This document shows positions 1-64,000 of a stretch of 64,000 nucleotides of DNA, piece by piece. The stretch's first letter is position 1. Each line of letters opens with the position of its first letter. The DNA comes from Minutocellus sp. GHC0000111 (taxonomy: Eukaryota). The position numbers were made by a program, and so were the translations under genes. The stretch spans positions 3,472,001-3,536,000 of the forward strand of contig OZ361259.1 in NCBI GenBank assembly GCA_977018835.1, read 5' to 3'. The notes beneath the pieces were generated by a model. The model had not been told where the DNA came from, did no database searches, and saw only the letters and a list, made by a program, of their open reading frames with translations.

Positions 1-493
1 GATACCGGTCGCTCCCGCCGCCAAAGACCTTATCGACACTAAAGTTGTCCACCTCGACCAATTCGAGTTCCAGGCTATCGACTATGACACAATCGTCCGT
101 GCACTCGTTGAGGACGTCGAGCATGGTGTCGAGAAAGACCCTCTGGGCGCGATTCGTCCATTGGTCTTGGACGGCCGCCTCGCCGTACAGACTGACGAAG
201 ACGGTCTCTATAAACGGAATGACGTACCCGCCGCAGGTGCCCGACAGGACCTGCTGGGCGTACTCGTCCAGGACGGCCTGCTGCTTGGCCGCCTCGGCCG
301 CCTTGGCCTCGCAGTCCTGACGTTGCTTCATGAGTCGGTCGTAATTTGAGTATGTTATTATGGCTGGTATCTCAATGTCGCATTGCCCGGCAGCGGCCAC
401 GATAGTGCTACGGGTTGAGAAGACCGAGGCGAGGGACACCGCCGAGGCGGCGGTGGCCGAGAGGAGGCCACCAATTCGACGTCGGCGGGCCAT
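1..493 (-). CDS. Putative secreted protein, 3'-truncated by window edge
   Basis: Manual translation from ATG at 493: MARRRRIGGLLSATAASAVSLASVFSTRSTIVAAAGQCDIEIP...FIETVFVSLYGE...QRVFLDTMLDVLNECTDDCVIVDSLELE... The frame is open to position 1 and the N-terminus is signal-peptide-like. Not in the ORF track because no stop lies in the window. Confidence 0.65.
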   Translation of the reverse strand, partial: MARRRRIGGLLSATAASAVSLASVFSTRSTIVAAAGQCDIEIPAIITYSNYDRLMKQRQDCEAKAAEAAKQQAVLDEYAQQVLSGTCGGYVIPFIETVFVSLYGEAAVQDQWTNRAQRVFLDTMLDVLNECTDDCVIVDSLELELVEVDNFSVDKVFGGGSDRY

Positions 494-1568
494 TGGTGAT
501 CAAGACTGTGTGCTATGGAAATGAAAGAATGTCCGAGGAGGAGGAAATGGCAAAAAAGGTTTTTGAGAGGTTTTTGATGATCGTGACTGTGACCAACCAA
601 GCCGAACTTCGCCGACAGTGCGATTGCAGATCGGAAGCTACATTTGTAGTAGATCTAGTCTAGATCAGGAAGTCCAATACGTGTATATCTATCTACAAAG
701 TCACAACTTCTAGATATATACCGGTACATGTAACACCCTGGCATCATCACTATTGAGGTTTGCAGGTTGATTGTTGTTGTGTTGTTTCTCTGCTTGCTTT
801 GAAGGCAAGGCCAGCTGGCGAAGCTCAGACAGGCCAAAGTTATTATATACAGATCTAGATCTACTGTAACGTAATGGAACAGGAACAACCTGAGAACAAA
901 ATATTCCAGAAAACAAAACGCAAAAGAGAAGAGGGGGTATAAGGCGCAGAGACATTGCCGAAGATGAGCGTATGGTAGACTTCCTGCTACCGGTAACTCC
1001 AGAAAAAGGATGGGACCGCTGTCAGATTTGATACATAGATAAAAAGAGCAGAGAGGGTGACGATCCGATACCAATTGGAAGAGTGCTGTTCCGACAGGAC
1101 ATTGAATACACAAACGAATGTAGAGTTTTCGTTCTTCGTGTAACCGGTGAGCTGCACAAAGCTGTACCGGTAGGTACTCGTAGGTAGATCTGATGGTGGT
1201 GGGAGGGATTGTCAGATACGTTGAGGTTGATCCACCGCGTTGATTTGACCTACACATATATACAGTGTATGACGATCTGATTGGATGTGAAAGAAAAATA
1301 TAAAATGGAATGGGGATATGTAAAAAAAGGTAATGAATCGTTATCGTTCTATCGTATCATCAGCAACGAGGTTAGAAAAATATATATCAAGGGGTGCCTG
1401 GAAAGAGAAATGATGGGGAGGGAAAGGGGTTGCAACCTCTCGATGTTGGATGTCACCTCCTGAATACGAAAAGGGGCTGGAAAAAAAGTGAAAGGACGGA
1501 TCGATTATATCGATCGGAATTCGGACTCGTAGATCTTGGATGTTCCGGACCGACGGTTCACTTCTACT

Positions 1569-2330
1569 CTAGAGGAGCATGAGGGCCTCGGCGGCCTCGC
1601 GGCGGAGCTCATCCTCGTTGACGGCATCGGCGACGTAGATGGCCCGGGGAGTGACGAGGTTGCCCATCACGAAGTTGGCACGAGTGGGCGGGGCGGACGT
1701 GAAGCGGGGGAGGGCGAAAGGAGGAGGGGACACCACGACGGCAGAGGCAGCAGCAGCGGCTGCGGAGGCAGCCCTCTCTTCTTCCTCGTTGGCCTGCTGC
1801 TGGATGCGGAGCTCGGGAGGGAGGACGCCAGAAGGCGGGGGTAGGACGGACAAATGATTGTAGGCGGTGGAGTTGGTGGCCGAGGCGGCTCGGTTGGCGG
1901 CCGCTTCCTCTCGGATGCGATAACGGAGGGCGAGGACGTCGACCGGTGGACCGCCGTTCTCCTCGTAGTCGCTGAAGTCGTCGTCTTCATCGTCATCGTC
2001 TTCCTGCAGACTGATGTCGTCCTCCTCGTTATCTCCAACGGCATTCTCTTCTTCTTCTTCTTCTTCCTCCTCCTCCTGAAGTTGAAGGTTGAGCTCGAGG
2101 TTACTGGGCATGATACGACGACGGACTCGACGGCGGGAAGATACGTCACCACCATCACCATCTCCGTCATCATCGACAGCGCCATCGTCGGCGTACGACA
2201 CGGAACGACGACGGCGGAGGCTCCGACGGAGGCCTTCACCTTGGGGATCGTCTTGGGGGTCACCTTGAGGATCATCGACGTCGTGGTTGTTGTGGACGTG
2301 CTCGGTGTCGTTGGCAAAGGCGGCGGCCAT
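1569..2330 (-). CDS. Hypothetical acidic low-complexity protein (253 aa)
   Basis: ATG ORF with GC3-rich codons, D/E runs and basic RRRRS clusters (possible NLS), flanked by AT-richer DNA. No recognisable domain. Confidence 0.55.
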   Translation of the reverse strand: MAAAFANDTEHVHNNHDVDDPQGDPQDDPQGEGLRRSLRRRRSVSYADDGAVDDDGDGDGGDVSSRRRVRRRIMPSNLELNLQLQEEEEEEEEEENAVGDNEEDDISLQEDDDDEDDDFSDYEENGGPPVDVLALRYRIREEAAANRAASATNSTAYNHLSVLPPPSGVLPPELRIQQQANEEEERAASAAAAAASAVVVSPPPFALPRFTSAPPTRANFVMGNLVTPRAIYVADAVNEDELRREAAEALMLL

Positions 2331-2640
2331 GGCCTTGGCGGCCGCCTCCTCGAAGGCGATTCGGAGCGCGACCTTCTGGTGCTTGGACTTGACCTGGATG
2401 GGGGTCCTGAGGTTTTATTGTTGTGATATATATATGAGAGGGTGGGAGAGTGAGTTGAGTTATTTTGAATCGAATCGGAACAAATAAATAAAACGTGCTG
2501 CATGCAGTCATGATGATGGATGGATGGATCAGATACGCAGATACCGGCCAAAATCCTTCAGATACCGAACCAACAAATGGATACGCGACTTCTGGACCTA
2601 TTATTTGTGGCATCCGGTATCGTGATTGGTGCCTCCCATC

Positions 2641-3042
2641 TCATTCAAATTGGAGTTCGTGTTCGTTCATTTCTATATTCTTCTGGGCGTATCTTGGGGA
2701 GGATTCCAGCACGTAACGTGCACTTTTGAGACTGACGGATACGGAGACCCTCCCGACGCACCGATCCGACACCACCAGATACCAATGCATCATTTGGTGC
2801 AATTGGATTGCATCTGCCGTCCGTGGAAGTACCGGTATCTTGCGCACGCATTCCCTCCTGGGAACCCAAAAAACGACACATCAAAATCATGGCCAAAAAC
2901 TTTTCGACGGTTGCAATGCGAATACGCACCTGGTCCCGACGACGCGGCTGATGGCGACCCAATCCCGGCCGTGGCGCTCGAGGCCGACGTGGAGGAGACG
3001 ATTCTCGTCGTCCGTCCAGTGGCCGGTGTTGTATTTGACCAT
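2641..3042 (-). CDS. Small Myb/SANT-domain protein (possibly pseudogene)
   Basis: Exon 3042-2930 encodes MVKYNTGHWTDDENRLLHVGLERHGRDWVAISRVVGTR (W...G..W..I SANT pattern). It is followed by a GTGCGT donor and a candidate CAG acceptor at 2858, continuing in frame to the stop at 2641. Confidence 0.55.
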
Positions 3043-3266
3043 GATGGATGATGGTTGCGTTGATTGGCTGTTGCGTTGATGTGGCGTCTGCTCGATTTGT
3101 GAGAGGGCGAAAGCAAGGCGAAGCGAAGTAAGAAAGCAAGCAAGCAAGCAAGCGAAAAAGAACCCGGAAACATTGACAAGAGTACACACCGCCTGATTCT
3201 CTAGTTCTGTTCTCAGCCCGATGAATGAGCGAGTTTGCACCACAAGTGCTCACATCAAAACCAGCC

Positions 3267-4150
3267 ATGTCGCTCCAACCGTGCCTTCCCCTCCCGCCCT
3301 CCCGCTCCAGGAAGCGCCGTCGCGACCGACCGCATGGCAATGATGATACCGCCGACAGCAATGATAACAATGGTGGCGATCATGGCGATATTAATAATGC
3401 CGCCGGCTCCACAATGACGATGATGTCCGGCAGACAACGCATCGAGGACCTCGGCGCCATGTCGGCCATGGAGTTCATCGGTCGGGTCCACGAGGAAGCG
3501 CGGGGGTTGGGCGACGTCTTTGTCGCGGCGGCGGCGGGTGGTGGCGATGGTGCCGGTGCGAATGAGCGGCAACGACATTGCTTGTTGTTGCCACCACCAG
3601 TTCCGTCGGAAATGTTTGAAGGAACACATATGGGTTCGATCCCCTCGTTGTGCCGGACGATGCTGCCGAAGATCGTCTCTTGAACGGTGAGGACATGTGC
3701 TATGCTGTTCCGCGTCGCCGATGCCAAATGCCGCGGCAGTCTGGAAGACGCCGTGAGAAAGATATTGCAGGACTTCCGTGCCGGCAGAGTGGGACCGATC
3801 AGTCTTCAAGCTTGCTCCTCAAAAGTCGGACGAGGAAGGTCAGGTCAAGGTGGAGGTTACATGTGTGCGTGGGGTGGCGGCACTGGGGGGAGTCGGTGAA
3901 GAGATGGCCATCGCGGCCGAAGACTTGGAACGTATTTGAGCACAGGAACGAGATGACAGAGGATTGGAACTCCCGCCTGTGGTGGAGAAAAAAATGGAGA
4001 GCGGAAGTGATACTGCTAGCTAGTGCAACGAGCAGGGAAGATGGAGATAGTAGTGGTGTAGGTGATGACGCAGCAGAGGGAAGCGCTGGCATGTCAACAG
4101 ACCCGTCGAAGGAGGACGAGATCGGCAAAGGTTTGTTTGATGGTTGGTAA
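3267..4150 (+). pseudogene. Chimeric fragment: Gemin2-like N-terminus joined to frameshifted RbgA/YlqF-type GTPase C-terminus
   Basis: LQPCLP...AMEFIGRVHEEARGLGDVFVA resembles the Gemin2 N-terminal motif. Across frameshifts it is followed by QFRRKCL..YGFDPL...GEDMLFRVADAKCRGSLEDAVRKILQDFRAGRVGPISLQ...IGKGLFDGW*, which resembles the RbgA/Mtg1 C-terminal ILxDFRxGxxG motif. No GTPase G-motifs are present. Confidence 0.5.
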
Positions 4151-5190
4151 CTGCAGTTCGAACTTTCCTACAAGTACAGTAATAATTTTCGTTGTACCAA
4201 TACCATGTATTTTAATTAGTGTTCCGTATAGATAGCGAACTTCCAGATCGCTATGGCCGAGACCTCCGACGACGCTGCGGGCGAGCAATTTGAGCTCGCT
4301 GCTGAATGAATGATCACCCTTATCAAACTAATACTATGATGACGAATGAGATACGGGAGATACGGCATCGCTGGGCTGCTGATCACTCAGACGGAGACCT
4401 GGCATCTTCTCTAGTAGCTTTCACCGCGTGAAAGCCCCCGGACAGTCTCAGCGAGCGACTTGTTAATGGCATTGGACATGGTTCAATTTGTTCAATTGTC
4501 GCTGCATTTCTCCGGAGAAGCGCCATCGCAGCGAGATCGCTAGCTGGTAGCTAGCTCAACAAAAACAGATACAAACGCACTAGCTAGCAACGCCATCCGC
4601 GGACGCTGCTGCTGTTGCTGCGGCAAAGACATTGCTCTAAGGCACTGGTCGGTGCCGCCACGAGCAACGTTTCACGGCTACGGCGAATACTCGAATTCGT
4701 CCGCCAGCAGTAAACCCAGCCAGGCTGATACGCACTGGCTACGCCACCAGAGAGTAAAGGGCCGGTATACAGAACGGTAGCATAATGGCGGTGGTCTCTC
4801 CGCTTGCAAAATGAGGAGGACAGCAATGGTTCCGTCTTGATTTGATACACGGGTAGTCGATTTTTTCCTGCCGATTGTGCTGCTGCGCCAACACTTTAAA
4901 AAAAAAACGAAAGATACCGAGCTGCCGCCGAATGCTCCAAGACGCACAGCAAACAATGCATACTCGTAGGTGCCATCTTGTGCTCCATTTAGCGGGTAAA
5001 ATGCTCCGGCGGCGCGGCGGTGGCGTCATGCTTGTCTGGCTGAATGCAATAAAAAAATGGCATGAGCGAGTCAAGTCAGTCCCGTCAATTTTAGAATTTG
5101 AAAAACGGGATTGGCACAAGGGGCGAAACGTCATTCGATGCCAGATTCTTCGCCTCAAGCGCAAAGAAAGATGGCGAACACACGAAGTAG

Positions 5191-5406
5191 GTAGTAGAAG
5201 GATGACGAACGGCGCTTCTATGCCATCGACGTGCGTTATGGAGGTGAGCTCCGTATTTTTCGACCGCGTTTCTGCGATGCGCTCGAAATTTACCGACACC
5301 GACTCGACGTAGTAGAAGGATGATTAACGGCGCTTCTCTATGCCATCGGCGTGCGGTATTGAGCCGAAATGCATTTTTCGACCGCTCGAAATTTACGGGA
5401 CTCGAC
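5191..5406. repeat. Imperfect tandem duplication (units ~118 and ~98 bp)
   Basis: Both units start GTAGTAGAAGGATGA..AACGGCGCTTCT..ATGCCATCG.CGTGCG and contain ATTTTTCGACCGC..GCTCGAAATTTAC..GACTCGAC. Confidence 0.8.
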
Positions 5407-6602
5407 CGACCAGTTGCGACGACCTCAAAGATGAAGAGGAAGCTCTGGACCAGGAGTTTCTCGACAAGGTTGCCAATGAGGACACCGATTCATTCTGCGA
5501 TGACCTCATTTGTTTTTTCTCATCCCAGCGGCATGCCTGTGATTTTGCGCCGCACAATTTAGTCGCGTGGCGATCAGCAGCAGCGCCGGCGGACACAAAT
5601 CTACCTGGTTATGCCCATGCCCATGCCCAACCTCAACTCAAATAGTTTCTTGACAGTTGGTACTGTACGTCAGTCGGACCCGTGCTTGTGTTGTCGTCGA
5701 ATAGCATCGGATCGCTCGCTTTGTCTGCCGGATGTATCCCATTCCGTTCTGTCGAGCGATGGAGCAAGCAGGCAAGCAAGCAAGCAGAGTCCACCGGTCG
5801 CGACGCCGTGGCGATGGCGGCCGATGATGGTCTTCCGAAAGACATGTGAGAGTAATATGGAGCGGACTATTCGCATGGCATAGCAGCAGCAGCAGTGCGG
5901 GGGATCGGAGCCAGCGCTGGCGGTGCGAGCTACCTAGCTAGCTACATTGCTAGCTCGCTACCTCGAGCCAGTGGCAGAAGGAAAGGCGTTGTTGGTTGCT
6001 TTGGGTTGGAGGCTTAGGGCGCGGCTGGCGTTAGATGATGGTTGCAAATGGAAGAGGATTGGGGCGGCCGCTCGTCCGGATACTACATACTCTACCGCTC
6101 TGCACTGATGCTTCCAAGAAGCTCCAACATCCACTGCTACGTTCGGCCGAGGCTGAGGCAGAGGCAGAGGAACAGAGATGGTATTGCTCGGCAGCCGTGG
6201 GCATGGTGCAGCAGGGTCAGCCGATGACGGTGGGTCGCGGTGCTGCTAGGAGTAGGCAGAGGTATGGGCCGCGGATCGTTAGCCGCTGCTGTGGTGGACC
6301 AGTAAGTTGATCGCTTTTCGGCAAAGATGCCAATCGCCACGGCGCAATTAGCAATACAAGCAAACGTCCCGGTGGTAAGGCTTCCATCTCGGGGTCTGGA
6401 GTGTGTTCAAGAATTTCTGAGGGAAAACTATTTTCAACTACAAGTACTCAAGCTAGAGTTTACCCATACATTTACACTTTATCTTGTCTGCTTACTAGAT
6501 TGAGACTGGGGGCTTCAATGCAACAAAAGGGTCTTCTAAAACTGAATACCAACTCGTCTCTTCACAGTTTTTGAGCGCAAACACTTTAGCTACGACGCAT
6601 GC

Positions 6603-9600
6603 CTATTCTGTCGATATCGCCAAGCCCCTCGATAGAAGCTCAGCGTTTTTGGCCAGAACTCGGAGCATCACCTTCTTGTTCCAAAACGCAAAGCACTTCC
6701 GCTCACGAAGATCACTAGCATCAACGGCATTTCCGTACATTGCAGCCACGTAATTACATATCTTCGAAATACCCAAATGATCATCATCTCCGTCTTGGAA
6801 GATGAAGGATCTCTTTTTCCTTTTTCCTTTCATAATCATAGGAACCAAATTGACTCGCATGACAGACATGGAACAGCGCATGACAAGCTCAATCACATCA
6901 TCATTGATTCCAACAAGCTCCTCGAATCTCATCTTGATGCAATCACTAAGGAATACGGCAGAAAAGATGGTGAGATACTCCTCGAGCTTACTTTCCGACA
7001 GATGGACGGTATTGCCGGTGGCATTCTCCTCTCCATCTGCATCTTCTGCATCGTCTTCAGGCTGAGATGAAGCGTCGGTCTCGATGATGCTTTCTGCAGC
7101 AGCGTTGCGGAATACGTCCAGAAAATCTCTTGACTTGACACTGAGAATAATATCGGCGAAGGTTTGGATGGCGCCATCATCAACCTTCAAAGCTGGCGCA
7201 AGAATGGAGCTGCAAACATCCGATATCGTCGTGGTGTCGGCAGCGTTGGACTGTTGGGAATGAGCAAGATTCATGACTTTGGTCTTGACATCATCGTTGA
7301 GCTCGCCAAGAGTAATGTCGTTCATCCCGGTAACGACCACCTTGAGGGTTACAATGTTGGCCAGAAGGTAGGCAGAGCACTTTGGCGCGAGCATTTCATT
7401 CATGTGCCGTTTTTGTTCCGTAGGAGTAAGGCCACACAAACCTTCCACAAATTCCTCTCCTGCCTTTAGCATTGCGTCCAGACGGGTCCTAGCCGGGGAA
7501 GAGGCATCAGGCTCAGCGTCGTCGAGGCCTCCATCGCTACCAGTGGCAGCCGCTTGGTTGATAGCGTCAAAGCACGTCATGTCCCTCCTAATGGGACAAT
7601 TCGCATTCTTGAAGTATGGCCAGATTCGCCTTGGCCTCCGCTCTCGTCGTCCCGTCCCATTTTCCGGCGTTGGACCCTGCAAAGGTCCTCTTTAGCCTTG
7701 TCTTGTCTGCCAGATATGGGAGCAAAGCGCCGGCATAGCTCTCATTGGATCGCATGAGCTTCTCGAAGAAGGGTTCGGTATCGTAGCACTCAGGAGAGAA
7801 TCTCTCAACTAGACGGCGAAGGTGATAGAGATAAAGGGACTGAAAACTGACAGGCAACTCGTTGTATTCCCCCTCATACTCAAAGAGGACGACGTGATGC
7901 AGCTCGTGCAGAGCTCGGGTTGGATCAGAAGTTTCGTTGAGATGTGGTTGAAGAGCAGCGTCATATAGATGAAGGATCGTTTTGCCGAAAATATTGGCGT
8001 CGTCGATAGGGACACCAGACTTCTTGCGTGCAAAGTCCATGCTGAACGAATGGAGGATATCGCCGTACTGTGCATCATCTCCAAGCTTGGTCTTGATGCC
8101 GGCCAGAAGCAGCTGTTTGGACTCGACGGACCACATGGGATCAGTGGCATACTTGTTGACCAAATCCTTGGTGGCGTTCATGACCGTATCGACCACACCA
8201 AACGCGGCGAGGTTGGGATACCTGAGGGAGAGTTCGTCGGTACTGATGCCCTCCTCGTCGGTGGGACGACTGATGCCCTCCTCGTCGGCATCGATGCCTG
8301 ATACCTCCTCAATATCGGTATCGCCTGCACCAAGGAAGGACTCATCATTATTGTTGGTCATGTCAGCCGTAGCAGTGGTGATTGAGCTCGTATTGAGGTC
8401 AGCCTACACATGTTGGCATGATGCAAAATAGTTGAAGAGAATGTAGGAAACTGTGAGTATGAGGTCAAATAATACATATACACATATTGGAGGTGATGAT
8501 AATTGATTTGAGTACCATGTCCAGCAGATGCAATACAAATTAGCCACTACTCACCATGCCAAGAAGTCCATCATCAGCATAACCACTGGGAGCCGATCCT
8601 GTTGCAGTACTGGGCTTCCACTGTCCAATCATGTGAGTAGTGGAGGTATCATCACCATCTCGGCCCTCCTGTCCCGGCTCAAAACGCTGACTCCCATACT
8701 GGAACTTGGGCGACCCCGGTCGGGCGCTTTTGGCAGGAGATCCATCCAATCGGACGGGCCGACCGTCGGCACCCCGGGCATATCCAGCGGCACCGTTGTT
8801 GTTGCTTGCTGAATACATGACGGTTGGAACAGACACACGGCCGTCCGCCAGACCGACGCGGGACCGGGACGAATACTGCTCGGCGGCGAATCCCGCGGAG
8901 CGGGAGCGGAGTTCGCTCGTGCCGTTGGTAACAGCTTTGCCCACACGGGCCCGACCCGGAAAGTCGAGATTAATGCTGTTGAGCTCATCGTCGAAATGTG
9001 CATATTCGTCCCCCACGGTGTTGGCCGGCGGGGGAGGCGCCGACGGTGCCGCCGACGGACGCGAATACGGATTCCGCGGGATCGACATCTGCCGCGAAGC
9101 TGGGGCTGGGGCGGCAGACCTGATGCCACCACCGACCATTGAATTCACGGCCGGAATGCTGATGCCGCCGATATCCCCGACGCCACCCACGCTCTTGCCG
9201 CGCGGTCGCTGCTGCTGCTGCTGCTGACGTGGCTGGTGAGTTATTGCCGTCCGATTTTGAACGCGCTGCTGCTGCTGATAATGATGCGGCCGATACAGGC
9301 CGCGCTGCTGGTTTGAGCTGGGCTTCGACCACCCCTGCCAGGCCGGAACAACGGCATTCTCGACGCCACCAATACTTTTGGAGCGTGGACGCTGGTGCTG
9401 GAGTTGAGCCGAGGGATGATACAAACTCTGCTGCTGAGTTCGACATTGGTTTTGGTTTTGGCGTTGTTGCGGTTGTTGCTGCTGCTGCTGTTGGTAGGGG
9501 AGGGGGTGCTGCTGCTGGTTTGACAACGGCAATCCCCGGCCGTTGCCCGCACCCTGCCCTTTGTCTTGCATCACGGCCAGATGTTGCTGCGACTGCTGCT

Positions 9601-9634
9601 ACGACTTATGGGGGAACCAGAGCCGCCGCTCCAT
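6603..9634 (-). pseudogene. Uncharacterised family member A (Q-rich N-terminus + helical C-terminal domain), disrupted
   Basis: The Q-rich exon (ATG 9634/9571 to 8555) splices by a phase-0 GTGAGT...TGTAG intron (8554-8404) to the 7588..8361 ORF. A frameshift near 7590 then leads into the 6603..7682 ORF. There is an in-frame TAG at 9599-9601. The C-terminus is clearly paralogous to 12023-13000. Confidence 0.6.
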
Positions 9635-10320
9635 GAGAGAGAGAGACTGAAGCGATTTGAATGGCAAATCCCAAACTACAAAAATCGCACCGCGCCGGAC
9701 ACACTTTTCTGCAAAAATTCGTATACTCTGCTGGTCCATACCGATCGCCCGGGGGGTCTATTGATGAATCGGAAGCGTATCTGTGAGGCTGGAGAGCACC
9801 GCATTACCTGTCCCGACCGGTTCGGAAGGATCGAGGCGAGTCTCGTTGGCCTTGACTCTCGCTTAGAGCTCGACGGTAATGACGACACAAGGGCAACGGT
9901 AAGACAAAGTCCAAGTCGAAGCCATCTACAACAGGAAAGGGCAGTGACAAGACTGGTGCAGTTTTGCTGGGCCAAAGAGGTCCAATCCCCAAGTCTCAGA
10001 AGGAGGAGGCGGAGAAGAAGATCCTCCGAAAAATCCCGCACGGGACGTCAGCCATTGCCGACGAAGCGGGACGAATGCATCGACCTCTGCGAGGAAGAGG
10101 GTGATTCTGCACCTACTACAGTAGTAACGCGGGTACCAGCACTGTGTTTCCGTCTCCCACTTCCACCTCTTGAACTACATCGACTCCCCACTATACCTAT
10201 CAGCAGCAGCAGCAGCAGCCGAGCGGCAAGTCTACGGGTAAACGCGGTGCGAATGCCATGGCTGCATCGAGCGCTGCGGAACGAGACAGACGAGTTGGAG
10301 GAACCGGAGGGAATAAGTTT

Positions 10321-11507
10321 ATGAACTGGAGGGAGCAGAAGAGAAGACGCGAAGAGGCCGCCGCGGGAGGCGGGAGGAATCTAGCCCCCAATGCCCACAA
10401 TTCGTGGTCCTTTAGGAGGGTCCGGACCAAGCATTGGTAGCAACAGCGGTACTATCGCCGCAGCTGCCGTCAATAATGGATCCAATTCGTCTTGGCGGTA
10501 TGAAAGGAAGGAGCAGGCTGCAATGGTAAGTTCTCTGCTTATTTTTCCCTGGCATTTCAGCTATTAGAATATCATACCATTCTCACACTCTCTCACGCAA
10601 ATTGTGTTCTTTCCACTTCAAACCATTATCATAACAGCAAAAGAGAGCGTTCGGCAGTCCGAAGGAGAACCCCTTTTCTTCCTTTCAATTCGATCCCAAT
10701 TGCGCCGAGTCCAATCTGTATGCACTGAGTGGCAGTCGTAGCAGTAGTACCGCCAAAACGAAGAACGGCGCAACTCGCGACAGCATCAATGGTTTTATTC
10801 CGCCCTCGTTTGGACGAACCGCAGGAGCTGGCGGTCGAATGATGGGACGGCGTTTCAGTACCGCCAAGAAGAAGAGCCGAGGTCGTGCCAATGGTCTTAC
10901 CCTTCCGCCGACGGAGCTCCTCCGGAATAAGGCTAACGAAATGGCTGCTTTGCGAGGGCAGATGCAATACCAGGTCACGGCTACTTCTACTGGCATGGGC
11001 ATGCCTACCGGTCCAGGTCCAGGTCCGCATTCTCAGTATGAAATTGTCGGCCAGCAGATGCAAGGCGGGGGTACCCAGCATTCTTCCATCCATTCTACAG
11101 CACCCACATCCGCAGTAGCAGCAGCAGCAGTATCCGTACCAGCAACAACAGGTGGCTGCGATGGCTCAGGCCATGGTTCAAGCACGTCCAATGGCCTCTT
11201 TTGCTCCGATGCCGACGCCGCTTATATGCAACAAGTGCAAGTTCCTGTCGCCGCAGCCATGATGCCAGCTACTGCTTCGAGACCGACAATGGCGGCACAG
11301 AGTCCGTTCGGATACAATCCAATGGGTCCTGGCTATGGTCATTATCATCAGACAATGGGAGGGGGGGGGAATGGATACGTCAGTCGCTTCACACTCATAT
11401 ACCAGCAGCCCGCCTCCTCCCTTTGCTGGACGGCAACCACGAACTTGGCTCACTATCAACTCGATCAGCTCGGAACAATCTGGTCGGATTCTTTGCCGAA
11501 GACATAG
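10321..11507 (+). pseudogene. Low-complexity hypothetical protein, frameshifted, one intron
   Basis: MNWREQKRRR...RVRTK/(frameshift ~10428)SIGSNSG...EQAAM, then a GTAAGT donor at 10526 and an acceptor near 10637. It resumes QKRAFGSPKENPFSSFQFDPN... in frame with the 10839..11507 ORF. Confidence 0.45.
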
Positions 11508-12022
11508 CAGCAAGGTCAGAGCCTCTGCGGAACAGTCCGTAGCCTTGGTCCAATCGTTCCGCTTGGTGTTCTCTTCTCCCTCCGGCTCCAGCAACAAATT
11601 ACTCGATCAATGAAGGCCGCCTTTGGCAGGTACCGCGGTACCCCAGCTCACCTTCGATTCCGGCGGATCCCTCGAGCCGAGAAGGCCTTCGTACCATCAA
11701 AGGAAGCCATACATCGACCTGCTCAAATCGATGGTTGACCTTGACCCTCTCAGCCCCATCTGGTGCCGACCTAGAGGTCTTATGAGATCTCCAACAATCC
11801 CAATAAGGATCATCGTCAAAGAATGATAGCAGTTTGATCCACCGCTGCCATAAACTAGACGTACACTCTAGTATATTGAGTCGATTGAGGGTCTAATAGT
11901 AACCTTAGATCTACATAACGGCCTTCTACAGCGGCGAGAAGGTCCGTCGGGGCTTGAAATTCGCAGCGAATCTCGGTTCGGTCTCTGGCTGAAACCAGCC
12001 TGTATGACGTTCGGGTGCAACT

Positions 12023-14316
12023 CTATAGAGGCGACGGATCATCCTCAATATCTTCAACCATCAACGCCCTGGAGAAAAGGTCGGAACTTTCACGCAAAGC
12101 TTCCAGCATAACCTTCTTGTTCCAGAACTCGATGTTTTTCCACCTATCCGCACTAGTATTTTCATCCTTGGGCACTTTCAAATGGCTTTCGCTGGCATTT
12201 TTCACCATGGTGGTCAAATACTTACAGACCAAAGCGATCTTGGAGTGCTAGAGGGAATCTTTGAAGATGCAACATTGTCCAAATATCATCGGAAAGAGAC
12301 TCTTCTGAATTGTGGTCAACGAGCAGCGCAAAACAAGAGTAAGTACATCTTCTTTGAATCCGACAAGCTCCTCCAATCGGATCTTGATGCAGTCGCTAAG
12401 AAAGACGCCGGAGAAGAGGGTGAGAAAATCTTTCAGCTTTTGCGAAGTCAATTTCACAGAAGCGTTCACGGCAGTAGTAGCATCATTGCCTTCTTTTGCA
12501 TCTTCACCCTCGAGTCCATCACTCGCGCCCTCATCTTCGCCACTGCCTTTGTCGTTCGTACCTTCGACTGAGTCATCAGAGGCGATCGGAACAGGGACGT
12601 CGGTTGAAGCATTGTAGAACTTGCTCAAATTCTTCGACGATGGGGATTTGAGATCATCGATGATTTTCTTGAAGACGTTGAAGGCCCCGTCGTCACCTCT
12701 TGTTGGGACGCTCTTTTTCAGATCAGGAGCAATAACGTGGCTGCAGATGTAGGATACTGTCGTGCTGTCGTTCGCTTCGGTCGTTTTGTCTTTGACGAAT
12801 GCCTCGACTACCGACTTCGTCTTGGGAGAGAGGTCTCCAACAGTGATGCTGTCCAGACCGGTGAGGACCATGTCAAAAGCGACGGTATGCCCGACCAATT
12901 GGGCTGCGTTCTTGGGCTTCAGCATACTGTTCATGCGATGGTTCTTCTTGGTGTCAGTCGTCTCTTTTTTCCAGTGTCGAGCGCCGACAGCCTCCTCTCC
13001 TGCATTCAACATTGCATTGTACCGATTCTCGGCCGCCGTCAGTTCGTTCGCTTGTTCGCTCTCGCCTTCCTTCTTCGCTTGGGCGCCAACCTTTTCACTG
13101 GCTAAAATAATGGCCAAACGGCTCATCCCCTTCACATATTGCAGCCCCTTCAATTCGTCCTTGACACTGGCGACTTCTTTTTTCGCCTTCGCTTTCTTGG
13201 CGAGGAGTCTGGTCTGGAGGTAGTCTTCTTGGCCAAGGAACAACTCATACAAATCCGATGAGATCTTGGGCACGTCAGAGTAATCACGGCGTTTGAGAAT
13301 CGCGCGGCGGAGTCGGGCCACACCAGCAGCGAGCCAGGGGGCACTGACGAATCGAAAGACGGGACGATTGGATTGGTAGGGACCACCGGCTTCGTCACAG
13401 AGCTGAAGGAAGCTGTCTCTGGCCAACTTAATTTGATCGATTTGAGCAGAGTCGGGGTATTGCTCGAGGTATTTGTCCCCATGTTTGGCGGCACCGGTCT
13501 TGAGTCTACCGAGAGTATCGTGAAAAATTCGAAATTGTTTCACTAGTTCCGGCGTATCGTATCCAAGCCGCTCAAGTAGATCATCGATCCGGGCGCTATT
13601 GGCGGGAGCTGAGGGGGTAGGAGGACGGCTCTTCTCTTCCTCTTCTTCTTCCTCCTCTCCAACCTGCTTTCGACTGTGGAGGTTGGCCGACGCGAACCTT
13701 TTCCGCGGTGTGACCCACCATCTCGATGATATTTTGGTGCCCGCATAGTGTTCGTAGATTGTCAATCTCTCGCTTCGCCTTTTCCCAATCGGCGGGTGAA
13801 ACGAAGCTCTGTTTGACGGCGACCAGCGATCCGCTGGCTTCCTCTTGGGCGAGCATTACCGCACCTTGACCGCCATGCCCAAGTGCAATGGTGAAGGAAC
13901 AAGAGTCGGAGGGGCTGTCCGCTTCGAGCTTGTAAACTCTCTTGTGGCCCCTTTCAAGAGTCACCTTTCCACCTTCTCTATTGACCAACACCGGAACCAG
14001 TCCCAGATCGAAACTGACGCTCTGCGATGACATTGCGTTACTGGTTGGAGACTCGTTGGCGACTTGAAGTTCTGTGTCGTCCAAGCCTGGTAACAAAAGT
14101 TGAAAAAGAAGATGAATGAGATATGGCGACAAGTTGTGAGGAAGGAAGGATGGAATCGAGTGGTGGGAAAATATGAGCATGCATGATAAATGGCCACATT
14201 TGCCGCCGTCCATCACTACCATTGCCACGGCGGCCACCACCAATATCATCATCATCTCCGCCACCTCCGCCATTGGTTTGGTCGGAACTGACCAAACCAA
14301 TGGCTGAGTGAGTCAT
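12023..14316 (-). pseudogene. Uncharacterised family member B preceded by a protein-kinase N-lobe fragment
   Basis: 13895-13710 encodes LGHGGQGAVMLA...VAVKQ...REIDNLRTLCGHQNIIEM (kinase subdomains I-IV) with no C-lobe. A frameshift leads into the 505-aa ORF. After an in-frame TAG at 12248-12250 the frame continues HSKIALVCKY...FWNKKVMLEAL, matching member A. Confidence 0.65.
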
Positions 14317-16583
14317 AATCGAACACAATCATGTGTGCTACTAGCACACGATGACAAAGATGTATGATATCATTCATTCATCGGCACTATATCATTAGTC
14401 ACCGCCATAAGTACTAGCTAGTATGTCGTTGCCGTCACTACCACTGCAATCTTCCGACTTCTGACCTACGGGCCATACGGACGGGACCAGAGGCTGAGGG
14501 CCACCGCCACGACCGGCTGGACTTGGAACCGCCATGACCGCTGCCGTCTCCACACCCACCCCCGGCCAACGCCCGGCCAACGCCCGGCCGTCCATCCTGA
14601 TGCAAAATACCGACCTATGACGTACCGGTACCGATAAAAATTGGACGAAAAAGGAAACAATACAAGGGGGAACGTACCTCCTCCGATAAGTGTCGGCCGT
14701 CGGGGAATATTTTGTTTATCGAATGACCGCGCTTCGTCTGTGGTTTGTAGGCCAGACCGTGGTGTGCGGGGCAAAGTCGCCTGCCGCAACGTCCTTGATA
14801 AACAGTGATATGTACCGACGGACCGGAGTGGGCGCGAATGATGGGGTAATTCGGCACCTCCGGCGGTGGAACTTAACTTGTGGAGCTGGAGCTGGAGCTC
14901 TGCCTGCCTGCCGCTCGGCTGCGCTGGCCTCGTCGTTCCGATATTGGACTCGATCGACTCAATGAAGCGCAGTCCTTCTTCTTGAATTCTCCGCCATCCA
15001 AATCGACCGATGATGTCCCAAGCGTTGCTCTCGCATGGCCGGCCACCGGTCTCGCTACCCCTATCCACGCACCTATCAGTACATGTCGCCCTACCCATGG
15101 CATGGCCCTCTCCGCCTCGATACATGCTGCAGTCCGTGGATGTCCACTCCCGTTCGCGTCGTCCGACCACTACTGCGGGCGATCGATGCCAAAGAGTTGC
15201 AAACGAAGACGTCATGATGTATATGTAGGTCCACCGCCGTAATGTTGCCAAAGCCCCATTATTCAAATGCAGTCCTCGTCGGGATAGGCGGGCGAAGATA
15301 GATAGATAATTCGACCGGCGGTAGTAGTCAGCGCATGTGTGATGTGTGCATGTGCACACTCTCTCTGCATTTCTCTCAGCACATGCATGGAAGAGACGAG
15401 CGGCCGCCGCTGCTGACGATAATGACAGAGGCGCCCATCGTGTGTAGCGCCCGTCGTCATCGCATCACTGATCAACAATACGAGGAAAGGCAATGATGGG
15501 CTGCTGGACATAGTTGGGGACGAATGGGCGGCAAATCAATGTCGTGCGGACCAAGGAGTGATGAGATGTGCTGCATGTTCCATGCATGTGTGACAACGCA
15601 ATGGTGTGGGTGCGGTCCCATGGCAGATCGCCGCGAGAAGGACATCACATCGATCCAAGCTGTCAATTGTCAAGTAACTTGCTCGGCATGGGGTTGGGCC
15701 GGGACAGACGGATGACACACGGAGATCAAGGAAATGGAAGCCTGCATGCCACGTAGGAGGAGGAAGAACACCGTGGGCAGAGATGGCGGCGACGAGCGAC
15801 ACAATGGTCTTGCTGTTGATAACAATGATGGAACGACGATGGTGAATATATATGGCCGAAAGACCAAACGAAGCCAAAGGCGGCATTGGTCCTACCCGCA
15901 CATGATCCTTGAGCCAGCCGGAGGTGGGATGCCATTCAACAAGGATGTTCCCAACGACCGAAGCATTTGTGTTTGTGCATGATCGGAACGCCCCACGAGC
16001 ACGGGGAATTCCACTGCAATATCGGAGAAGAAAATTGCACTTTTTGACTCTTTGGCGAGCAGTGGTGACGGCTTGGCCAAGAATGAGATGGCGCCTCTCC
16101 CCACCATAGCTAGCCACACCGCATACGAAGGCGCTGTAATGAGCACCTATTCTCGTGCTTGAGGAGACCAATTGCCCATGGTGAGATGGCGGAAGATTCT
16201 TTGTCAAGGTTTTCTTTTCTTCATGCACGATGATTTGTTCGTCAAAACGATGCTCCACGCGTGGCTCCACGGTCGCCACACTCCTTTCATATTTATTTGC
16301 ATTCTCATCGCTTTTTTCGGCTCTTTGGCCTCTCGGTCTGTCCGAGATTTCGTGGCGGGTGCGGGAGATTTTCAGCAGTTGACGCAGTCGGACAAGTCTG
16401 CTGGCTGCCTGGAGTGAGAGCGTGAGAGCCACCAGCAAAAATCGCTTCGTGGGCCGACTGTTGCATGTGTAGCTACACGTACTAGCTAGAGTAGTGCATG
16501 TGCAGCTTTCCAAGATGACGATTTCCGTAAAAAGGTTTATGTAGAATTTTAATACATACATGTATTAAAATGTTTTGTATGCA

Positions 16584-18537
16584 TCACTTTCTCTCCATTT
16601 CATAAATCATTTTTGCAAAGTGAGCTCGAGTCACTGCAGCTGTATCTTTCGCTGCCTTGAGTTTGTCGGCACTAGCCTTTTCGCTTTCGGCAAGCTTCTT
16701 CTCATCTTCTTCTATCTCCCCCTCAATTGCAGCTACTTTCATTCGAGCAGCTTCCAATCGCCTTTTCTTGCTGTTCAATGAATTTATGTTCTGCTCGTGT
16801 CTTTTCTTTTCTTCTTTTTCAACCTTCTTCACCTTCTCTTCTGATTTCATCGTGGCACCTAGACCCTCCTTAAACTTGCTCTTCCACTCTTCAGACACTT
16901 CTGCCTCCCAATCCATCAATGTGTCGTCTTGCGTGCCACGTCGGGCACTGGCTCCCACATATTCTGTAAATTTTGATAAGAGGTAGCTGTCTATCTCAGG
17001 CGACGTATTCTTCTCCGATAACGCGTCGTAAATTTTGTACGTGAGCTTTTCTCGAGACATTTGTTTTCCACCGCTGTACCGTTTGCCTTTGAAGCCATTC
17101 GGAGTGATTGTAAAGAAAATTGTTACACGAGGATCATTGGCTTTCAGATTCTTGGTTGATGGGCCACAATGAGGTTGGCAAGAATCTAGTAACGAGATGG
17201 AATATCTCTTTACCTTTTCTCTCTCCACCTCACTGCGCTCCTCAGCCCAGAAGAGATGGCCGTACTGACGGATCATCTCCAAAGCATCGTCTGACTCGCG
17301 CAGTCGGTGAAACAGCTCTGGAGGAGCACACGCCCACTTTTCCTCCAGATCTTAAATTGTCACAACATCTGGGGCCTTGTCCATCTCCCAATACGTAGTT
17401 CCGGGGTGATTCTCGGTCAGGACCATGGTCCCTAATTTTTCATGCGGCCCTTACGCAGGAGTTTCGTTGTCAAGATGCGTGAATTGCGGTGGCCCCTTTG
17501 GTTTCGTAACAAGGATCTGGACAACTCCAAGTTTGCTGCCCTCGAGCTCCGGGCAGGCTGAAACTACCTGATTGAGAATTAGTTCCTCCAAATTATCGGC
17601 GTCCAACCAAAGACTTTTGTTTTTGCCCTCGTAGGCACGCGATTTTCGAAGCGACGCGTGCAGAGAAGTGTCAGCCTCCTGCACATTGTTCACCGCCGTG
17701 AACATATATCCATTGTTGATTTGGTCCGCTTCGGCTTGCACCGTGCGATATTGATCTAGCACAGCACTGGTAAGGGCACTCAATTTTCCCCTCACAAGAT
17801 CGTCTTCAGGCGGCTCAACAAGAAATGCCTTTCTGCTATTTGCTTTCGCTCGTGACACTGCCCGAGCAGCGTGTTTTCTAGTGGATTCTCTCCTCCTTGG
17901 TGTTAGGTCAGGTTTGAATGTCTCAAGGGCCCCATCGATCTTCGATGCTATCCGTGTAACATTTGATGCGTTTCCATTGTCCAATGACATCGCTTCAGCT
18001 ACAATCTCTCTTTCCACTGCTTCTGGGACAAGTTTCGGCCGACCACGGGTGTGCTTCTTGACGTTGTTCTTTTGATACTTCCCTAGTTTGAAAGAGCTGC
18101 TTCAAATCCTCGTTAGTCTTCACCTTACACTTTCGACGCAAAGACTCCATGATGCGGTTGTATGTTCCCTGACCAACACCAAAAGTTTCCCGAGCGGTGA
18201 CTGCGCTCATGGACCCCTTCAAGACATTGTGGACCATTTCTCTGAGATCCCATGAAGTATATCCTTCTTGCTGAGGAATTTGGGCACCGAGCTTCTTACT
18301 CAAGTGTCGATAGACAAACTTAGATTTTGCCTTCATTTCTTCGAGGTATTTGGGCTCGGTCTCTCTAGCGGCTTTTTGGAGCATAGTCGTGATACCCCTT
18401 ACTTCTTCATTGACCATGTCGATATCCACGCCATTGAAGCGCTGAGACAGTTCGCTATCTGGAACCTCACAGTAATACTTTGCCAAAGTTGCATCTCGCA
18501 AGTCTTCCTGCCGCCAATTTTTTTGCTGGGTTCGCAA
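16584..18537 (-). pseudogene. psq/CENP-B-type HTH repeats fused to a 2OG-Fe(II) dioxygenase-like domain and coiled coil, disrupted
   Basis: HTH-like segments WRQEDLRDA...ELSQRFNGV and YTSWDLREMVHNVLKGSMSAVTARETFGVGQGTY...RGRPKLVPEAVEREIV. These are followed by PPQFTHLD (HxD), QPHCGP (distal His) and RVTIFF (2OG-binding Arg). There is a frameshift near 18070 and in-frame TAAs at 17451-17453 and 17352-17354. Confidence 0.6.
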
Positions 18538-19649
18538 TTGGTCTTCCGTTGATCATCGTTACTGTTGCTGGATATAATCGCCGCGATAATTGCTACATTT
18601 TGAATGGCCAAAGAAGGCACCGGACGGCGGAAGACGGCCGAGACGTTTAGGATTCCTAGGCGGACAGTCGCGGCCGGCGATCCAGCCTGTGCAAAAAGAG
18701 CAGTTACTGATCCGCCATGCCCTTCTCGTGGCCTGGGGAAAAGCTCTCAATGCAAGCATTCTGGTCAGCCCGAGACAATTACAAATTAAAGGAACATTTG
18801 CATACCTGCAAAGGAACCGAACCGCTTTTCATCCCCCCATGCGTTGGGCGCCCAATAGGTGCGCCATGCCAAATTTGGCGGATAGAGAAAACCAAACCAC
18901 TTTTTGTCTGCGCGGCCGCGCGCGGCCTCCAATTTTATCACCCGAAGAGACCCCTCATCTTTGACCTCCATCTTGACACCATTTTTTGCGGCCACCATGG
19001 GGGTTGAAAGCGGCAACGTTGAAGGAGGTACAGCAGCGCCAATGAACTTATCTGTATTTATCACCCATGCCAATTACATCACTAGACGAAATGAATGATC
19101 TGGAAGCCCTCAGCAGTCCGGTGGCTTCTTGAAAAATTACATCTTTGGGGCATGTCAAAAATCTTCTCTGATGACACGCTCCGTTCGAGTCGAGTCGGGG
19201 CGAGATATTGTCATTATCAGGGTCTTGTTGCCATACAAAAGAAGCCCGCGTACGTTCCCTTTGTTGTATTAAGGGTCGTTTCGGTCAGAGGAATGGGGGG
19301 AATAGCCTTTGTTGGTAACTTTTGGCCACTATTTGGTATCAACTTTTGGGCTCTGTTCGTCGAACGAACGACCCTGCGTCTTGGCACGAGAAGGACGGCA
19401 TGCTGTGCAATCTGCTGAGCAAGTGCAGCTGTTATTCTTTGTACTAGGCACATTCATTGATTCATTTGATATTGGATTCAATCTAACAATGTACTGAAGG
19501 AGGAAAGGCGCAGAGCAGAAGGTGAGACCATGAGCAGATGATTGGTACTACACATTACATTCGGGGATTGAATTATTTAAATCGACCTGCAATGTTATAA
19601 TTTATCTATGAAATGAAAAAGAAATGCATTGCATATGTTCTCTTTATTC

Positions 19650-19973
19650 TTATTTGTGTGAGGTATACTCAGCCTTGATCTTTTCTGCTTCATCCATAAG
19701 CTGGACTATGTCGGCCTCCCAATGTTGGCGACCAAGATCATCGCTGATAGCCTGGAAATGTCTCACCCTGTTCTCGGCATGCAGTATCCGTCTGGAGTAG
19801 CTTTCATCCATGGTCTTGGTCTGCTTCCAGCTCTCCTTGTCATTGAGCTGGTTATTGGCCTCCTTCTTTAATTCGATTATCAGGCAATACATGGGAGATT
19901 CACGATTTATGGCCGAGAGGCTATTTCGGATGTATTGGAAATAGTGGTTCATCGAGTTGGCAGGGCTATGCAT
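19650..19973 (-). CDS. Hypothetical protein or gene fragment (107 aa)
   Basis: ATG ORF with helical, charged composition, ending just before an AT-rich tract. No recognisable domain. Confidence 0.3.
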   Translation of the reverse strand: MHSPANSMNHYFQYIRNSLSAINRESPMYCLIIELKKEANNQLNDKESWKQTKTMDESYSRRILHAENRVRHFQAISDDLGRQHWEADIVQLMDEAEKIKAEYTSHK

Positions 19974-20562
19974 GCAGTTGAGCGGCTTCTTGTGGGCCGG
20001 CCTGTCTGTCTACATCACCACTCCTGTCGGCAAATCACCCGGGAGCAGATGGCACCATCCGAGTCCACGCTCAGTCGTAGACTTTTGGAGGCTCTTGGCG
20101 ACCTTTCTGTCTCTACTCGGTCCCATCATCCGATGAAATAGTTTGATAATGCCACTGCGCTATACTCTGATTTATCCGATATACACATATAGTGCACGTG
20201 TTCTTCGAGTACTGCTCCCTAAGCTAAGAAGCTAAGGCCACTCCTTTGCTGACTTTATAAAATTTATAACATACTCTGCTCGAAGAATACGTGCACTACC
20301 ACAACATGTGTTCAAAGAATGCCATTAGTAGAAGTTAGGTGATGGTTGATGCGAAGACCGTATATATTATAAATCAACAAAAGGAGTGCTACATGTATGT
20401 TGTACTCATGATGTGTAAAGGCGGAACTGCTATGCTACTATATTTGGACCTATTCAGCAATAAAGTGAATGGCAAGCATCATGCCGAAAAGAAATCAATG
20501 CCGAGGCACATTTATAGCAGTTCCCAAATAAATATCAAACGACGACAAAAGTAGGCGGCGGG

Positions 20563-22386
20563 TCAAGGGGAAGAAAGAAGACGGAACAATTGGACGGAAA
20601 CGTAAACCGATAAAAAGAAGCATAGCAGGTGCTGCTTCCACGTTGACCATTCCAGAGCTGCGGTAAGATCGGCGATCTCGTTGGCCTGCCTCTCCTTGGT
20701 CTCCCTGTCCTCGAGGACGGTGAGGACCCACTGAAATTTATCCATCCCCTTGATCGTCTTGAAAGGATCGGGAATATCCTTGAGAGCATCGTGCTTCAGG
20801 AGCTGGAGAGGTGTGATGCGTTCGGCCGGATCAAAAGCGAGAAGACCAGTGATGAGCTTGATGGAGGAAGGGGAGTACTTCTTCTTCTTGAGCGCGGCCT
20901 CGACGCTTTCCAGGTTGAAGCCATTGGTCAACTCCGCGCGCTCCTCGTACAGCTCGACGAGACTGTCCATGGGAAGCGACAGGAAGAGAGCGCTCACTCC
21001 GGTGGACCACCAATCTGAAGGACATGGGTTATATTTTCCTCCCGCATGAACCTCCGGAGCCATGGTATAATCCGTTCCGCACGAGGTTCTGGCAGTCGAC
21101 TGACCTGTGGCACAGCCAAAGTCGAACATGAAGTACCACTTGTCCCCGCTGACGAATTCAATAACCCCCAAGTTCTCTGGCTTGAGGTCACGACGGGCTG
21201 TCTCCCTGACATTCAGGTAGCCCAGACAGGCCCCGACGTGGGAAAGGATGGTAAGGACCGTCTCCTCGGGCTGATCGTGTACTTCACCGAGAGGACCGCC
21301 GTTGACGACCTCCATCATCATGATGGTGAAATATTCGTTAACGTGGGTGACTTCAACGTCTGGAAAGAGTGGAAAAGACGACAAGGACTTGGCACTTTCA
21401 ATCTCGTCCTTGGCAAAGGACAGGAGAACGGGAGTGGAAGTATCAAAAACCTTGAATACTACGATCTCTTCCACGCCAAGGTCGTTGACACGTTTGGCGA
21501 GGAAGACTTTGCCGAACGATCCCTCGCCAATCTTTCGAAGGATCTTGACCTTCTCCTTCAGGCCGGCAGTACCTTTGGCACCGGAGAATGCTTGCGTGTA
21601 CTGAAACACCATGTTCTCGGCGACTTGGCGGACAGGAGAGCCCAGGTTCTCAAACGCTTGCTTGCCGGCGGCTGCCAAGATTGTCCCCAAGGCGAGATGA
21701 TACTTCGACACGAGGAAGCTACTTGGGGCGGGCAGGCACTTCTTCTTCTTCTTCTTCCTCCTTGTCGGATCGGGCGTGGCATCCTTGTTGCGGGCATCGA
21801 TGACGCTACGAGTGATGGGGCGGTCGGCGGACACGCCGAGGGCACTTGCGACACCGTCGAGGTTATGGAAGTTGTGATCCTCAAGAGATTTCTCAAGGTT
21901 TTCCCAGAGCGAATCGAACATGGCTACCAGAGTGGGGTGGAAAGCGAAGAGGCACTCACGAACGCAGCCCTGATGGACATGCACAACGGCCAACTGAGCC
22001 AGAAGATTGAGCTTCGCGTTGTCAACCTCGATGACGAATTCACTTCCTGGCTGATGAATATTGTGGTTGAGCTGTCGCTGAAGGAATTGCTGGAAAAACT
22101 CGCGAGGGAAATCCACTGGCTTGCCAGCTGCGAGGCCGGCGGCGGGGCCATTGTGGGTTTTTTCGAGGCCGGTTCCAGGAATTACGATGGGGGATTGCTT
22201 GGTGTTTGCATCTCCGGCTCCGATCTTTCCGCCGTTCACACTCGGCGGGCATTGTGCTGTCATCACGCCTTTCAAAATGCGGAGCATGTCTTCGAACTGA
22301 GCATCGTCATCGTCGGCGGTAGCCTTCTTGTCGATTGCCAAGTCGCCATCACGTAGGGACTTTTCGTCGTCGTTGCGGGAAGACAT
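20563..22386 (-). CDS. Ser/Thr protein kinase with ~280-aa uncharacterised N-terminal domain
   Basis: Motifs IGEGSFGKV, VVFK, DEIE, RRDLKPEN, DFG, CGTDYTMAPE, SDWWSTG and FDPAERIT. Likely start is ATG 22386 (MSSRNDDEK). Confidence 0.88.
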   Translation of the reverse strand: MSSRNDDEKSLRDGDLAIDKKATADDDDAQFEDMLRILKGVMTAQCPPSVNGGKIGAGDANTKQSPIVIPGTGLEKTHNGPAAGLAAGKPVDFPREFFQQFLQRQLNHNIHQPGSEFVIEVDNAKLNLLAQLAVVHVHQGCVRECLFAFHPTLVAMFDSLWENLEKSLEDHNFHNLDGVASALGVSADRPITRSVIDARNKDATPDPTRRKKKKKKCLPAPSSFLVSKYHLALGTILAAAGKQAFENLGSPVRQVAENMVFQYTQAFSGAKGTAGLKEKVKILRKIGEGSFGKVFLAKRVNDLGVEEIVVFKVFDTSTPVLLSFAKDEIESAKSLSSFPLFPDVEVTHVNEYFTIMMMEVVNGGPLGEVHDQPEETVLTILSHVGACLGYLNVRETARRDLKPENLGVIEFVSGDKWYFMFDFGCATGQSTARTSCGTDYTMAPEVHAGGKYNPCPSDWWSTGVSALFLSLPMDSLVELYEERAELTNGFNLESVEAALKKKKYSPSSIKLITGLLAFDPAERITPLQLLKHDALKDIPDPFKTIKGMDKFQWVLTVLEDRETKERQANEIADLTAALEWSTWKQHLLCFFLSVYVSVQLFRLLSSP

Positions 22387-23182
22387 ATTAGAATATCTGC
22401 GCAAAGTTTTTTGTGTTGGAATAATAGAGTGAGAATAATATGCATGTGAGTGAGTTTTGAATTGAATCGTATCAAATGTAAGCGAGGCAGAGCAGAGAGC
22501 GAGGGAGAGAGAGCTGGACTTATGGCAGCTGGGACAAACGATGGCTCCAGAGTGCATTCAACCAGGCAGAACGGACACAACACAACACGACGACACGACG
22601 GCGCACGACGGCATCGGCCAGTGCACAAAGTAGCGACGTTCCGAAGCAATACCGGTACTGGTACATGCAGATCAAACAAATGCCGAACCATCCAAAACAA
22701 AAACGAGCACAGTAATCAATAAAAATCGGCCGCCGACTCGATTCGGCGTATTGCAGTATCGCCCGACGCCGACGCCCCCAGCCCATACGCAGCATCGATC
22801 GAACGATAACAACGACGACGGTGATGGACAAATAAATTATGTGCCGCTTTTTTGTGCCGGCAAATAGGAGACGAGGCAGACAAAACAGGGCAATCAACCC
22901 ATGAACGTACCTGATGGAATTTCGTATGAATTTCGTATGATACACTGCGAGAGCCGCCGACCCCACCGCCATCCTCCGGCCCACCTCCGGCCCACCAAAA
23001 ATGGCGGCAGCCAGGCATTTTCGGCGGGGGCCGGCGGCATTTTTGGCACATTTTTGTCTCGGCCGGCAATCGCTACACTTTGAGTCGGACGAGTCGATAA
23101 TACTATACGCTTCTCGACTGCTAGAGAGCCAATTTTCATGTATTATTCCGCCGATTGGCTGCTGCTGCACAAACCCAACGCC

Positions 23183-24725
23183 ATGGCGGACGCCGCTGGG
23201 ACGAGCAAGTCGGACGACGTGCCGATTGGCGGGGACGGGGATATCCCCGCCGACGAGCGGCAGCGAGAACTCAAGAAGAGCATTTTCACCTCGACGAAAT
23301 GCCTCTGGACCTTTTTCAAAGAGCACGTGCTCAAAGACCAGGACTTCGCTCCGTTCATGAAGGTGCAAGAAACGACGAGCGTCCGCGAGCCTCGCTGGTT
23401 CTGCATCACCGACCGACGTTCCTTCCTGGCCCTCTTCTCCAAAAAGGTTGGGGTGTATGGATCCAAGAACACGAACCAGTCCTTCCATACCATGAAGAAC
23501 AGGCTTTGTTTGTCTGGTCTTTTGTACGACAAAGAAGGTGACCTGTTCACGGTGGTAAGTGTGGTACGTGTCGTTTGTTTTATTTGTTGCATCGTCGGGA
23601 AATTCTCATTGTGAACTCGTCGTGCCGGGCATCTGTGATGTGTGCATGCCTGCCTCCGCTCCTGTGCCGCACGCACATTACTATGCCAAGCCAAAGTACG
23701 CTCTTCTAACAAACAAATCCCCTGACTTCTCCATTGCCGCACTGCCAACCCACACACAACACAAACCCTCCAGCCCGACCCGCCTTCGGCTGCCCCCGGC
23801 GCACACATGCACCCGCCGTACATGTACATGTATCGCCATCCGCTCAACTACAGCAGCAGCAGCAGCAACAACGACAACAAGAGACTCCGTATCGACGCAC
23901 CTTCTGCTTCCACCGCCGCCGGCATCGCCGTCGAGACGCCGACGAACCGCACCTCCGTCTCTGGTGTTGCGGCCGCTGCCGGCACTCATTTGGCCACCGG
24001 TGGTACGAGTAGTTTCGGCAGCGTCCAGGACCAGCAGGACCAAACCCGCCCTTCCGTCGTAACTCCTCCCAACACGTACGAGTTCGACAGTTACGCTGCT
24101 GCCCACGACTACTACCAGCAGCACTACTACCAGCAGTACTACTACCATCCCCATGCGGGCACCTACCCACCTTCCGGCCATGGCGTCGGTGCCAACGACA
24201 CCGTTCCTCTCCGTGGTACCACCCCCGTTCGACGTGGCAGTTTGCAGCAGGGTGCTGCTGCTGCTACGTCTGGTCCTTGGCAGGGATCGGCAGGTGCTGA
24301 TGACGATGCATCGCTCCAGCAGCCTCCTCCTCTTTCTCCTCATTCCTACTACCATCACTATCATCCCTACCACCAGGGCGTTCCTCCTCCCTCCTCCCCT
24401 CAGCCCACGCTGCAGCAGGCCGGCCAGCAGTCGGCGCAGACGATTGGCCAGCCATTGCAGCAGAACGGGCAGTCCATGGACGCGAAGCAGGCGCAGCTCG
24501 AGGCGAGGTTCAACGAACTGCAGGAGCAGCTGCAGGCGCAAAAGGCTCATGCAGGAGGCCGAGACCAAGATGCAGGCTCAGATAGATACTCTGAAAAGCT
24601 CCGACCCCCTCGACCCCTTTGGCTTAGGCTTGTCGGCAGGGACGGCCTGTGACGACCTCGGCGCCGCAACCGACCAGCAGCAGCAGCAGCTCGACCAGCA
24701 TGCCGCCACCAACAATTCGGACTGA
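23183..24725 (+). CDS. Divergent HSF-type DNA-binding-domain transcription factor
   Basis: Exon 23183-23554 (WFCITDRRSFLALFSKK...NQSFHTMKNRLCLSGL), then a phase-0 intron GTAAGT...CAG (23555-23773). Exon 2 has YMYRHP, Y/H/Q/P-rich tracts and a coiled coil. A probable 1-nt slip in the A-run near 24540 moves the stop from 24652 to 24725. Confidence 0.55.
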
Positions 24726-24989
24726 GTTGCCCCCGGAGTGGATTGTATCCCTCTGACGCAACCAGCGTTTTGTTGGTGACGGCATTGTTGGCTGGGCTGC
24801 GTTTATTTTTTGGGATACTTCGATGATTCGATTCATTTACCACTCAACTTTTTTTCACATGGGCACATTTCACACATAGATCTACATATTTCAAACATTG
24901 ACATAAATAAACTCTACTCTAGAGGTTGTTTTTGCACAGTACTTACTACTACGTAGCTATCTATACAGCAAAGGTCAAGACCCAAAACG

Positions 24990-26120
24990 CTTCTTGAGTT
25001 CGAATTTTATTGGCTGCTTCTGCAGTCCCTTGACCTCAAGCCATCCTCGATCCTTGGCAGCTGCGCTCTCCTGTGGCCTGTCACTCTTGAGGTCCCAGGG
25101 GGTGATCGACCAATACAGGAATACCTATCCAGGAATGCAACCGATACTTCTCCAAGAAGCGTCTCCGCTCCAAGGCGCAGTAGCCTACCCCTCAGCTCCA
25201 TCCTAACTGCCGATTTTTTAACGCTACTTAGCCCGAAGTTGCGGATTTTCAGGAATACTGTTCCCCGCATCCAAGTGGATCACCCACTACTGGGGTGGCT
25301 GAGCAGCATCTTTGCCCCATCGCGCGCCGCTATTGCCTCGCACACCACCACGGGTTCAACACAGTTGCTCATCCAGACATCATTGACAATATCCTTCAGT
25401 GGAAAGTGGGCGCAAATATCACGGCAATTGGCGCACATGTCCTTTGCATCGTACGACTTCGAGCTAATGCTACCGGTCGGAGGACAGAGAGTGTGCGTAA
25501 GCAAGTAGTAGATGCTGTTCGAGATCTCAAGAGAAGGAAACACACGCGCCTTCATGGCGCCGACAAACTGATGGCCCAAAAACGACGCCAAATTGAGGTT
25601 GGCGGCGTTTCGCAGTCGCTCTCTATCAGCATGCTGCAACAATACAGCACCCCAAAAAACAGAACTTGTATACCAGTACTCTTCACGGACCAGCCTCTCA
25701 ATGCCATCCTCATCTGACTCGACGAAACCACCGCCGACGTAAAGGTTGCGAAGTTGGGGGAAAGTCGCTAGAAACGGAATGAGCCGCGCCGTCGTCTCAC
25801 GGCAGACGGCAAGGATTCGGTCGTTTCCGCGGGCATCCGGGGGTGAATCCTCGGCGGCGCGTAAAATCGACAGGCAGTTGATCTCCTCGACGTTGGAGAA
25901 ACGGCCGCCGCCGGTCGACGGTGCGTCGAGTCGGCTTTCGGTGAGGTTGAGGGCGGTGATGGACCGCGCTCCACTTCCTCTCGGGCATCGTCGTCGACTT
26001 GCGCAGAGAGCGCAACGTCCATCGCGGCGTGGGGCAGTGCAGGTAGTCCAGCACACGTCCCCAAATGGGCGGAACGTCGTACAAGCCCAACGGCGTCTCT
26101 GGCGTGCCTGCCGTAGTCAT
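24990..26120 (-). pseudogene. Diatom-type F-box-like/LRR-like family protein, frameshifted
   Basis: MTTAG...PPIWGRVLDYL, then frameshifted ALNLTESRLDAPS...RFSNVEEINCL...RLIPFLATFPQLRNLYVGG...CANCRDICAHFPL. Premature stop at 25280 and a degenerate tail. The 3' boundary is approximate. Confidence 0.55.
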
Positions 26121-26611
26121 AATACCGGTAGTAGTATCACTTGCAGCAGATGCCGCCGCTGCACCGCTACCGGAATGCAGAGCCGAACTCGGAACGCAGC
26201 CAGTGTTCGTTCTCATTTTTTTAGAAGTGCAAATTTATGAATTACGTAGCTAACGGCGAGTGGTGTTATTGTGGTGAGTACCTGGAACTGGAACCAAGCC
26301 AAGTCAGGAGCAGCTGTGGAGCTACGAGTATCGGTCGGGTATCTTGCAAATAAAAAACAGCACAAGACGTGCTAATTTACTTGCCATTGTGAGTCGAGTG
26401 AGTCATTCCAATTTCTATTTCGTACGTATGTGCGTACATGTACGTGCAATTGCCCTCATTCTTATCTTGCTTGCTCATGCCACCACCGCTGGGCGGCCCA
26501 TTCCTTCCTCTCGTTGTATTCCCTTGCCTTGCTTGCTACTTAGGCGTGTTTGCTACTTATTGCCCGATTCTTTCCGCGACGTCGCATAGTACTGTAGAGC
26601 AGCAGAGCACC

Positions 26612-29600
26612 ATGAGCAGCACCACCAGCACCGGTGACGACGACACTGTAGTTCCCACCACCCCCCGCGGCCTGTTCGATGCCGTGGTGGCCCTCGTCCG
26701 TTGCGGCGGTGGTGGCGATACCGACGAAAGCACTGACGACACAGGCAGTGGTGCCAAGCTGCCCGACTCGGTCCGGCTTCGCATGTACGGTCTGTACAAG
26801 CGCTGCACCGTCGGGAGGCTCCATCCTCACGAATACGACGATGACGATGGCGATAATGACGAAGATGACAACGAGCAGCACGACGAGCACAACCAGCGGC
26901 CCACCTGCCGGCCGTCCGTGTTCCACGTGGTGGCGTGCGCCAAGTACGATGCCTGGGCCAGCTGCGATGTCTACACCCTGAACGAGGCGCGGATGGAATA
27001 CGTCAAGTTGGCCGCCGCGCAGACTCATCATCCCGTCGGACGTCGGTGCCGGGATTTGCTCCAGAGGTTTGAGGAGGGGCAGCGACGGCAACGTATGGAG
27101 GAGGAAGAGGGACGAGGTGGTGCCGGTGGTGCAAGTGGTGAAGGCGGTGAAGGAGATGACGATCATACCGCCGTCACGGCCGAGGAGACATTTCAGGATG
27201 CCCTCGAGCATTTGCCGCCGGCGGCAGCTCTGTCGTCCCCTTCTACTCCATCGCCGCCTCGGTCTCAATCTCGATCTCAGTTCCAACATCGGCCTGCTCC
27301 GACCATGACGTCGAGGCCACGAAACGAACAACATCGTCCATTTGATCAGATACCACCATCATCATCGTCCTCCTCCACCTCATGCTCCCTCCTCGAGCGG
27401 TGGACGGGCATCCGACCGCTCATCCCCCGGGGACGGTTGGACGTTGGCCTTGGCGATTTGGGATATGCCACCCTCACGTGTCTGTGGATGATGACGTGCA
27501 ACGTCCTGCTTCCGTCTGGGTCGTATTATGCACGGACCGACGTGCGGAGAAGATACGAGGAGGACATTGCCCGGGCGTGGTGGTGTGGGACAGGTGTAGA
27601 GGATGTATCGAATGATGCGGGTGACGATGTAGCAAATGATACCACAAACGATGCATCGACTTATGACGAGGTGGTCGTCGGATTGTCGGTCCGATCCCTC
27701 CTCGATGCCTACCTGACCGGACGGAACTTTCCCTCGGGATCCGAAATCGTTCTGGCACCCTGCATAACCATACCGGGCATGGTCCAGGTGCTGCAGCATC
27801 ATGGCATACGCGTCGTTCCCGTGGACATAGTGCCTCCTCCGTGTGGTAGTGGTAGTGATGACAATGCGGAGGATGATGCAAACGATGGAAGTGGCGAGAT
27901 TGGTCGCATTGGGGTGAACGTCGACGCCGTGGAGAGGGCGATAACGCCTCGGACGGTGGCCGTTCTCGTCACCCATCCATTTGGATTGGTCTGCACTACC
28001 GACGAGGACATGACGGCCATCCGATCGTTGGCCAACCGTCATGATTTGGACGTCATTGAGGACTGTGCCGAATGCTATGCGGGAAGAAGAAGCAGTGGCC
28101 GCGGTCAGCGGCGGCAGGACACATTGGCGCATTCCGGTGAAGGCAGTGAGGCCGACATCTGTTTTTATTCCTTTGGGACCATCAAAACAGCGACGGCTCT
28201 CGGCGGTGGTATTGCCATCGTCCGCAGGGACAAGGAGGGCCTTGCCGATCAAATGAGGCGGGCGCAGCTCTTTAGCGGCCAGCAAACCAATGCACAGTAC
28301 CTTGCCAAGCTCATCAAATGCTTGGTCCTTCAATTCGTGTCGTTCTATCCGTCTCTGTGTGGGATTGTTGCATTTGTGATGAGAACATTTGGCTTGGATT
28401 ACGACCGGACGGTAACGAGCATGCTGAGGGGATTTCAGCAGCGCGATCTAATCGGCCAAATCCGAAAGAGACCTTGCACGGCGCTTCTTTCGCTTCTTCA
28501 TCGGAGGCTTTCTTATTCGTCCGCCTCGACCACTGCCTCGGTGGTATCGGCCCGGGTGAGAAGGTGTCAATCGCTATCTCGGCAACTTGTCAAATCATGC
28601 AGCCACAGTGTTCGTGTACCGAGGGGCGTCGAGGGGAGTCGTCATTGCTATTGGCTTTTTCCTGTCCACGTTGACGACCCAAACAGAATGAGCAAGCTCC
28701 TTGAGCGTGAGGGATTCGATGCACCAAGCGGCGCCTCGCAGCTGACGAGTGCAACGATGCTCGATGGTGTCCACGGAGATTGTCCCATGGCGGAACGGCT
28801 GATGAAAGGAATTATCTATCTGCAAGCTCCGAGTTATCCTCTGTCCAAGTCGCTTGTCCATCGGATTGTGAGAGTGTTGCGTTGCGATAACGAGGCAAGA
28901 GAAGGCACTTCCAAGGCTCGCGCGCAGATGATGAAGGAGAATCGCCTACATTTCGCCATCAGAAATGCTTTTCTTCTTCTTGGTATCGGATCTGTTGCCG
29001 CGCTTTGGGTTTGGCCCTTTAGTTCGATCCGAGGTGCATTGGAATCAGTATTGTGGGGCGCTTTTGGATGTGGAATGATTGTTTTGGTTCTACGATACTT
29101 TATCTCGCAGGACTACATGCAACTTTCCACAGCCATGAGCAAGCATTCGGTCGACGATATCGGTAGCTGCGAAGGTCCCGGGTGCAGCGCTCAGAATGGT
29201 TGTGCGCTAGATGCTGCTGCCCTGAAAGTTCCGTCCGTTGAGACAACAGACCCGGACGATCTTGTTCTGCTGACGGGAGCGACTGGTTTTATAGGATCGC
29301 TGCTTCTTCGTGAGCTTCTCTTGCATCGTGAGAAATTGGGCGTTGCCGGCGTCGTCGTTTTGTGTCGATCAAAGGGGTCTCGATCACCTCAAGATAGGAT
29401 GGCAAAGGTTCTGTCGGAAGATATGTTTTCATTCCTCTCCGACAAAGAGAAAGATGATCTCGTCTTGGTCATCGAGGGTGATGTCACTCAACCTGATGTT
29501 GGAATGTCACGTCAGGATTTGCTACGAGTGAAGAACGAGCTTGGCATATCCCGTGTATTTCATTGCGCTGCTTCGGTGAGCTTCACCCAGAGTCTTGAAG

Positions 29601-32600
29601 ATGCAGCAGCATCCAACATTACATCTTCCCTTCAGCTCCAGCAGTTGACGAAGCAGCTCAAGAGGAAAGATGCCAAGTTTGTGTACATCAGCACAGCGTT
29701 TGTTCATGGTGGATCAACCGGCACAGGAGATTCGCCTCTTCCCGAACAGGTCCATCGCATGCATCCGTATGATCCTCAGGCTCTGTATCGATCGATGTTG
29801 GAGACCCAATCCTACGCCTCCGCCGCTATGCATGATCTGGGTTTTCCCAACACGTACACCTTCAGCAAATGCATCTGCGAGCACTTGCTCCTCCGAGATG
29901 CGAACAGCGATACCATCATCATCCGTCCAAGTATTGTCGGTCCTGCGGTACAAGAACCTCGAGAGGGTTGGGCAGGTTCCAAACCATCGACGCTTGTGGC
30001 GGCTGCTTGCCTATACCTCAAATTTCCATACAATCTTTGGAGCTTCGGCAAGACGACTGTGCCCTTCGTTCCTGTCGATGTCGTGTGCAGATTTGTATTG
30101 TCAAAAGCTTTTGAATCTTTAGAGAAAGAGGAGGACGAGCGTTCCAGCCACCATTTGGCGAGATCGGATAGCGTTGCTGGTTCGAGATCGATCTCTTCCG
30201 CTTCTACAGAAGATGGAAGCTACCAGAAGGTCAATCTTCCGACATGTGATGATATCTCGTCCACTTCATCGCCCTCCTCTTCGGATGCCTCCATTTCGAG
30301 CAGTGCAAGCCGAAACAGTCGCACTACCAAACGCATCTTCACCGCATGCTGGGATAGCAAGTCCCAGGCTTCAGCTTCGTTCCTTTGGATCGATTATGCC
30401 ATCACCATTACCCACGTTGGAGTCATTTTTGGATACATGTCCCGCCTGGTTGTGTACATTGGGATGGTATTTACCGTCAAATTGTTTCCTCGGCTCAACC
30501 TGAAGCTCGGCACTTATCGCGACGTTCATAGTGCCGTCATTATTTCTCCGATTGTCTTCCTTCGAGGCTTCTTGGAGAAGCTTGGGATCGGAAGTCCAAT
30601 CACTCGCAATCTTCGTCTGCTGCAACCATTCCTTGATCTTCCTCTCTTGTTCTTCCCCTTTACGAACAAGTCCTTTTACTTTCGCAGCGAAATTGATGCC
30701 CCTCCTGGCTTCGATGGGCAGCGATACATGCTCAACTGTGCCTTGGCAGCAGAGCAATTTGTGAGGAAAATTGGGACCAAGAATAAGGTCAAGCCAGGAT
30801 CCTCTGTGGATGGTAGGAACCAGGCGGGTACAAGGCCGCGTTCGCACTTGGTCATCGCGGGTGCCTCTCACCGGCCGATATTGCTCGATTTACTGTGGGC
30901 CCTTTCCCAGCCTCATGGCAACACCTTCGTTCGCCTCGCAGGGTGGCTCCTGGTCAAGATTTTTCGCATAACGCTGGAGGAATTGACTGTTGACATTAGC
31001 AAAGTCGTTTGTCTCGCCAAGGCAAAGAAGGAAGCGGGGCATCCTTGTCACATCATTCTGGCCCCGACACATCGATCGTTATACGACTTTCTCATAATCA
31101 GTTTCGTCGCCTTCGCTTTGCCCGAGCTTGGACTCGATATCCCCTACATTGCAGCCGCCGAGGACTTTTATCGCGTACCTCTCTTGGGCTGGTTAATGCA
31201 GTATGCCGGCGCCTTCTTTGTGAGACGAGGTCGTGGTACGGTCGACCCTGAACTACGAAATGCTGTCAAAATCATCAAAGACGGAGGAGCGGTTATGAAT
31301 CGTTGTTCTGATGACAGTTTGTCGTCCATTGAAGTATTTATCGAGGGGACTCGTAGTAGGGACCGTCGCTTCTCAAAAGGAAAGACTGGTTTTATTCGCT
31401 GTTTGCAAGAGACGGGAGGAGACCACGTAATTCTTCCAATTGCCATAAACTATGAAGCGATTCCAGATCAGACATCTCTGTCGCAGAATGCCGAGGGGGG
31501 CATATCGAGGTTGAGGTCAGGTCTACGCGTTCAGTCTTTGTGGAAATGGCTCTGGGACGTCGCATGTGGCCGCATTCGCCTAGGACGAGTGCACGTTGCC
31601 GCTGCCAAGCCAATCCTACTCGCCGACGGTGATGAAACAAGCCCCAGCACTATCGCACTAACTATCCAGAGGGAACAGATGAAGCAAATCTTGATATCAA
31701 GCTACCACATCGAGGCAGCTTCGAGAGCCTTGTGCTTGGAGCATAAGACTGTGCGAGGCGCCATTGAAAATCTTGGTGGCCAATTCTGGCCGCCGTACGA
31801 TATCCAGACCCCTCTTCCCAGCGATAGGCACCACGGCAACGTGCCAATCTCAAGAAACAGGAATGAGCTACTTACGGTGATGCTCCATTTCGGCCACCTG
31901 CTTGCTCCCCTCGTCAAATCAACGCACCCGCGGTGGAGTGAGTGGCTTGGCCATCATTTGATGGACGAAGAAAGCAGCTTTGATAACTGGACTGTGGAAA
32001 TGTCTGCAGTGAAAAGTGCCTTGGCGAGGCTATTTGATACGGCCGATGCCGCTGTCAATGCGGTTCTAAAGAATTTGAACGATCATGGTTTTGATTCTCC
32101 GTCGGAACAACATGCATTGAGATATGTCAAGGAGCAGGCCAGGGGGGATTCCTCCTCAACTCCTCTACTGCTTCTCAAAGCTGCATTATCCTTCCAAATT
32201 GCCGCAAAGCGCCCAAGCGTTGGTAGCGACTTTGATTTGCCAGACGATGGTCCTGTCACACCCTTGTTTTCGCCGAATTCACCTAGCAACCATTCATCTT
32301 TCAATGGGATCGGTTCTTCGGAGTCTTTTGGTGCTTGGGGATATCAGGATTCCGGATTTGTCGCAGAAGTGCGAGAGGATGGTTCCAGATCTGTTGTGAT
32401 GAAGGGCAATCGCTACAAGATTTGCAATGTGGCGCTACCTAGACTTATTCCTTTTCTTGAGAAAGAGAGTCAGCTACGCGTCGATATCCGCCGAGTCTCA
32501 TTGTCCCCAGCTCTTCACAAACCAAAAGTTGCCGATTCTGCTTTACGAAGTGGTGATGTAGACAAAATGCTTGAGATTGTGGGTGGCGATCAAGGCCGGG

Positions 32601-34096
32601 TATCGATCGAGGCAAAGGACCGGGCGCGTCATGGCACTGGCCACACCCAAGAAGATATGTACTTGATTCGTAGTGGTTCGCTGGAGCAATTGCGCCTACC
32701 AGATGCTGTGATTTGGGTCAACAGTGAACGAGAAGTCGAAGGGCTCGTGGCCCTTGCCAGAGCGGAGCAATGGTGCCTCATACCATTTGGTGGTGGCACC
32801 AACGTCTCACATGCAACTCACTGTCCGACCCTCGAGCAAGAGCCAAGGCCGATTGTATCCGTCGATATGAAACTGATGAATCAAGTACTATGGATCGACG
32901 AGACCAATGGGCTTGCGCATGTTCAAGCTGGTATTACTGGTGCCGACCTTGCTCTTCAGATGAACAAGCGTGGGTACACCATCGGACATGAACCTGATAG
33001 CATTGAATTCAGTACTCTTGGAGGTTGGATTGCCACAAAGGCAAGCGGAATGAAGCGCAACAAGTACGGCAACATTGAAGATATTGTTCGTGATGTTCGT
33101 GTGGTGGGATCCGTGGGTCGTATTTCCCAAAGCGTTGATCACGGCGACCCAACTTTTGGCCGCGTGTCCACCGGCATGGATGTCTCTTCGCTGATGTTTG
33201 GATCGGAGGGAAACTGTGGCATGATTACCAGCGCTGTCATCAACATCTGGCCTCTTCCCGAAATCACCACCCATGACGGCATTGTCTTCGCCTCGTTTGA
33301 AGATGGCCTTCGATTTGTGCGAGACGTTGCTTCATCATCGACCAAGCCGGCCAGCGTCCGACTGCTGGACAACGATCAATTCCGTCTTGGCCAGGTGCTA
33401 CGAAAGGAATCCACCGGCCTTGCAGGTATTGCAGAACATCTCATGAAGATGATCGCTACTTGGACAAATGCATTCCCCGCCGACAAGGCCGTGTGCGCCA
33501 CCATTGCTTACGAGTGTTCAGCAGACGAAGTCAAGTACCAACAGAAGCAAATGGGTAAACTTGCCTCGAAGTACGGTGGTGTCTCGAAAGGGGCAAAAAT
33601 TGGTCGAGCGGGTTACGACCTGACATTTGCTATTGCCTACCTTCGAGACTTTGCCATGTCATACCACTTCCTTGCCGAATCCTTTGAAACATTCGTCCCA
33701 TGGTCCAGAGTAGAGGAGGTCATTGCCCGGACGAAGAGGCGAATCATCCAAGAACACCGTAAGCGTTTCTTGCCAGGTGAGCCGATTGTCAGCAGTAGAG
33801 TGACGCAGCTCTACGATAATGGTGCCTGCGTCTATTTCTATTTTTGCATGAATTACGAAGGCATCTCAGAACCAAGTCGAGTATATGGAGAAATCGAGGC
33901 AGCGGCGAGAGATGAGATTTTACTCTGTGGCGGATCTCTTAGTCACCATCATGGAGTTGGCAAGCTACGAGCCCATTTCATGCCTCGCATTACTTCCGAT
34001 CATCATCGGCGTTCTCTCCTCGACGTGAAGAAAAGTATCGACCCCCACGACGTTTTTGCCGTGCGGAATGGAATGTTTGCGTCGATTGAGAAGTAG
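26612..34096 (+). CDS. Multifunctional ether-lipid synthase fusion: ACBP - DegT/StrS aminotransferase - TM - fatty acyl-CoA reductase - DHAP acyltransferase - alkyl-DHAP synthase
   Basis: Uninterrupted ORF (upstream in-frame ATG at 26438; 26612 is the likelier start). ACBP: MYGLYKRCTVG...AKYDAW...EYVKL. PLP enzyme: VIEDCAE, SFGTIKTATALGGG. FAR: LLTGATGFIG, HCAASVSF, NTYTFSK, IIRPSIVG. Acyltransferase: THRSLYD, AFFVRR, FIEGTRSR. AGPS: PFGGGTNVS, HEPDSIEFSTLGGWIATKASGMKRNKYGNIED, SHHHGVGK. Confidence 0.93.
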   Translation: MSSTTSTGDDDTVVPTTPRGLFDAVVALVRCGGGGDTDESTDDTGSGAKLPDSVRLRMYGLYKRCTVGRLHPHEYDDDDGDNDEDDNEQHDEHNQRPTCRPSVFHVVACAKYDAWASCDVYTLNEARMEYVKLAAAQTHHPVGRRCRDLLQRFEEGQRRQRMEEEEGRGGAGGASGEGGEGDDDHTAVTAEETFQDALEHLPPAAALSSPSTPSPPRSQSRSQFQHRPAPTMTSRPRNEQHRPFDQIPPSSSSSSTSCSLLERWTGIRPLIPRGRLDVGLGDLGYATLTCLWMMTCNVLLPSGSYYARTDVRRRYEEDIARAWWCGTGVEDVSNDAGDDVANDTTNDASTYDEVVVGLSVRSLLDAYLTGRNFPSGSEIVLAPCITIPGMVQVLQHHGIRVVPVDIVPPPCGSGSDDNAEDDANDGSGEIGRIGVNVDAVERAITPRTVAVLVTHPFGLVCTTDEDMTAIRSLANRHDLDVIEDCAECYAGRRSSGRGQRRQDTLAHSGEGSEADICFYSFGTIKTATALGGGIAIVRRDKEGLADQMRRAQLFSGQQTNAQYLAKLIKCLVLQFVSFYPSLCGIVAFVMRTFGLDYDRTVTSMLRGFQQRDLIGQIRKRPCTALLSLLHRRLSYSSASTTASVVSARVRRCQSLSRQLVKSCSHSVRVPRGVEGSRHCYWLFPVHVDDPNRMSKLLEREGFDAPSGASQLTSATMLDGVHGDCPMAERLMKGIIYLQAPSYPLSKSLVHRIVRVLRCDNEAREGTSKARAQMMKENRLHFAIRNAFLLLGIGSVAALWVWPFSSIRGALESVLWGAFGCGMIVLVLRYFISQDYMQLSTAMSKHSVDDIGSCEGPGCSAQNGCALDAAALKVPSVETTDPDDLVLLTGATGFIGSLLLRELLLHREKLGVAGVVVLCRSKGSRSPQDRMAKVLSEDMFSFLSDKEKDDLVLVIEGDVTQPDVGMSRQDLLRVKNELGISRVFHCAASVSFTQSLEDAAASNITSSLQLQQLTKQLKRKDAKFVYISTAFVHGGSTGTGDSPLPEQVHRMHPYDPQALYRSMLETQSYASAAMHDLGFPNTYTFSKCICEHLLLRDANSDTIIIRPSIVGPAVQEPREGWAGSKPSTLVAAACLYLKFPYNLWSFGKTTVPFVPVDVVCRFVLSKAFESLEKEEDERSSHHLARSDSVAGSRSISSASTEDGSYQKVNLPTCDDISSTSSPSSSDASISSSASRNSRTTKRIFTACWDSKSQASASFLWIDYAITITHVGVIFGYMSRLVVYIGMVFTVKLFPRLNLKLGTYRDVHSAVIISPIVFLRGFLEKLGIGSPITRNLRLLQPFLDLPLLFFPFTNKSFYFRSEIDAPPGFDGQRYMLNCALAAEQFVRKIGTKNKVKPGSSVDGRNQAGTRPRSHLVIAGASHRPILLDLLWALSQPHGNTFVRLAGWLLVKIFRITLEELTVDISKVVCLAKAKKEAGHPCHIILAPTHRSLYDFLIISFVAFALPELGLDIPYIAAAEDFYRVPLLGWLMQYAGAFFVRRGRGTVDPELRNAVKIIKDGGAVMNRCSDDSLSSIEVFIEGTRSRDRRFSKGKTGFIRCLQETGGDHVILPIAINYEAIPDQTSLSQNAEGGISRLRSGLRVQSLWKWLWDVACGRIRLGRVHVAAAKPILLADGDETSPSTIALTIQREQMKQILISSYHIEAASRALCLEHKTVRGAIENLGGQFWPPYDIQTPLPSDRHHGNVPISRNRNELLTVMLHFGHLLAPLVKSTHPRWSEWLGHHLMDEESSFDNWTVEMSAVKSALARLFDTADAAVNAVLKNLNDHGFDSPSEQHALRYVKEQARGDSSSTPLLLLKAALSFQIAAKRPSVGSDFDLPDDGPVTPLFSPNSPSNHSSFNGIGSSESFGAWGYQDSGFVAEVREDGSRSVVMKGNRYKICNVALPRLIPFLEKESQLRVDIRRVSLSPALHKPKVADSALRSGDVDKMLEIVGGDQGRVSIEAKDRARHGTGHTQEDMYLIRSGSLEQLRLPDAVIWVNSEREVEGLVALARAEQWCLIPFGGGTNVSHATHCPTLEQEPRPIVSVDMKLMNQVLWIDETNGLAHVQAGITGADLALQMNKRGYTIGHEPDSIEFSTLGGWIATKASGMKRNKYGNIEDIVRDVRVVGSVGRISQSVDHGDPTFGRVSTGMDVSSLMFGSEGNCGMITSAVINIWPLPEITTHDGIVFASFEDGLRFVRDVASSSTKPASVRLLDNDQFRLGQVLRKESTGLAGIAEHLMKMIATWTNAFPADKAVCATIAYECSADEVKYQQKQMGKLASKYGGVSKGAKIGRAGYDLTFAIAYLRDFAMSYHFLAESFETFVPWSRVEEVIARTKRRIIQEHRKRFLPGEPIVSSRVTQLYDNGACVYFYFCMNYEGISEPSRVYGEIEAAARDEILLCGGSLSHHHGVGKLRAHFMPRITSDHHRRSLLDVKKSIDPHDVFAVRNGMFASIEK

Positions 34097-34324
34097 AGAA
34101 GAAATACGTTTCTAGCTAGCTAGAGCTGTAACGGTAACCTTTTTTGCAATAATTGCTAAATGAAATTTTACAAGCGTTGCAATATACAAGCGCAAATAAA
34201 AAATATGTAATGTGCTGTGGCAACCACCGCGACTTTGCTGCAGAAATAAATATATACAGGGCATGTGGACAAAGTCACGCTGGGACAACAGTCGCTCCAT
34301 AGCAAGTAGGGGTAGAAGAATTAA

Positions 34325-35400
34325 TCATTCTTCAGGTACCGAGGCGAGACTCTTGATGTCGATCCAACGTGTGAGCGAGTTGGTCTTTGGATTGCACTGC
34401 TTCCGTTCATTCTTCTGGAGACGATCGACCTCTCTTGGGAAGGACTCCCAGTCGCAGTATATAAGATCACTGCATCCAAACAAGAGTGCACAGAATTCCT
34501 TTACCTCTCGTCGACAGAATGGCCGTTCGTCGAGGAGGTCGAAGTACCGGCAGTCCTGTCCCATCTCTCGCATACGATGGAGAGGTCGCGCGTAGGTAAG
34601 CCACGGATTATGTTCAAAGACTTCCTCTGCCTCGCTTATGTGATCGTCCAGCACATCGATGTCCAGCCAATCCAGTCGTTTGTCCAATTCGTTATAGAAC
34701 GTCAGTGTTGGTTGCCAGTCGGTGCATAGCCTGATAACGACGCAGACTGGCAGACCTCGAAGAGAGTCCAGCGCCGCGACGAGATCTTCTTGGCGTTCTT
34801 CTTCTTGGATCTCAATACCGCAGTTGTGCTTGTTGGTGTTCTGTCCATCCGTCGCGATGACGATGCAGACCTTGCTTCCCTCTTCTTCAAGAGTGGGCAA
34901 CATGTCAATGATATCTCGACGAACTTCTCGGATACTGTCAGGTAAGGGTGTTCTGCCAGATGGCTCATTTCGTAGCATAATGTTCCGGGCTCGCTTGCGA
35001 TCCTTCGATGCCTGAGAGGGTGTATTGAGGCCATACCCTACGCGGAACCGATGTGGACCCCGAACGAGTGGACCGCCATTCTTGGGTGGATTGAGGAGAC
35101 GGAATTCGCTGGGGGCCCCAAGTGACGAGGCGAGATGGATGTGACTTTCCACAGTTTCGCTAATCTCATCCCACCTCGAGCACTCCTCATTTCCATTGTC
35201 ATTTGAAGTCAGCAGACAGTGACCGTCGTCAAGAGACGTCGAGCCAGAATTGTCAACTATCCAAAATCGTTTATGGATGGCACTTTGCGTATTGGCCATC
35301 AGCGTTTGCCTCAGGCCCGAAGGAATATCAATGCCCAAAGATTCCACCGAGCAAGTGTCGCTCTCCCGAAGGACCTCGGATTTGATAGCCTGATACAAGC
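34325..35400 (-). CDS. vWA-domain protein (stramenopile-type); 5' end uncertain
   Basis: MIDAS-like WIVDNSGS, GRTPL and VIATDG, then LPVCVVIRLCTD...DVLDD..EAEEV..HNPWLTY..PLHRMREMG. Confidence 0.75.
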
Positions 35401-35525
35401 CTCCCCTGGCGTGGGTACTCCTTCGTGCTACCGGTGGAATTACATGTCGAGCATATCCTTCCACGCACCCCGTCCCCAACCAGGCGTCGCCTGTTCTTCC
35501 TGCCACGGGGCTCCAGGCTGCGGAT

Positions 35526-36761
35526 GTGAACGATCGAGCTGCACAGCGACGGAGGGAAGCCCAGGAGAAGGATGCGGAGAGGGCCCGAGTTTGGATTCGA
35601 GACAAGCGCGAGCGAGAAAATGCGGACGACCCTTTCGTCGCGTCAAGACTGCTTCTGCAGCAGCAGCAGGAATGGCAGGAGCAAGCTCAGAAGCAAGCTC
35701 AGGAGAAAAACAGGGAGGAACAAAGAGTCTATAGGCGGAAGCAGCGAGAGAGAGAGAAGGTGGCAAATGCCGAAGCGAAAGAAAAGGCTCGAAAGCTCGA
35801 GGAGCAGCAACGACGAGATGGGGTGGTGGAAATCCAGCCGATGGACTTCCATCCTCTGTACCATCCCCAGGGGCGGGATACCGGGAACGAGGACATGCTG
35901 TTCCTCGGCGCATCGTTTACCGACATTCGGGACGTGGCTCGCACAGAGTGCAAGCTTCCCTGGGACGTTGCCAGTGCACTTCAGAAGACCATTGCGATTC
36001 GCGAGATTGCCGACCTCGTCAACACCACGAACATGGAAATGGTCCACGCCAGGGACACCGCGAGGGCGGTGGCTCTGGAGAGGATGGCGAAAGCCAACGT
36101 ATACACGTGCAACGACTTTTACACCTCGCAGAGCTGGCTTCGGAAGGATCGGCACGTGGCGGGTGATTGGAATCAGTCCTCCGACCGGGGCGTGGCGTGC
36201 AAGATGAAGAGGATGGCGATTCGTTTCGGAAAGGTGTTTATGGATTACATCTACCTTCCTGGGTCCTCGTACACCACCTTGCGGTATGCCAAGGAGGGAT
36301 TCTTCAAGTTCACGCTCCCCGCCATCCAAGATCGGCTCATGCACAAGAGGACGAACAACGGGAGGCTGCCGGCCATATTTTTGCCCGCTACGAAGCACAT
36401 TTTGGCCAGTCTCTGTTGCATCGTCGATATAAAGGCCGACACGCACTTCTCTTATACCCTGATGAACGAGGAGCAGGCGAGACAGGAACACCTGCTGTAC
36501 AAGGCCACGATCGAGATGGATGTTAGTGACGTTGAGTATCGCGATTTGTTTGGCAAGGTCAAGACCGAATTGCAACGGTGCGAATACGACACTGACTTCA
36601 AGGGGATGCTCAAGAAGAACAACCTCGGAAAATCGAGACTAGAACAAATTTGTGGATGTTCGGACGAAAATCAATTGAAGAAAGCTGTGAATGGGGCCAA
36701 CTTTATCAAGATTGAACGGCTGAGTTATGCATCCGAAGATGGCAGCGTTGTAACACTCTAG
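35526..36761 (+). CDS. Uncharacterised protein: N-terminal coiled coil + alpha/beta domain (possibly methyltransferase-like); start uncertain
   Basis: 411-aa frame open from 35394 with the first ATG only at 35841. Motifs MLFLGASF, RDTARA, VYTCN, DRHV, FGKVFMDYIYLP and IFLP. Confidence 0.55.
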   Translation: MNDRAAQRRREAQEKDAERARVWIRDKRERENADDPFVASRLLLQQQQEWQEQAQKQAQEKNREEQRVYRRKQREREKVANAEAKEKARKLEEQQRRDGVVEIQPMDFHPLYHPQGRDTGNEDMLFLGASFTDIRDVARTECKLPWDVASALQKTIAIREIADLVNTTNMEMVHARDTARAVALERMAKANVYTCNDFYTSQSWLRKDRHVAGDWNQSSDRGVACKMKRMAIRFGKVFMDYIYLPGSSYTTLRYAKEGFFKFTLPAIQDRLMHKRTNNGRLPAIFLPATKHILASLCCIVDIKADTHFSYTLMNEEQARQEHLLYKATIEMDVSDVEYRDLFGKVKTELQRCEYDTDFKGMLKKNNLGKSRLEQICGCSDENQLKKAVNGANFIKIERLSYASEDGSVVTL

Positions 36762-37023
36762 CTACGTACCGATAGCCTGCAGCTTGCAACCATTGTAAAT
36801 GATCTAGATCTACACGTGTCAGGTACAGCTCAGTAAGTCAATGTGCTGGAACCGAGTTGTGGGGACGATGTCGGGTTCATTTTTAGTCGCTGAACAAACT
36901 AAAGTCTCGTAGTTTGGCTCTCTATACTAGGTATATACTAGAGTAATATATAAGCTTGTTAAGATCTCCATAGAGTGCCCTCGAGCTACGTAGCCCAATC
37001 ATCCTCATCAGAATACATTGTAA

Positions 37024-39782
37024 TTAAAAGTTCGACAAAACAGCCTCATTTGATACAGCATCCTTGTCACTTTGACTGATGCTCTCAAAAGAATAATCCT
37101 TTCCACCCTTGAGCAAAAGCTTGACGTCATGATGCCGCATTAACGTTGGACGATGGCCCACAGATACGTACGTAATTGGCATTCCAGCTTGTCGTTGTTC
37201 TTCGGCCAGATTCTTCAGTAACGCAAAGACCTTGTTCTCAGAAGCAACATCAAGAGCACTTGTGCTTTCATCCATCATGACAACCCGAGGCCTGTTCACC
37301 AAGATACGTGCAAAAGCCAGTCGCTGCTGCTCGCCGAGGGACAAAATGTTCGACCAATCAGCCACTACGTCAAGGCCTCGCACGGGATCGCCCTTGCCCA
37401 TTCTGACCGCAGTATCAGCCAGATCTACCTGCTCCAATATCGCCAATAATCTAGAACTCGACATATTCTGCCGCAAGACATGAGTTTGGCTCAATCTGTG
37501 TCCATCGGGATAATCATCGGGGGAAAGGTCGCCAGTCGACGGATACAGAAGCTGATCTCGCAACGACCCAAGCGGACAATATGGATTTTGTGGCAAGAAC
37601 CAGGTCTCCAAATCAGCTGGTCTTTCGATAATACCATCACCCGACGTCCACAGACCCGCGATCGCACGCAAGAGGGAGCTCTTGCCCACCCCGCTTGGAC
37701 CGGCAATCAAAAGGTGTTGGCCCCATTTTACCGAAAAGCTAACGTCCTTGAACAAACGCCTTTGGTGATCAGGTGTTCTAAGAGACACACCCTGCAACGA
37801 AAGCGCCACATCTTTCCCGGGAAATGAGCCATTGATTTGTTCTGATCGAAGCGGCTGCTGTCGCAAATCAATTGTATCGATCCGTCTACTCGCTTCGTTC
37901 TTACGGGTAAACAAGAAGCCACGGTCGTTGGATCCGGGGGGTAACATCATAAGGGGTGCATCACCATCGCGCTCTGGATCAGCAGTCTTGATCGCCGAAA
38001 TAAATTGATAAAGACGCTCGATGCCAGCGCTGAATTCAGCAAGGTCGGTGAACGAATTGATAATAAGACTCAGGTCGTCCAGGACATGGCTAAATGCACT
38101 ACTGGATTGCGTCACCACGCTGGATGAAACGAAATCGAAGGCGGAAGGGAAATGTGAGAGCAGTCGGCCAACTGACAACAACAAATACGCAAGTCGGCCA
38201 ACTGACAACAACCAATAGGCAATTTTATTTACTCTTACTCACCCCATGGCAATGTTTCCAGCGAAATACTCGGGCGCAACCACGACAATTGGTAGGATCC
38301 ACGTAAAGTAGGAATAAGACGTCGTGAAGAGATCCAAATTCCTTTGGGCGACATTGACCTCTCTCATATTTCCAATGACAGAATTGAAGCGATGTCCCAC
38401 CTCCTTCTCCTCTATGTCTTCACCGTTATAGAATGCGATATTCTCCGCGTTATCACGGATCTGTTTTCAACACGTATGATGATAGCAAAGGGTATGAGTA
38501 TAAGTATGAGTACATCACACGTGCTCGAAAGAAGCAATCACACAAATATAGGCGCCTATAGGAATCACAATGCCTTGCATGGTACTCACCCGGACCAACG
38601 AATAGCGGAAATCGGCCTCACGCTGCAGCTTCTCATAGTTCAGACGTATCAATTTCTTGCCAATTTTATATGTCGCGACGGTTCTGTTTCCAACACGAGT
38701 GGTGATAACAAAGGGTATGAGTATGAGTACATCACACGTGCTCGAAAGAAGCAATCACACAAATATAGGAATCATATATATATGCAAAAACCAATGTCTT
38801 GCATGGTACTCACCCGACGGTGGCATATCCAAAAATAGCAATAAACAGCTGTGCTCGGATGGTTGCAAGAATGATGGAAAAGCTGACGAGGTCGATGGTC
38901 GATGTGACAATGTTCAAAAACAGGTTCAAGGACTGATTGGTGAAGGTTCGAACGTCCTCGGCAATTCGTTGATCTGGATTGTCAATCTCCCGCCCTCGTT
39001 CAAGCGTATAATACACTCGATTCGAGTAGTACAGATTCATCGTTCGTCCGGTCATCCAATCTCTCCATTTGATGCTCAACCTCTAGAAAATGCGATAGCA
39101 CCAGAGCAAGTGAATGCAATCGAACCAATAGAATGGTGAGAAAAAAAGATGAAGAAGATATTTGGTTGCGATGGATCGAATACATTGGAGTAGGGCGTAC
39201 ATATTTGAATCAATTGAACACATACCGATGCCTGGAACCTGTAAAAGACTGCAATGGGCGTCATGGCCAATAAAGCCAACATGAATTGAATGATAACCTC
39301 ATAAAATTTTTCTTGGTCCTTTTCTTCCAATGCATTGTAAAAATCTCTCACCAGGTAACTGAACACGACACGAACTCCGCTGTTCATCAGTGTGAGCACA
39401 ACGAGGATGTAAAATGTACAGCGCCCATCCTTACTTTCGCAGAAATATGGTGCCGCCATTGTCTTGAAGGCGATAAACTGATCACGAAGTGGGCGTTTCC
39501 CACTAGTCATGTAATTGCCTCCTCCATTGTTCTCCGCGGTGCCGTTCTGGTTGGTGCCGCTTCCCTTGGAGCCGATGCCGAGCAGGGTGCTCTCCCCCCC
39601 GGCCTCAATGTCACGCCTGGCGTCGTTGAATGCATCGGTCTGCAGACGTCAAAAGAGACATAGTTTGTTCCGCCACCATCCGCCGCATGCGCGGCCGAGC
39701 TCGATTCCATCTTATGGTCAGCGCCAAGCAATGCCTTGACCTGGACGTCGTCCTTCTTGGCCGGCCTCGACCTGCTGGCCAT
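37024..39782 (-). CDS. ABC transporter subfamily D half-transporter (ABCD4/plant ABCD2/YddA-like)
   Basis: Exons 39782-39226 (1-nt slip near 39648), 39082-38814, 38683-38590, 38460-38243 and 38119-37024 splice in frame with GT-AG. Motifs IDNPDQRIAED, EADFRYSLVRIRDNAE, Walker A GPSGVGKSS, LSLGEQQRL, VMMDES and SVGHR. Confidence 0.92.
38461..38813 (-). repeat. Two near-identical introns (38684-38813 and 38461-38589) in the ABCD gene
   Basis: Both start GTGAGTACCATGCAAG, share TATTTGTGTGATTGCTTCTTTCGAGCACGTGTGATGTACTCATACT, and end GTGTTG(G/A)AAACAG. The flanking exons are different. Confidence 0.9.
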
Positions 39783-40229
39783 TTATTTTGTCTTTCCCGA
39801 CGACAGTAGACTCTGGCCTAGCTAGATCTAGCGAGAGTAGCTACGTAGTGAGTGTAAGTGCTTGGAAGGCGTCGGCGCGGGCGTTTGCGTTGGGCGGAGC
39901 AGCGGCGAAGGCCATGGGCACAAACGCAATGACGCGATGACCTGATGATGCGGGGTCATCAGGCCCCGCAATTTGTCGATGAAAGATTCGGCGGTCAGAC
40001 CGGCCCGATGAGACCATTTTATGGGAGTGTGTTTCTTTCGAGCGAGGCAGCAATGGCGATAGCATGCAGCAGCATACTCGTAGCAGCGGCAACAGGCAGC
40101 AGCCGACTTGCAGGTTGGTTGGAACCTACTACGAGTAGACAGCAATTGCAGGCAGCAGCAGTAATCGTCACATCGTCACATCGTCAACTACGTCTACGTC
40201 GTACCCCTCGCCGCTCGGCTATCGACTCG

Positions 40230-41372
40230 ATGAAGCAGACCGGAGAGACGGGCGCGAGCAAAAATGAGGCGTCAAGCACTAATGCTGGAGACGAGATGAA
40301 GCATTGTGCCTCATGCAACAAGTCCAGCACCACGCTCAAGAAGTGCACCGCATGCAAGTCCGTTTGGTATTGCAACGTTTCCTGCCAGAAGAACCATCGC
40401 AAGGCGCACAAAAAAGAGTGTAAGCGCATCGAGCTGGAGCTCAAGAGCGGCGCAGACAATAAACTCAAGAGCGGAGGGGGCAATGCGGGTAAGAGCACGA
40501 AGACTGATGATGACCCCGAATTGTGGAAGCCGCACCTGCCCAATGAGGATTGTCCGGTTTGCATGGTGCCGTTGCCTCTAGCTCCACACGAATCTACATA
40601 TTTGACTTGCTGCAACAAGTCTCTGTGCCGCGCGTGCATCGAAGAGCACACACGAGTCTGGAGAATCACGAACAAGAAGCGGAAGAAAAAAGAGCTGCCG
40701 CCGACTGATCCGACCTGCCCCTTCTGCAGAACACCCGCTCATAAGAGCGGCGCCGAATATCTCAGCCGTTTGGAAACTCATGTGCAAAAAGGAAGCATAA
40801 GAGCTATCATGCATAAGGCGGCCGGCTACAAAGAAGGGAAGTGGGGCCTGCCGCAGAACATACCCAAATCATTGGAGCTCTACCGTTGTGCCGCTGATTT
40901 GGGCAACGCAGATGCGATGAGTTACATTGGGCTATTGCATGAACGTGGTGATGGAGGTTTTGTCAAAAATGTAGGTGAAGGTAGACAGCACATGAAGACT
41001 GCTGCTATAATGGGAAGTGTGATGGCGCGTCATAACCTCGCCTGTCTTGAGGCGAGTGAACGAAACTTTGACCTCGCTGTCAAGCACTTTCGGCTTGCAG
41101 CCGAGGCAGGTTTAGAACTCTCGGTACAAAACCTTTGGAAATTCTTCTATCGGGGTAAAGTGAGCAAAGAGGAACTCGAAGAAGCGCTAAGACTCCACCA
41201 GGAAGCTTGTGAAGAAATGGATAGCGAGGAGCGAAAAAGAATGTCAGCCTATCATGAAGCCATAGCTAGTGACGATGAGGTGCTACAAAAAATATATGGA
41301 AGCTATTATGCAGGTACGATAAATGGAAAAGGGCTCAAGATGGCCCTGGCGATCCAAAAAGATGGGCAGTGA
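40230..41372 (+). CDS. MYND zinc finger + RING-like + Sel1-repeat protein
   Basis: CASC...KKCTACKSVWYCNVSCQKNHRKAHKKEC (MYND); CPVC...CCNKSLCRAC...CPFCR (RING-like); AADLGNADAM, AAIMGSVMARHNLA and AAEAG (Sel1). Confidence 0.9.
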   Translation: MKQTGETGASKNEASSTNAGDEMKHCASCNKSSTTLKKCTACKSVWYCNVSCQKNHRKAHKKECKRIELELKSGADNKLKSGGGNAGKSTKTDDDPELWKPHLPNEDCPVCMVPLPLAPHESTYLTCCNKSLCRACIEEHTRVWRITNKKRKKKELPPTDPTCPFCRTPAHKSGAEYLSRLETHVQKGSIRAIMHKAAGYKEGKWGLPQNIPKSLELYRCAADLGNADAMSYIGLLHERGDGGFVKNVGEGRQHMKTAAIMGSVMARHNLACLEASERNFDLAVKHFRLAAEAGLELSVQNLWKFFYRGKVSKEELEEALRLHQEACEEMDSEERKRMSAYHEAIASDDEVLQKIYGSYYAGTINGKGLKMALAIQKDGQ

Positions 41373-41637
41373 ATATGAGAGAGCTAGAAAAGGTGATGAA
41401 TGACAAGGCCCACCAGGCGGTCTGAGAAGAGCGAGACTGGTCTAGTAGTAGATAGCTACGTAGTATTAAAATGTGCCGCTGACAAATGTGCTTTATCGTA
41501 CACGTAGCTACCACTACATGCAGCAATGCACCATACAAATTTCAATATGTATTTACTATTCCTATTTTCCTTGAAGGCTGTATCCTTATCCTGCTCATCA
41601 GCAATCATGGATCTCCGTGTATGTCTACATGTACGAT

Positions 41638-43155
41638 CTAAAAGCTACCCTTGCTACCCTTGGATGAGTAGTACCCACCGCCGTAGTAGCTTGTTCGGTA
41701 GTTGTTTCCGTAGTAGTTGCCTCCTCCCTTGCTGCCCTTGGAATTGGCATAGTAGTAATTGTTGTTCTGAGTTCTGTACGTGTTGTACGTGTAACCACCC
41801 TTGCCCTTGCCGGTGCTGTACGATCTCGATTCACGCTTGCGGTAGTCACCGCCCTTTCCACCTCCTTTGCCCGAGTAGCTCGAAACGGAGCTAACACTGC
41901 TGCGGCTACTGTGGGTGTGAGGCGTGTGGATGCACTCGTCCCTGTCGGGGGCCGTCGATACACGGAGGGAGGAGAGGCAGTTGAAGGCCGACTGGCCAGT
42001 CCCACGATAGCTCCTGGCCATGTCCTCCAGCTCTTCTTGGAGCAGCTCCTCGCAGCCGAACAGACGGCGGTGGGTCGGCTGGTAGTAGTCGTCGTGCTCG
42101 TCGAGGGCGCGGTAGTAGTTGGCAATCTGCCCATCGTTCGATACGTCCACCATGCGTTGATTCTCCTCGAGCTCGTGAAGGCGCCGATCCCTGGCCTTGA
42201 TGGGCGTCCGGCACGCCGAGCGGCACCGGCCGTTGGCCTTGGTCTTGACGCGATTCCTCCTTCGTCTGTGCACGTGCCCAGGATCCAGACGACGATGATC
42301 GTCGTCACTGAAGGAATCATCGGACAGGGCAGCCTCGAGGGTGCGAGCAAAGTCCTCCCCGGCCTCGGCCTCGTCCTCCTCGGCGAGATCGCGACGGTCA
42401 CTTATAAAGTCGAAATCTGGATCGTGATCACCCAAGAGAGTCTGCTCAATGACCACGACGCTATCGATGTAGAAGCACGAGGTGAAGCAGCTACGAGTAC
42501 GATATGCGGGGAAGTGGGGTACATATGCATGCATATATGTGCGTTGAGATGAGATTAGATGGAGAGCAAAGCATGACATACATATACTCTAACAAGTCAA
42601 AAGGAAATACGCTGATAACAATAACGAAGAAATGGTTTCGAAACAGGACCACACACAGAGTCGACTCACTTGTTGTTGGGGTTGTTCCAGATGTTCAATA
42701 CTCGCCTCTCGAAGGCCCTCTGCTCTCCGGCAGTCATGATCCGTTCGACGTCGTAGAGAATAATATAGACATCCTGCTCAAACGCAACTGAGTAGTCCCT
42801 ACTCTGGGCCGGACAGCCGTTGGCCGACTGCAACCGACGGAGGTCGTCTTCGGCTCCGAGCTTTCTCCCCTCCTCACCGATATCATCCGACGACGACAAC
42901 TTCCCATCCATGGAATCGAGCGCAACGTCCAAAGGTGGTAGGTCGACGTAGTTCCACAAGGGCGTGCCGTCCTCCATAAAATCCTTCACTAGTCTCTGAG
43001 GGTGGGCGGCATCCACGAGTAGGACATAATTATTACCACTCATCCAGCACGACAGGGAGGCCAAAAATAATAATGCCGGCACGCAACCCGAACATGTGGG
43101 AGGAGGACGTGACCGGCGAAGCCGCCGACGACGCCGAGGTTCGTGCTCGTCTCAT
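41638..43155 (-). CDS. Secreted RxL-containing protein with Tyr/Gly-rich KxxK tail (cingulin/silaffin-like)
   Basis: Signal-like N-terminus (probable 1-nt slip in the T-run near 43065) and a phase-2 intron at 42669-42491. Repeated RKL/RRL/RDL motifs. C-terminal GKGGGKGG, GKGKGG and SKGSKG (x2) with many Tyr. Confidence 0.75.
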
Positions 43156-43462
43156 TGCAACCAACTATTAAGACTCTTTCTATATCCTGTGATCTTCTGC
43201 CAAAAGCAACGGAGAGGAGGGAGGCAGGGTAATACTGAACTACATGTAATTGACTTGGAGAGGAGCTCGAGAAGATAAGATGAGCTGATATTCGTGACAA
43301 AGGGTGGCATAAATGAATGATCAGGGGCGGGGGGCGGGGGCTAAAAACGGGAGACCTCCAGAGAATGTTTTTTGAATAAAAAGAAAAAGGTAGGAATTCC
43401 TAGCAAGGGAAAAAGGAGGAAACGGCATCAGCCTGCATACCCAACCGTAACCGAGCACCAAG

Positions 43463-44302
43463 ATGGCGACCCTAACAGCGCCGCTCCGCTCCATCGCGGT
43501 GGCACTTCTTGTGCTTCTTCTCTCACCATTATCTTGCAATGCCTTTCAGCAATGTCCCTCCCGAGTTTTGAGCCGATCGGTACCGTCGGTCAGGCCAACA
43601 CATGCCGCGAAAACGAGCGTATCTTGCGCCCTCTTTGCATCTTCCACCTCCTCCTCCGAGTCGGGAGGAGGGCCACGGAACAAGCCCGACAAGCTCATCG
43701 AGACGACGGCCTACACCCTCCGCCGCACCTCGTGGTTTAGTTGGTGGTCCCAGATCATACTCACGACTATCTCCGCTGTGATCCTGCTTTTTGCTCGAAG
43801 CGTCGGACTGGCGGCAATCGAAGCGTCCAGCCCGGGCGGCGCGGCCAGGAATCAGGCCTCGGCCAGCTTCTTCATCGGCGGGGTGGGCATTGCCATCAGC
43901 TTCGCCAGCATCTTCTGGACGTGGGGCGGTGCGCGGCTGTCGAACCGACTGTTGCGCGGCAAGACCAGCAGAATACAAGCGGCCAATTTGCTTAGGCGCG
44001 CCGTAACGGTGGCATCGGCGCTGAACTTGAGCGGCATGCTCGTGACGCTCCTTGGCACGTTCGTGATCATCGGCTCACTGGCCACCAAGGTGCTCACCGC
44101 GGGCGGTCTAAGTCCCTTTGGTGCCATGGCCGCCGGCGGCATCGGTGGTGGATCCGTTGCTCTCCAGACCGTCCAGCCTCTGGACATATTGATCGTCCAG
44201 GCAAACGCCAATACCCTCCTCTCGCACTTCGTTAGCTTGTTCTTGAGTTTGTTCCTCACCAGATATGTCAAGCGGTTGGATCCGCCCTCTACCGAGGATT
44301 GA
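43463..44302 (+). CDS. Plastid TIC21/PIC1-like (DUF3611) membrane protein
   Basis: Bipartite presequence (signal ending SCNA-F, then Ser-rich transit). Motifs WFSWWSQIILTTISAVILLF and LDILIVQANANTLLSHF; four hydrophobic helices. Confidence 0.85.
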   Translation: MATLTAPLRSIAVALLVLLLSPLSCNAFQQCPSRVLSRSVPSVRPTHAAKTSVSCALFASSTSSSESGGGPRNKPDKLIETTAYTLRRTSWFSWWSQIILTTISAVILLFARSVGLAAIEASSPGGAARNQASASFFIGGVGIAISFASIFWTWGGARLSNRLLRGKTSRIQAANLLRRAVTVASALNLSGMLVTLLGTFVIIGSLATKVLTAGGLSPFGAMAAGGIGGGSVALQTVQPLDILIVQANANTLLSHFVSLFLSLFLTRYVKRLDPPSTED

Positions 44303-44465
44303 GAATTGAGGCTTGATCGGTTGAATTCATGTATGTTATGAACAAAGGAAGGACCTACGTGGTAGATAGAAATTAAGTTTAAGAGTCGAGTCAATCTAAT
44401 AGATCAATATATGCCTATAGCTACGTAGTACCTAGGTACAGAGGATCTCTATCTTTTCGTCGTTT

Positions 44466-47400
44466 CTATGCTTCCATCAGCTCATTGCCGGTACCACTGG
44501 CAATGGCTTCGGCGGGGCTAGCAACGGCATCGCCCAAAATTTGACTAATGAAGGAATGTCTCCCTTGAATTCCCAGCTTTTCGCTGGCCCACCGATCAAA
44601 CAAAATCCGAGGGGGTGCCATGTCGATGGCCTCGTAGGCCATGAGGGCGTTGGCAATCGATTCCGAGCTCGTTGATGCTGCTATATTCTCCATCATTGCC
44701 GTGCTGAGCTTGGCAAACAAATCTGCATCCCGATGGCCCATCATGCCCAAGGAGAACATGACCGATGATATTTCTCTGGCCGTGGACTCCGTCAGAACAG
44801 ATGGCTCGAGGAAGCAAGAAGTCAGGACGTTCACAACAGTTTCGTCGTTGTAACCGAGCCTGGCCAGACCAAAAAGGACGCTACTCAATTCGATGCCATT
44901 GAATTTGTTTGCCAAATTCACTGCCAAGGATGCAAATTCCTTGATACCCGGCTCTCCGATATCGATCAACTCTGAAAGCCTTCCAATCGACCAAATTGTC
45001 TGGGCCAAATCCTTTGATGACATTTCGTCCTTGCGCGAGAGTAGGTTGGATGCATATGCCTCGGCACTCTCAACGTAAGGCGGAATACCGAGGGAGGCCT
45101 CCTTTGTATATTCTTGGCCGTTGTTCATCCGTTCCTATCCCGACATCTTTCCGCAGCTCCAAAGCGCTTGCGATATGCATTCGGTTGACGCTCTCTCGAG
45201 CATGGTGTCTTGGGAGAGTGTTTCTGCTAGATGATCAAAGACGCTCAGATCAAGAGGATATGAGGCGTGCGCCATCGCCCACATTGCCGCAGTACAGTCA
45301 ATCGGATTGAGTTGAGAAGAGAGGAGAACCCAGCTAAGAGATTGGAACAAGAGAAAGAGCGTTTCCCTCCTCTCCGCCAATTGTTGGCCAACGTCGATCG
45401 GTACTTCATCGTCGCCTTGAGCATCATCCGCCAAGGATAATAGCACAGTGTAAGACCACAGCATGCGGCTTATAGAGCTTGGTGAGCATAGCTGCGATAC
45501 ATCTTCCTCCATCATTCTGTTGGCAAGGCGCATCATCACCCCATCATCGATATATTTTGCCTTCGCAAACGACCAGGTTATGCTCGATATCTCGAATTCG
45601 TTGCATTGAGAGCACAAGGCCATCCCACGATCATCGTCATTGATTATCCGTGCAGCAGCATCGAAAACAATCTGGTACGAGGCATCAATATCCACTGGTT
45701 GAAGCATAACGACCGATCGTAAAATTGTGTTCAGTGTCTTTCCATCGCAATGGTTGGTGTCCACGAGCTCAGTGAATCGATTGCACAGCATTCGGATCGT
45801 TTCCGTTTCTTCCTTGAGACCCAAACGATGGAACGAAAGTAAAAGTCGAGCGATGTTGTCGAGGCTGCAATGTTTCATGATTTTGGGCTTTCGGAGATGG
45901 CACGACAATGCGGATAGGATCGGAGCCTCGTGACCAATTTCCAGATCAGCGAAGGCCCTGACAATGTCCGCTGTGGCACCAGCGGTGAGGTCCAGCAACT
46001 TCGGTTCGGCGCTATCATTGCTCATGGGGCTCATCAATTCATTCGATAAGGTGTGGCACAACATAATGGCCTCCTCTCGCAATTGGGCTGCCGCGACATC
46101 TAGTTCATACGATGACCCTGATGCATCGTCCAACTCTGCCTCGTCGTCAAGTCGTTCGATAAGACGGGCCGCCGACCAGATGGCCTGAGCGATGTCGCTG
46201 GCAAAGAGCTGGTGACGGACCCTACGCAATCGTCTCATGAAAGCTCTCATTATGCCTTGATGGGGACGATCCAGAGTTGCATACGACCAAAGCACTGTAA
46301 GTAGTTGCTTCCCCGTCAATTTTCCAAAGGCATCGCCCTTCTCAAGTCGATTCCCGATGGCATCGAGCAACACCGTTTCATCCCTCAGATCCAAAACGGC
46401 AAGGGACCACACCGTCTCCACAAGGCTGGTATGCCATAGCTTTGGAACGTACGAGGCCCCCTCGTCGTCGGATATAATCGCCCGACATGTCGCGACGGCC
46501 AACGGTCTGAACGATCCGTCACCCGCGTTGGCAGCCCTCCTCTTGATATCGGACAGCTTGGCCAGACCATACAGGGCATCGAGGAGCGATTCTGGTCCAA
46601 AATGCCTCGTCTTTCTGAAATTACTCACACCGGCATCATCAGTTGGTAGTGGACATTCGTCACCAATCTCCAAATCTATCATGTTCAAAAGATCGATGGC
46701 ATCATCATCCTCAGCCTCGCCATCATCATCGCCATCATCATTGTATTTCATATGCATCATGTCATCTTCTTCCTCCTCACTCTCGTTGCCGTTGCCATTG
46801 GCTTCTATCAACTGAACGTCACAGAGGATGGCATCCCCCACACACCGGATAAGAGCCGGAAGGAGAATCGTCCGGGCCAGCTCCCCCTCCTGCTCCTCCC
46901 ATCGGTCCTTGGATGCCGACGGCCGTGCCTGTCCCCTCTGCCGTCGGAGGCGGTACGTCATCCCCAGAGCTCGTAGGTCGGCCACGCGTCGCAATGCCGC
47001 CGCTGCCAGGAGTGGATGCGTCGTGCGGGATAGGTCGGTGCTTGTTCTTGCGTTCGTATTCGTATCGTTTCTCTTTCTTCTATTCTTGTTGTTTCGGCTG
47101 TTGTTTCTGCCATTGCTGTTGTTGCCACGATCATATCTGGCCGCAGGGCACAACGTCCAGTAAACATTTTGGATGGACCTCGAGGTCTTTATGCGGGACA
47201 GTTTGGTTGGCTTTCTCTTCTTTTTAACCTCGTCTCCGTCATCATTATTATCATTATGCAACTGGCTACTCATTGCCAATGCCGTTGTTTGTATTCGATC
47301 TGCAATTCCCACTCGACTTCTCTTCGCCGATAATGATGGCTCGGCTACTCATATTCCCATCATGATGCCTGCCGATGATGAAACCGACACATATTGTGCA

Positions 47401-47681
47401 TCCTGCTCACGCCTACGTGTACTAGCATGCCTTAGAGGAAGATACAGCTGCGATGATTGTGATGATCCATACGGCAGGTGGCGCAGTTGAAATGCAGATC
47501 CCACGGGCAACAGCAGAACGCTGCAGCAGCACCGCATGAGATGGCACGTCGACGAATTATTGCGAACGGGCGTGGTTGTAGTTGTTCGGCTGATCGATGT
47601 GCCGTCGTCGCCGCGTTGGCGCCGCCGGCGGCGGCGGTGACCATGCTGGCCCTCCTCCTCGGTATGAGAGCTGTTCTGCAT
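44466..47681 (-). pseudogene. Plastid-targeted helical-repeat (OPR/FASTK-like) RNA-binding protein with two in-frame stops
   Basis: LLLPVGSA-FQL presequence and recurrent (T/A)xWSxA.L repeats. Three in-frame ORFs are separated only by TGA (47349-47351) and TAG (45135-45137, in GKMSG*E). Confidence 0.7.
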
Positions 47682-47939
47682 GAGAGTTTGCCTGGCTTCT
47701 GCTGTTGCTTGTCGATTTGCTTGAAGGCGTGCGTCACCGCTCCTTCCGCCTCGTACATGTACAATACAATGATGAGGCAGCCAATCGCATGGTCATCGTT
47801 GCTTTATCTGTACGTACACCTCCAAGCCGGAGGACAGGCGCGATGCGCCAAAATTTCCACATGGCGCATCTTACCGGGCTTGGATACTCTCGTTCTATTT
47901 CTCCTCATCCATACATGTATGCAATAGCAGTCGGTAGAT

Positions 47940-48743
47940 ATGATGCATCGAAATCATACATCGTTGTTTCTATTCGTCGCCCTCGCCGTCTCCCTCGGCT
48001 CGTCGTCGGCCGTCGACGCTCGGCGGGTCACTCCTGGGAGGCGGCGGCAGAATCGGCGGCATATGCAAAGTAGCGGCCGACAATTGCTACGGCAGCGGCA
48101 TCTCAAGCAGGACGACAACGGAAACGAGGACGGAAACGGCGGGGACGACGGTATCGAATACGATGCCATCACGAAACGGAGCGATGAGGTCAAGACTTCC
48201 GAGAGAGCATATGATGATGATAATGGCGATGACGGCGAGGAAGACAAAACAGGCGTCGATGCCGACAAGAAGGACAAGGAAAACAGCAAGACGGCCGATC
48301 CGACCGCCGCCCCGACGATTGGGGCTGCCGACGATGACGTCAACGTCAATGCGACTGTTTCCACTGTCAGCCGAACGGTTGGAGATGTCGATGGTGACGA
48401 CAATACTAGTAGCAACAGCACGCAGACTACTAGTACCGGCACCTCCCAGCCAACGACGGCACCGACCAATACTACCACCATTACCGCTGCACCATCCCCC
48501 ACCAACTCCACCTCCACCTCACCGTCACCCACGGCCGCCCCGACGGTCGAAGCCTACGACTGCTACGAAAACAACCCCTGCCTCGACGCCGCCGAACGGC
48601 AAGTGTACTACTACCGCCACTCCGACCCCACCAAGTTCGTCCAGTGCGGTGCAGCCGCCACGTGCTTTACCATGAGCTGCCATCAGGGACTCGTTTGGAG
48701 CTTGGAGGATACGGCCTGCGTCGTCCCTGCTGCCAGTCCGTAG
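47940..48743 (+). CDS. Secreted mucin-like protein with C-terminal chitin-binding CBM14/peritrophin-A domain
   Basis: Signal peptide, RHM/RQL/RHL motifs, acidic and PT/TS-rich linkers, then NPC...YYYRHSDPTKFVQC.....CFTMSCHQGLVWSLEDTAC. Confidence 0.85.
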   Translation: MMHRNHTSLFLFVALAVSLGSSSAVDARRVTPGRRRQNRRHMQSSGRQLLRQRHLKQDDNGNEDGNGGDDGIEYDAITKRSDEVKTSERAYDDDNGDDGEEDKTGVDADKKDKENSKTADPTAAPTIGAADDDVNVNATVSTVSRTVGDVDGDDNTSSNSTQTTSTGTSQPTTAPTNTTTITAAPSPTNSTSTSPSPTAAPTVEAYDCYENNPCLDAAERQVYYYRHSDPTKFVQCGAAATCFTMSCHQGLVWSLEDTACVVPAASP

Positions 48744-49626
48744 GACTTGCTTCGTTTTTGGCGCATTGGCATGCATAGCATGCGGCGGGGTGAGAATTTG
48801 GGATATATTGATATCAAACGGAGCAGATTATTTTGTTGCGCATATGGCTGGCGCAGGGGCGAGAATCTATTGCCATTTCTGTGCTTGCGTCGCGGTAGCT
48901 CGAGCATTTCTATGGTACACATGCATTTTCTACGCCTCTATTTTGAGATGGGGATGGAGGTGATCGTCAAGGGAACGGGTGGCGCCGACTTGCATTATAT
49001 CGTCGCTCTGCACTTCACATGGCGTGCATTTACCGGTATTTGCTTGTGTCGTGGCCCGAGATTTGTCTCTTCCCAATAGAATCAGAGTTGATTTTTTCGA
49101 GGTTCGGGGGTAGAGATACCTTGGGGAGCCGCGGAGCTGCAGTAAGTCTATCTTTGAGACTGGCCAATGTTCTTAGGGTCCTAGAGGAATTCTCATCCCA
49201 CCAGACTATGTCTATCGGTACCGCACGAGCAAGTCCCTGAGCTAGCGATGGCCTGGATTACATCATTCTGCGTATGTCTGAACGAGCCATCGGCATTTTG
49301 GTGCATAGAGTGGATCAAGGTAGAACGACACATACAATCGTAGAAATACAAAACATAGAGAACTCTACCTGATAACACACGCCCTTCACTCAATGTCGGG
49401 TCACATCCGTTGGGAAGAGGCTTGCTCGGCCTTGGGTCTTGCCGACTCGGAAGTTTAACGCGTACAAGTTAGCTAAAAAGTTATTTCCGGTTCTAAAAAG
49501 TTAATTCCGGTGATGCAGGCTTGGAGAGGCGGGTTGGCGCGCGCCCCGCAAAAAAAATTCGATTCGATTCGATTCATTCCGCCACGCACCAACAACGATG
49601 GCAGCCGCGCAGGTGTAGTAGTCAGC

Positions 49627-51169
49627 ATGTCGAGTTTCTACCCGCATGGTTACCCGTCGAACCCGTCGTACCCGCCGTATGAGTATCCGTCGTACCCGCC
49701 GCCACCATATGTGCCGGGAGAGCAGTCTCATTTCGGCGCAGATGCCAGTGGTGGTTGGCCTCGAGCTCCTACGGTCGCTGGCGCACAAGTGAGGAGACGT
49801 CATTGACCCTTCATGCGCCCGCTAACAACTGCACTCCTGTTATGATTGTCTCCAAGAAAAGACAATGAGCAAAATGAATTTACTAAGTGCCAACAAACAC
49901 ATTGCCGCCCAAAAGACGAAGAAGAGCAAGAAACACCAATCGACAGCCAAACCCAGAAAGTCGAAGAATGACAAGCCAAGATCAAAGACCCCGGTACACT
50001 ATTCCAAATCCGACATTGAGATCGAGCGCAAAACGAGGTGGAAAGGCTGGGAAGCAAAAATTCGTGCAATTCTCACCGAGATGGAATTTCAGGGCGAATT
50101 TGATGAAGTCGTCCCGGAAATACTCGCAAGGGCGGAGAAGCACTTCGCAGTTGTGGGTGGGCGCTTGCGAAAAGAGGCCATGAGGGACAAACACGTCTTG
50201 CCGTATGTCGAGGAATGGAAGGCAAAGAAGGAAGAGAAGAAGGAGGGAAAAGAGGGCGATGAGAAGGGCGATAATCCACCATGTGAGGACAGTAATGATG
50301 CCGATGACATGTGTGTGGGAGGTCTGCACGATGGCGATGATGACTGTGCACCTGCTTGCGACGACGAGGACGAGGGCGACAACGACAACGATAGAAGCTC
50401 GGGTGTGGTAGTGCCCCCTGCGGATCTCCCAGAGAAGGAGGCTCTCGATGCAAGTGCAAGTAGTCGTTTCAATCAGCGTATTCCGAGGAAGAAACGATTC
50501 AATTCGACTGAGGGTACTGATGCCGGACAGCCCGCGCCCACCGCTGCAGGTGCGGACAGTGGTAGCTCAGTCCCAGCCCCGTCGTTGATGCCAGCTCCTC
50601 CATCAACGCGCAAGACTATCGAAATCCAGGCGAAGCAGGATGTTCACTTGATGATCGTCCCGGATCAGAAGAAGGGGGACAAAAAGTTCTCGACGCGCAC
50701 GGTTGAACAACGGCGTGATGCGTGGGTGAAATTGACCGATGGAAGGCTCTGGAACGGAAACAACAAGGGCCAGAAGGCCCGAGGATAGTACTACTCGGGG
50801 GAGGCTATAAAAAATAATCACAAAGTTCTCAAAATTGATCCTAAGAGGCGAGGAGGGGCTGATGTAGAGATACGTGTAAGTGACACGGTAGAGGGTCAAG
50901 AGGACCACTTCGTGAAGATACATTATCTCTCGGGGGAGGAACGGATGAAATTTGGCGAGAAGGCCAACGACTTCGCAGAAAAATGGGATGAGAGAGCTTT
51001 CGGTACCTCGAGTCGAAGATGCATACAAGGTGGAATGGTAAAATATGGCTTTGGAAAAGGGGCTGGGCATCACCCTCACTTCATTTTGGGGGGTACTTGG
51101 AATGACATGTATTCCGATAAGGCGAAAGCTGGTTTAACTGGGGCCCAGTGCGCAAACTGGGATAAATAA
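49627..51169 (+). pseudogene. Hypothetical basic/acidic protein with in-frame TAG, 3'-truncated
   Basis: P/Y-rich first exon with a donor at 49789, then the 49865..50788 ORF. Its TAG (50786-50788) is followed in frame by YYSGEAIK...GGMVKYGFGKGAG... up to a palindrome array. Confidence 0.45.
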
Positions 51170-51227
51170 ATCCTAGTTCGCAAACTGGGATCCCAGTTCG
51201 CGAACTGGGACAGTGCGCATTTTGGGA
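51144..51227. repeat. Array of 3-4 ~20-bp palindromic units
   Basis: CCCAGTGCGCAAACTGGG, TCCTAGTTCGCAAACTGGGA, TCCCAGTTCGCGAACTGGGA (perfect palindrome, 51191-51210) and CAGTGCGCATTTTGGGA. Confidence 0.85.
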
Positions 51228-51362
51228 CTAACATATATACGAACTCGTATATAACATTCAGCCACTGCTTTATCAACGAATTATTTTCGATTCCTTTCTA
51301 CTTATTTGTATTTTCAATGTTTTGGTCTACTGGTCGGTACAGGCTCTAGAGATTTGTCAGTC

Positions 51363-54300
51363 CTACCGTTGATTATTTCTTCTTCGACGCCTCCTAACAC
51401 TTTGGGATACTGACTTTGGTTGCTTATGGACGTTGGACAATCGCTCAGTTATTCGAGCCTCCGCCTCGAGGTTGGCCTCCAACCGTTTCCTCTCCCTAGT
51501 ATCATATCCGAGCCAGCTGCTTGTATTGGCGTTGCTAGATGCTTGGAGAGATGCCATCGTGACGTCGTCATCAACAATGTCCGAAATAGATAGCATGTCC
51601 GTCTCGGGGGATATCGGAGGAGCAGAGGGACTGATTTGATCGTGCTGAATGTACATGGAACAAACACTACCACCTCTCCCGCCACCACGGCCAGATCTAT
51701 GAGGCGACTTTCGATTAGGGCTTCTCTTCGCCTTACCGGCGCTGCTACCAACATGACGACGTCGGAGCGATCCCGGTCGATCGATGGGAAATGAATTGTC
51801 TTCTCCTGATCTTTCGAGCAAGGGGCTACTCTCACTTGTTGAGTCGCCACCGCTGAGAGTATTGCTGCTCTCCAACAAAGGCGACGCCTCTGGCACCGAT
51901 GCAAGGCTACCAAGATTCCGCTTACTTGCGGACTTGGATGGAGTAGGCCGCAAGCGATCACGCACTTGGATTCTATCTCCGTTGTTCTGCAAGCTACCGC
52001 TCCTTCGATCCTTCTTGGCTCGTAAATTCTGATTCCGCTGGCGGGATGCTTGGTATTTCTCTCGCCGCTGCTCATCCATTACCTCTTGAGGATACGGTGA
52101 GATCGTTTGGGTCATGACATACTTGATTAGAAGAAGCAAGTGTTCCCACTGCGATTTGTGAATTGTCACATGAAATTATGAAAAGATTCGAAAGAAGGCA
52201 ATTGCAGGTTAGCCAAAAAAGATCAGATGAAATGGCAGCCAATGTTGATACTGAACAAGGAGAGCTCCCCAACTTACCCCGACGGCGACCACCAAAAGAC
52301 CGATGTGTCCGATCTTGGTTCCAAGCCACTTGAAGAGGGAGCTGGTCAAGGCCATGAGGGTGCAATTCGTAAAGACGGCAATTACTGTAACGATGTGAAG
52401 TACGTGCTCCCAAACGCCGATGCCACCGGTCTTTTGAGCCAACGGCCTTCGTCTACCCCGGCAAAGCTTGTAGGCATCCAGTCGCATGGCCAGCAAATGA
52501 TTGATGAGAACGATGAATGGCGTAATAGGCAGAGCTGTACTGAAACAGGTCACATAGGCAAACTGCACCACGGCAACGATGTACTCCGGGAAGCTGTCAT
52601 GATTCGGAAGCATCATCTCCTCCCAAATGTTGCTCTGAGCCTGCTCAAGGAGAAGGCGACTGTTGATGAGCCGCTTCTGCCGATGCTTTCGCTCCGCCGC
52701 TGATATCGTCCGACCAGACTCGGTAAAGTCCTCCTCCATGGCCTCAACATCCTTCATGGCATCGCGCAAGGACAGACGTTCTCGATACATTCGCCAACGA
52801 TATAGAATCATTGGTGCATACACCTGAAGAAAAATCGTCCACCAATGGGCAACGGTCACATAAATGAACAACGACGTGGCGACTCTCAGAATTCCATTCT
52901 CGGTGGCATTCTCATCTGTACCGGTGGCGATGAAGGCATAGTAGTACAGGGCCGCGAAGTAGCAGACGAATCGGAAGCTAAAGACCTTGACGATGAGGTG
53001 ATTGCGATACTGCGTTTCGGTTCTGTAATTCTCAAACTCGTTCAAAATGATGGAGATTCTCATGAGGACAAAGTTGAGCAGAGGGAGCGTCAAACCAAGC
53101 ACCAAGGGAAATCCTCCGATAATGGCCCAAAAGTGCGAGTCCTTGAGAAGCTCCGAGGACAGCTTAACCTCATCGATGGAGCTGCGACGACCAATGGCCA
53201 AAATGTTGAGCTCGAGGTCAAACGTCGACTCGCCCGAACCGTTTCTGTCGTCAAAGTATCGGGCCAGCGCAATGTCTCGATTGGCGTACAGCATGAGGAT
53301 GCCCAGCAAGGTGATCAAGGTAAACATCACACTGAGCGGGAAGCTAATGCAATACTTGAGCCAACGCTTCCATGACGGGTAGTATACAGTCCACTCCTGG
53401 GTGATCTCGTCGAATTTGTACACGCCGCTGAATTGAGGTCGGGTCGTTTCCTCCTCTTCGTAATTGAGCGTGCCCCACCGATGAGCCAGAAAATTCGACC
53501 TTCTTCGCCAGGTGACCATGACAACGAACGACCAGAGCATAATGGCGGCAGAGAAGAAGGGTCGAATTGGATGATCCCAATTACCCGAGGCAATTTGACA
53601 AATGAAGACGATCCATCCGCAGACAGAGAGGAAAATGAGATGGAACGACACGTGCTGCAACCAAGCAAAGTAGAAGGCAATCTTTTCGCCATAGTACTCC
53701 TCGATCGAGTCAAGCGGCTGGCACCAGCAACCAGTAAATAGCCGTGTGAACAGCGTCGGGATATACTGAGTCGGTAACCGCCGGCCCTCCTCTTCTCCCT
53801 GGCTCGAATCATCGCCGTCGTCGGTTGCATTCTCAAGAGATCTGGACCTCATATCATCTCGTTCCGATCCAACTCTCATGCTCTTTCCGTCCCTCCCATC
53901 CCAATTCTCCTCTTTCCAGAACAGTACCCAGGATTCGTACAGCGGCTCCAAACGAGCATGCATGTGAAGCGGGACACGACTTGCAATGGCCTTGCCCAGA
54001 TCTGTCCTTGGACCAAGCTCGGCACCAGAGTCACGAATGCGAGATCGGATGATGAAGTCAATGATGGCCTGCCGCTCGGAACTGCGAAAGAGAGTTGACT
54101 CATTGGAGAGGCGTCGAGTGTCGGTGCCCTCGTCGCTGGGCAAGTAGTGCTCAAGCTGAGACTCTCGGAAGGCCTCGTATGTTCCCTCCGTTGTGCGCAG
54201 CTTGAGCCTTAAAACCTCTGCGACGTCCATGAGCCTTTCTGCGGGACAACGAACCTTGATCATGACTCTCCTCGTATCAAGGGCGTAGATGCGCTGAGTC

Positions 54301-57300
54301 TCAAGACCAGACTGACGAAGACGGCTCCAAATCTGTGTGCCCGGGGACTTGAAGCCAAGGAAGTAATCCGACGGAGGCGGCGGAGCATTGACCGGTTGAT
54401 ACTGCAGCGTTTGGGACGGACCAAAATGCAGCGTCTTGGATAGACGGTCAAAGAAGTTGTTGTTGGAAGGTTCCACGTACTCGTCGAGGAAGCCATTCAT
54501 ACCGGAACCATCACCGGCAGCTGTATTCCCTCCCATCCGAGTACCACCATTATCAACATTGAGACGATTGCGTTGCTGCTCCATTTCCTCGATTTCATGC
54601 CGCGTGTAGTTGGAACCAATGCCCTGAGCTCTCTGGGCAGCAAATCTGCCAGATGCGGCATCTCGATGTAGCAGCAAAAATCCTCGAAAGATCATCCAGT
54701 ACTCTCCTTCCGTCGCAGTTTCAATGTCGAGATATCGGAATGCTTGGTAGGATCCTGCGCCGGAATGCCACCTTTCGCTGAGAGCTTTCGACGAATGGTT
54801 GCCCTTGAGACGGTCAAACGTTCCTGGAAGGATCAATGAAAAGGACAGCTTCTCCACAAATTCAGATGGGGACGCACGGAGCGTGGTGGTGCCATGCTCC
54901 GGCAGCTCCTCATTCACCGGAGCCCCAGAGAACGGGTCCGGATGAATTGCCGGGTGCACTGATACAACGTCGGCCGTCTTGATTTCACCACGATGCACAG
55001 CTCGAGTAGCCATATCGACGACCTTCTTCTTTACATTGCCCTGGGTCCTTGACCAGGCCTCACGGTACCGCTCGGCGGCAATAAAGTCGGGAAGATTGAA
55101 GTTCTGAATGGTGTCTTGCTCGTCAAGGTTCTTGTTGGCAATCTCATGAGACCAACGCTGAGATGCGTTGGCAGCCAAGGGCTCGGTACTAGCACCGCCA
55201 CGGTTGAAACGGACGGCCTGCTCCTTGAAGGCGATCATTGCTTCGTCGGACGCAATATGACAGAACTGGATCGTATCGCCACCGTCTACCGAAAAGAGCT
55301 TGATGAAGGCACTCTCGGCATGAGGCCTATGCCTTCTGACGACAATACATCGCTTCAATGCGAGCAAGAATTCGTCCATGCCAGCTGTTCTTGCCGCAAT
55401 ACCACGAGGAACTGTCTGCGAGGGGATCTCATCGGCATCAAGATCATTCTTACGACGACGTCTTCGCCTCTTGCTGGCCTTGCCAGTATTATAATCTGCT
55501 CGATCCTCTTCTTCTCTCGCCGCTGTTGCTACTGCTCTTCCCTCCTCCTCGCTTTCTTCGTCCGAGAAGTCATCATACTCAATGGCGTTGGACCTCTGTC
55601 GACGCTTCTCCTCGGATCTGACCAATCCTCTCTCGCCACTGCTATCGGCCGTGTTGGCTCTCTGCCTGCGGAGAGAACGCATAGAGTTCTTCTTCTCCAA
55701 CGACTTGACTGGCGGCGTCATTAGATTGCGTCGGCTCGACATGCGGTCCTCACCATGCGCCATACCCCATCGTCTGCGGCTTGCGCTGGCTGGACCCCCA
55801 GACATCCCGGGGCTGAGGTCAGATACGTTGGACATGGGTGTGGTGATGTCATTGAGATCATGAAGCGGCGCCCGTCGCATACTTGGCGTGTGCTTGATGG
55901 GCGGACGCCGCGAACTACGTGGTCGCTTGGGACTGAGCGATCGACGACCAAAGAGGCTCGATTTGCGTCCAGATCGAGGAGGTGTCAGGGCATCGACGGC
56001 TTGTTCGAAGATACTCTTGCGGCCAGGACGTAGAATCTTCCTGCCAGAGTCGTCCATCAGTAGCGAATCCGGCGAAGCAAGGAGGTTTTCTCTCCTCCCA
56101 GCGGGTGGAGCAGAACGGGGCGCGACGGATGGGCCAGCCGATCGAGGTGGAGTGGAGAGGCCGTCAATGCTCGATGCTTCAGTGTTCGTCCTCCGACGCC
56201 TTCTCTTCTTGGTGCCTCTGCCAGGTGTTCCGTACTGGCTGCTCAGAAGGGAATCCATCTCCTCGTCCGTCGACGCGTTATCAATGTAATCATCGTCGCA
56301 ATGCAAACTACTCTCCTCGTCATTCTGGTAGAGGGAGTTCCCACCGAGCATTGAGCGGCGGTTGGTCGGTGTGTTCTCCTTGCCGAGATCGTCGCCAAGA
56401 TTCTTCCGAGTGGGAGGAATGATTCCTTCAGCCGACGGTCGCTGTCCTGCAGATACGCCTCCATCCCCGATCAAATCATATTCATCGCCAAACAAGAGAG
56501 CACCATCTTCACCGAAGATTTCCTGCCGAAAGTCCAAATGGTCCGCCCAGTATGCATAAACGTCCCGAGGACTGAGAACCAGAGCAAAGTCGAAGTCGTC
56601 GTCATTGTAGATGCCAGATATCCGACCAAGCTTGTCGCATTCTGCCCTGTGGCGGACCATATCGACGACGGCACTGCCTCCATCTTCTTCGGCTGCTCTT
56701 CGGATGCGGAATGAATTCTGCTCCCTCAAGCGGACCATCTCGTTGTGGACGGACTCCCAGAGACGCCACGGAAATGGGGCAGATGACCGAGATGATTGGC
56801 CAGACAGATTGGACGACGTGGACGATCGAGTCGAAAGGGGACGACGAGGACGCCGACGGCCGGAACGAAGCGTCGACCGAGCCGCCGACAATGCCGCATC
56901 AGCCACAGCCTCACCAAGCTCCACGTCAACAAAGCCACCATTCTCCACTTCCGACACGTCCACGATACCATTCTTGGGCATCATCACAGCCTCATCGAGG
57001 AATCCATCTTCATCCTCTCCGTCATCGTCATCGCTTCCGTTCCGCTTACTAGCATGGTCGCTGACTCCATAACCCCACTCGCCACGCCTCCACCGGAATG
57101 CAATGTGACTGCGGATGGGAGCTCGGCGGCCACCCATAAGACGGAGGTTGCGACTGTGCGCATTGGCCTTGTTGGAGGCAAATTCTCGAGGATCGCGGTA
57201 CAAACCAACCCCACCACCGTTCAGTGCAATGGGATACAGCGCCGGGGCAAGATTCTGCTCCTCCACCACCTCACTGCCATCGGCCACTCCACTGCCGCCT

Positions 57301-59078
57301 CGTCCATTTCTACCGGTACGGGCCAGACCAGTCTCAATGTCCCCATGGGCATCGCACATCCTACCATGAGCATCCATGGCACCGCCACCCTTCCCGGGCG
57401 TGGCATGAGTCGTCGTCAGAGCGATGTGACTTGGAGTGGGAGGTGCCAATGGCCGTATCTCGAGCAGGCCCGTGTCGGAATTCTTGTAGGCGTAGGCCGG
57501 GGTGATGGCCCGATCCTTGGCCGGCGTCTTCTTCGTTGCCGATTTGGCGGGGGTCATACCAGCACCCGTCTGCGGCGGTGCCGACGTGGTGCTGGTGGCA
57601 CGGACTGCCAATCCCTGCCGGCTGATTTCCAACCCCACCGCATTGGTTCTGGTGGCTGCCGCTGTTGTCGAGGATCCCCTCTGGGCCCCACTTCTCTTCG
57701 TGTTTCCGCTGGGGGTGATGCCCAGCATGGCCTTCCGTGCCGATGCCGGGGTGGCCGTGGGCAGGTACGACGCCGAGGGAGCAAAGGGCATCCGGCCCAT
57801 GAGCGTACGCCGCCGTGGATCTCGGGAGGACGACAGTGGCGTCCGTGGATCGTCCCGGCCCAACTTGGATGGCAGATGTTGTTGCTGGTCATGTTGCTGC
57901 TGCTCGTGTCTCTGGATGGGTATCCCACGCGCCCTCCGAGCCGACGCCGAGGGACTGCCGGGCTTGATCGCCGCCGATGCCGCCCGGGCAAAGCCGGCCG
58001 ACCTCGGCGGAGATTGGCGTTGACCAATATCGCCACCCCCATCAGCATTTCCATCAGCATTGCCACCACCGACGCTACTCTTCCACCGGCTCGGGCGGAA
58101 TATGTCTCTCTTTCGTCCCCGTTTGGTTGGTTCAGTCGACGGGGTCAGGGGTTGCATCTCTTCATTCTCTTGGTCATCACTGGCATCGCCATTGTCATCG
58201 CCCACATTGTCCTGCCGATAATTTCCATAAGAAGCTGTTGTTGTTGCTGTTGCCGCCCGACCATAGAGGTAGCGTCGACTATCACCACCAATATCACCAC
58301 CACCGATATCACCGCCCCCCAAATCCAAATCCTCTCCGAGAAGGCTGTTGCTGTACGCCGCCACGCTGGCATCCTCCTCACCATCGCCGTCGTTGTCCAA
58401 CCTCGACGACGATTCGGAATACTCGTAGTCGTCCCCGTACTCGAATCTGCTGGTGGATGACGACACGACAGACGACGCCTCGGCCGAGGAGAAGGTGGCC
58501 ATGGACCGGACCGACTGGGCGGATCGGGAGGTGAGGGGTGGCGACGGGCCCGCCGACAACATTGTTGATGACGGTGGGGGCGGGACGTAGCTGGGATTCC
58601 GATGAGGCGGGCGGTGGTAGGCCCGCGGCTGAGGCTGCAGGTACGACGAGATGTAGCTTTGGTGGGTGGCATACTCCTCGTCATCATCGTCCTTGTCATC
58701 CTCCTGGTCGCAGTTGGAGTCAATGTCGTCCCCCTCGTCCACGTCGTCGACCATGGCGCCGGGCCGGACGCGGTATCGATATCCATGGTACTGCGTGGCG
58801 CTGGCATTCTCCTTATCTTCATCACCATTGTGGCCGTCATGTTCGTTGCCATTGCCGACAGCATCCTCCCCCGGCCGTCCCCTCCGTCCTCCTCCTCCTC
58901 CTCCACCACGGGCCGATGATGATGATGACGATGGATGCAGACCGGACGGCTGCTCATATTGTCTGGACCTTTGCTGCTGCTGCTGCTGCCGACCATGACC
59001 GTCACGTGCAGGCGAAGTTGTTGACGACATACCGCCGACGCCGGGCATCCTCCGCTTGTTGGGCGATCGGCGGGACAT
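51363..59078 (-). CDS. Anoctamin/TMEM16 family protein with very long disordered N-terminus
   Basis: QPLDSIEEYYGEKIAFYFAW, WRRR..LAHRWGT, RPQFSG, LNEFENYRT..YRNHLIVKVFSF, EYIVAVVQFAYVTCF, DAYKLC and GIGVW. A phase-0 intron (52277-52149) joins to WEHLLLLIKY. Confidence 0.92.
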
Positions 59079-60073
59079 TGGCGACGACCGACCCAGCCGG
59101 TTGCCGGCTACAATTCAATTCAATTCAATTGGCACGTATTGTATGTGCTGCGCTGCCGGGTCGGACAGGGCAGTTGAATATTCCGAGCCCAGGGCAGAAC
59201 CAACGCCTGGACGACGACAATGTAAACGGCAGAGACGATTCGTCCTCCGACGCAACAACACCAGCACGCCGCTCGACAAATGTTTATCGCACAGGCAGAC
59301 AGGCAACGAGAGGGAGGGATGGCAAGATACCGGCACGCCGAGACGATGCGATGATGCCGGCGGTGGTGCAGGTGATGAAGATGACCAGCGGTCACTACGC
59401 AATATTGATGATGTGAGCAAGTGCCGACTGCGCAGACTCCGCAACACGACGATATCCCCCAAGGCAATGTCAGTTCGTCACAAGCAAAGTTGCAACGACC
59501 AAAAAATGCAGAAATTATTGCCGGGTCTGCCCGTGTGCCGATCTGCCTGCCGCTGCAGCTGTCGACTTGATGGGCCAGATGATAGCAACACGGCCGATGC
59601 GATGAAACCGCACCTATATATCCTGAGGTGGTCCCACGCTTCGCCTCTTGCTACTCGCCGTACTAGTATGGTCGGGACGATACGCTCAACTGATGAACTG
59701 ACTGTCAGTTCCCTCCGAAAATGAAACGACATTTTTGTGCGGAATATCCGGGTTCCTTACAAACGCAGGCACGGGCATTTTGTGCTTTATTGCGCATCGG
59801 CACGACGAGAGGAAGAAGGGGGAGAGAGGGGCGCTCTTCCGGCAGATCAACCGGAACCGGTAGAGATAGAACTAGCTAGATGTCAACACATGTTGCATGT
59901 AGATCTACTAAAGTATGATACGTATGCGTTGTATAGTATGGAGGTTTCTATTGATGTTAGTAGAGTAGGCATGCACAAGGGCAGTCAATCTCTCTTTGCA
60001 CCGTCCCACAAAAAAATCAATCCCCACACCACCACCGCACTCACGGCAATCCACCCAAGCCAGCCCATCCATC

Positions 60074-61259
60074 TCACAGCAAAGGGCGGCGTACTTTCTT
60101 ATTCCTGTTACTAACCCTAACAGTCTTACCGGTATTCTTCTCCATTTCCTCCACCATCTTCATGATGGTCTTGCACTCGTCGCGGTGGCCATCGTCCGGC
60201 CGATTCCAGTGCACCTTCTGGCAGTCGCGGCTGCAGTAGCAGCTGATCTTGCATCCCGCACAGAGCTTGCGGTTGGACGCATTGAGGGCAACGCCGCACG
60301 TGCTGCAGCTCTTCCTCATTTTGCAAAGCTCGGAATGGGCCCTCTCCACACACTTCTTGTTGCTGCGGTGCCCATCAGTGATGGCTTCCTGTTTGGCCCA
60401 AAACAGGCCCTCCACGGTCCGGTCCAACTCTCCACAGCAATCTGCCGCAAGGCGAGCTGGGTCACCGGGTGAAAAGCGAGGCGCACCAGCTTGCACAGCA
60501 GCCTTTCGGGCCAGCTCGAGGGCAACGGACAAGTCGCCTTTGAAAAAAATAGGTCAGCAGGGCAAGCTGATACTGAGCCCCGCACAAGCCCTGGTTGGCC
60601 AAGGGGACCAGCAGCGCGTGCTGCACAAACTTCAATCGGTCCTCGAGCTTCCTGTCGATTTCGGCCATGACAGCGATGCAGGTCGATAGATGAATGTCAA
60701 ACATGCAATCGGAAGACAACAAAATCTTCGTGGCCTCTTCTAGCAGTGCCTTTACCTTTGCTGCATTGAACCGCTGGCCATGGCGGTAGAACGTGGCCAA
60801 CTTCGTGAAAGCGAAGGGGTGTCCCCCCTCCTCGGCCGCCTTGCGGTACAACTTGCGTGCCTCTACAGGGGACTCCTGCCGAAGCTGCTCACCAAGTGCA
60901 AACTGGGCCCAGGGGTGGCCCTCCTTGGCACGTGACTTCGATACTCGAAGTTTGGTGGACAGGGTCACACCGCACGAAGAGCAGGCAGCACCAATGACGG
61001 TTGGACATTTTCCTGCTTTGGCGCAGGTGGAACAAAACATCTTGCCACAGCAGACACTCGTTTGCGACCAACATATGAGGTCACGTAGGTCAAAAGTGTT
61101 GCTGCACCCATGACAAGAATATGGGTCATTGTTTGTCGAAACAATGCCCTTGAGCGAGCGGATGATGGCAGTGGTGGTGCCAGCGGAATCGGAAGTGTTT
61201 TGGGCTTGGGATGCCGGGCGGGCGGCACGAGTCCTCTTCTTCTTTTCCTTGCGGCCCAT
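60074..61259 (-). CDS. RING-like + Sel1 + C-terminal MYND finger protein (frameshift in homopolymer)
   Basis: CHGC...CCGKMFCSTC...CSSC; AKEGHPWAQFALG; ANQGLCGAQYQLA. A slip in the T-run near 60545 leads to CSTCG...CAGCKISCYCSRDCQKVHW...HRDECK. Confidence 0.82.
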
Positions 61260-61591
61260 GATGCCAATACAACGAGCGATTGGGTAACTACGTAGGTAGA
61301 TAATATAAATCAATCGGTCAGTGGGACGGTAGGTTGTGGCACCTCGAACAAGCAAACGGACCGGCCAAGCAATGGCCGTATCCAGCACATCATGTGCTCG
61401 CAACGATGTCTTGACAAAACCGCGTTCGCACTAAACCCCGCAATTGCAACGTGGCTCATCTTTTGTCTTCAAGATGGCGGTGACGGTGGTGCCGACGGCA
61501 TCCGCTGCGCAGACGTTATAAACATGGTATCTCCAGAACGGGTTGGTCCTTGACCTTGGACCGACTCGGAGATATCGATTTGATCTTCCCC

Positions 61592-62629
61592 ATGCCAGCG
61601 TCTGGCCGATTCACCCATCCGTCGCCCCTCCCGACTATTGCCGGTTTTCCTTGCCTCGTCGACACACTGGCCGATGAGCCACCGCCGGTCACCACCGAGC
61701 TCAGTCGGCAGCACAACTGTGAGCGGTATGTTTCTACGTACAGCAAGTCACAGCAGATCATCCGAGACAAGGTCATATTGTTTGGTCGGGATGCGGCGAA
61801 GCAGTATGTGGTGGACGCTGCAACGAGTTCCCTCTTGGGTGGAAGTACAAATAGCGCCAATATCAATTCGGTACCGCACAAGGGATTTGGGACACAACCA
61901 GTACAGAAATTACTGGACGCTGGAGTTGTCTATCGGCCTCGTGATCAAAAGATGGCAAACAAGGACGTGTTTGTACGAGAGTGGAGTCTGAAGGACTTTT
62001 GGGAATTCACCTCATGGCCACGTGATGCCGATAGGGAGGGAAATGCCAGATACGGACTGCCGGTTCTAGACACGGAAGATTTTGGTCTGGTATATGCCAT
62101 GTCGTTGGCGGAAGACGAGGCCAACGCAATGGCGGAAGAAGGGGATGGTAGCGGGGATGAGGAATCCACGCCGTCACTTCGTCGTAATGCACCTAGCCGA
62201 CTGTCGCGTGGAGCCGCCGACAATCCGTATGTGCTGGATGTCAATGGCGTGGAGGGTCTCAATCGCCAGATTGTCGGTCCGCGAAAGCACGCCGTCGTCT
62301 TTTGCAGTGCCTTATGGTGCCGCACTTGCCGATCGCGCAAGCCCAAATATGACAAGATTGCAAGAGAAGCCGGTGATGATAACGGAAATCACGGCAAAGA
62401 AGAGATAGCATTCGCAGAAGCGGATACCACAGGTACACAAGGCAAAATTCTTTTTTGATATCTGGACGTTGAGGCGGTGCCTGCTTTTGTTTAGTTCAAG
62501 TCTGGAAAAATCTATGGCGAGCTTTTATCGATATTTCGGCTACCATCTAAGAAGGTCAATCTGGCGGTCGAGCTTCTCCGATCTGGCCAAGAATACGATG
62601 CCAAAGCAATTGATGCGCTGGAGCGATAA
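61592..62629 (+). pseudogene. Thioredoxin-domain protein (WCRTC) with two in-frame stops
   Basis: VVFCSALWCRTCRSRKPKY...FAEAD. The frame continues past TGA (62456-62458) and TAG (62492-62494) as YLDVEAVPAFV*FKSGK (cis-Pro strand) to TAA at 62627-62629. The 5' end is uncertain. Confidence 0.7.
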
Positions 62630-63402
62630 TAACACAAATAAATTATGTGAAGCAATGTTTTACTGGCAGGTAGTGAACGACAATATATATGCACTTGCTG
62701 GTGCTATAGCTCGAGGATTATCTCTTCACAAGCGATCGAGACTCCACTTTAAACGTGGTTCCAAAGAGGAAAGGGCTAGCTACGTAGGGTACTTGTAGTG
62801 GAGGAAGCCAAGTCTCATTTGATTTGGAGACTGGCCGATGCTCCGAGGGGAATGGATTCAGAGCCCGTCATCATTCGAGTAGGGAATGTGGACACTGCGA
62901 GCAATTCCGAGGTTACAGGGGTGGCACTGAACATCACTACGAATAAGAAAGACGAAAATTAACTAACTATCGGTGAATTGCCTCAAACCTATTGATCTTG
63001 TCCCCTCAGATGACAAATCGACGAACGTTGACGTACTAGTAGATTCTAAAATGGAAGTTTATGTTACTGCTTACCAATACAAAAAATCATCGAGCTCTTC
63101 ATTGTGCAGCCTCCACGTATATCGGCCGATCGTCTAAGCCCCACGATACTACTACCCGTAGTAGCATCTACTTCCCGGGCTGGAAAGGCACTGCCATACT
63201 ATGCGTTGAGATTGAGAACACAAATAGTAAAAAAGGCCCGAATCAGCAGCATCGGCACAGACTGTCAATCGTCATCATCATCATCTTCTTCTTCTTCTTC
63301 ATCTTCTTGTTCATGTAATACCGGTAATCCACCCACCGTCCACTTCGGTCCAGCGCAGTCCCCAAGGCGGTAGATTCGAACGTAATGGCAGACCCATCGT
63401 CA

Positions 63403-63795
63403 TCAGACCAGGTCGACCAGACGGCCGACGGTCTCCACGCTGCGAGCCTCGGCCTGCTCCCTCTGGCTGCGAGACTCGGCCAGCATGGTCTCGAGGCGGC
63501 TGACCTTGGCGCGGACGGAAATGAGGTCGCTGGACAGGGTGGCCTTCTCGTCGCGGAGGGCCGACATACCGGTCTCCATCTCGGTGCGGAATGGGACGAG
63601 ACCACTGGCCAGGGTGGAGGTGTGCTCGACGAGCTGACGGAGATCCTCCACCTCGCGGCGGGTAAGGGCGTTCGACGCGATCATGGACATCTCCAGCAGC
63701 GCACCGGCGCCGGCACCGGCGACGCCGGCAGTGGCGGCAGCAGTGTCGTCCTGGTTGGCAGGGGTGGCGTCAGGGGAAGAGTTTGCGTCAGACAT
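63403..63795 (-). CDS. Small coiled-coil hypothetical protein
   Basis: ATG ORF with GC3-rich codons and a heptad-like LRDEKATLSSDLISVRAKVSRLETML segment. Confidence 0.55.
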   Translation of the reverse strand: MSDANSSPDATPANQDDTAAATAGVAGAGAGALLEMSMIASNALTRREVEDLRQLVEHTSTLASGLVPFRTEMETGMSALRDEKATLSSDLISVRAKVSRLETMLAESRSQREQAEARSVETVGRLVDLV

Positions 63796-64000
63796 AATTG
63801 GTGTTGCTTTTGGATCGGTGGTTGGGGTTGGGGTTCCGAGATTGATTCCGAGCGAGAGTTGACGCCCGTTTTTATTTTAGAGTTGGTACGTAGCCTTGTA
63901 CGTACCGTTAGTTTTCTTCTATTTTTTCCAAGAATTTGGGATAAAATGTCGAAAATTACAAAGTTCTTCGTCCTTCCGTCGTTGGTTCGCTGCTGCTGCT

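Follow-up and report, generated by a model that had tools for sequence, protein, structure and literature searches.

A single reading frame encodes a multidomain protein

A reading-frame check of the 64-kb window (the whole stretch of DNA that was analyzed, whose numbering is used for all nucleotide positions) revealed that one + strand frame is stop-free from 26402 to 34096, with no stop across 7.7 kb. Shuffling the region (n = 300) gave longest open frames of 162 aa on average and 250 aa at most. Among the RNA-library contig pieces listed, those entering the gene begin at 26514-26519, and homologues begin with the acyl-CoA-binding domain (ACBP); the ATG at 26612 is therefore the likely start, and the upstream in-frame ATGs at 26438 and 26477 are likely not used. 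The resulting frame of 2,494 aa without a stop agrees with the single ORF of about 2,500 aa described in an earlier note on this DNA, and was assigned the following features.

26612..34096, + strand: putative ether-lipid multienzyme, a single ORF of 2,494 aa from the ATG at 26612, with which RNA-library contigs are collinear
26663..27031, + strand: acyl-CoA-binding domain with acidic insertions (PF00887, 32.7 bits versus a cut-off of 28.3)
27410..28900, + strand: PLP domain of the DegT/DnrJ/EryC1/StrS fold, of an uncharacterised subfamily (Pfam; retains D484 and the Schiff-base lysine K525; carries a helical insert that is basic and amphipathic)
28958..29101, + strand: hydrophobic anchor with one clear and one weaker segment, a predicted hairpin (hydropathy)
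29258..30811, + strand: fatty acyl-CoA reductase (FAR) with a helical C-terminal part (PF07993, E 1e-43; TGATGFIG, S1027-T1028, Y1082, K1086)
30869..32221, + strand: PlsB/GNPAT-type acyltransferase (AT) with a less conserved C-terminal region (PF01553; H1487, D1492, R1539, E1578-G1579, R1581)
32327..34093, + strand: alkyl-DHAP synthase (AGPS; match to guinea-pig AGPS 4bby, E 4e-136, 458 bits)

All domains expected from the earlier note were recovered when Pfam was run on the ORF, at the places claimed and above gathering cut-offs: ACBP at residues 98-133, DegT_DnrJ_EryC1 at 435-563, NAD_binding_4 at 887-1161, Acyltransferase at 1481-1612, FAD_binding_4 at 2030-2171, and FAD-oxidase_C at 2223-2482. 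The motifs were likewise in place, with TGATGFIG at residue 888, YxxSK at 1082-1086, HRSLYD at 1487, FIEGTRSR at 1576, HEPDS at 2126, and HHH at 2445-2447. None of the 25 NCBIfam families shown reached its cut-off, the best score of the DegT-type PLP domain being 32 bits against equivalog cut-offs of 375-650.

Residue conservation was counted over 29 aligned full-length proteins chosen from the homologue matches described below. The AGPS module has FAD-binding and cap domains of the VAO type, and its similarity to 4bby spans 581 residues, with the next family at only E 2e-19, and H2126, R2250, Y2408, and H2445-2447 align with H300, R419, Y578, and H615-617 of 4bby, which we take to be the catalytic residues of AGPS. 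The equivalents of H300 and R419 are present in 29/29 proteins, and those of Y578 and HHH in 28/29. The FAR Tyr and Lys and the acyltransferase H/D/E/G/R residues are each kept in 29/29, and the PLP Asp and Lys in all 28 proteins having that domain. The ACBP residues Y59, K63, and K111 are found in 27/29 and Y130 in 26/29, these conserved Tyr and Lys positions presumably being the acyl-CoA-binding residues.

The FAR and acyltransferase modules adjoin in one chain, as required of FARAT, the known FAR-GNPAT fusion. A model of the two together (pLDDT 86) had as best Foldseek match the rice fatty acyl reductase DPW (7eoz, E 2e-16) and also matched GPAT1. The FAR C-terminal domain PF03015 was not found by Pfam, and scored E 0.04-0.19 in two bacterial relatives; a confident helical domain occupies its place in the model. 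The acyltransferase carries the HxxxxD motif together with PlsB/GNPAT-family blocks II-III, motifs that do not separate GPAT from GNPAT. Its sequence matches among solved structures were GPAT/PlsB enzymes only, human GPAT1 scoring 59.7 bits (E 2e-15).

RNA-library contigs cover the frame without splice joints

Ten RNA-recorded runs contain part of the stretch, five of them with a share of at least 0.8. Tiling, done with contigs only from four runs of two studies, covered the frame with zero joints, in line with the gene having been called intronless. Contig depth is unbroken over the frame at 8-16, versus about 0-4 upstream, and is near zero past 35.7 kb. Single pieces link PLP domain, anchor, and FAR (27963-29397), anchor, FAR, and the start of the acyltransferase (28929-30923), and acyltransferase and AGPS (30977-33366). 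Among the pieces listed from the four runs, none spans the whole frame and no bridge of more than 11 bases was seen across 30923-30977. Indels in the contigs preserve the frame, and the 17 single-base differences listed within it comprise 8 synonymous and 9 nonsynonymous changes and 0 stops; 5 of the 9 nonsynonymous changes lie at most 4 codons from an insertion loop, numbers too small for a selection test. Three MMETSP transcript-assembly entries (P0023, P0039, and P0071) each carry the fusion. The gene is apparently expressed, some DNA in the RNA libraries being conceivable.

The fusion occurs in diatoms and some other algae

A homologue search with residues 260-2494 gave 216 matches, of which 120 were listed. 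Of these 120, 60 show all five modules in the order seen here and 78 have FAR-AT-AGPS, 18 more than the 60. Named members come from Thalassiosira, Cyclotella, Discostella, Cyclostephanos, Skeletonema, Chaetoceros, Nitzschia, Seminavis, Fistulifera, and Triparma. The dinoflagellate Effrenium voratum has PLP-FAR-AT-AGPS; Pycnococcus and Pseudoscourfieldia have anchor-FAR-AT-AGPS, with no PLP domain in Pycnococcus; and a rough Phaeothamnion model reads ACBP-FAR-AT-AGPS, also without the PLP domain. Judged from these sequences, the fusion is not a one-off: it is found throughout the sampled diatom groups, and related fusions exist in other algae, among them Triparma, a dinoflagellate, and a prasinophyte. 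An AGPS tree placed the window protein inside the diatom clade (SH-aLRT 98), beside P0002 and Chaetoceros; built from a quick search with other eukaryotic AGPS left out, this tree shows diatom placement and not the donor.

AGPS is missing from 42 of the 120 listed matches, 41 of which break off within the acyltransferase profile, at one or the other of two recurrent points, and these short matches may result from gene callers stopping at introns. The reference models of Phaeodactylum, Fragilariopsis, and Pseudo-nitzschia give AGPS alone, and such short diatom AGPS models start at a Met internal to the fusion. In the databases, members are labeled only 'alkylglycerone-phosphate synthase' or 'hypothetical'.

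The FAR-acyltransferase-AGPS core has bacterial relatives

We searched 1.84 billion representatives with the FAR-AT portion and obtained 5,734 matches. Among the 150 listed, the best after algal proteins were dozens of clusters of FAR-AT proteins of about 780-950 aa, the nearest non-fused kin being bacterial proteins of about 890 aa. One such FAR-AT protein, P0311, matches 41 of the 225 genomes of one class, which is assigned to Myxococcota because it has members in common with the phylum to which a Polyangiales genome belongs. Among the loci examined, an AGPS gene adjoins FAR-AT in 11 of the 12 that are full length and in 7 of the 9 that have FAR only, and an NAD-dependent epimerase/reductase comes next in 5 of 10 FAR-AT loci. 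A plasmid search gave no full FAR-AT relative. The window AGPS scores 553 bits to a bacterial operon AGPS versus 458 to that of guinea pig, and the window acyltransferase 170 bits to bacterial FAR-acyltransferases versus 60 to human GPAT1. Because the nearest FAR-AT kin are encoded beside AGPS and the scores to bacterial operon proteins are higher, these comparisons support the acyltransferase being a DHAP acyltransferase that partners AGPS. They also hint at a possible bacterial source of the core.

The PLP domain belongs to a subfamily linked to acyltransferase genes

The PLP module matches sugar aminotransferases at E 4e-8, and the substrates of the solved DegT-family proteins it matches are ring ketones, in sugars and cyclitols. 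A search for its subfamily gave 256 matches (120 listed), and the pyridine-N Asp and Schiff-base Lys of the fold-type I PLP fold were invariant in the 37 subfamily sequences aligned. We found no characterised member of this subfamily. A structural model of the bacterial member P0126, made from an alignment that included the window domain, had a pLDDT of 89 and superposed on ArnB with Z 32.1 and rmsd 2.9 over 329 of 404 residues. Basic amphipathic helices at 207-263 of this model could touch the membrane. An Atlas search with P0126 returned DegT-named clusters only. Over the 29 aligned proteins the mean identity of the PLP domain is 38%, versus 15-20% for linkers; the domain is conserved and probably decides the end product.

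In a sample of 401 Myxococcota genomes, 16 have the PLP subfamily, and in 13 of the 16 a gene for a PlsC-type acyltransferase abuts the PLP gene on the same strand (4 upstream and 9 downstream, in three subclades; 8 of these seeded the PlsC profile and 5 were found by it). This partner family differs from the acyltransferase family of the fusion. Since it has only 1-3 copies per genome, in 130 of the 401 genomes, the adjacency is not due to chance, with kinship lowering the number of independent cases. Most of those 130 genomes have no PLP gene. The subfamily is also fused to PlsC in 4 of the 120 listed matches, one with an ACP match in between.

The wider neighborhood was sampled in 80 GTDB loci of an estimated 4,800 or so, most of which have unrelated neighbors. 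Glycerol-3-phosphate oxidase adjoins the PLP gene in 4 of the 80 by Pfam and in 2 more by clustering; acyltransferases are neighbors in 3, and there is a single adjacent case each of PlsY and of an AGPS-like gene (locus L035, a lipid cluster). FAD-linked oxidases are adjacent on the same strand in 5, on the opposite strand in 1, and fused in 1. The AGPS-PLP pair of L035 is the sole match in the 301 genomes of its order (that of genome G001), and its AGPS-like protein is just 28% identical. In the class with AGPS-FARAT operons, the PLP subfamily occurs in 8 of 225 genomes versus 41 of 225 for FAR, with both only in G004, where they are unlinked, and neither AGPS nor FARAT lies near the PLP gene in any of 19 Myxococcota loci. 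An ancestral bacterial operon joining the PLP gene with AGPS-FARAT was thus not found in the 225-genome class or the 19 loci, the 301-genome order giving the one pair. Viral contigs yielded 35 PLP-related loci, all distant (22-38% identity and mostly partial). A PLP tree groups the diatoms with Effrenium and two others in one clade (97) and places Triparma elsewhere on a long branch.

The protein is predicted to be membrane anchored

A hydropathy scan with a 19-residue window supports only one of the two TM helices that had been read from the sequence, with residues 809-827 passing the threshold and a second segment at about 783-802 falling below it. At least one hydrophobic segment is present in 27 of the 29 aligned full-length proteins, and two in 10 of the 29. 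A canonical PTS1 was found in none of the 29, and a PTS2-like pattern in 2. Because PTS1 is absent, we propose that the protein probably resides on a membrane face, of the ER or the outer face of the peroxisome, rather than within the matrix of that organelle.

A single membrane pass would place the PLP domain and AGPS on opposite sides.

Proposed pathway and alternatives

We tentatively propose, at close to an even chance, that this one polypeptide is a membrane-anchored ether-lipid synthase that would convert acyl-CoA and DHAP to alkyl-DHAP, which is then aminated. As judged from the enzyme families, the steps to 1-O-alkyl-DHAP are probable: the ACBP domain would hold acyl-CoA, the acyltransferase would make acyl-DHAP, FAR would reduce a second acyl-CoA to the fatty alcohol with NADPH, and AGPS would exchange acyl for alkyl. 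The ether-lipid synthase leading to alkyl-DHAP envisaged in the earlier note is well supported in this respect by the AGPS match, the kept residues, the FAR model, and the AGPS-linked kin; the aminotransferase had been given no role there. Given alkyl-DHAP, it is slightly better than an even bet that the PLP domain transaminates its C2 ketone to give 1-O-alkyl-2-amino-2-deoxyglycero-3-phosphate (alkyl-serinol-phosphate). Amination would replace the reductase used at this step by animals and, apparently, by the myxobacterial operon. We favor transamination as the likeliest last step because alkyl-DHAP has a C2 ketone and the chain lacks a reductase for it while carrying a ketone-aminating PLP fold of a lipid-associated subfamily. 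A precedent is RtxA, for which PLP-dependent amination of DHAP to serinol phosphate by its N-terminal domain is described (PMC3222319). Speaking against this last step are the rarity of any link between the PLP gene and AGPS or FARAT in the bacterial loci above, the isolated position of the L035 pair in its order, the unrelated neighbors in most of the 80 GTDB loci, the algal fusions lacking the domain, and the few proteins (10 of 29) with two clear hydrophobic segments.

Alternatively, the pathway could end in the ordinary way, with a separate reductase leading to 1-O-alkyl-glycerol-3-phosphate and hence plasmanyl lipids or alkylglycerols, and with the PLP domain in a side, regulatory, or unrelated role. 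Such a route is known in animals, ciliates, and myxobacteria (PMC13012113, PMC9131029), and the PLP-less fusions of Pycnococcus and the Phaeothamnion model agree with it, as does the fact that the 225-genome class and the 19 Myxococcota loci gave no sign that the PLP gene was ancestrally linked with AGPS-FARAT in bacteria. We nonetheless regard it as somewhat less likely than amination, in view of the 28/28 retention of the PLP Asp and Lys, a domain identity of 38% against 15-20% for linkers, and the repeated association of the bacterial PLP relatives with glycerolipid acyltransferases. The domain might instead act on another carbonyl. With the fatty aldehyde from FAR it would form a long-chain amine, and with DHAP or acyl-DHAP it would form serinol or acyl-serinol lipids in a parallel branch; or it might run in reverse, recycling an amino lipid. 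Routes to fatty amines that combine a reductase with an aminotransferase exist, and among the bacterial partners AGPS is outnumbered by acyltransferases and glycerol-3-phosphate oxidases, which suits DHAP or acyl-DHAP. This is improbable, however, as the solved DegT matches use sugar and cyclitol ring ketones, AGPS requires a substrate ketone that earlier amination would remove, and all complete members retain an intact AGPS.

The remaining alternatives bear on the core itself. Were the acyltransferase a glycerol-3-phosphate acyltransferase, the modules would serve unrelated lipid routes and no ether lipid would be made. The solved sequence matches to GPAT/PlsB only, motifs that cannot tell GPAT from GNPAT, and the lack of a diatom ether lipid in the literature searched would all fit, yet the 170 bits to bacterial FAR-acyltransferases beside AGPS versus 60 to human GPAT1, and an AGPS retaining all its catalytic residues, make this very improbable. 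An artificial origin of the fusion, through misassembly or read-through between neighboring genes, might be argued from the 42 of 120 listed matches without AGPS and from the Phaeodactylum, Fragilariopsis, and Pseudo-nitzschia models of AGPS alone. It is largely refuted, and left with almost no probability, by the stop-free 7.7 kb, the 60 five-module homologues among the 120 listed, the frame-keeping indels in RNA contigs, the two recurring places at which 41 of the 42 short matches break, and the start of the short AGPS models at a fusion-internal Met.

Relation to known systems

One of the closest known systems is FARAT, reported from Tetrahymena, Amoebozoa, Discoba, and Filasterea (PMC13012113). 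It shares with the diatom protein a FAR followed directly by a GNPAT/PlsB-type acyltransferase in one chain, and kinship with Myxococcota; the diatom protein differs in adding AGPS, the anchor, ACBP, and the PLP domain, and in having no PTS1. That 2026 survey names ciliates as the sole Diaphoretickes with FARAT, a statement contradicted by the algal sequences, and gives no FAR or GNPAT in ochrophytes. Diatoms are absent from its main text as available, 'Ochrophyta' appears only in the PEDS1/FAD4 and AGPS tables, and the diatom AGPS rows are 554-564-aa models that start at MKG[NT]RY, internal to the fusion. A term search of all 15 supplementary files found neither PF01041 nor PF00887. As far as these parts of the survey go, it missed the fusion, its diatom AGPS entries being short gene models.

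The operon MXAN_1676 (AGPS)-MXAN_1675 (FAR-AT)-MXAN_1674 (NAD epimerase) of Myxococcus xanthus (PMC9131029) has the same three activities, and the nearest FAR-AT kin we found lie in operons of that layout. There, the genes are separate, with AGPS first and a reductase-type gene third, whereas the diatom chain has an aminotransferase and places AGPS last. Myxobacterial ElbD (FAR-ACS-ACP-acyltransferase; PMC9131029) is also a multidomain ether-lipid protein with FAR and an acyltransferase; it uses ACP and a ligase and has no AGPS or PLP domain. Of the partial fusions cited in the earlier note, FARAT is indeed close, and ElbD is less so than FARAT or the MXAN_1676-1675-1674 operon (PMC9131029, PMC13012113).

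Animal FAR1, GNPAT, and AGPS resemble the diatom protein in AGPS fold and catalytic residues and in the same predicted first three steps, but are separate peroxisomal proteins whose product is reduced, not aminated as proposed for the diatom. The PLP domain resembles ArnB and perosamine synthase in fold, with PLP residues as in ArnB; its likeness to RtxA lies in the proposed reaction. From the DegT sugar aminotransferases, its subfamily differs by an IKTATALGG motif, about 65 unaligned residues, and lipid-gene neighbors. In the literature searched, which covered few subscription papers, we found no description of the fusion and no report of 1-O-alkyl or serinol lipids in diatoms; the accessible parts of PMC9244630, PMC11225845, PMC12387633, PMC9609662, and PMC2444003 held nothing on the fusion.

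Implications for algal lipids

Much of the carbon fixed in the ocean is fixed by diatoms, which, to our knowledge, have not been known as ether-lipid producers. The locus presents a new architecture of a known pathway, real and conserved, in which one catalytic module is unexplained and may point to a new lipid. That all three committed enzymes are encoded by one conserved and apparently expressed gene redraws the map of ether lipids and shows that split gene models had concealed a fusion. For engineering ether lipids, reaching alkyl-DHAP with a single gene would also offer a compact tool.

If the PLP step is correct, the product would represent a new class of membrane or signaling lipid, and its makers, the PLP subfamily, would be the first aminotransferases to act on lipid ketones, Myxococcota having a parallel amino-lipid route. 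Tunicate serinolipids are alkyl ethers of serinol. The algal protein would offer candidate source chemistry for marine serinolipids, which are known from didemnid tunicates (PMC5315671 and PMC6627775), and a possible algal source of marine alkyl-ether and serinol lipids in general. It is conceivable, at somewhat less than an even chance, that a single enzyme lets diatoms, bolidophytes, and some dinoflagellates make 1-O-alkyl-serinol-phosphate and its N-acyl derivatives, which would mimic sphingoid lipids through an ether linkage. Nobody appears to have looked in diatoms for a lipid with such an ether-linked, possibly amino-bearing backbone. Its C16 form (C19H41NO2) would be isomeric with d19:0 sphinganine, and may hide in lipidomics as odd-chain long-chain bases or ceramides.

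Bacterial loci encoding relatives of the PLP domain

Bacterial aminotransferases of the DegT subfamily, to which the PLP domain of the fusion is related, were found in several gene contexts. Among the matches listed, the proteins P0191, P0212, P0213, and P0215 are aminotransferase-(ACP)-PlsC fusions. At a Mariniphaga locus the aminotransferase and PlsC are encoded by adjacent genes, and this locus groups with the fusion P0215 in the tree. An uncharacterised two-gene unit of Myxococcota pairs the aminotransferase, in either gene order, with a PlsC-type acyltransferase bearing a long insertion, and likely represents an amino-lipid pathway.

L012:2046-3939, listed with the aminotransferase-(ACP)-PlsC fusions
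L189:6977-9339, L191, L192, L193, L195-L202, and L076:6892-9083, Myxococcota aminotransferase/PlsC-type unit
L035:1234-12978, Opitutaceae lipid cluster (several gene names from motifs only)

The Opitutaceae cluster includes genes for a thioester reductase, an ACP-acyltransferase, and HAD-like, AGPS-like, acyl-AMP ligase-like, and ketosynthase-like proteins, with the AGPS-like gene overlapping the start of the aminotransferase gene. In Alphaproteobacteria (L043, L045, L051, L055, L064, and L070), an Asp/Asn beta-hydroxylase-family gene, Pfam-confirmed in three, adjoins the aminotransferase gene, and a class III aminotransferase is also nearby in three of these loci.

A paralogue with a sulfotransferase domain

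The Seminavis robusta protein CAB9510266.1 (P0356) is a paralogue combining a FAR domain as in the fusion, an acyltransferase-like domain missing the catalytic His, and a C-terminal sulfotransferase. It is a candidate producer of sulfated fatty alcohols.

Genomic neighbourhood and RNA contigs

No lipid gene cluster was found around the fusion among the 20 window frames scanned, which included the following.

20563-22557, minus strand, protein kinase
34325-35686, minus strand, convergent neighbour of the fusion, without Pfam match
37024-37950, minus strand, ABC ATPase
39945-41372, plus strand, MYND-Sel1 protein
43463-44302, plus strand, DUF3611
52209-59078, minus strand, very long frame, the second of its kind, at 2,289 aa; anoctamin domain in the last 470 residues only

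The convergent neighbour showed approximately 45 differences from the RNA contigs in all four runs, whose contigs also shared a loose end at 35455; these observations together suggest an intron or a divergent allele. Within the fusion itself, the RNA contigs carried a 12-base insertion at 27871 and a 3-base insertion at 32293; both preserve the reading frame and fall in loop or linker regions.
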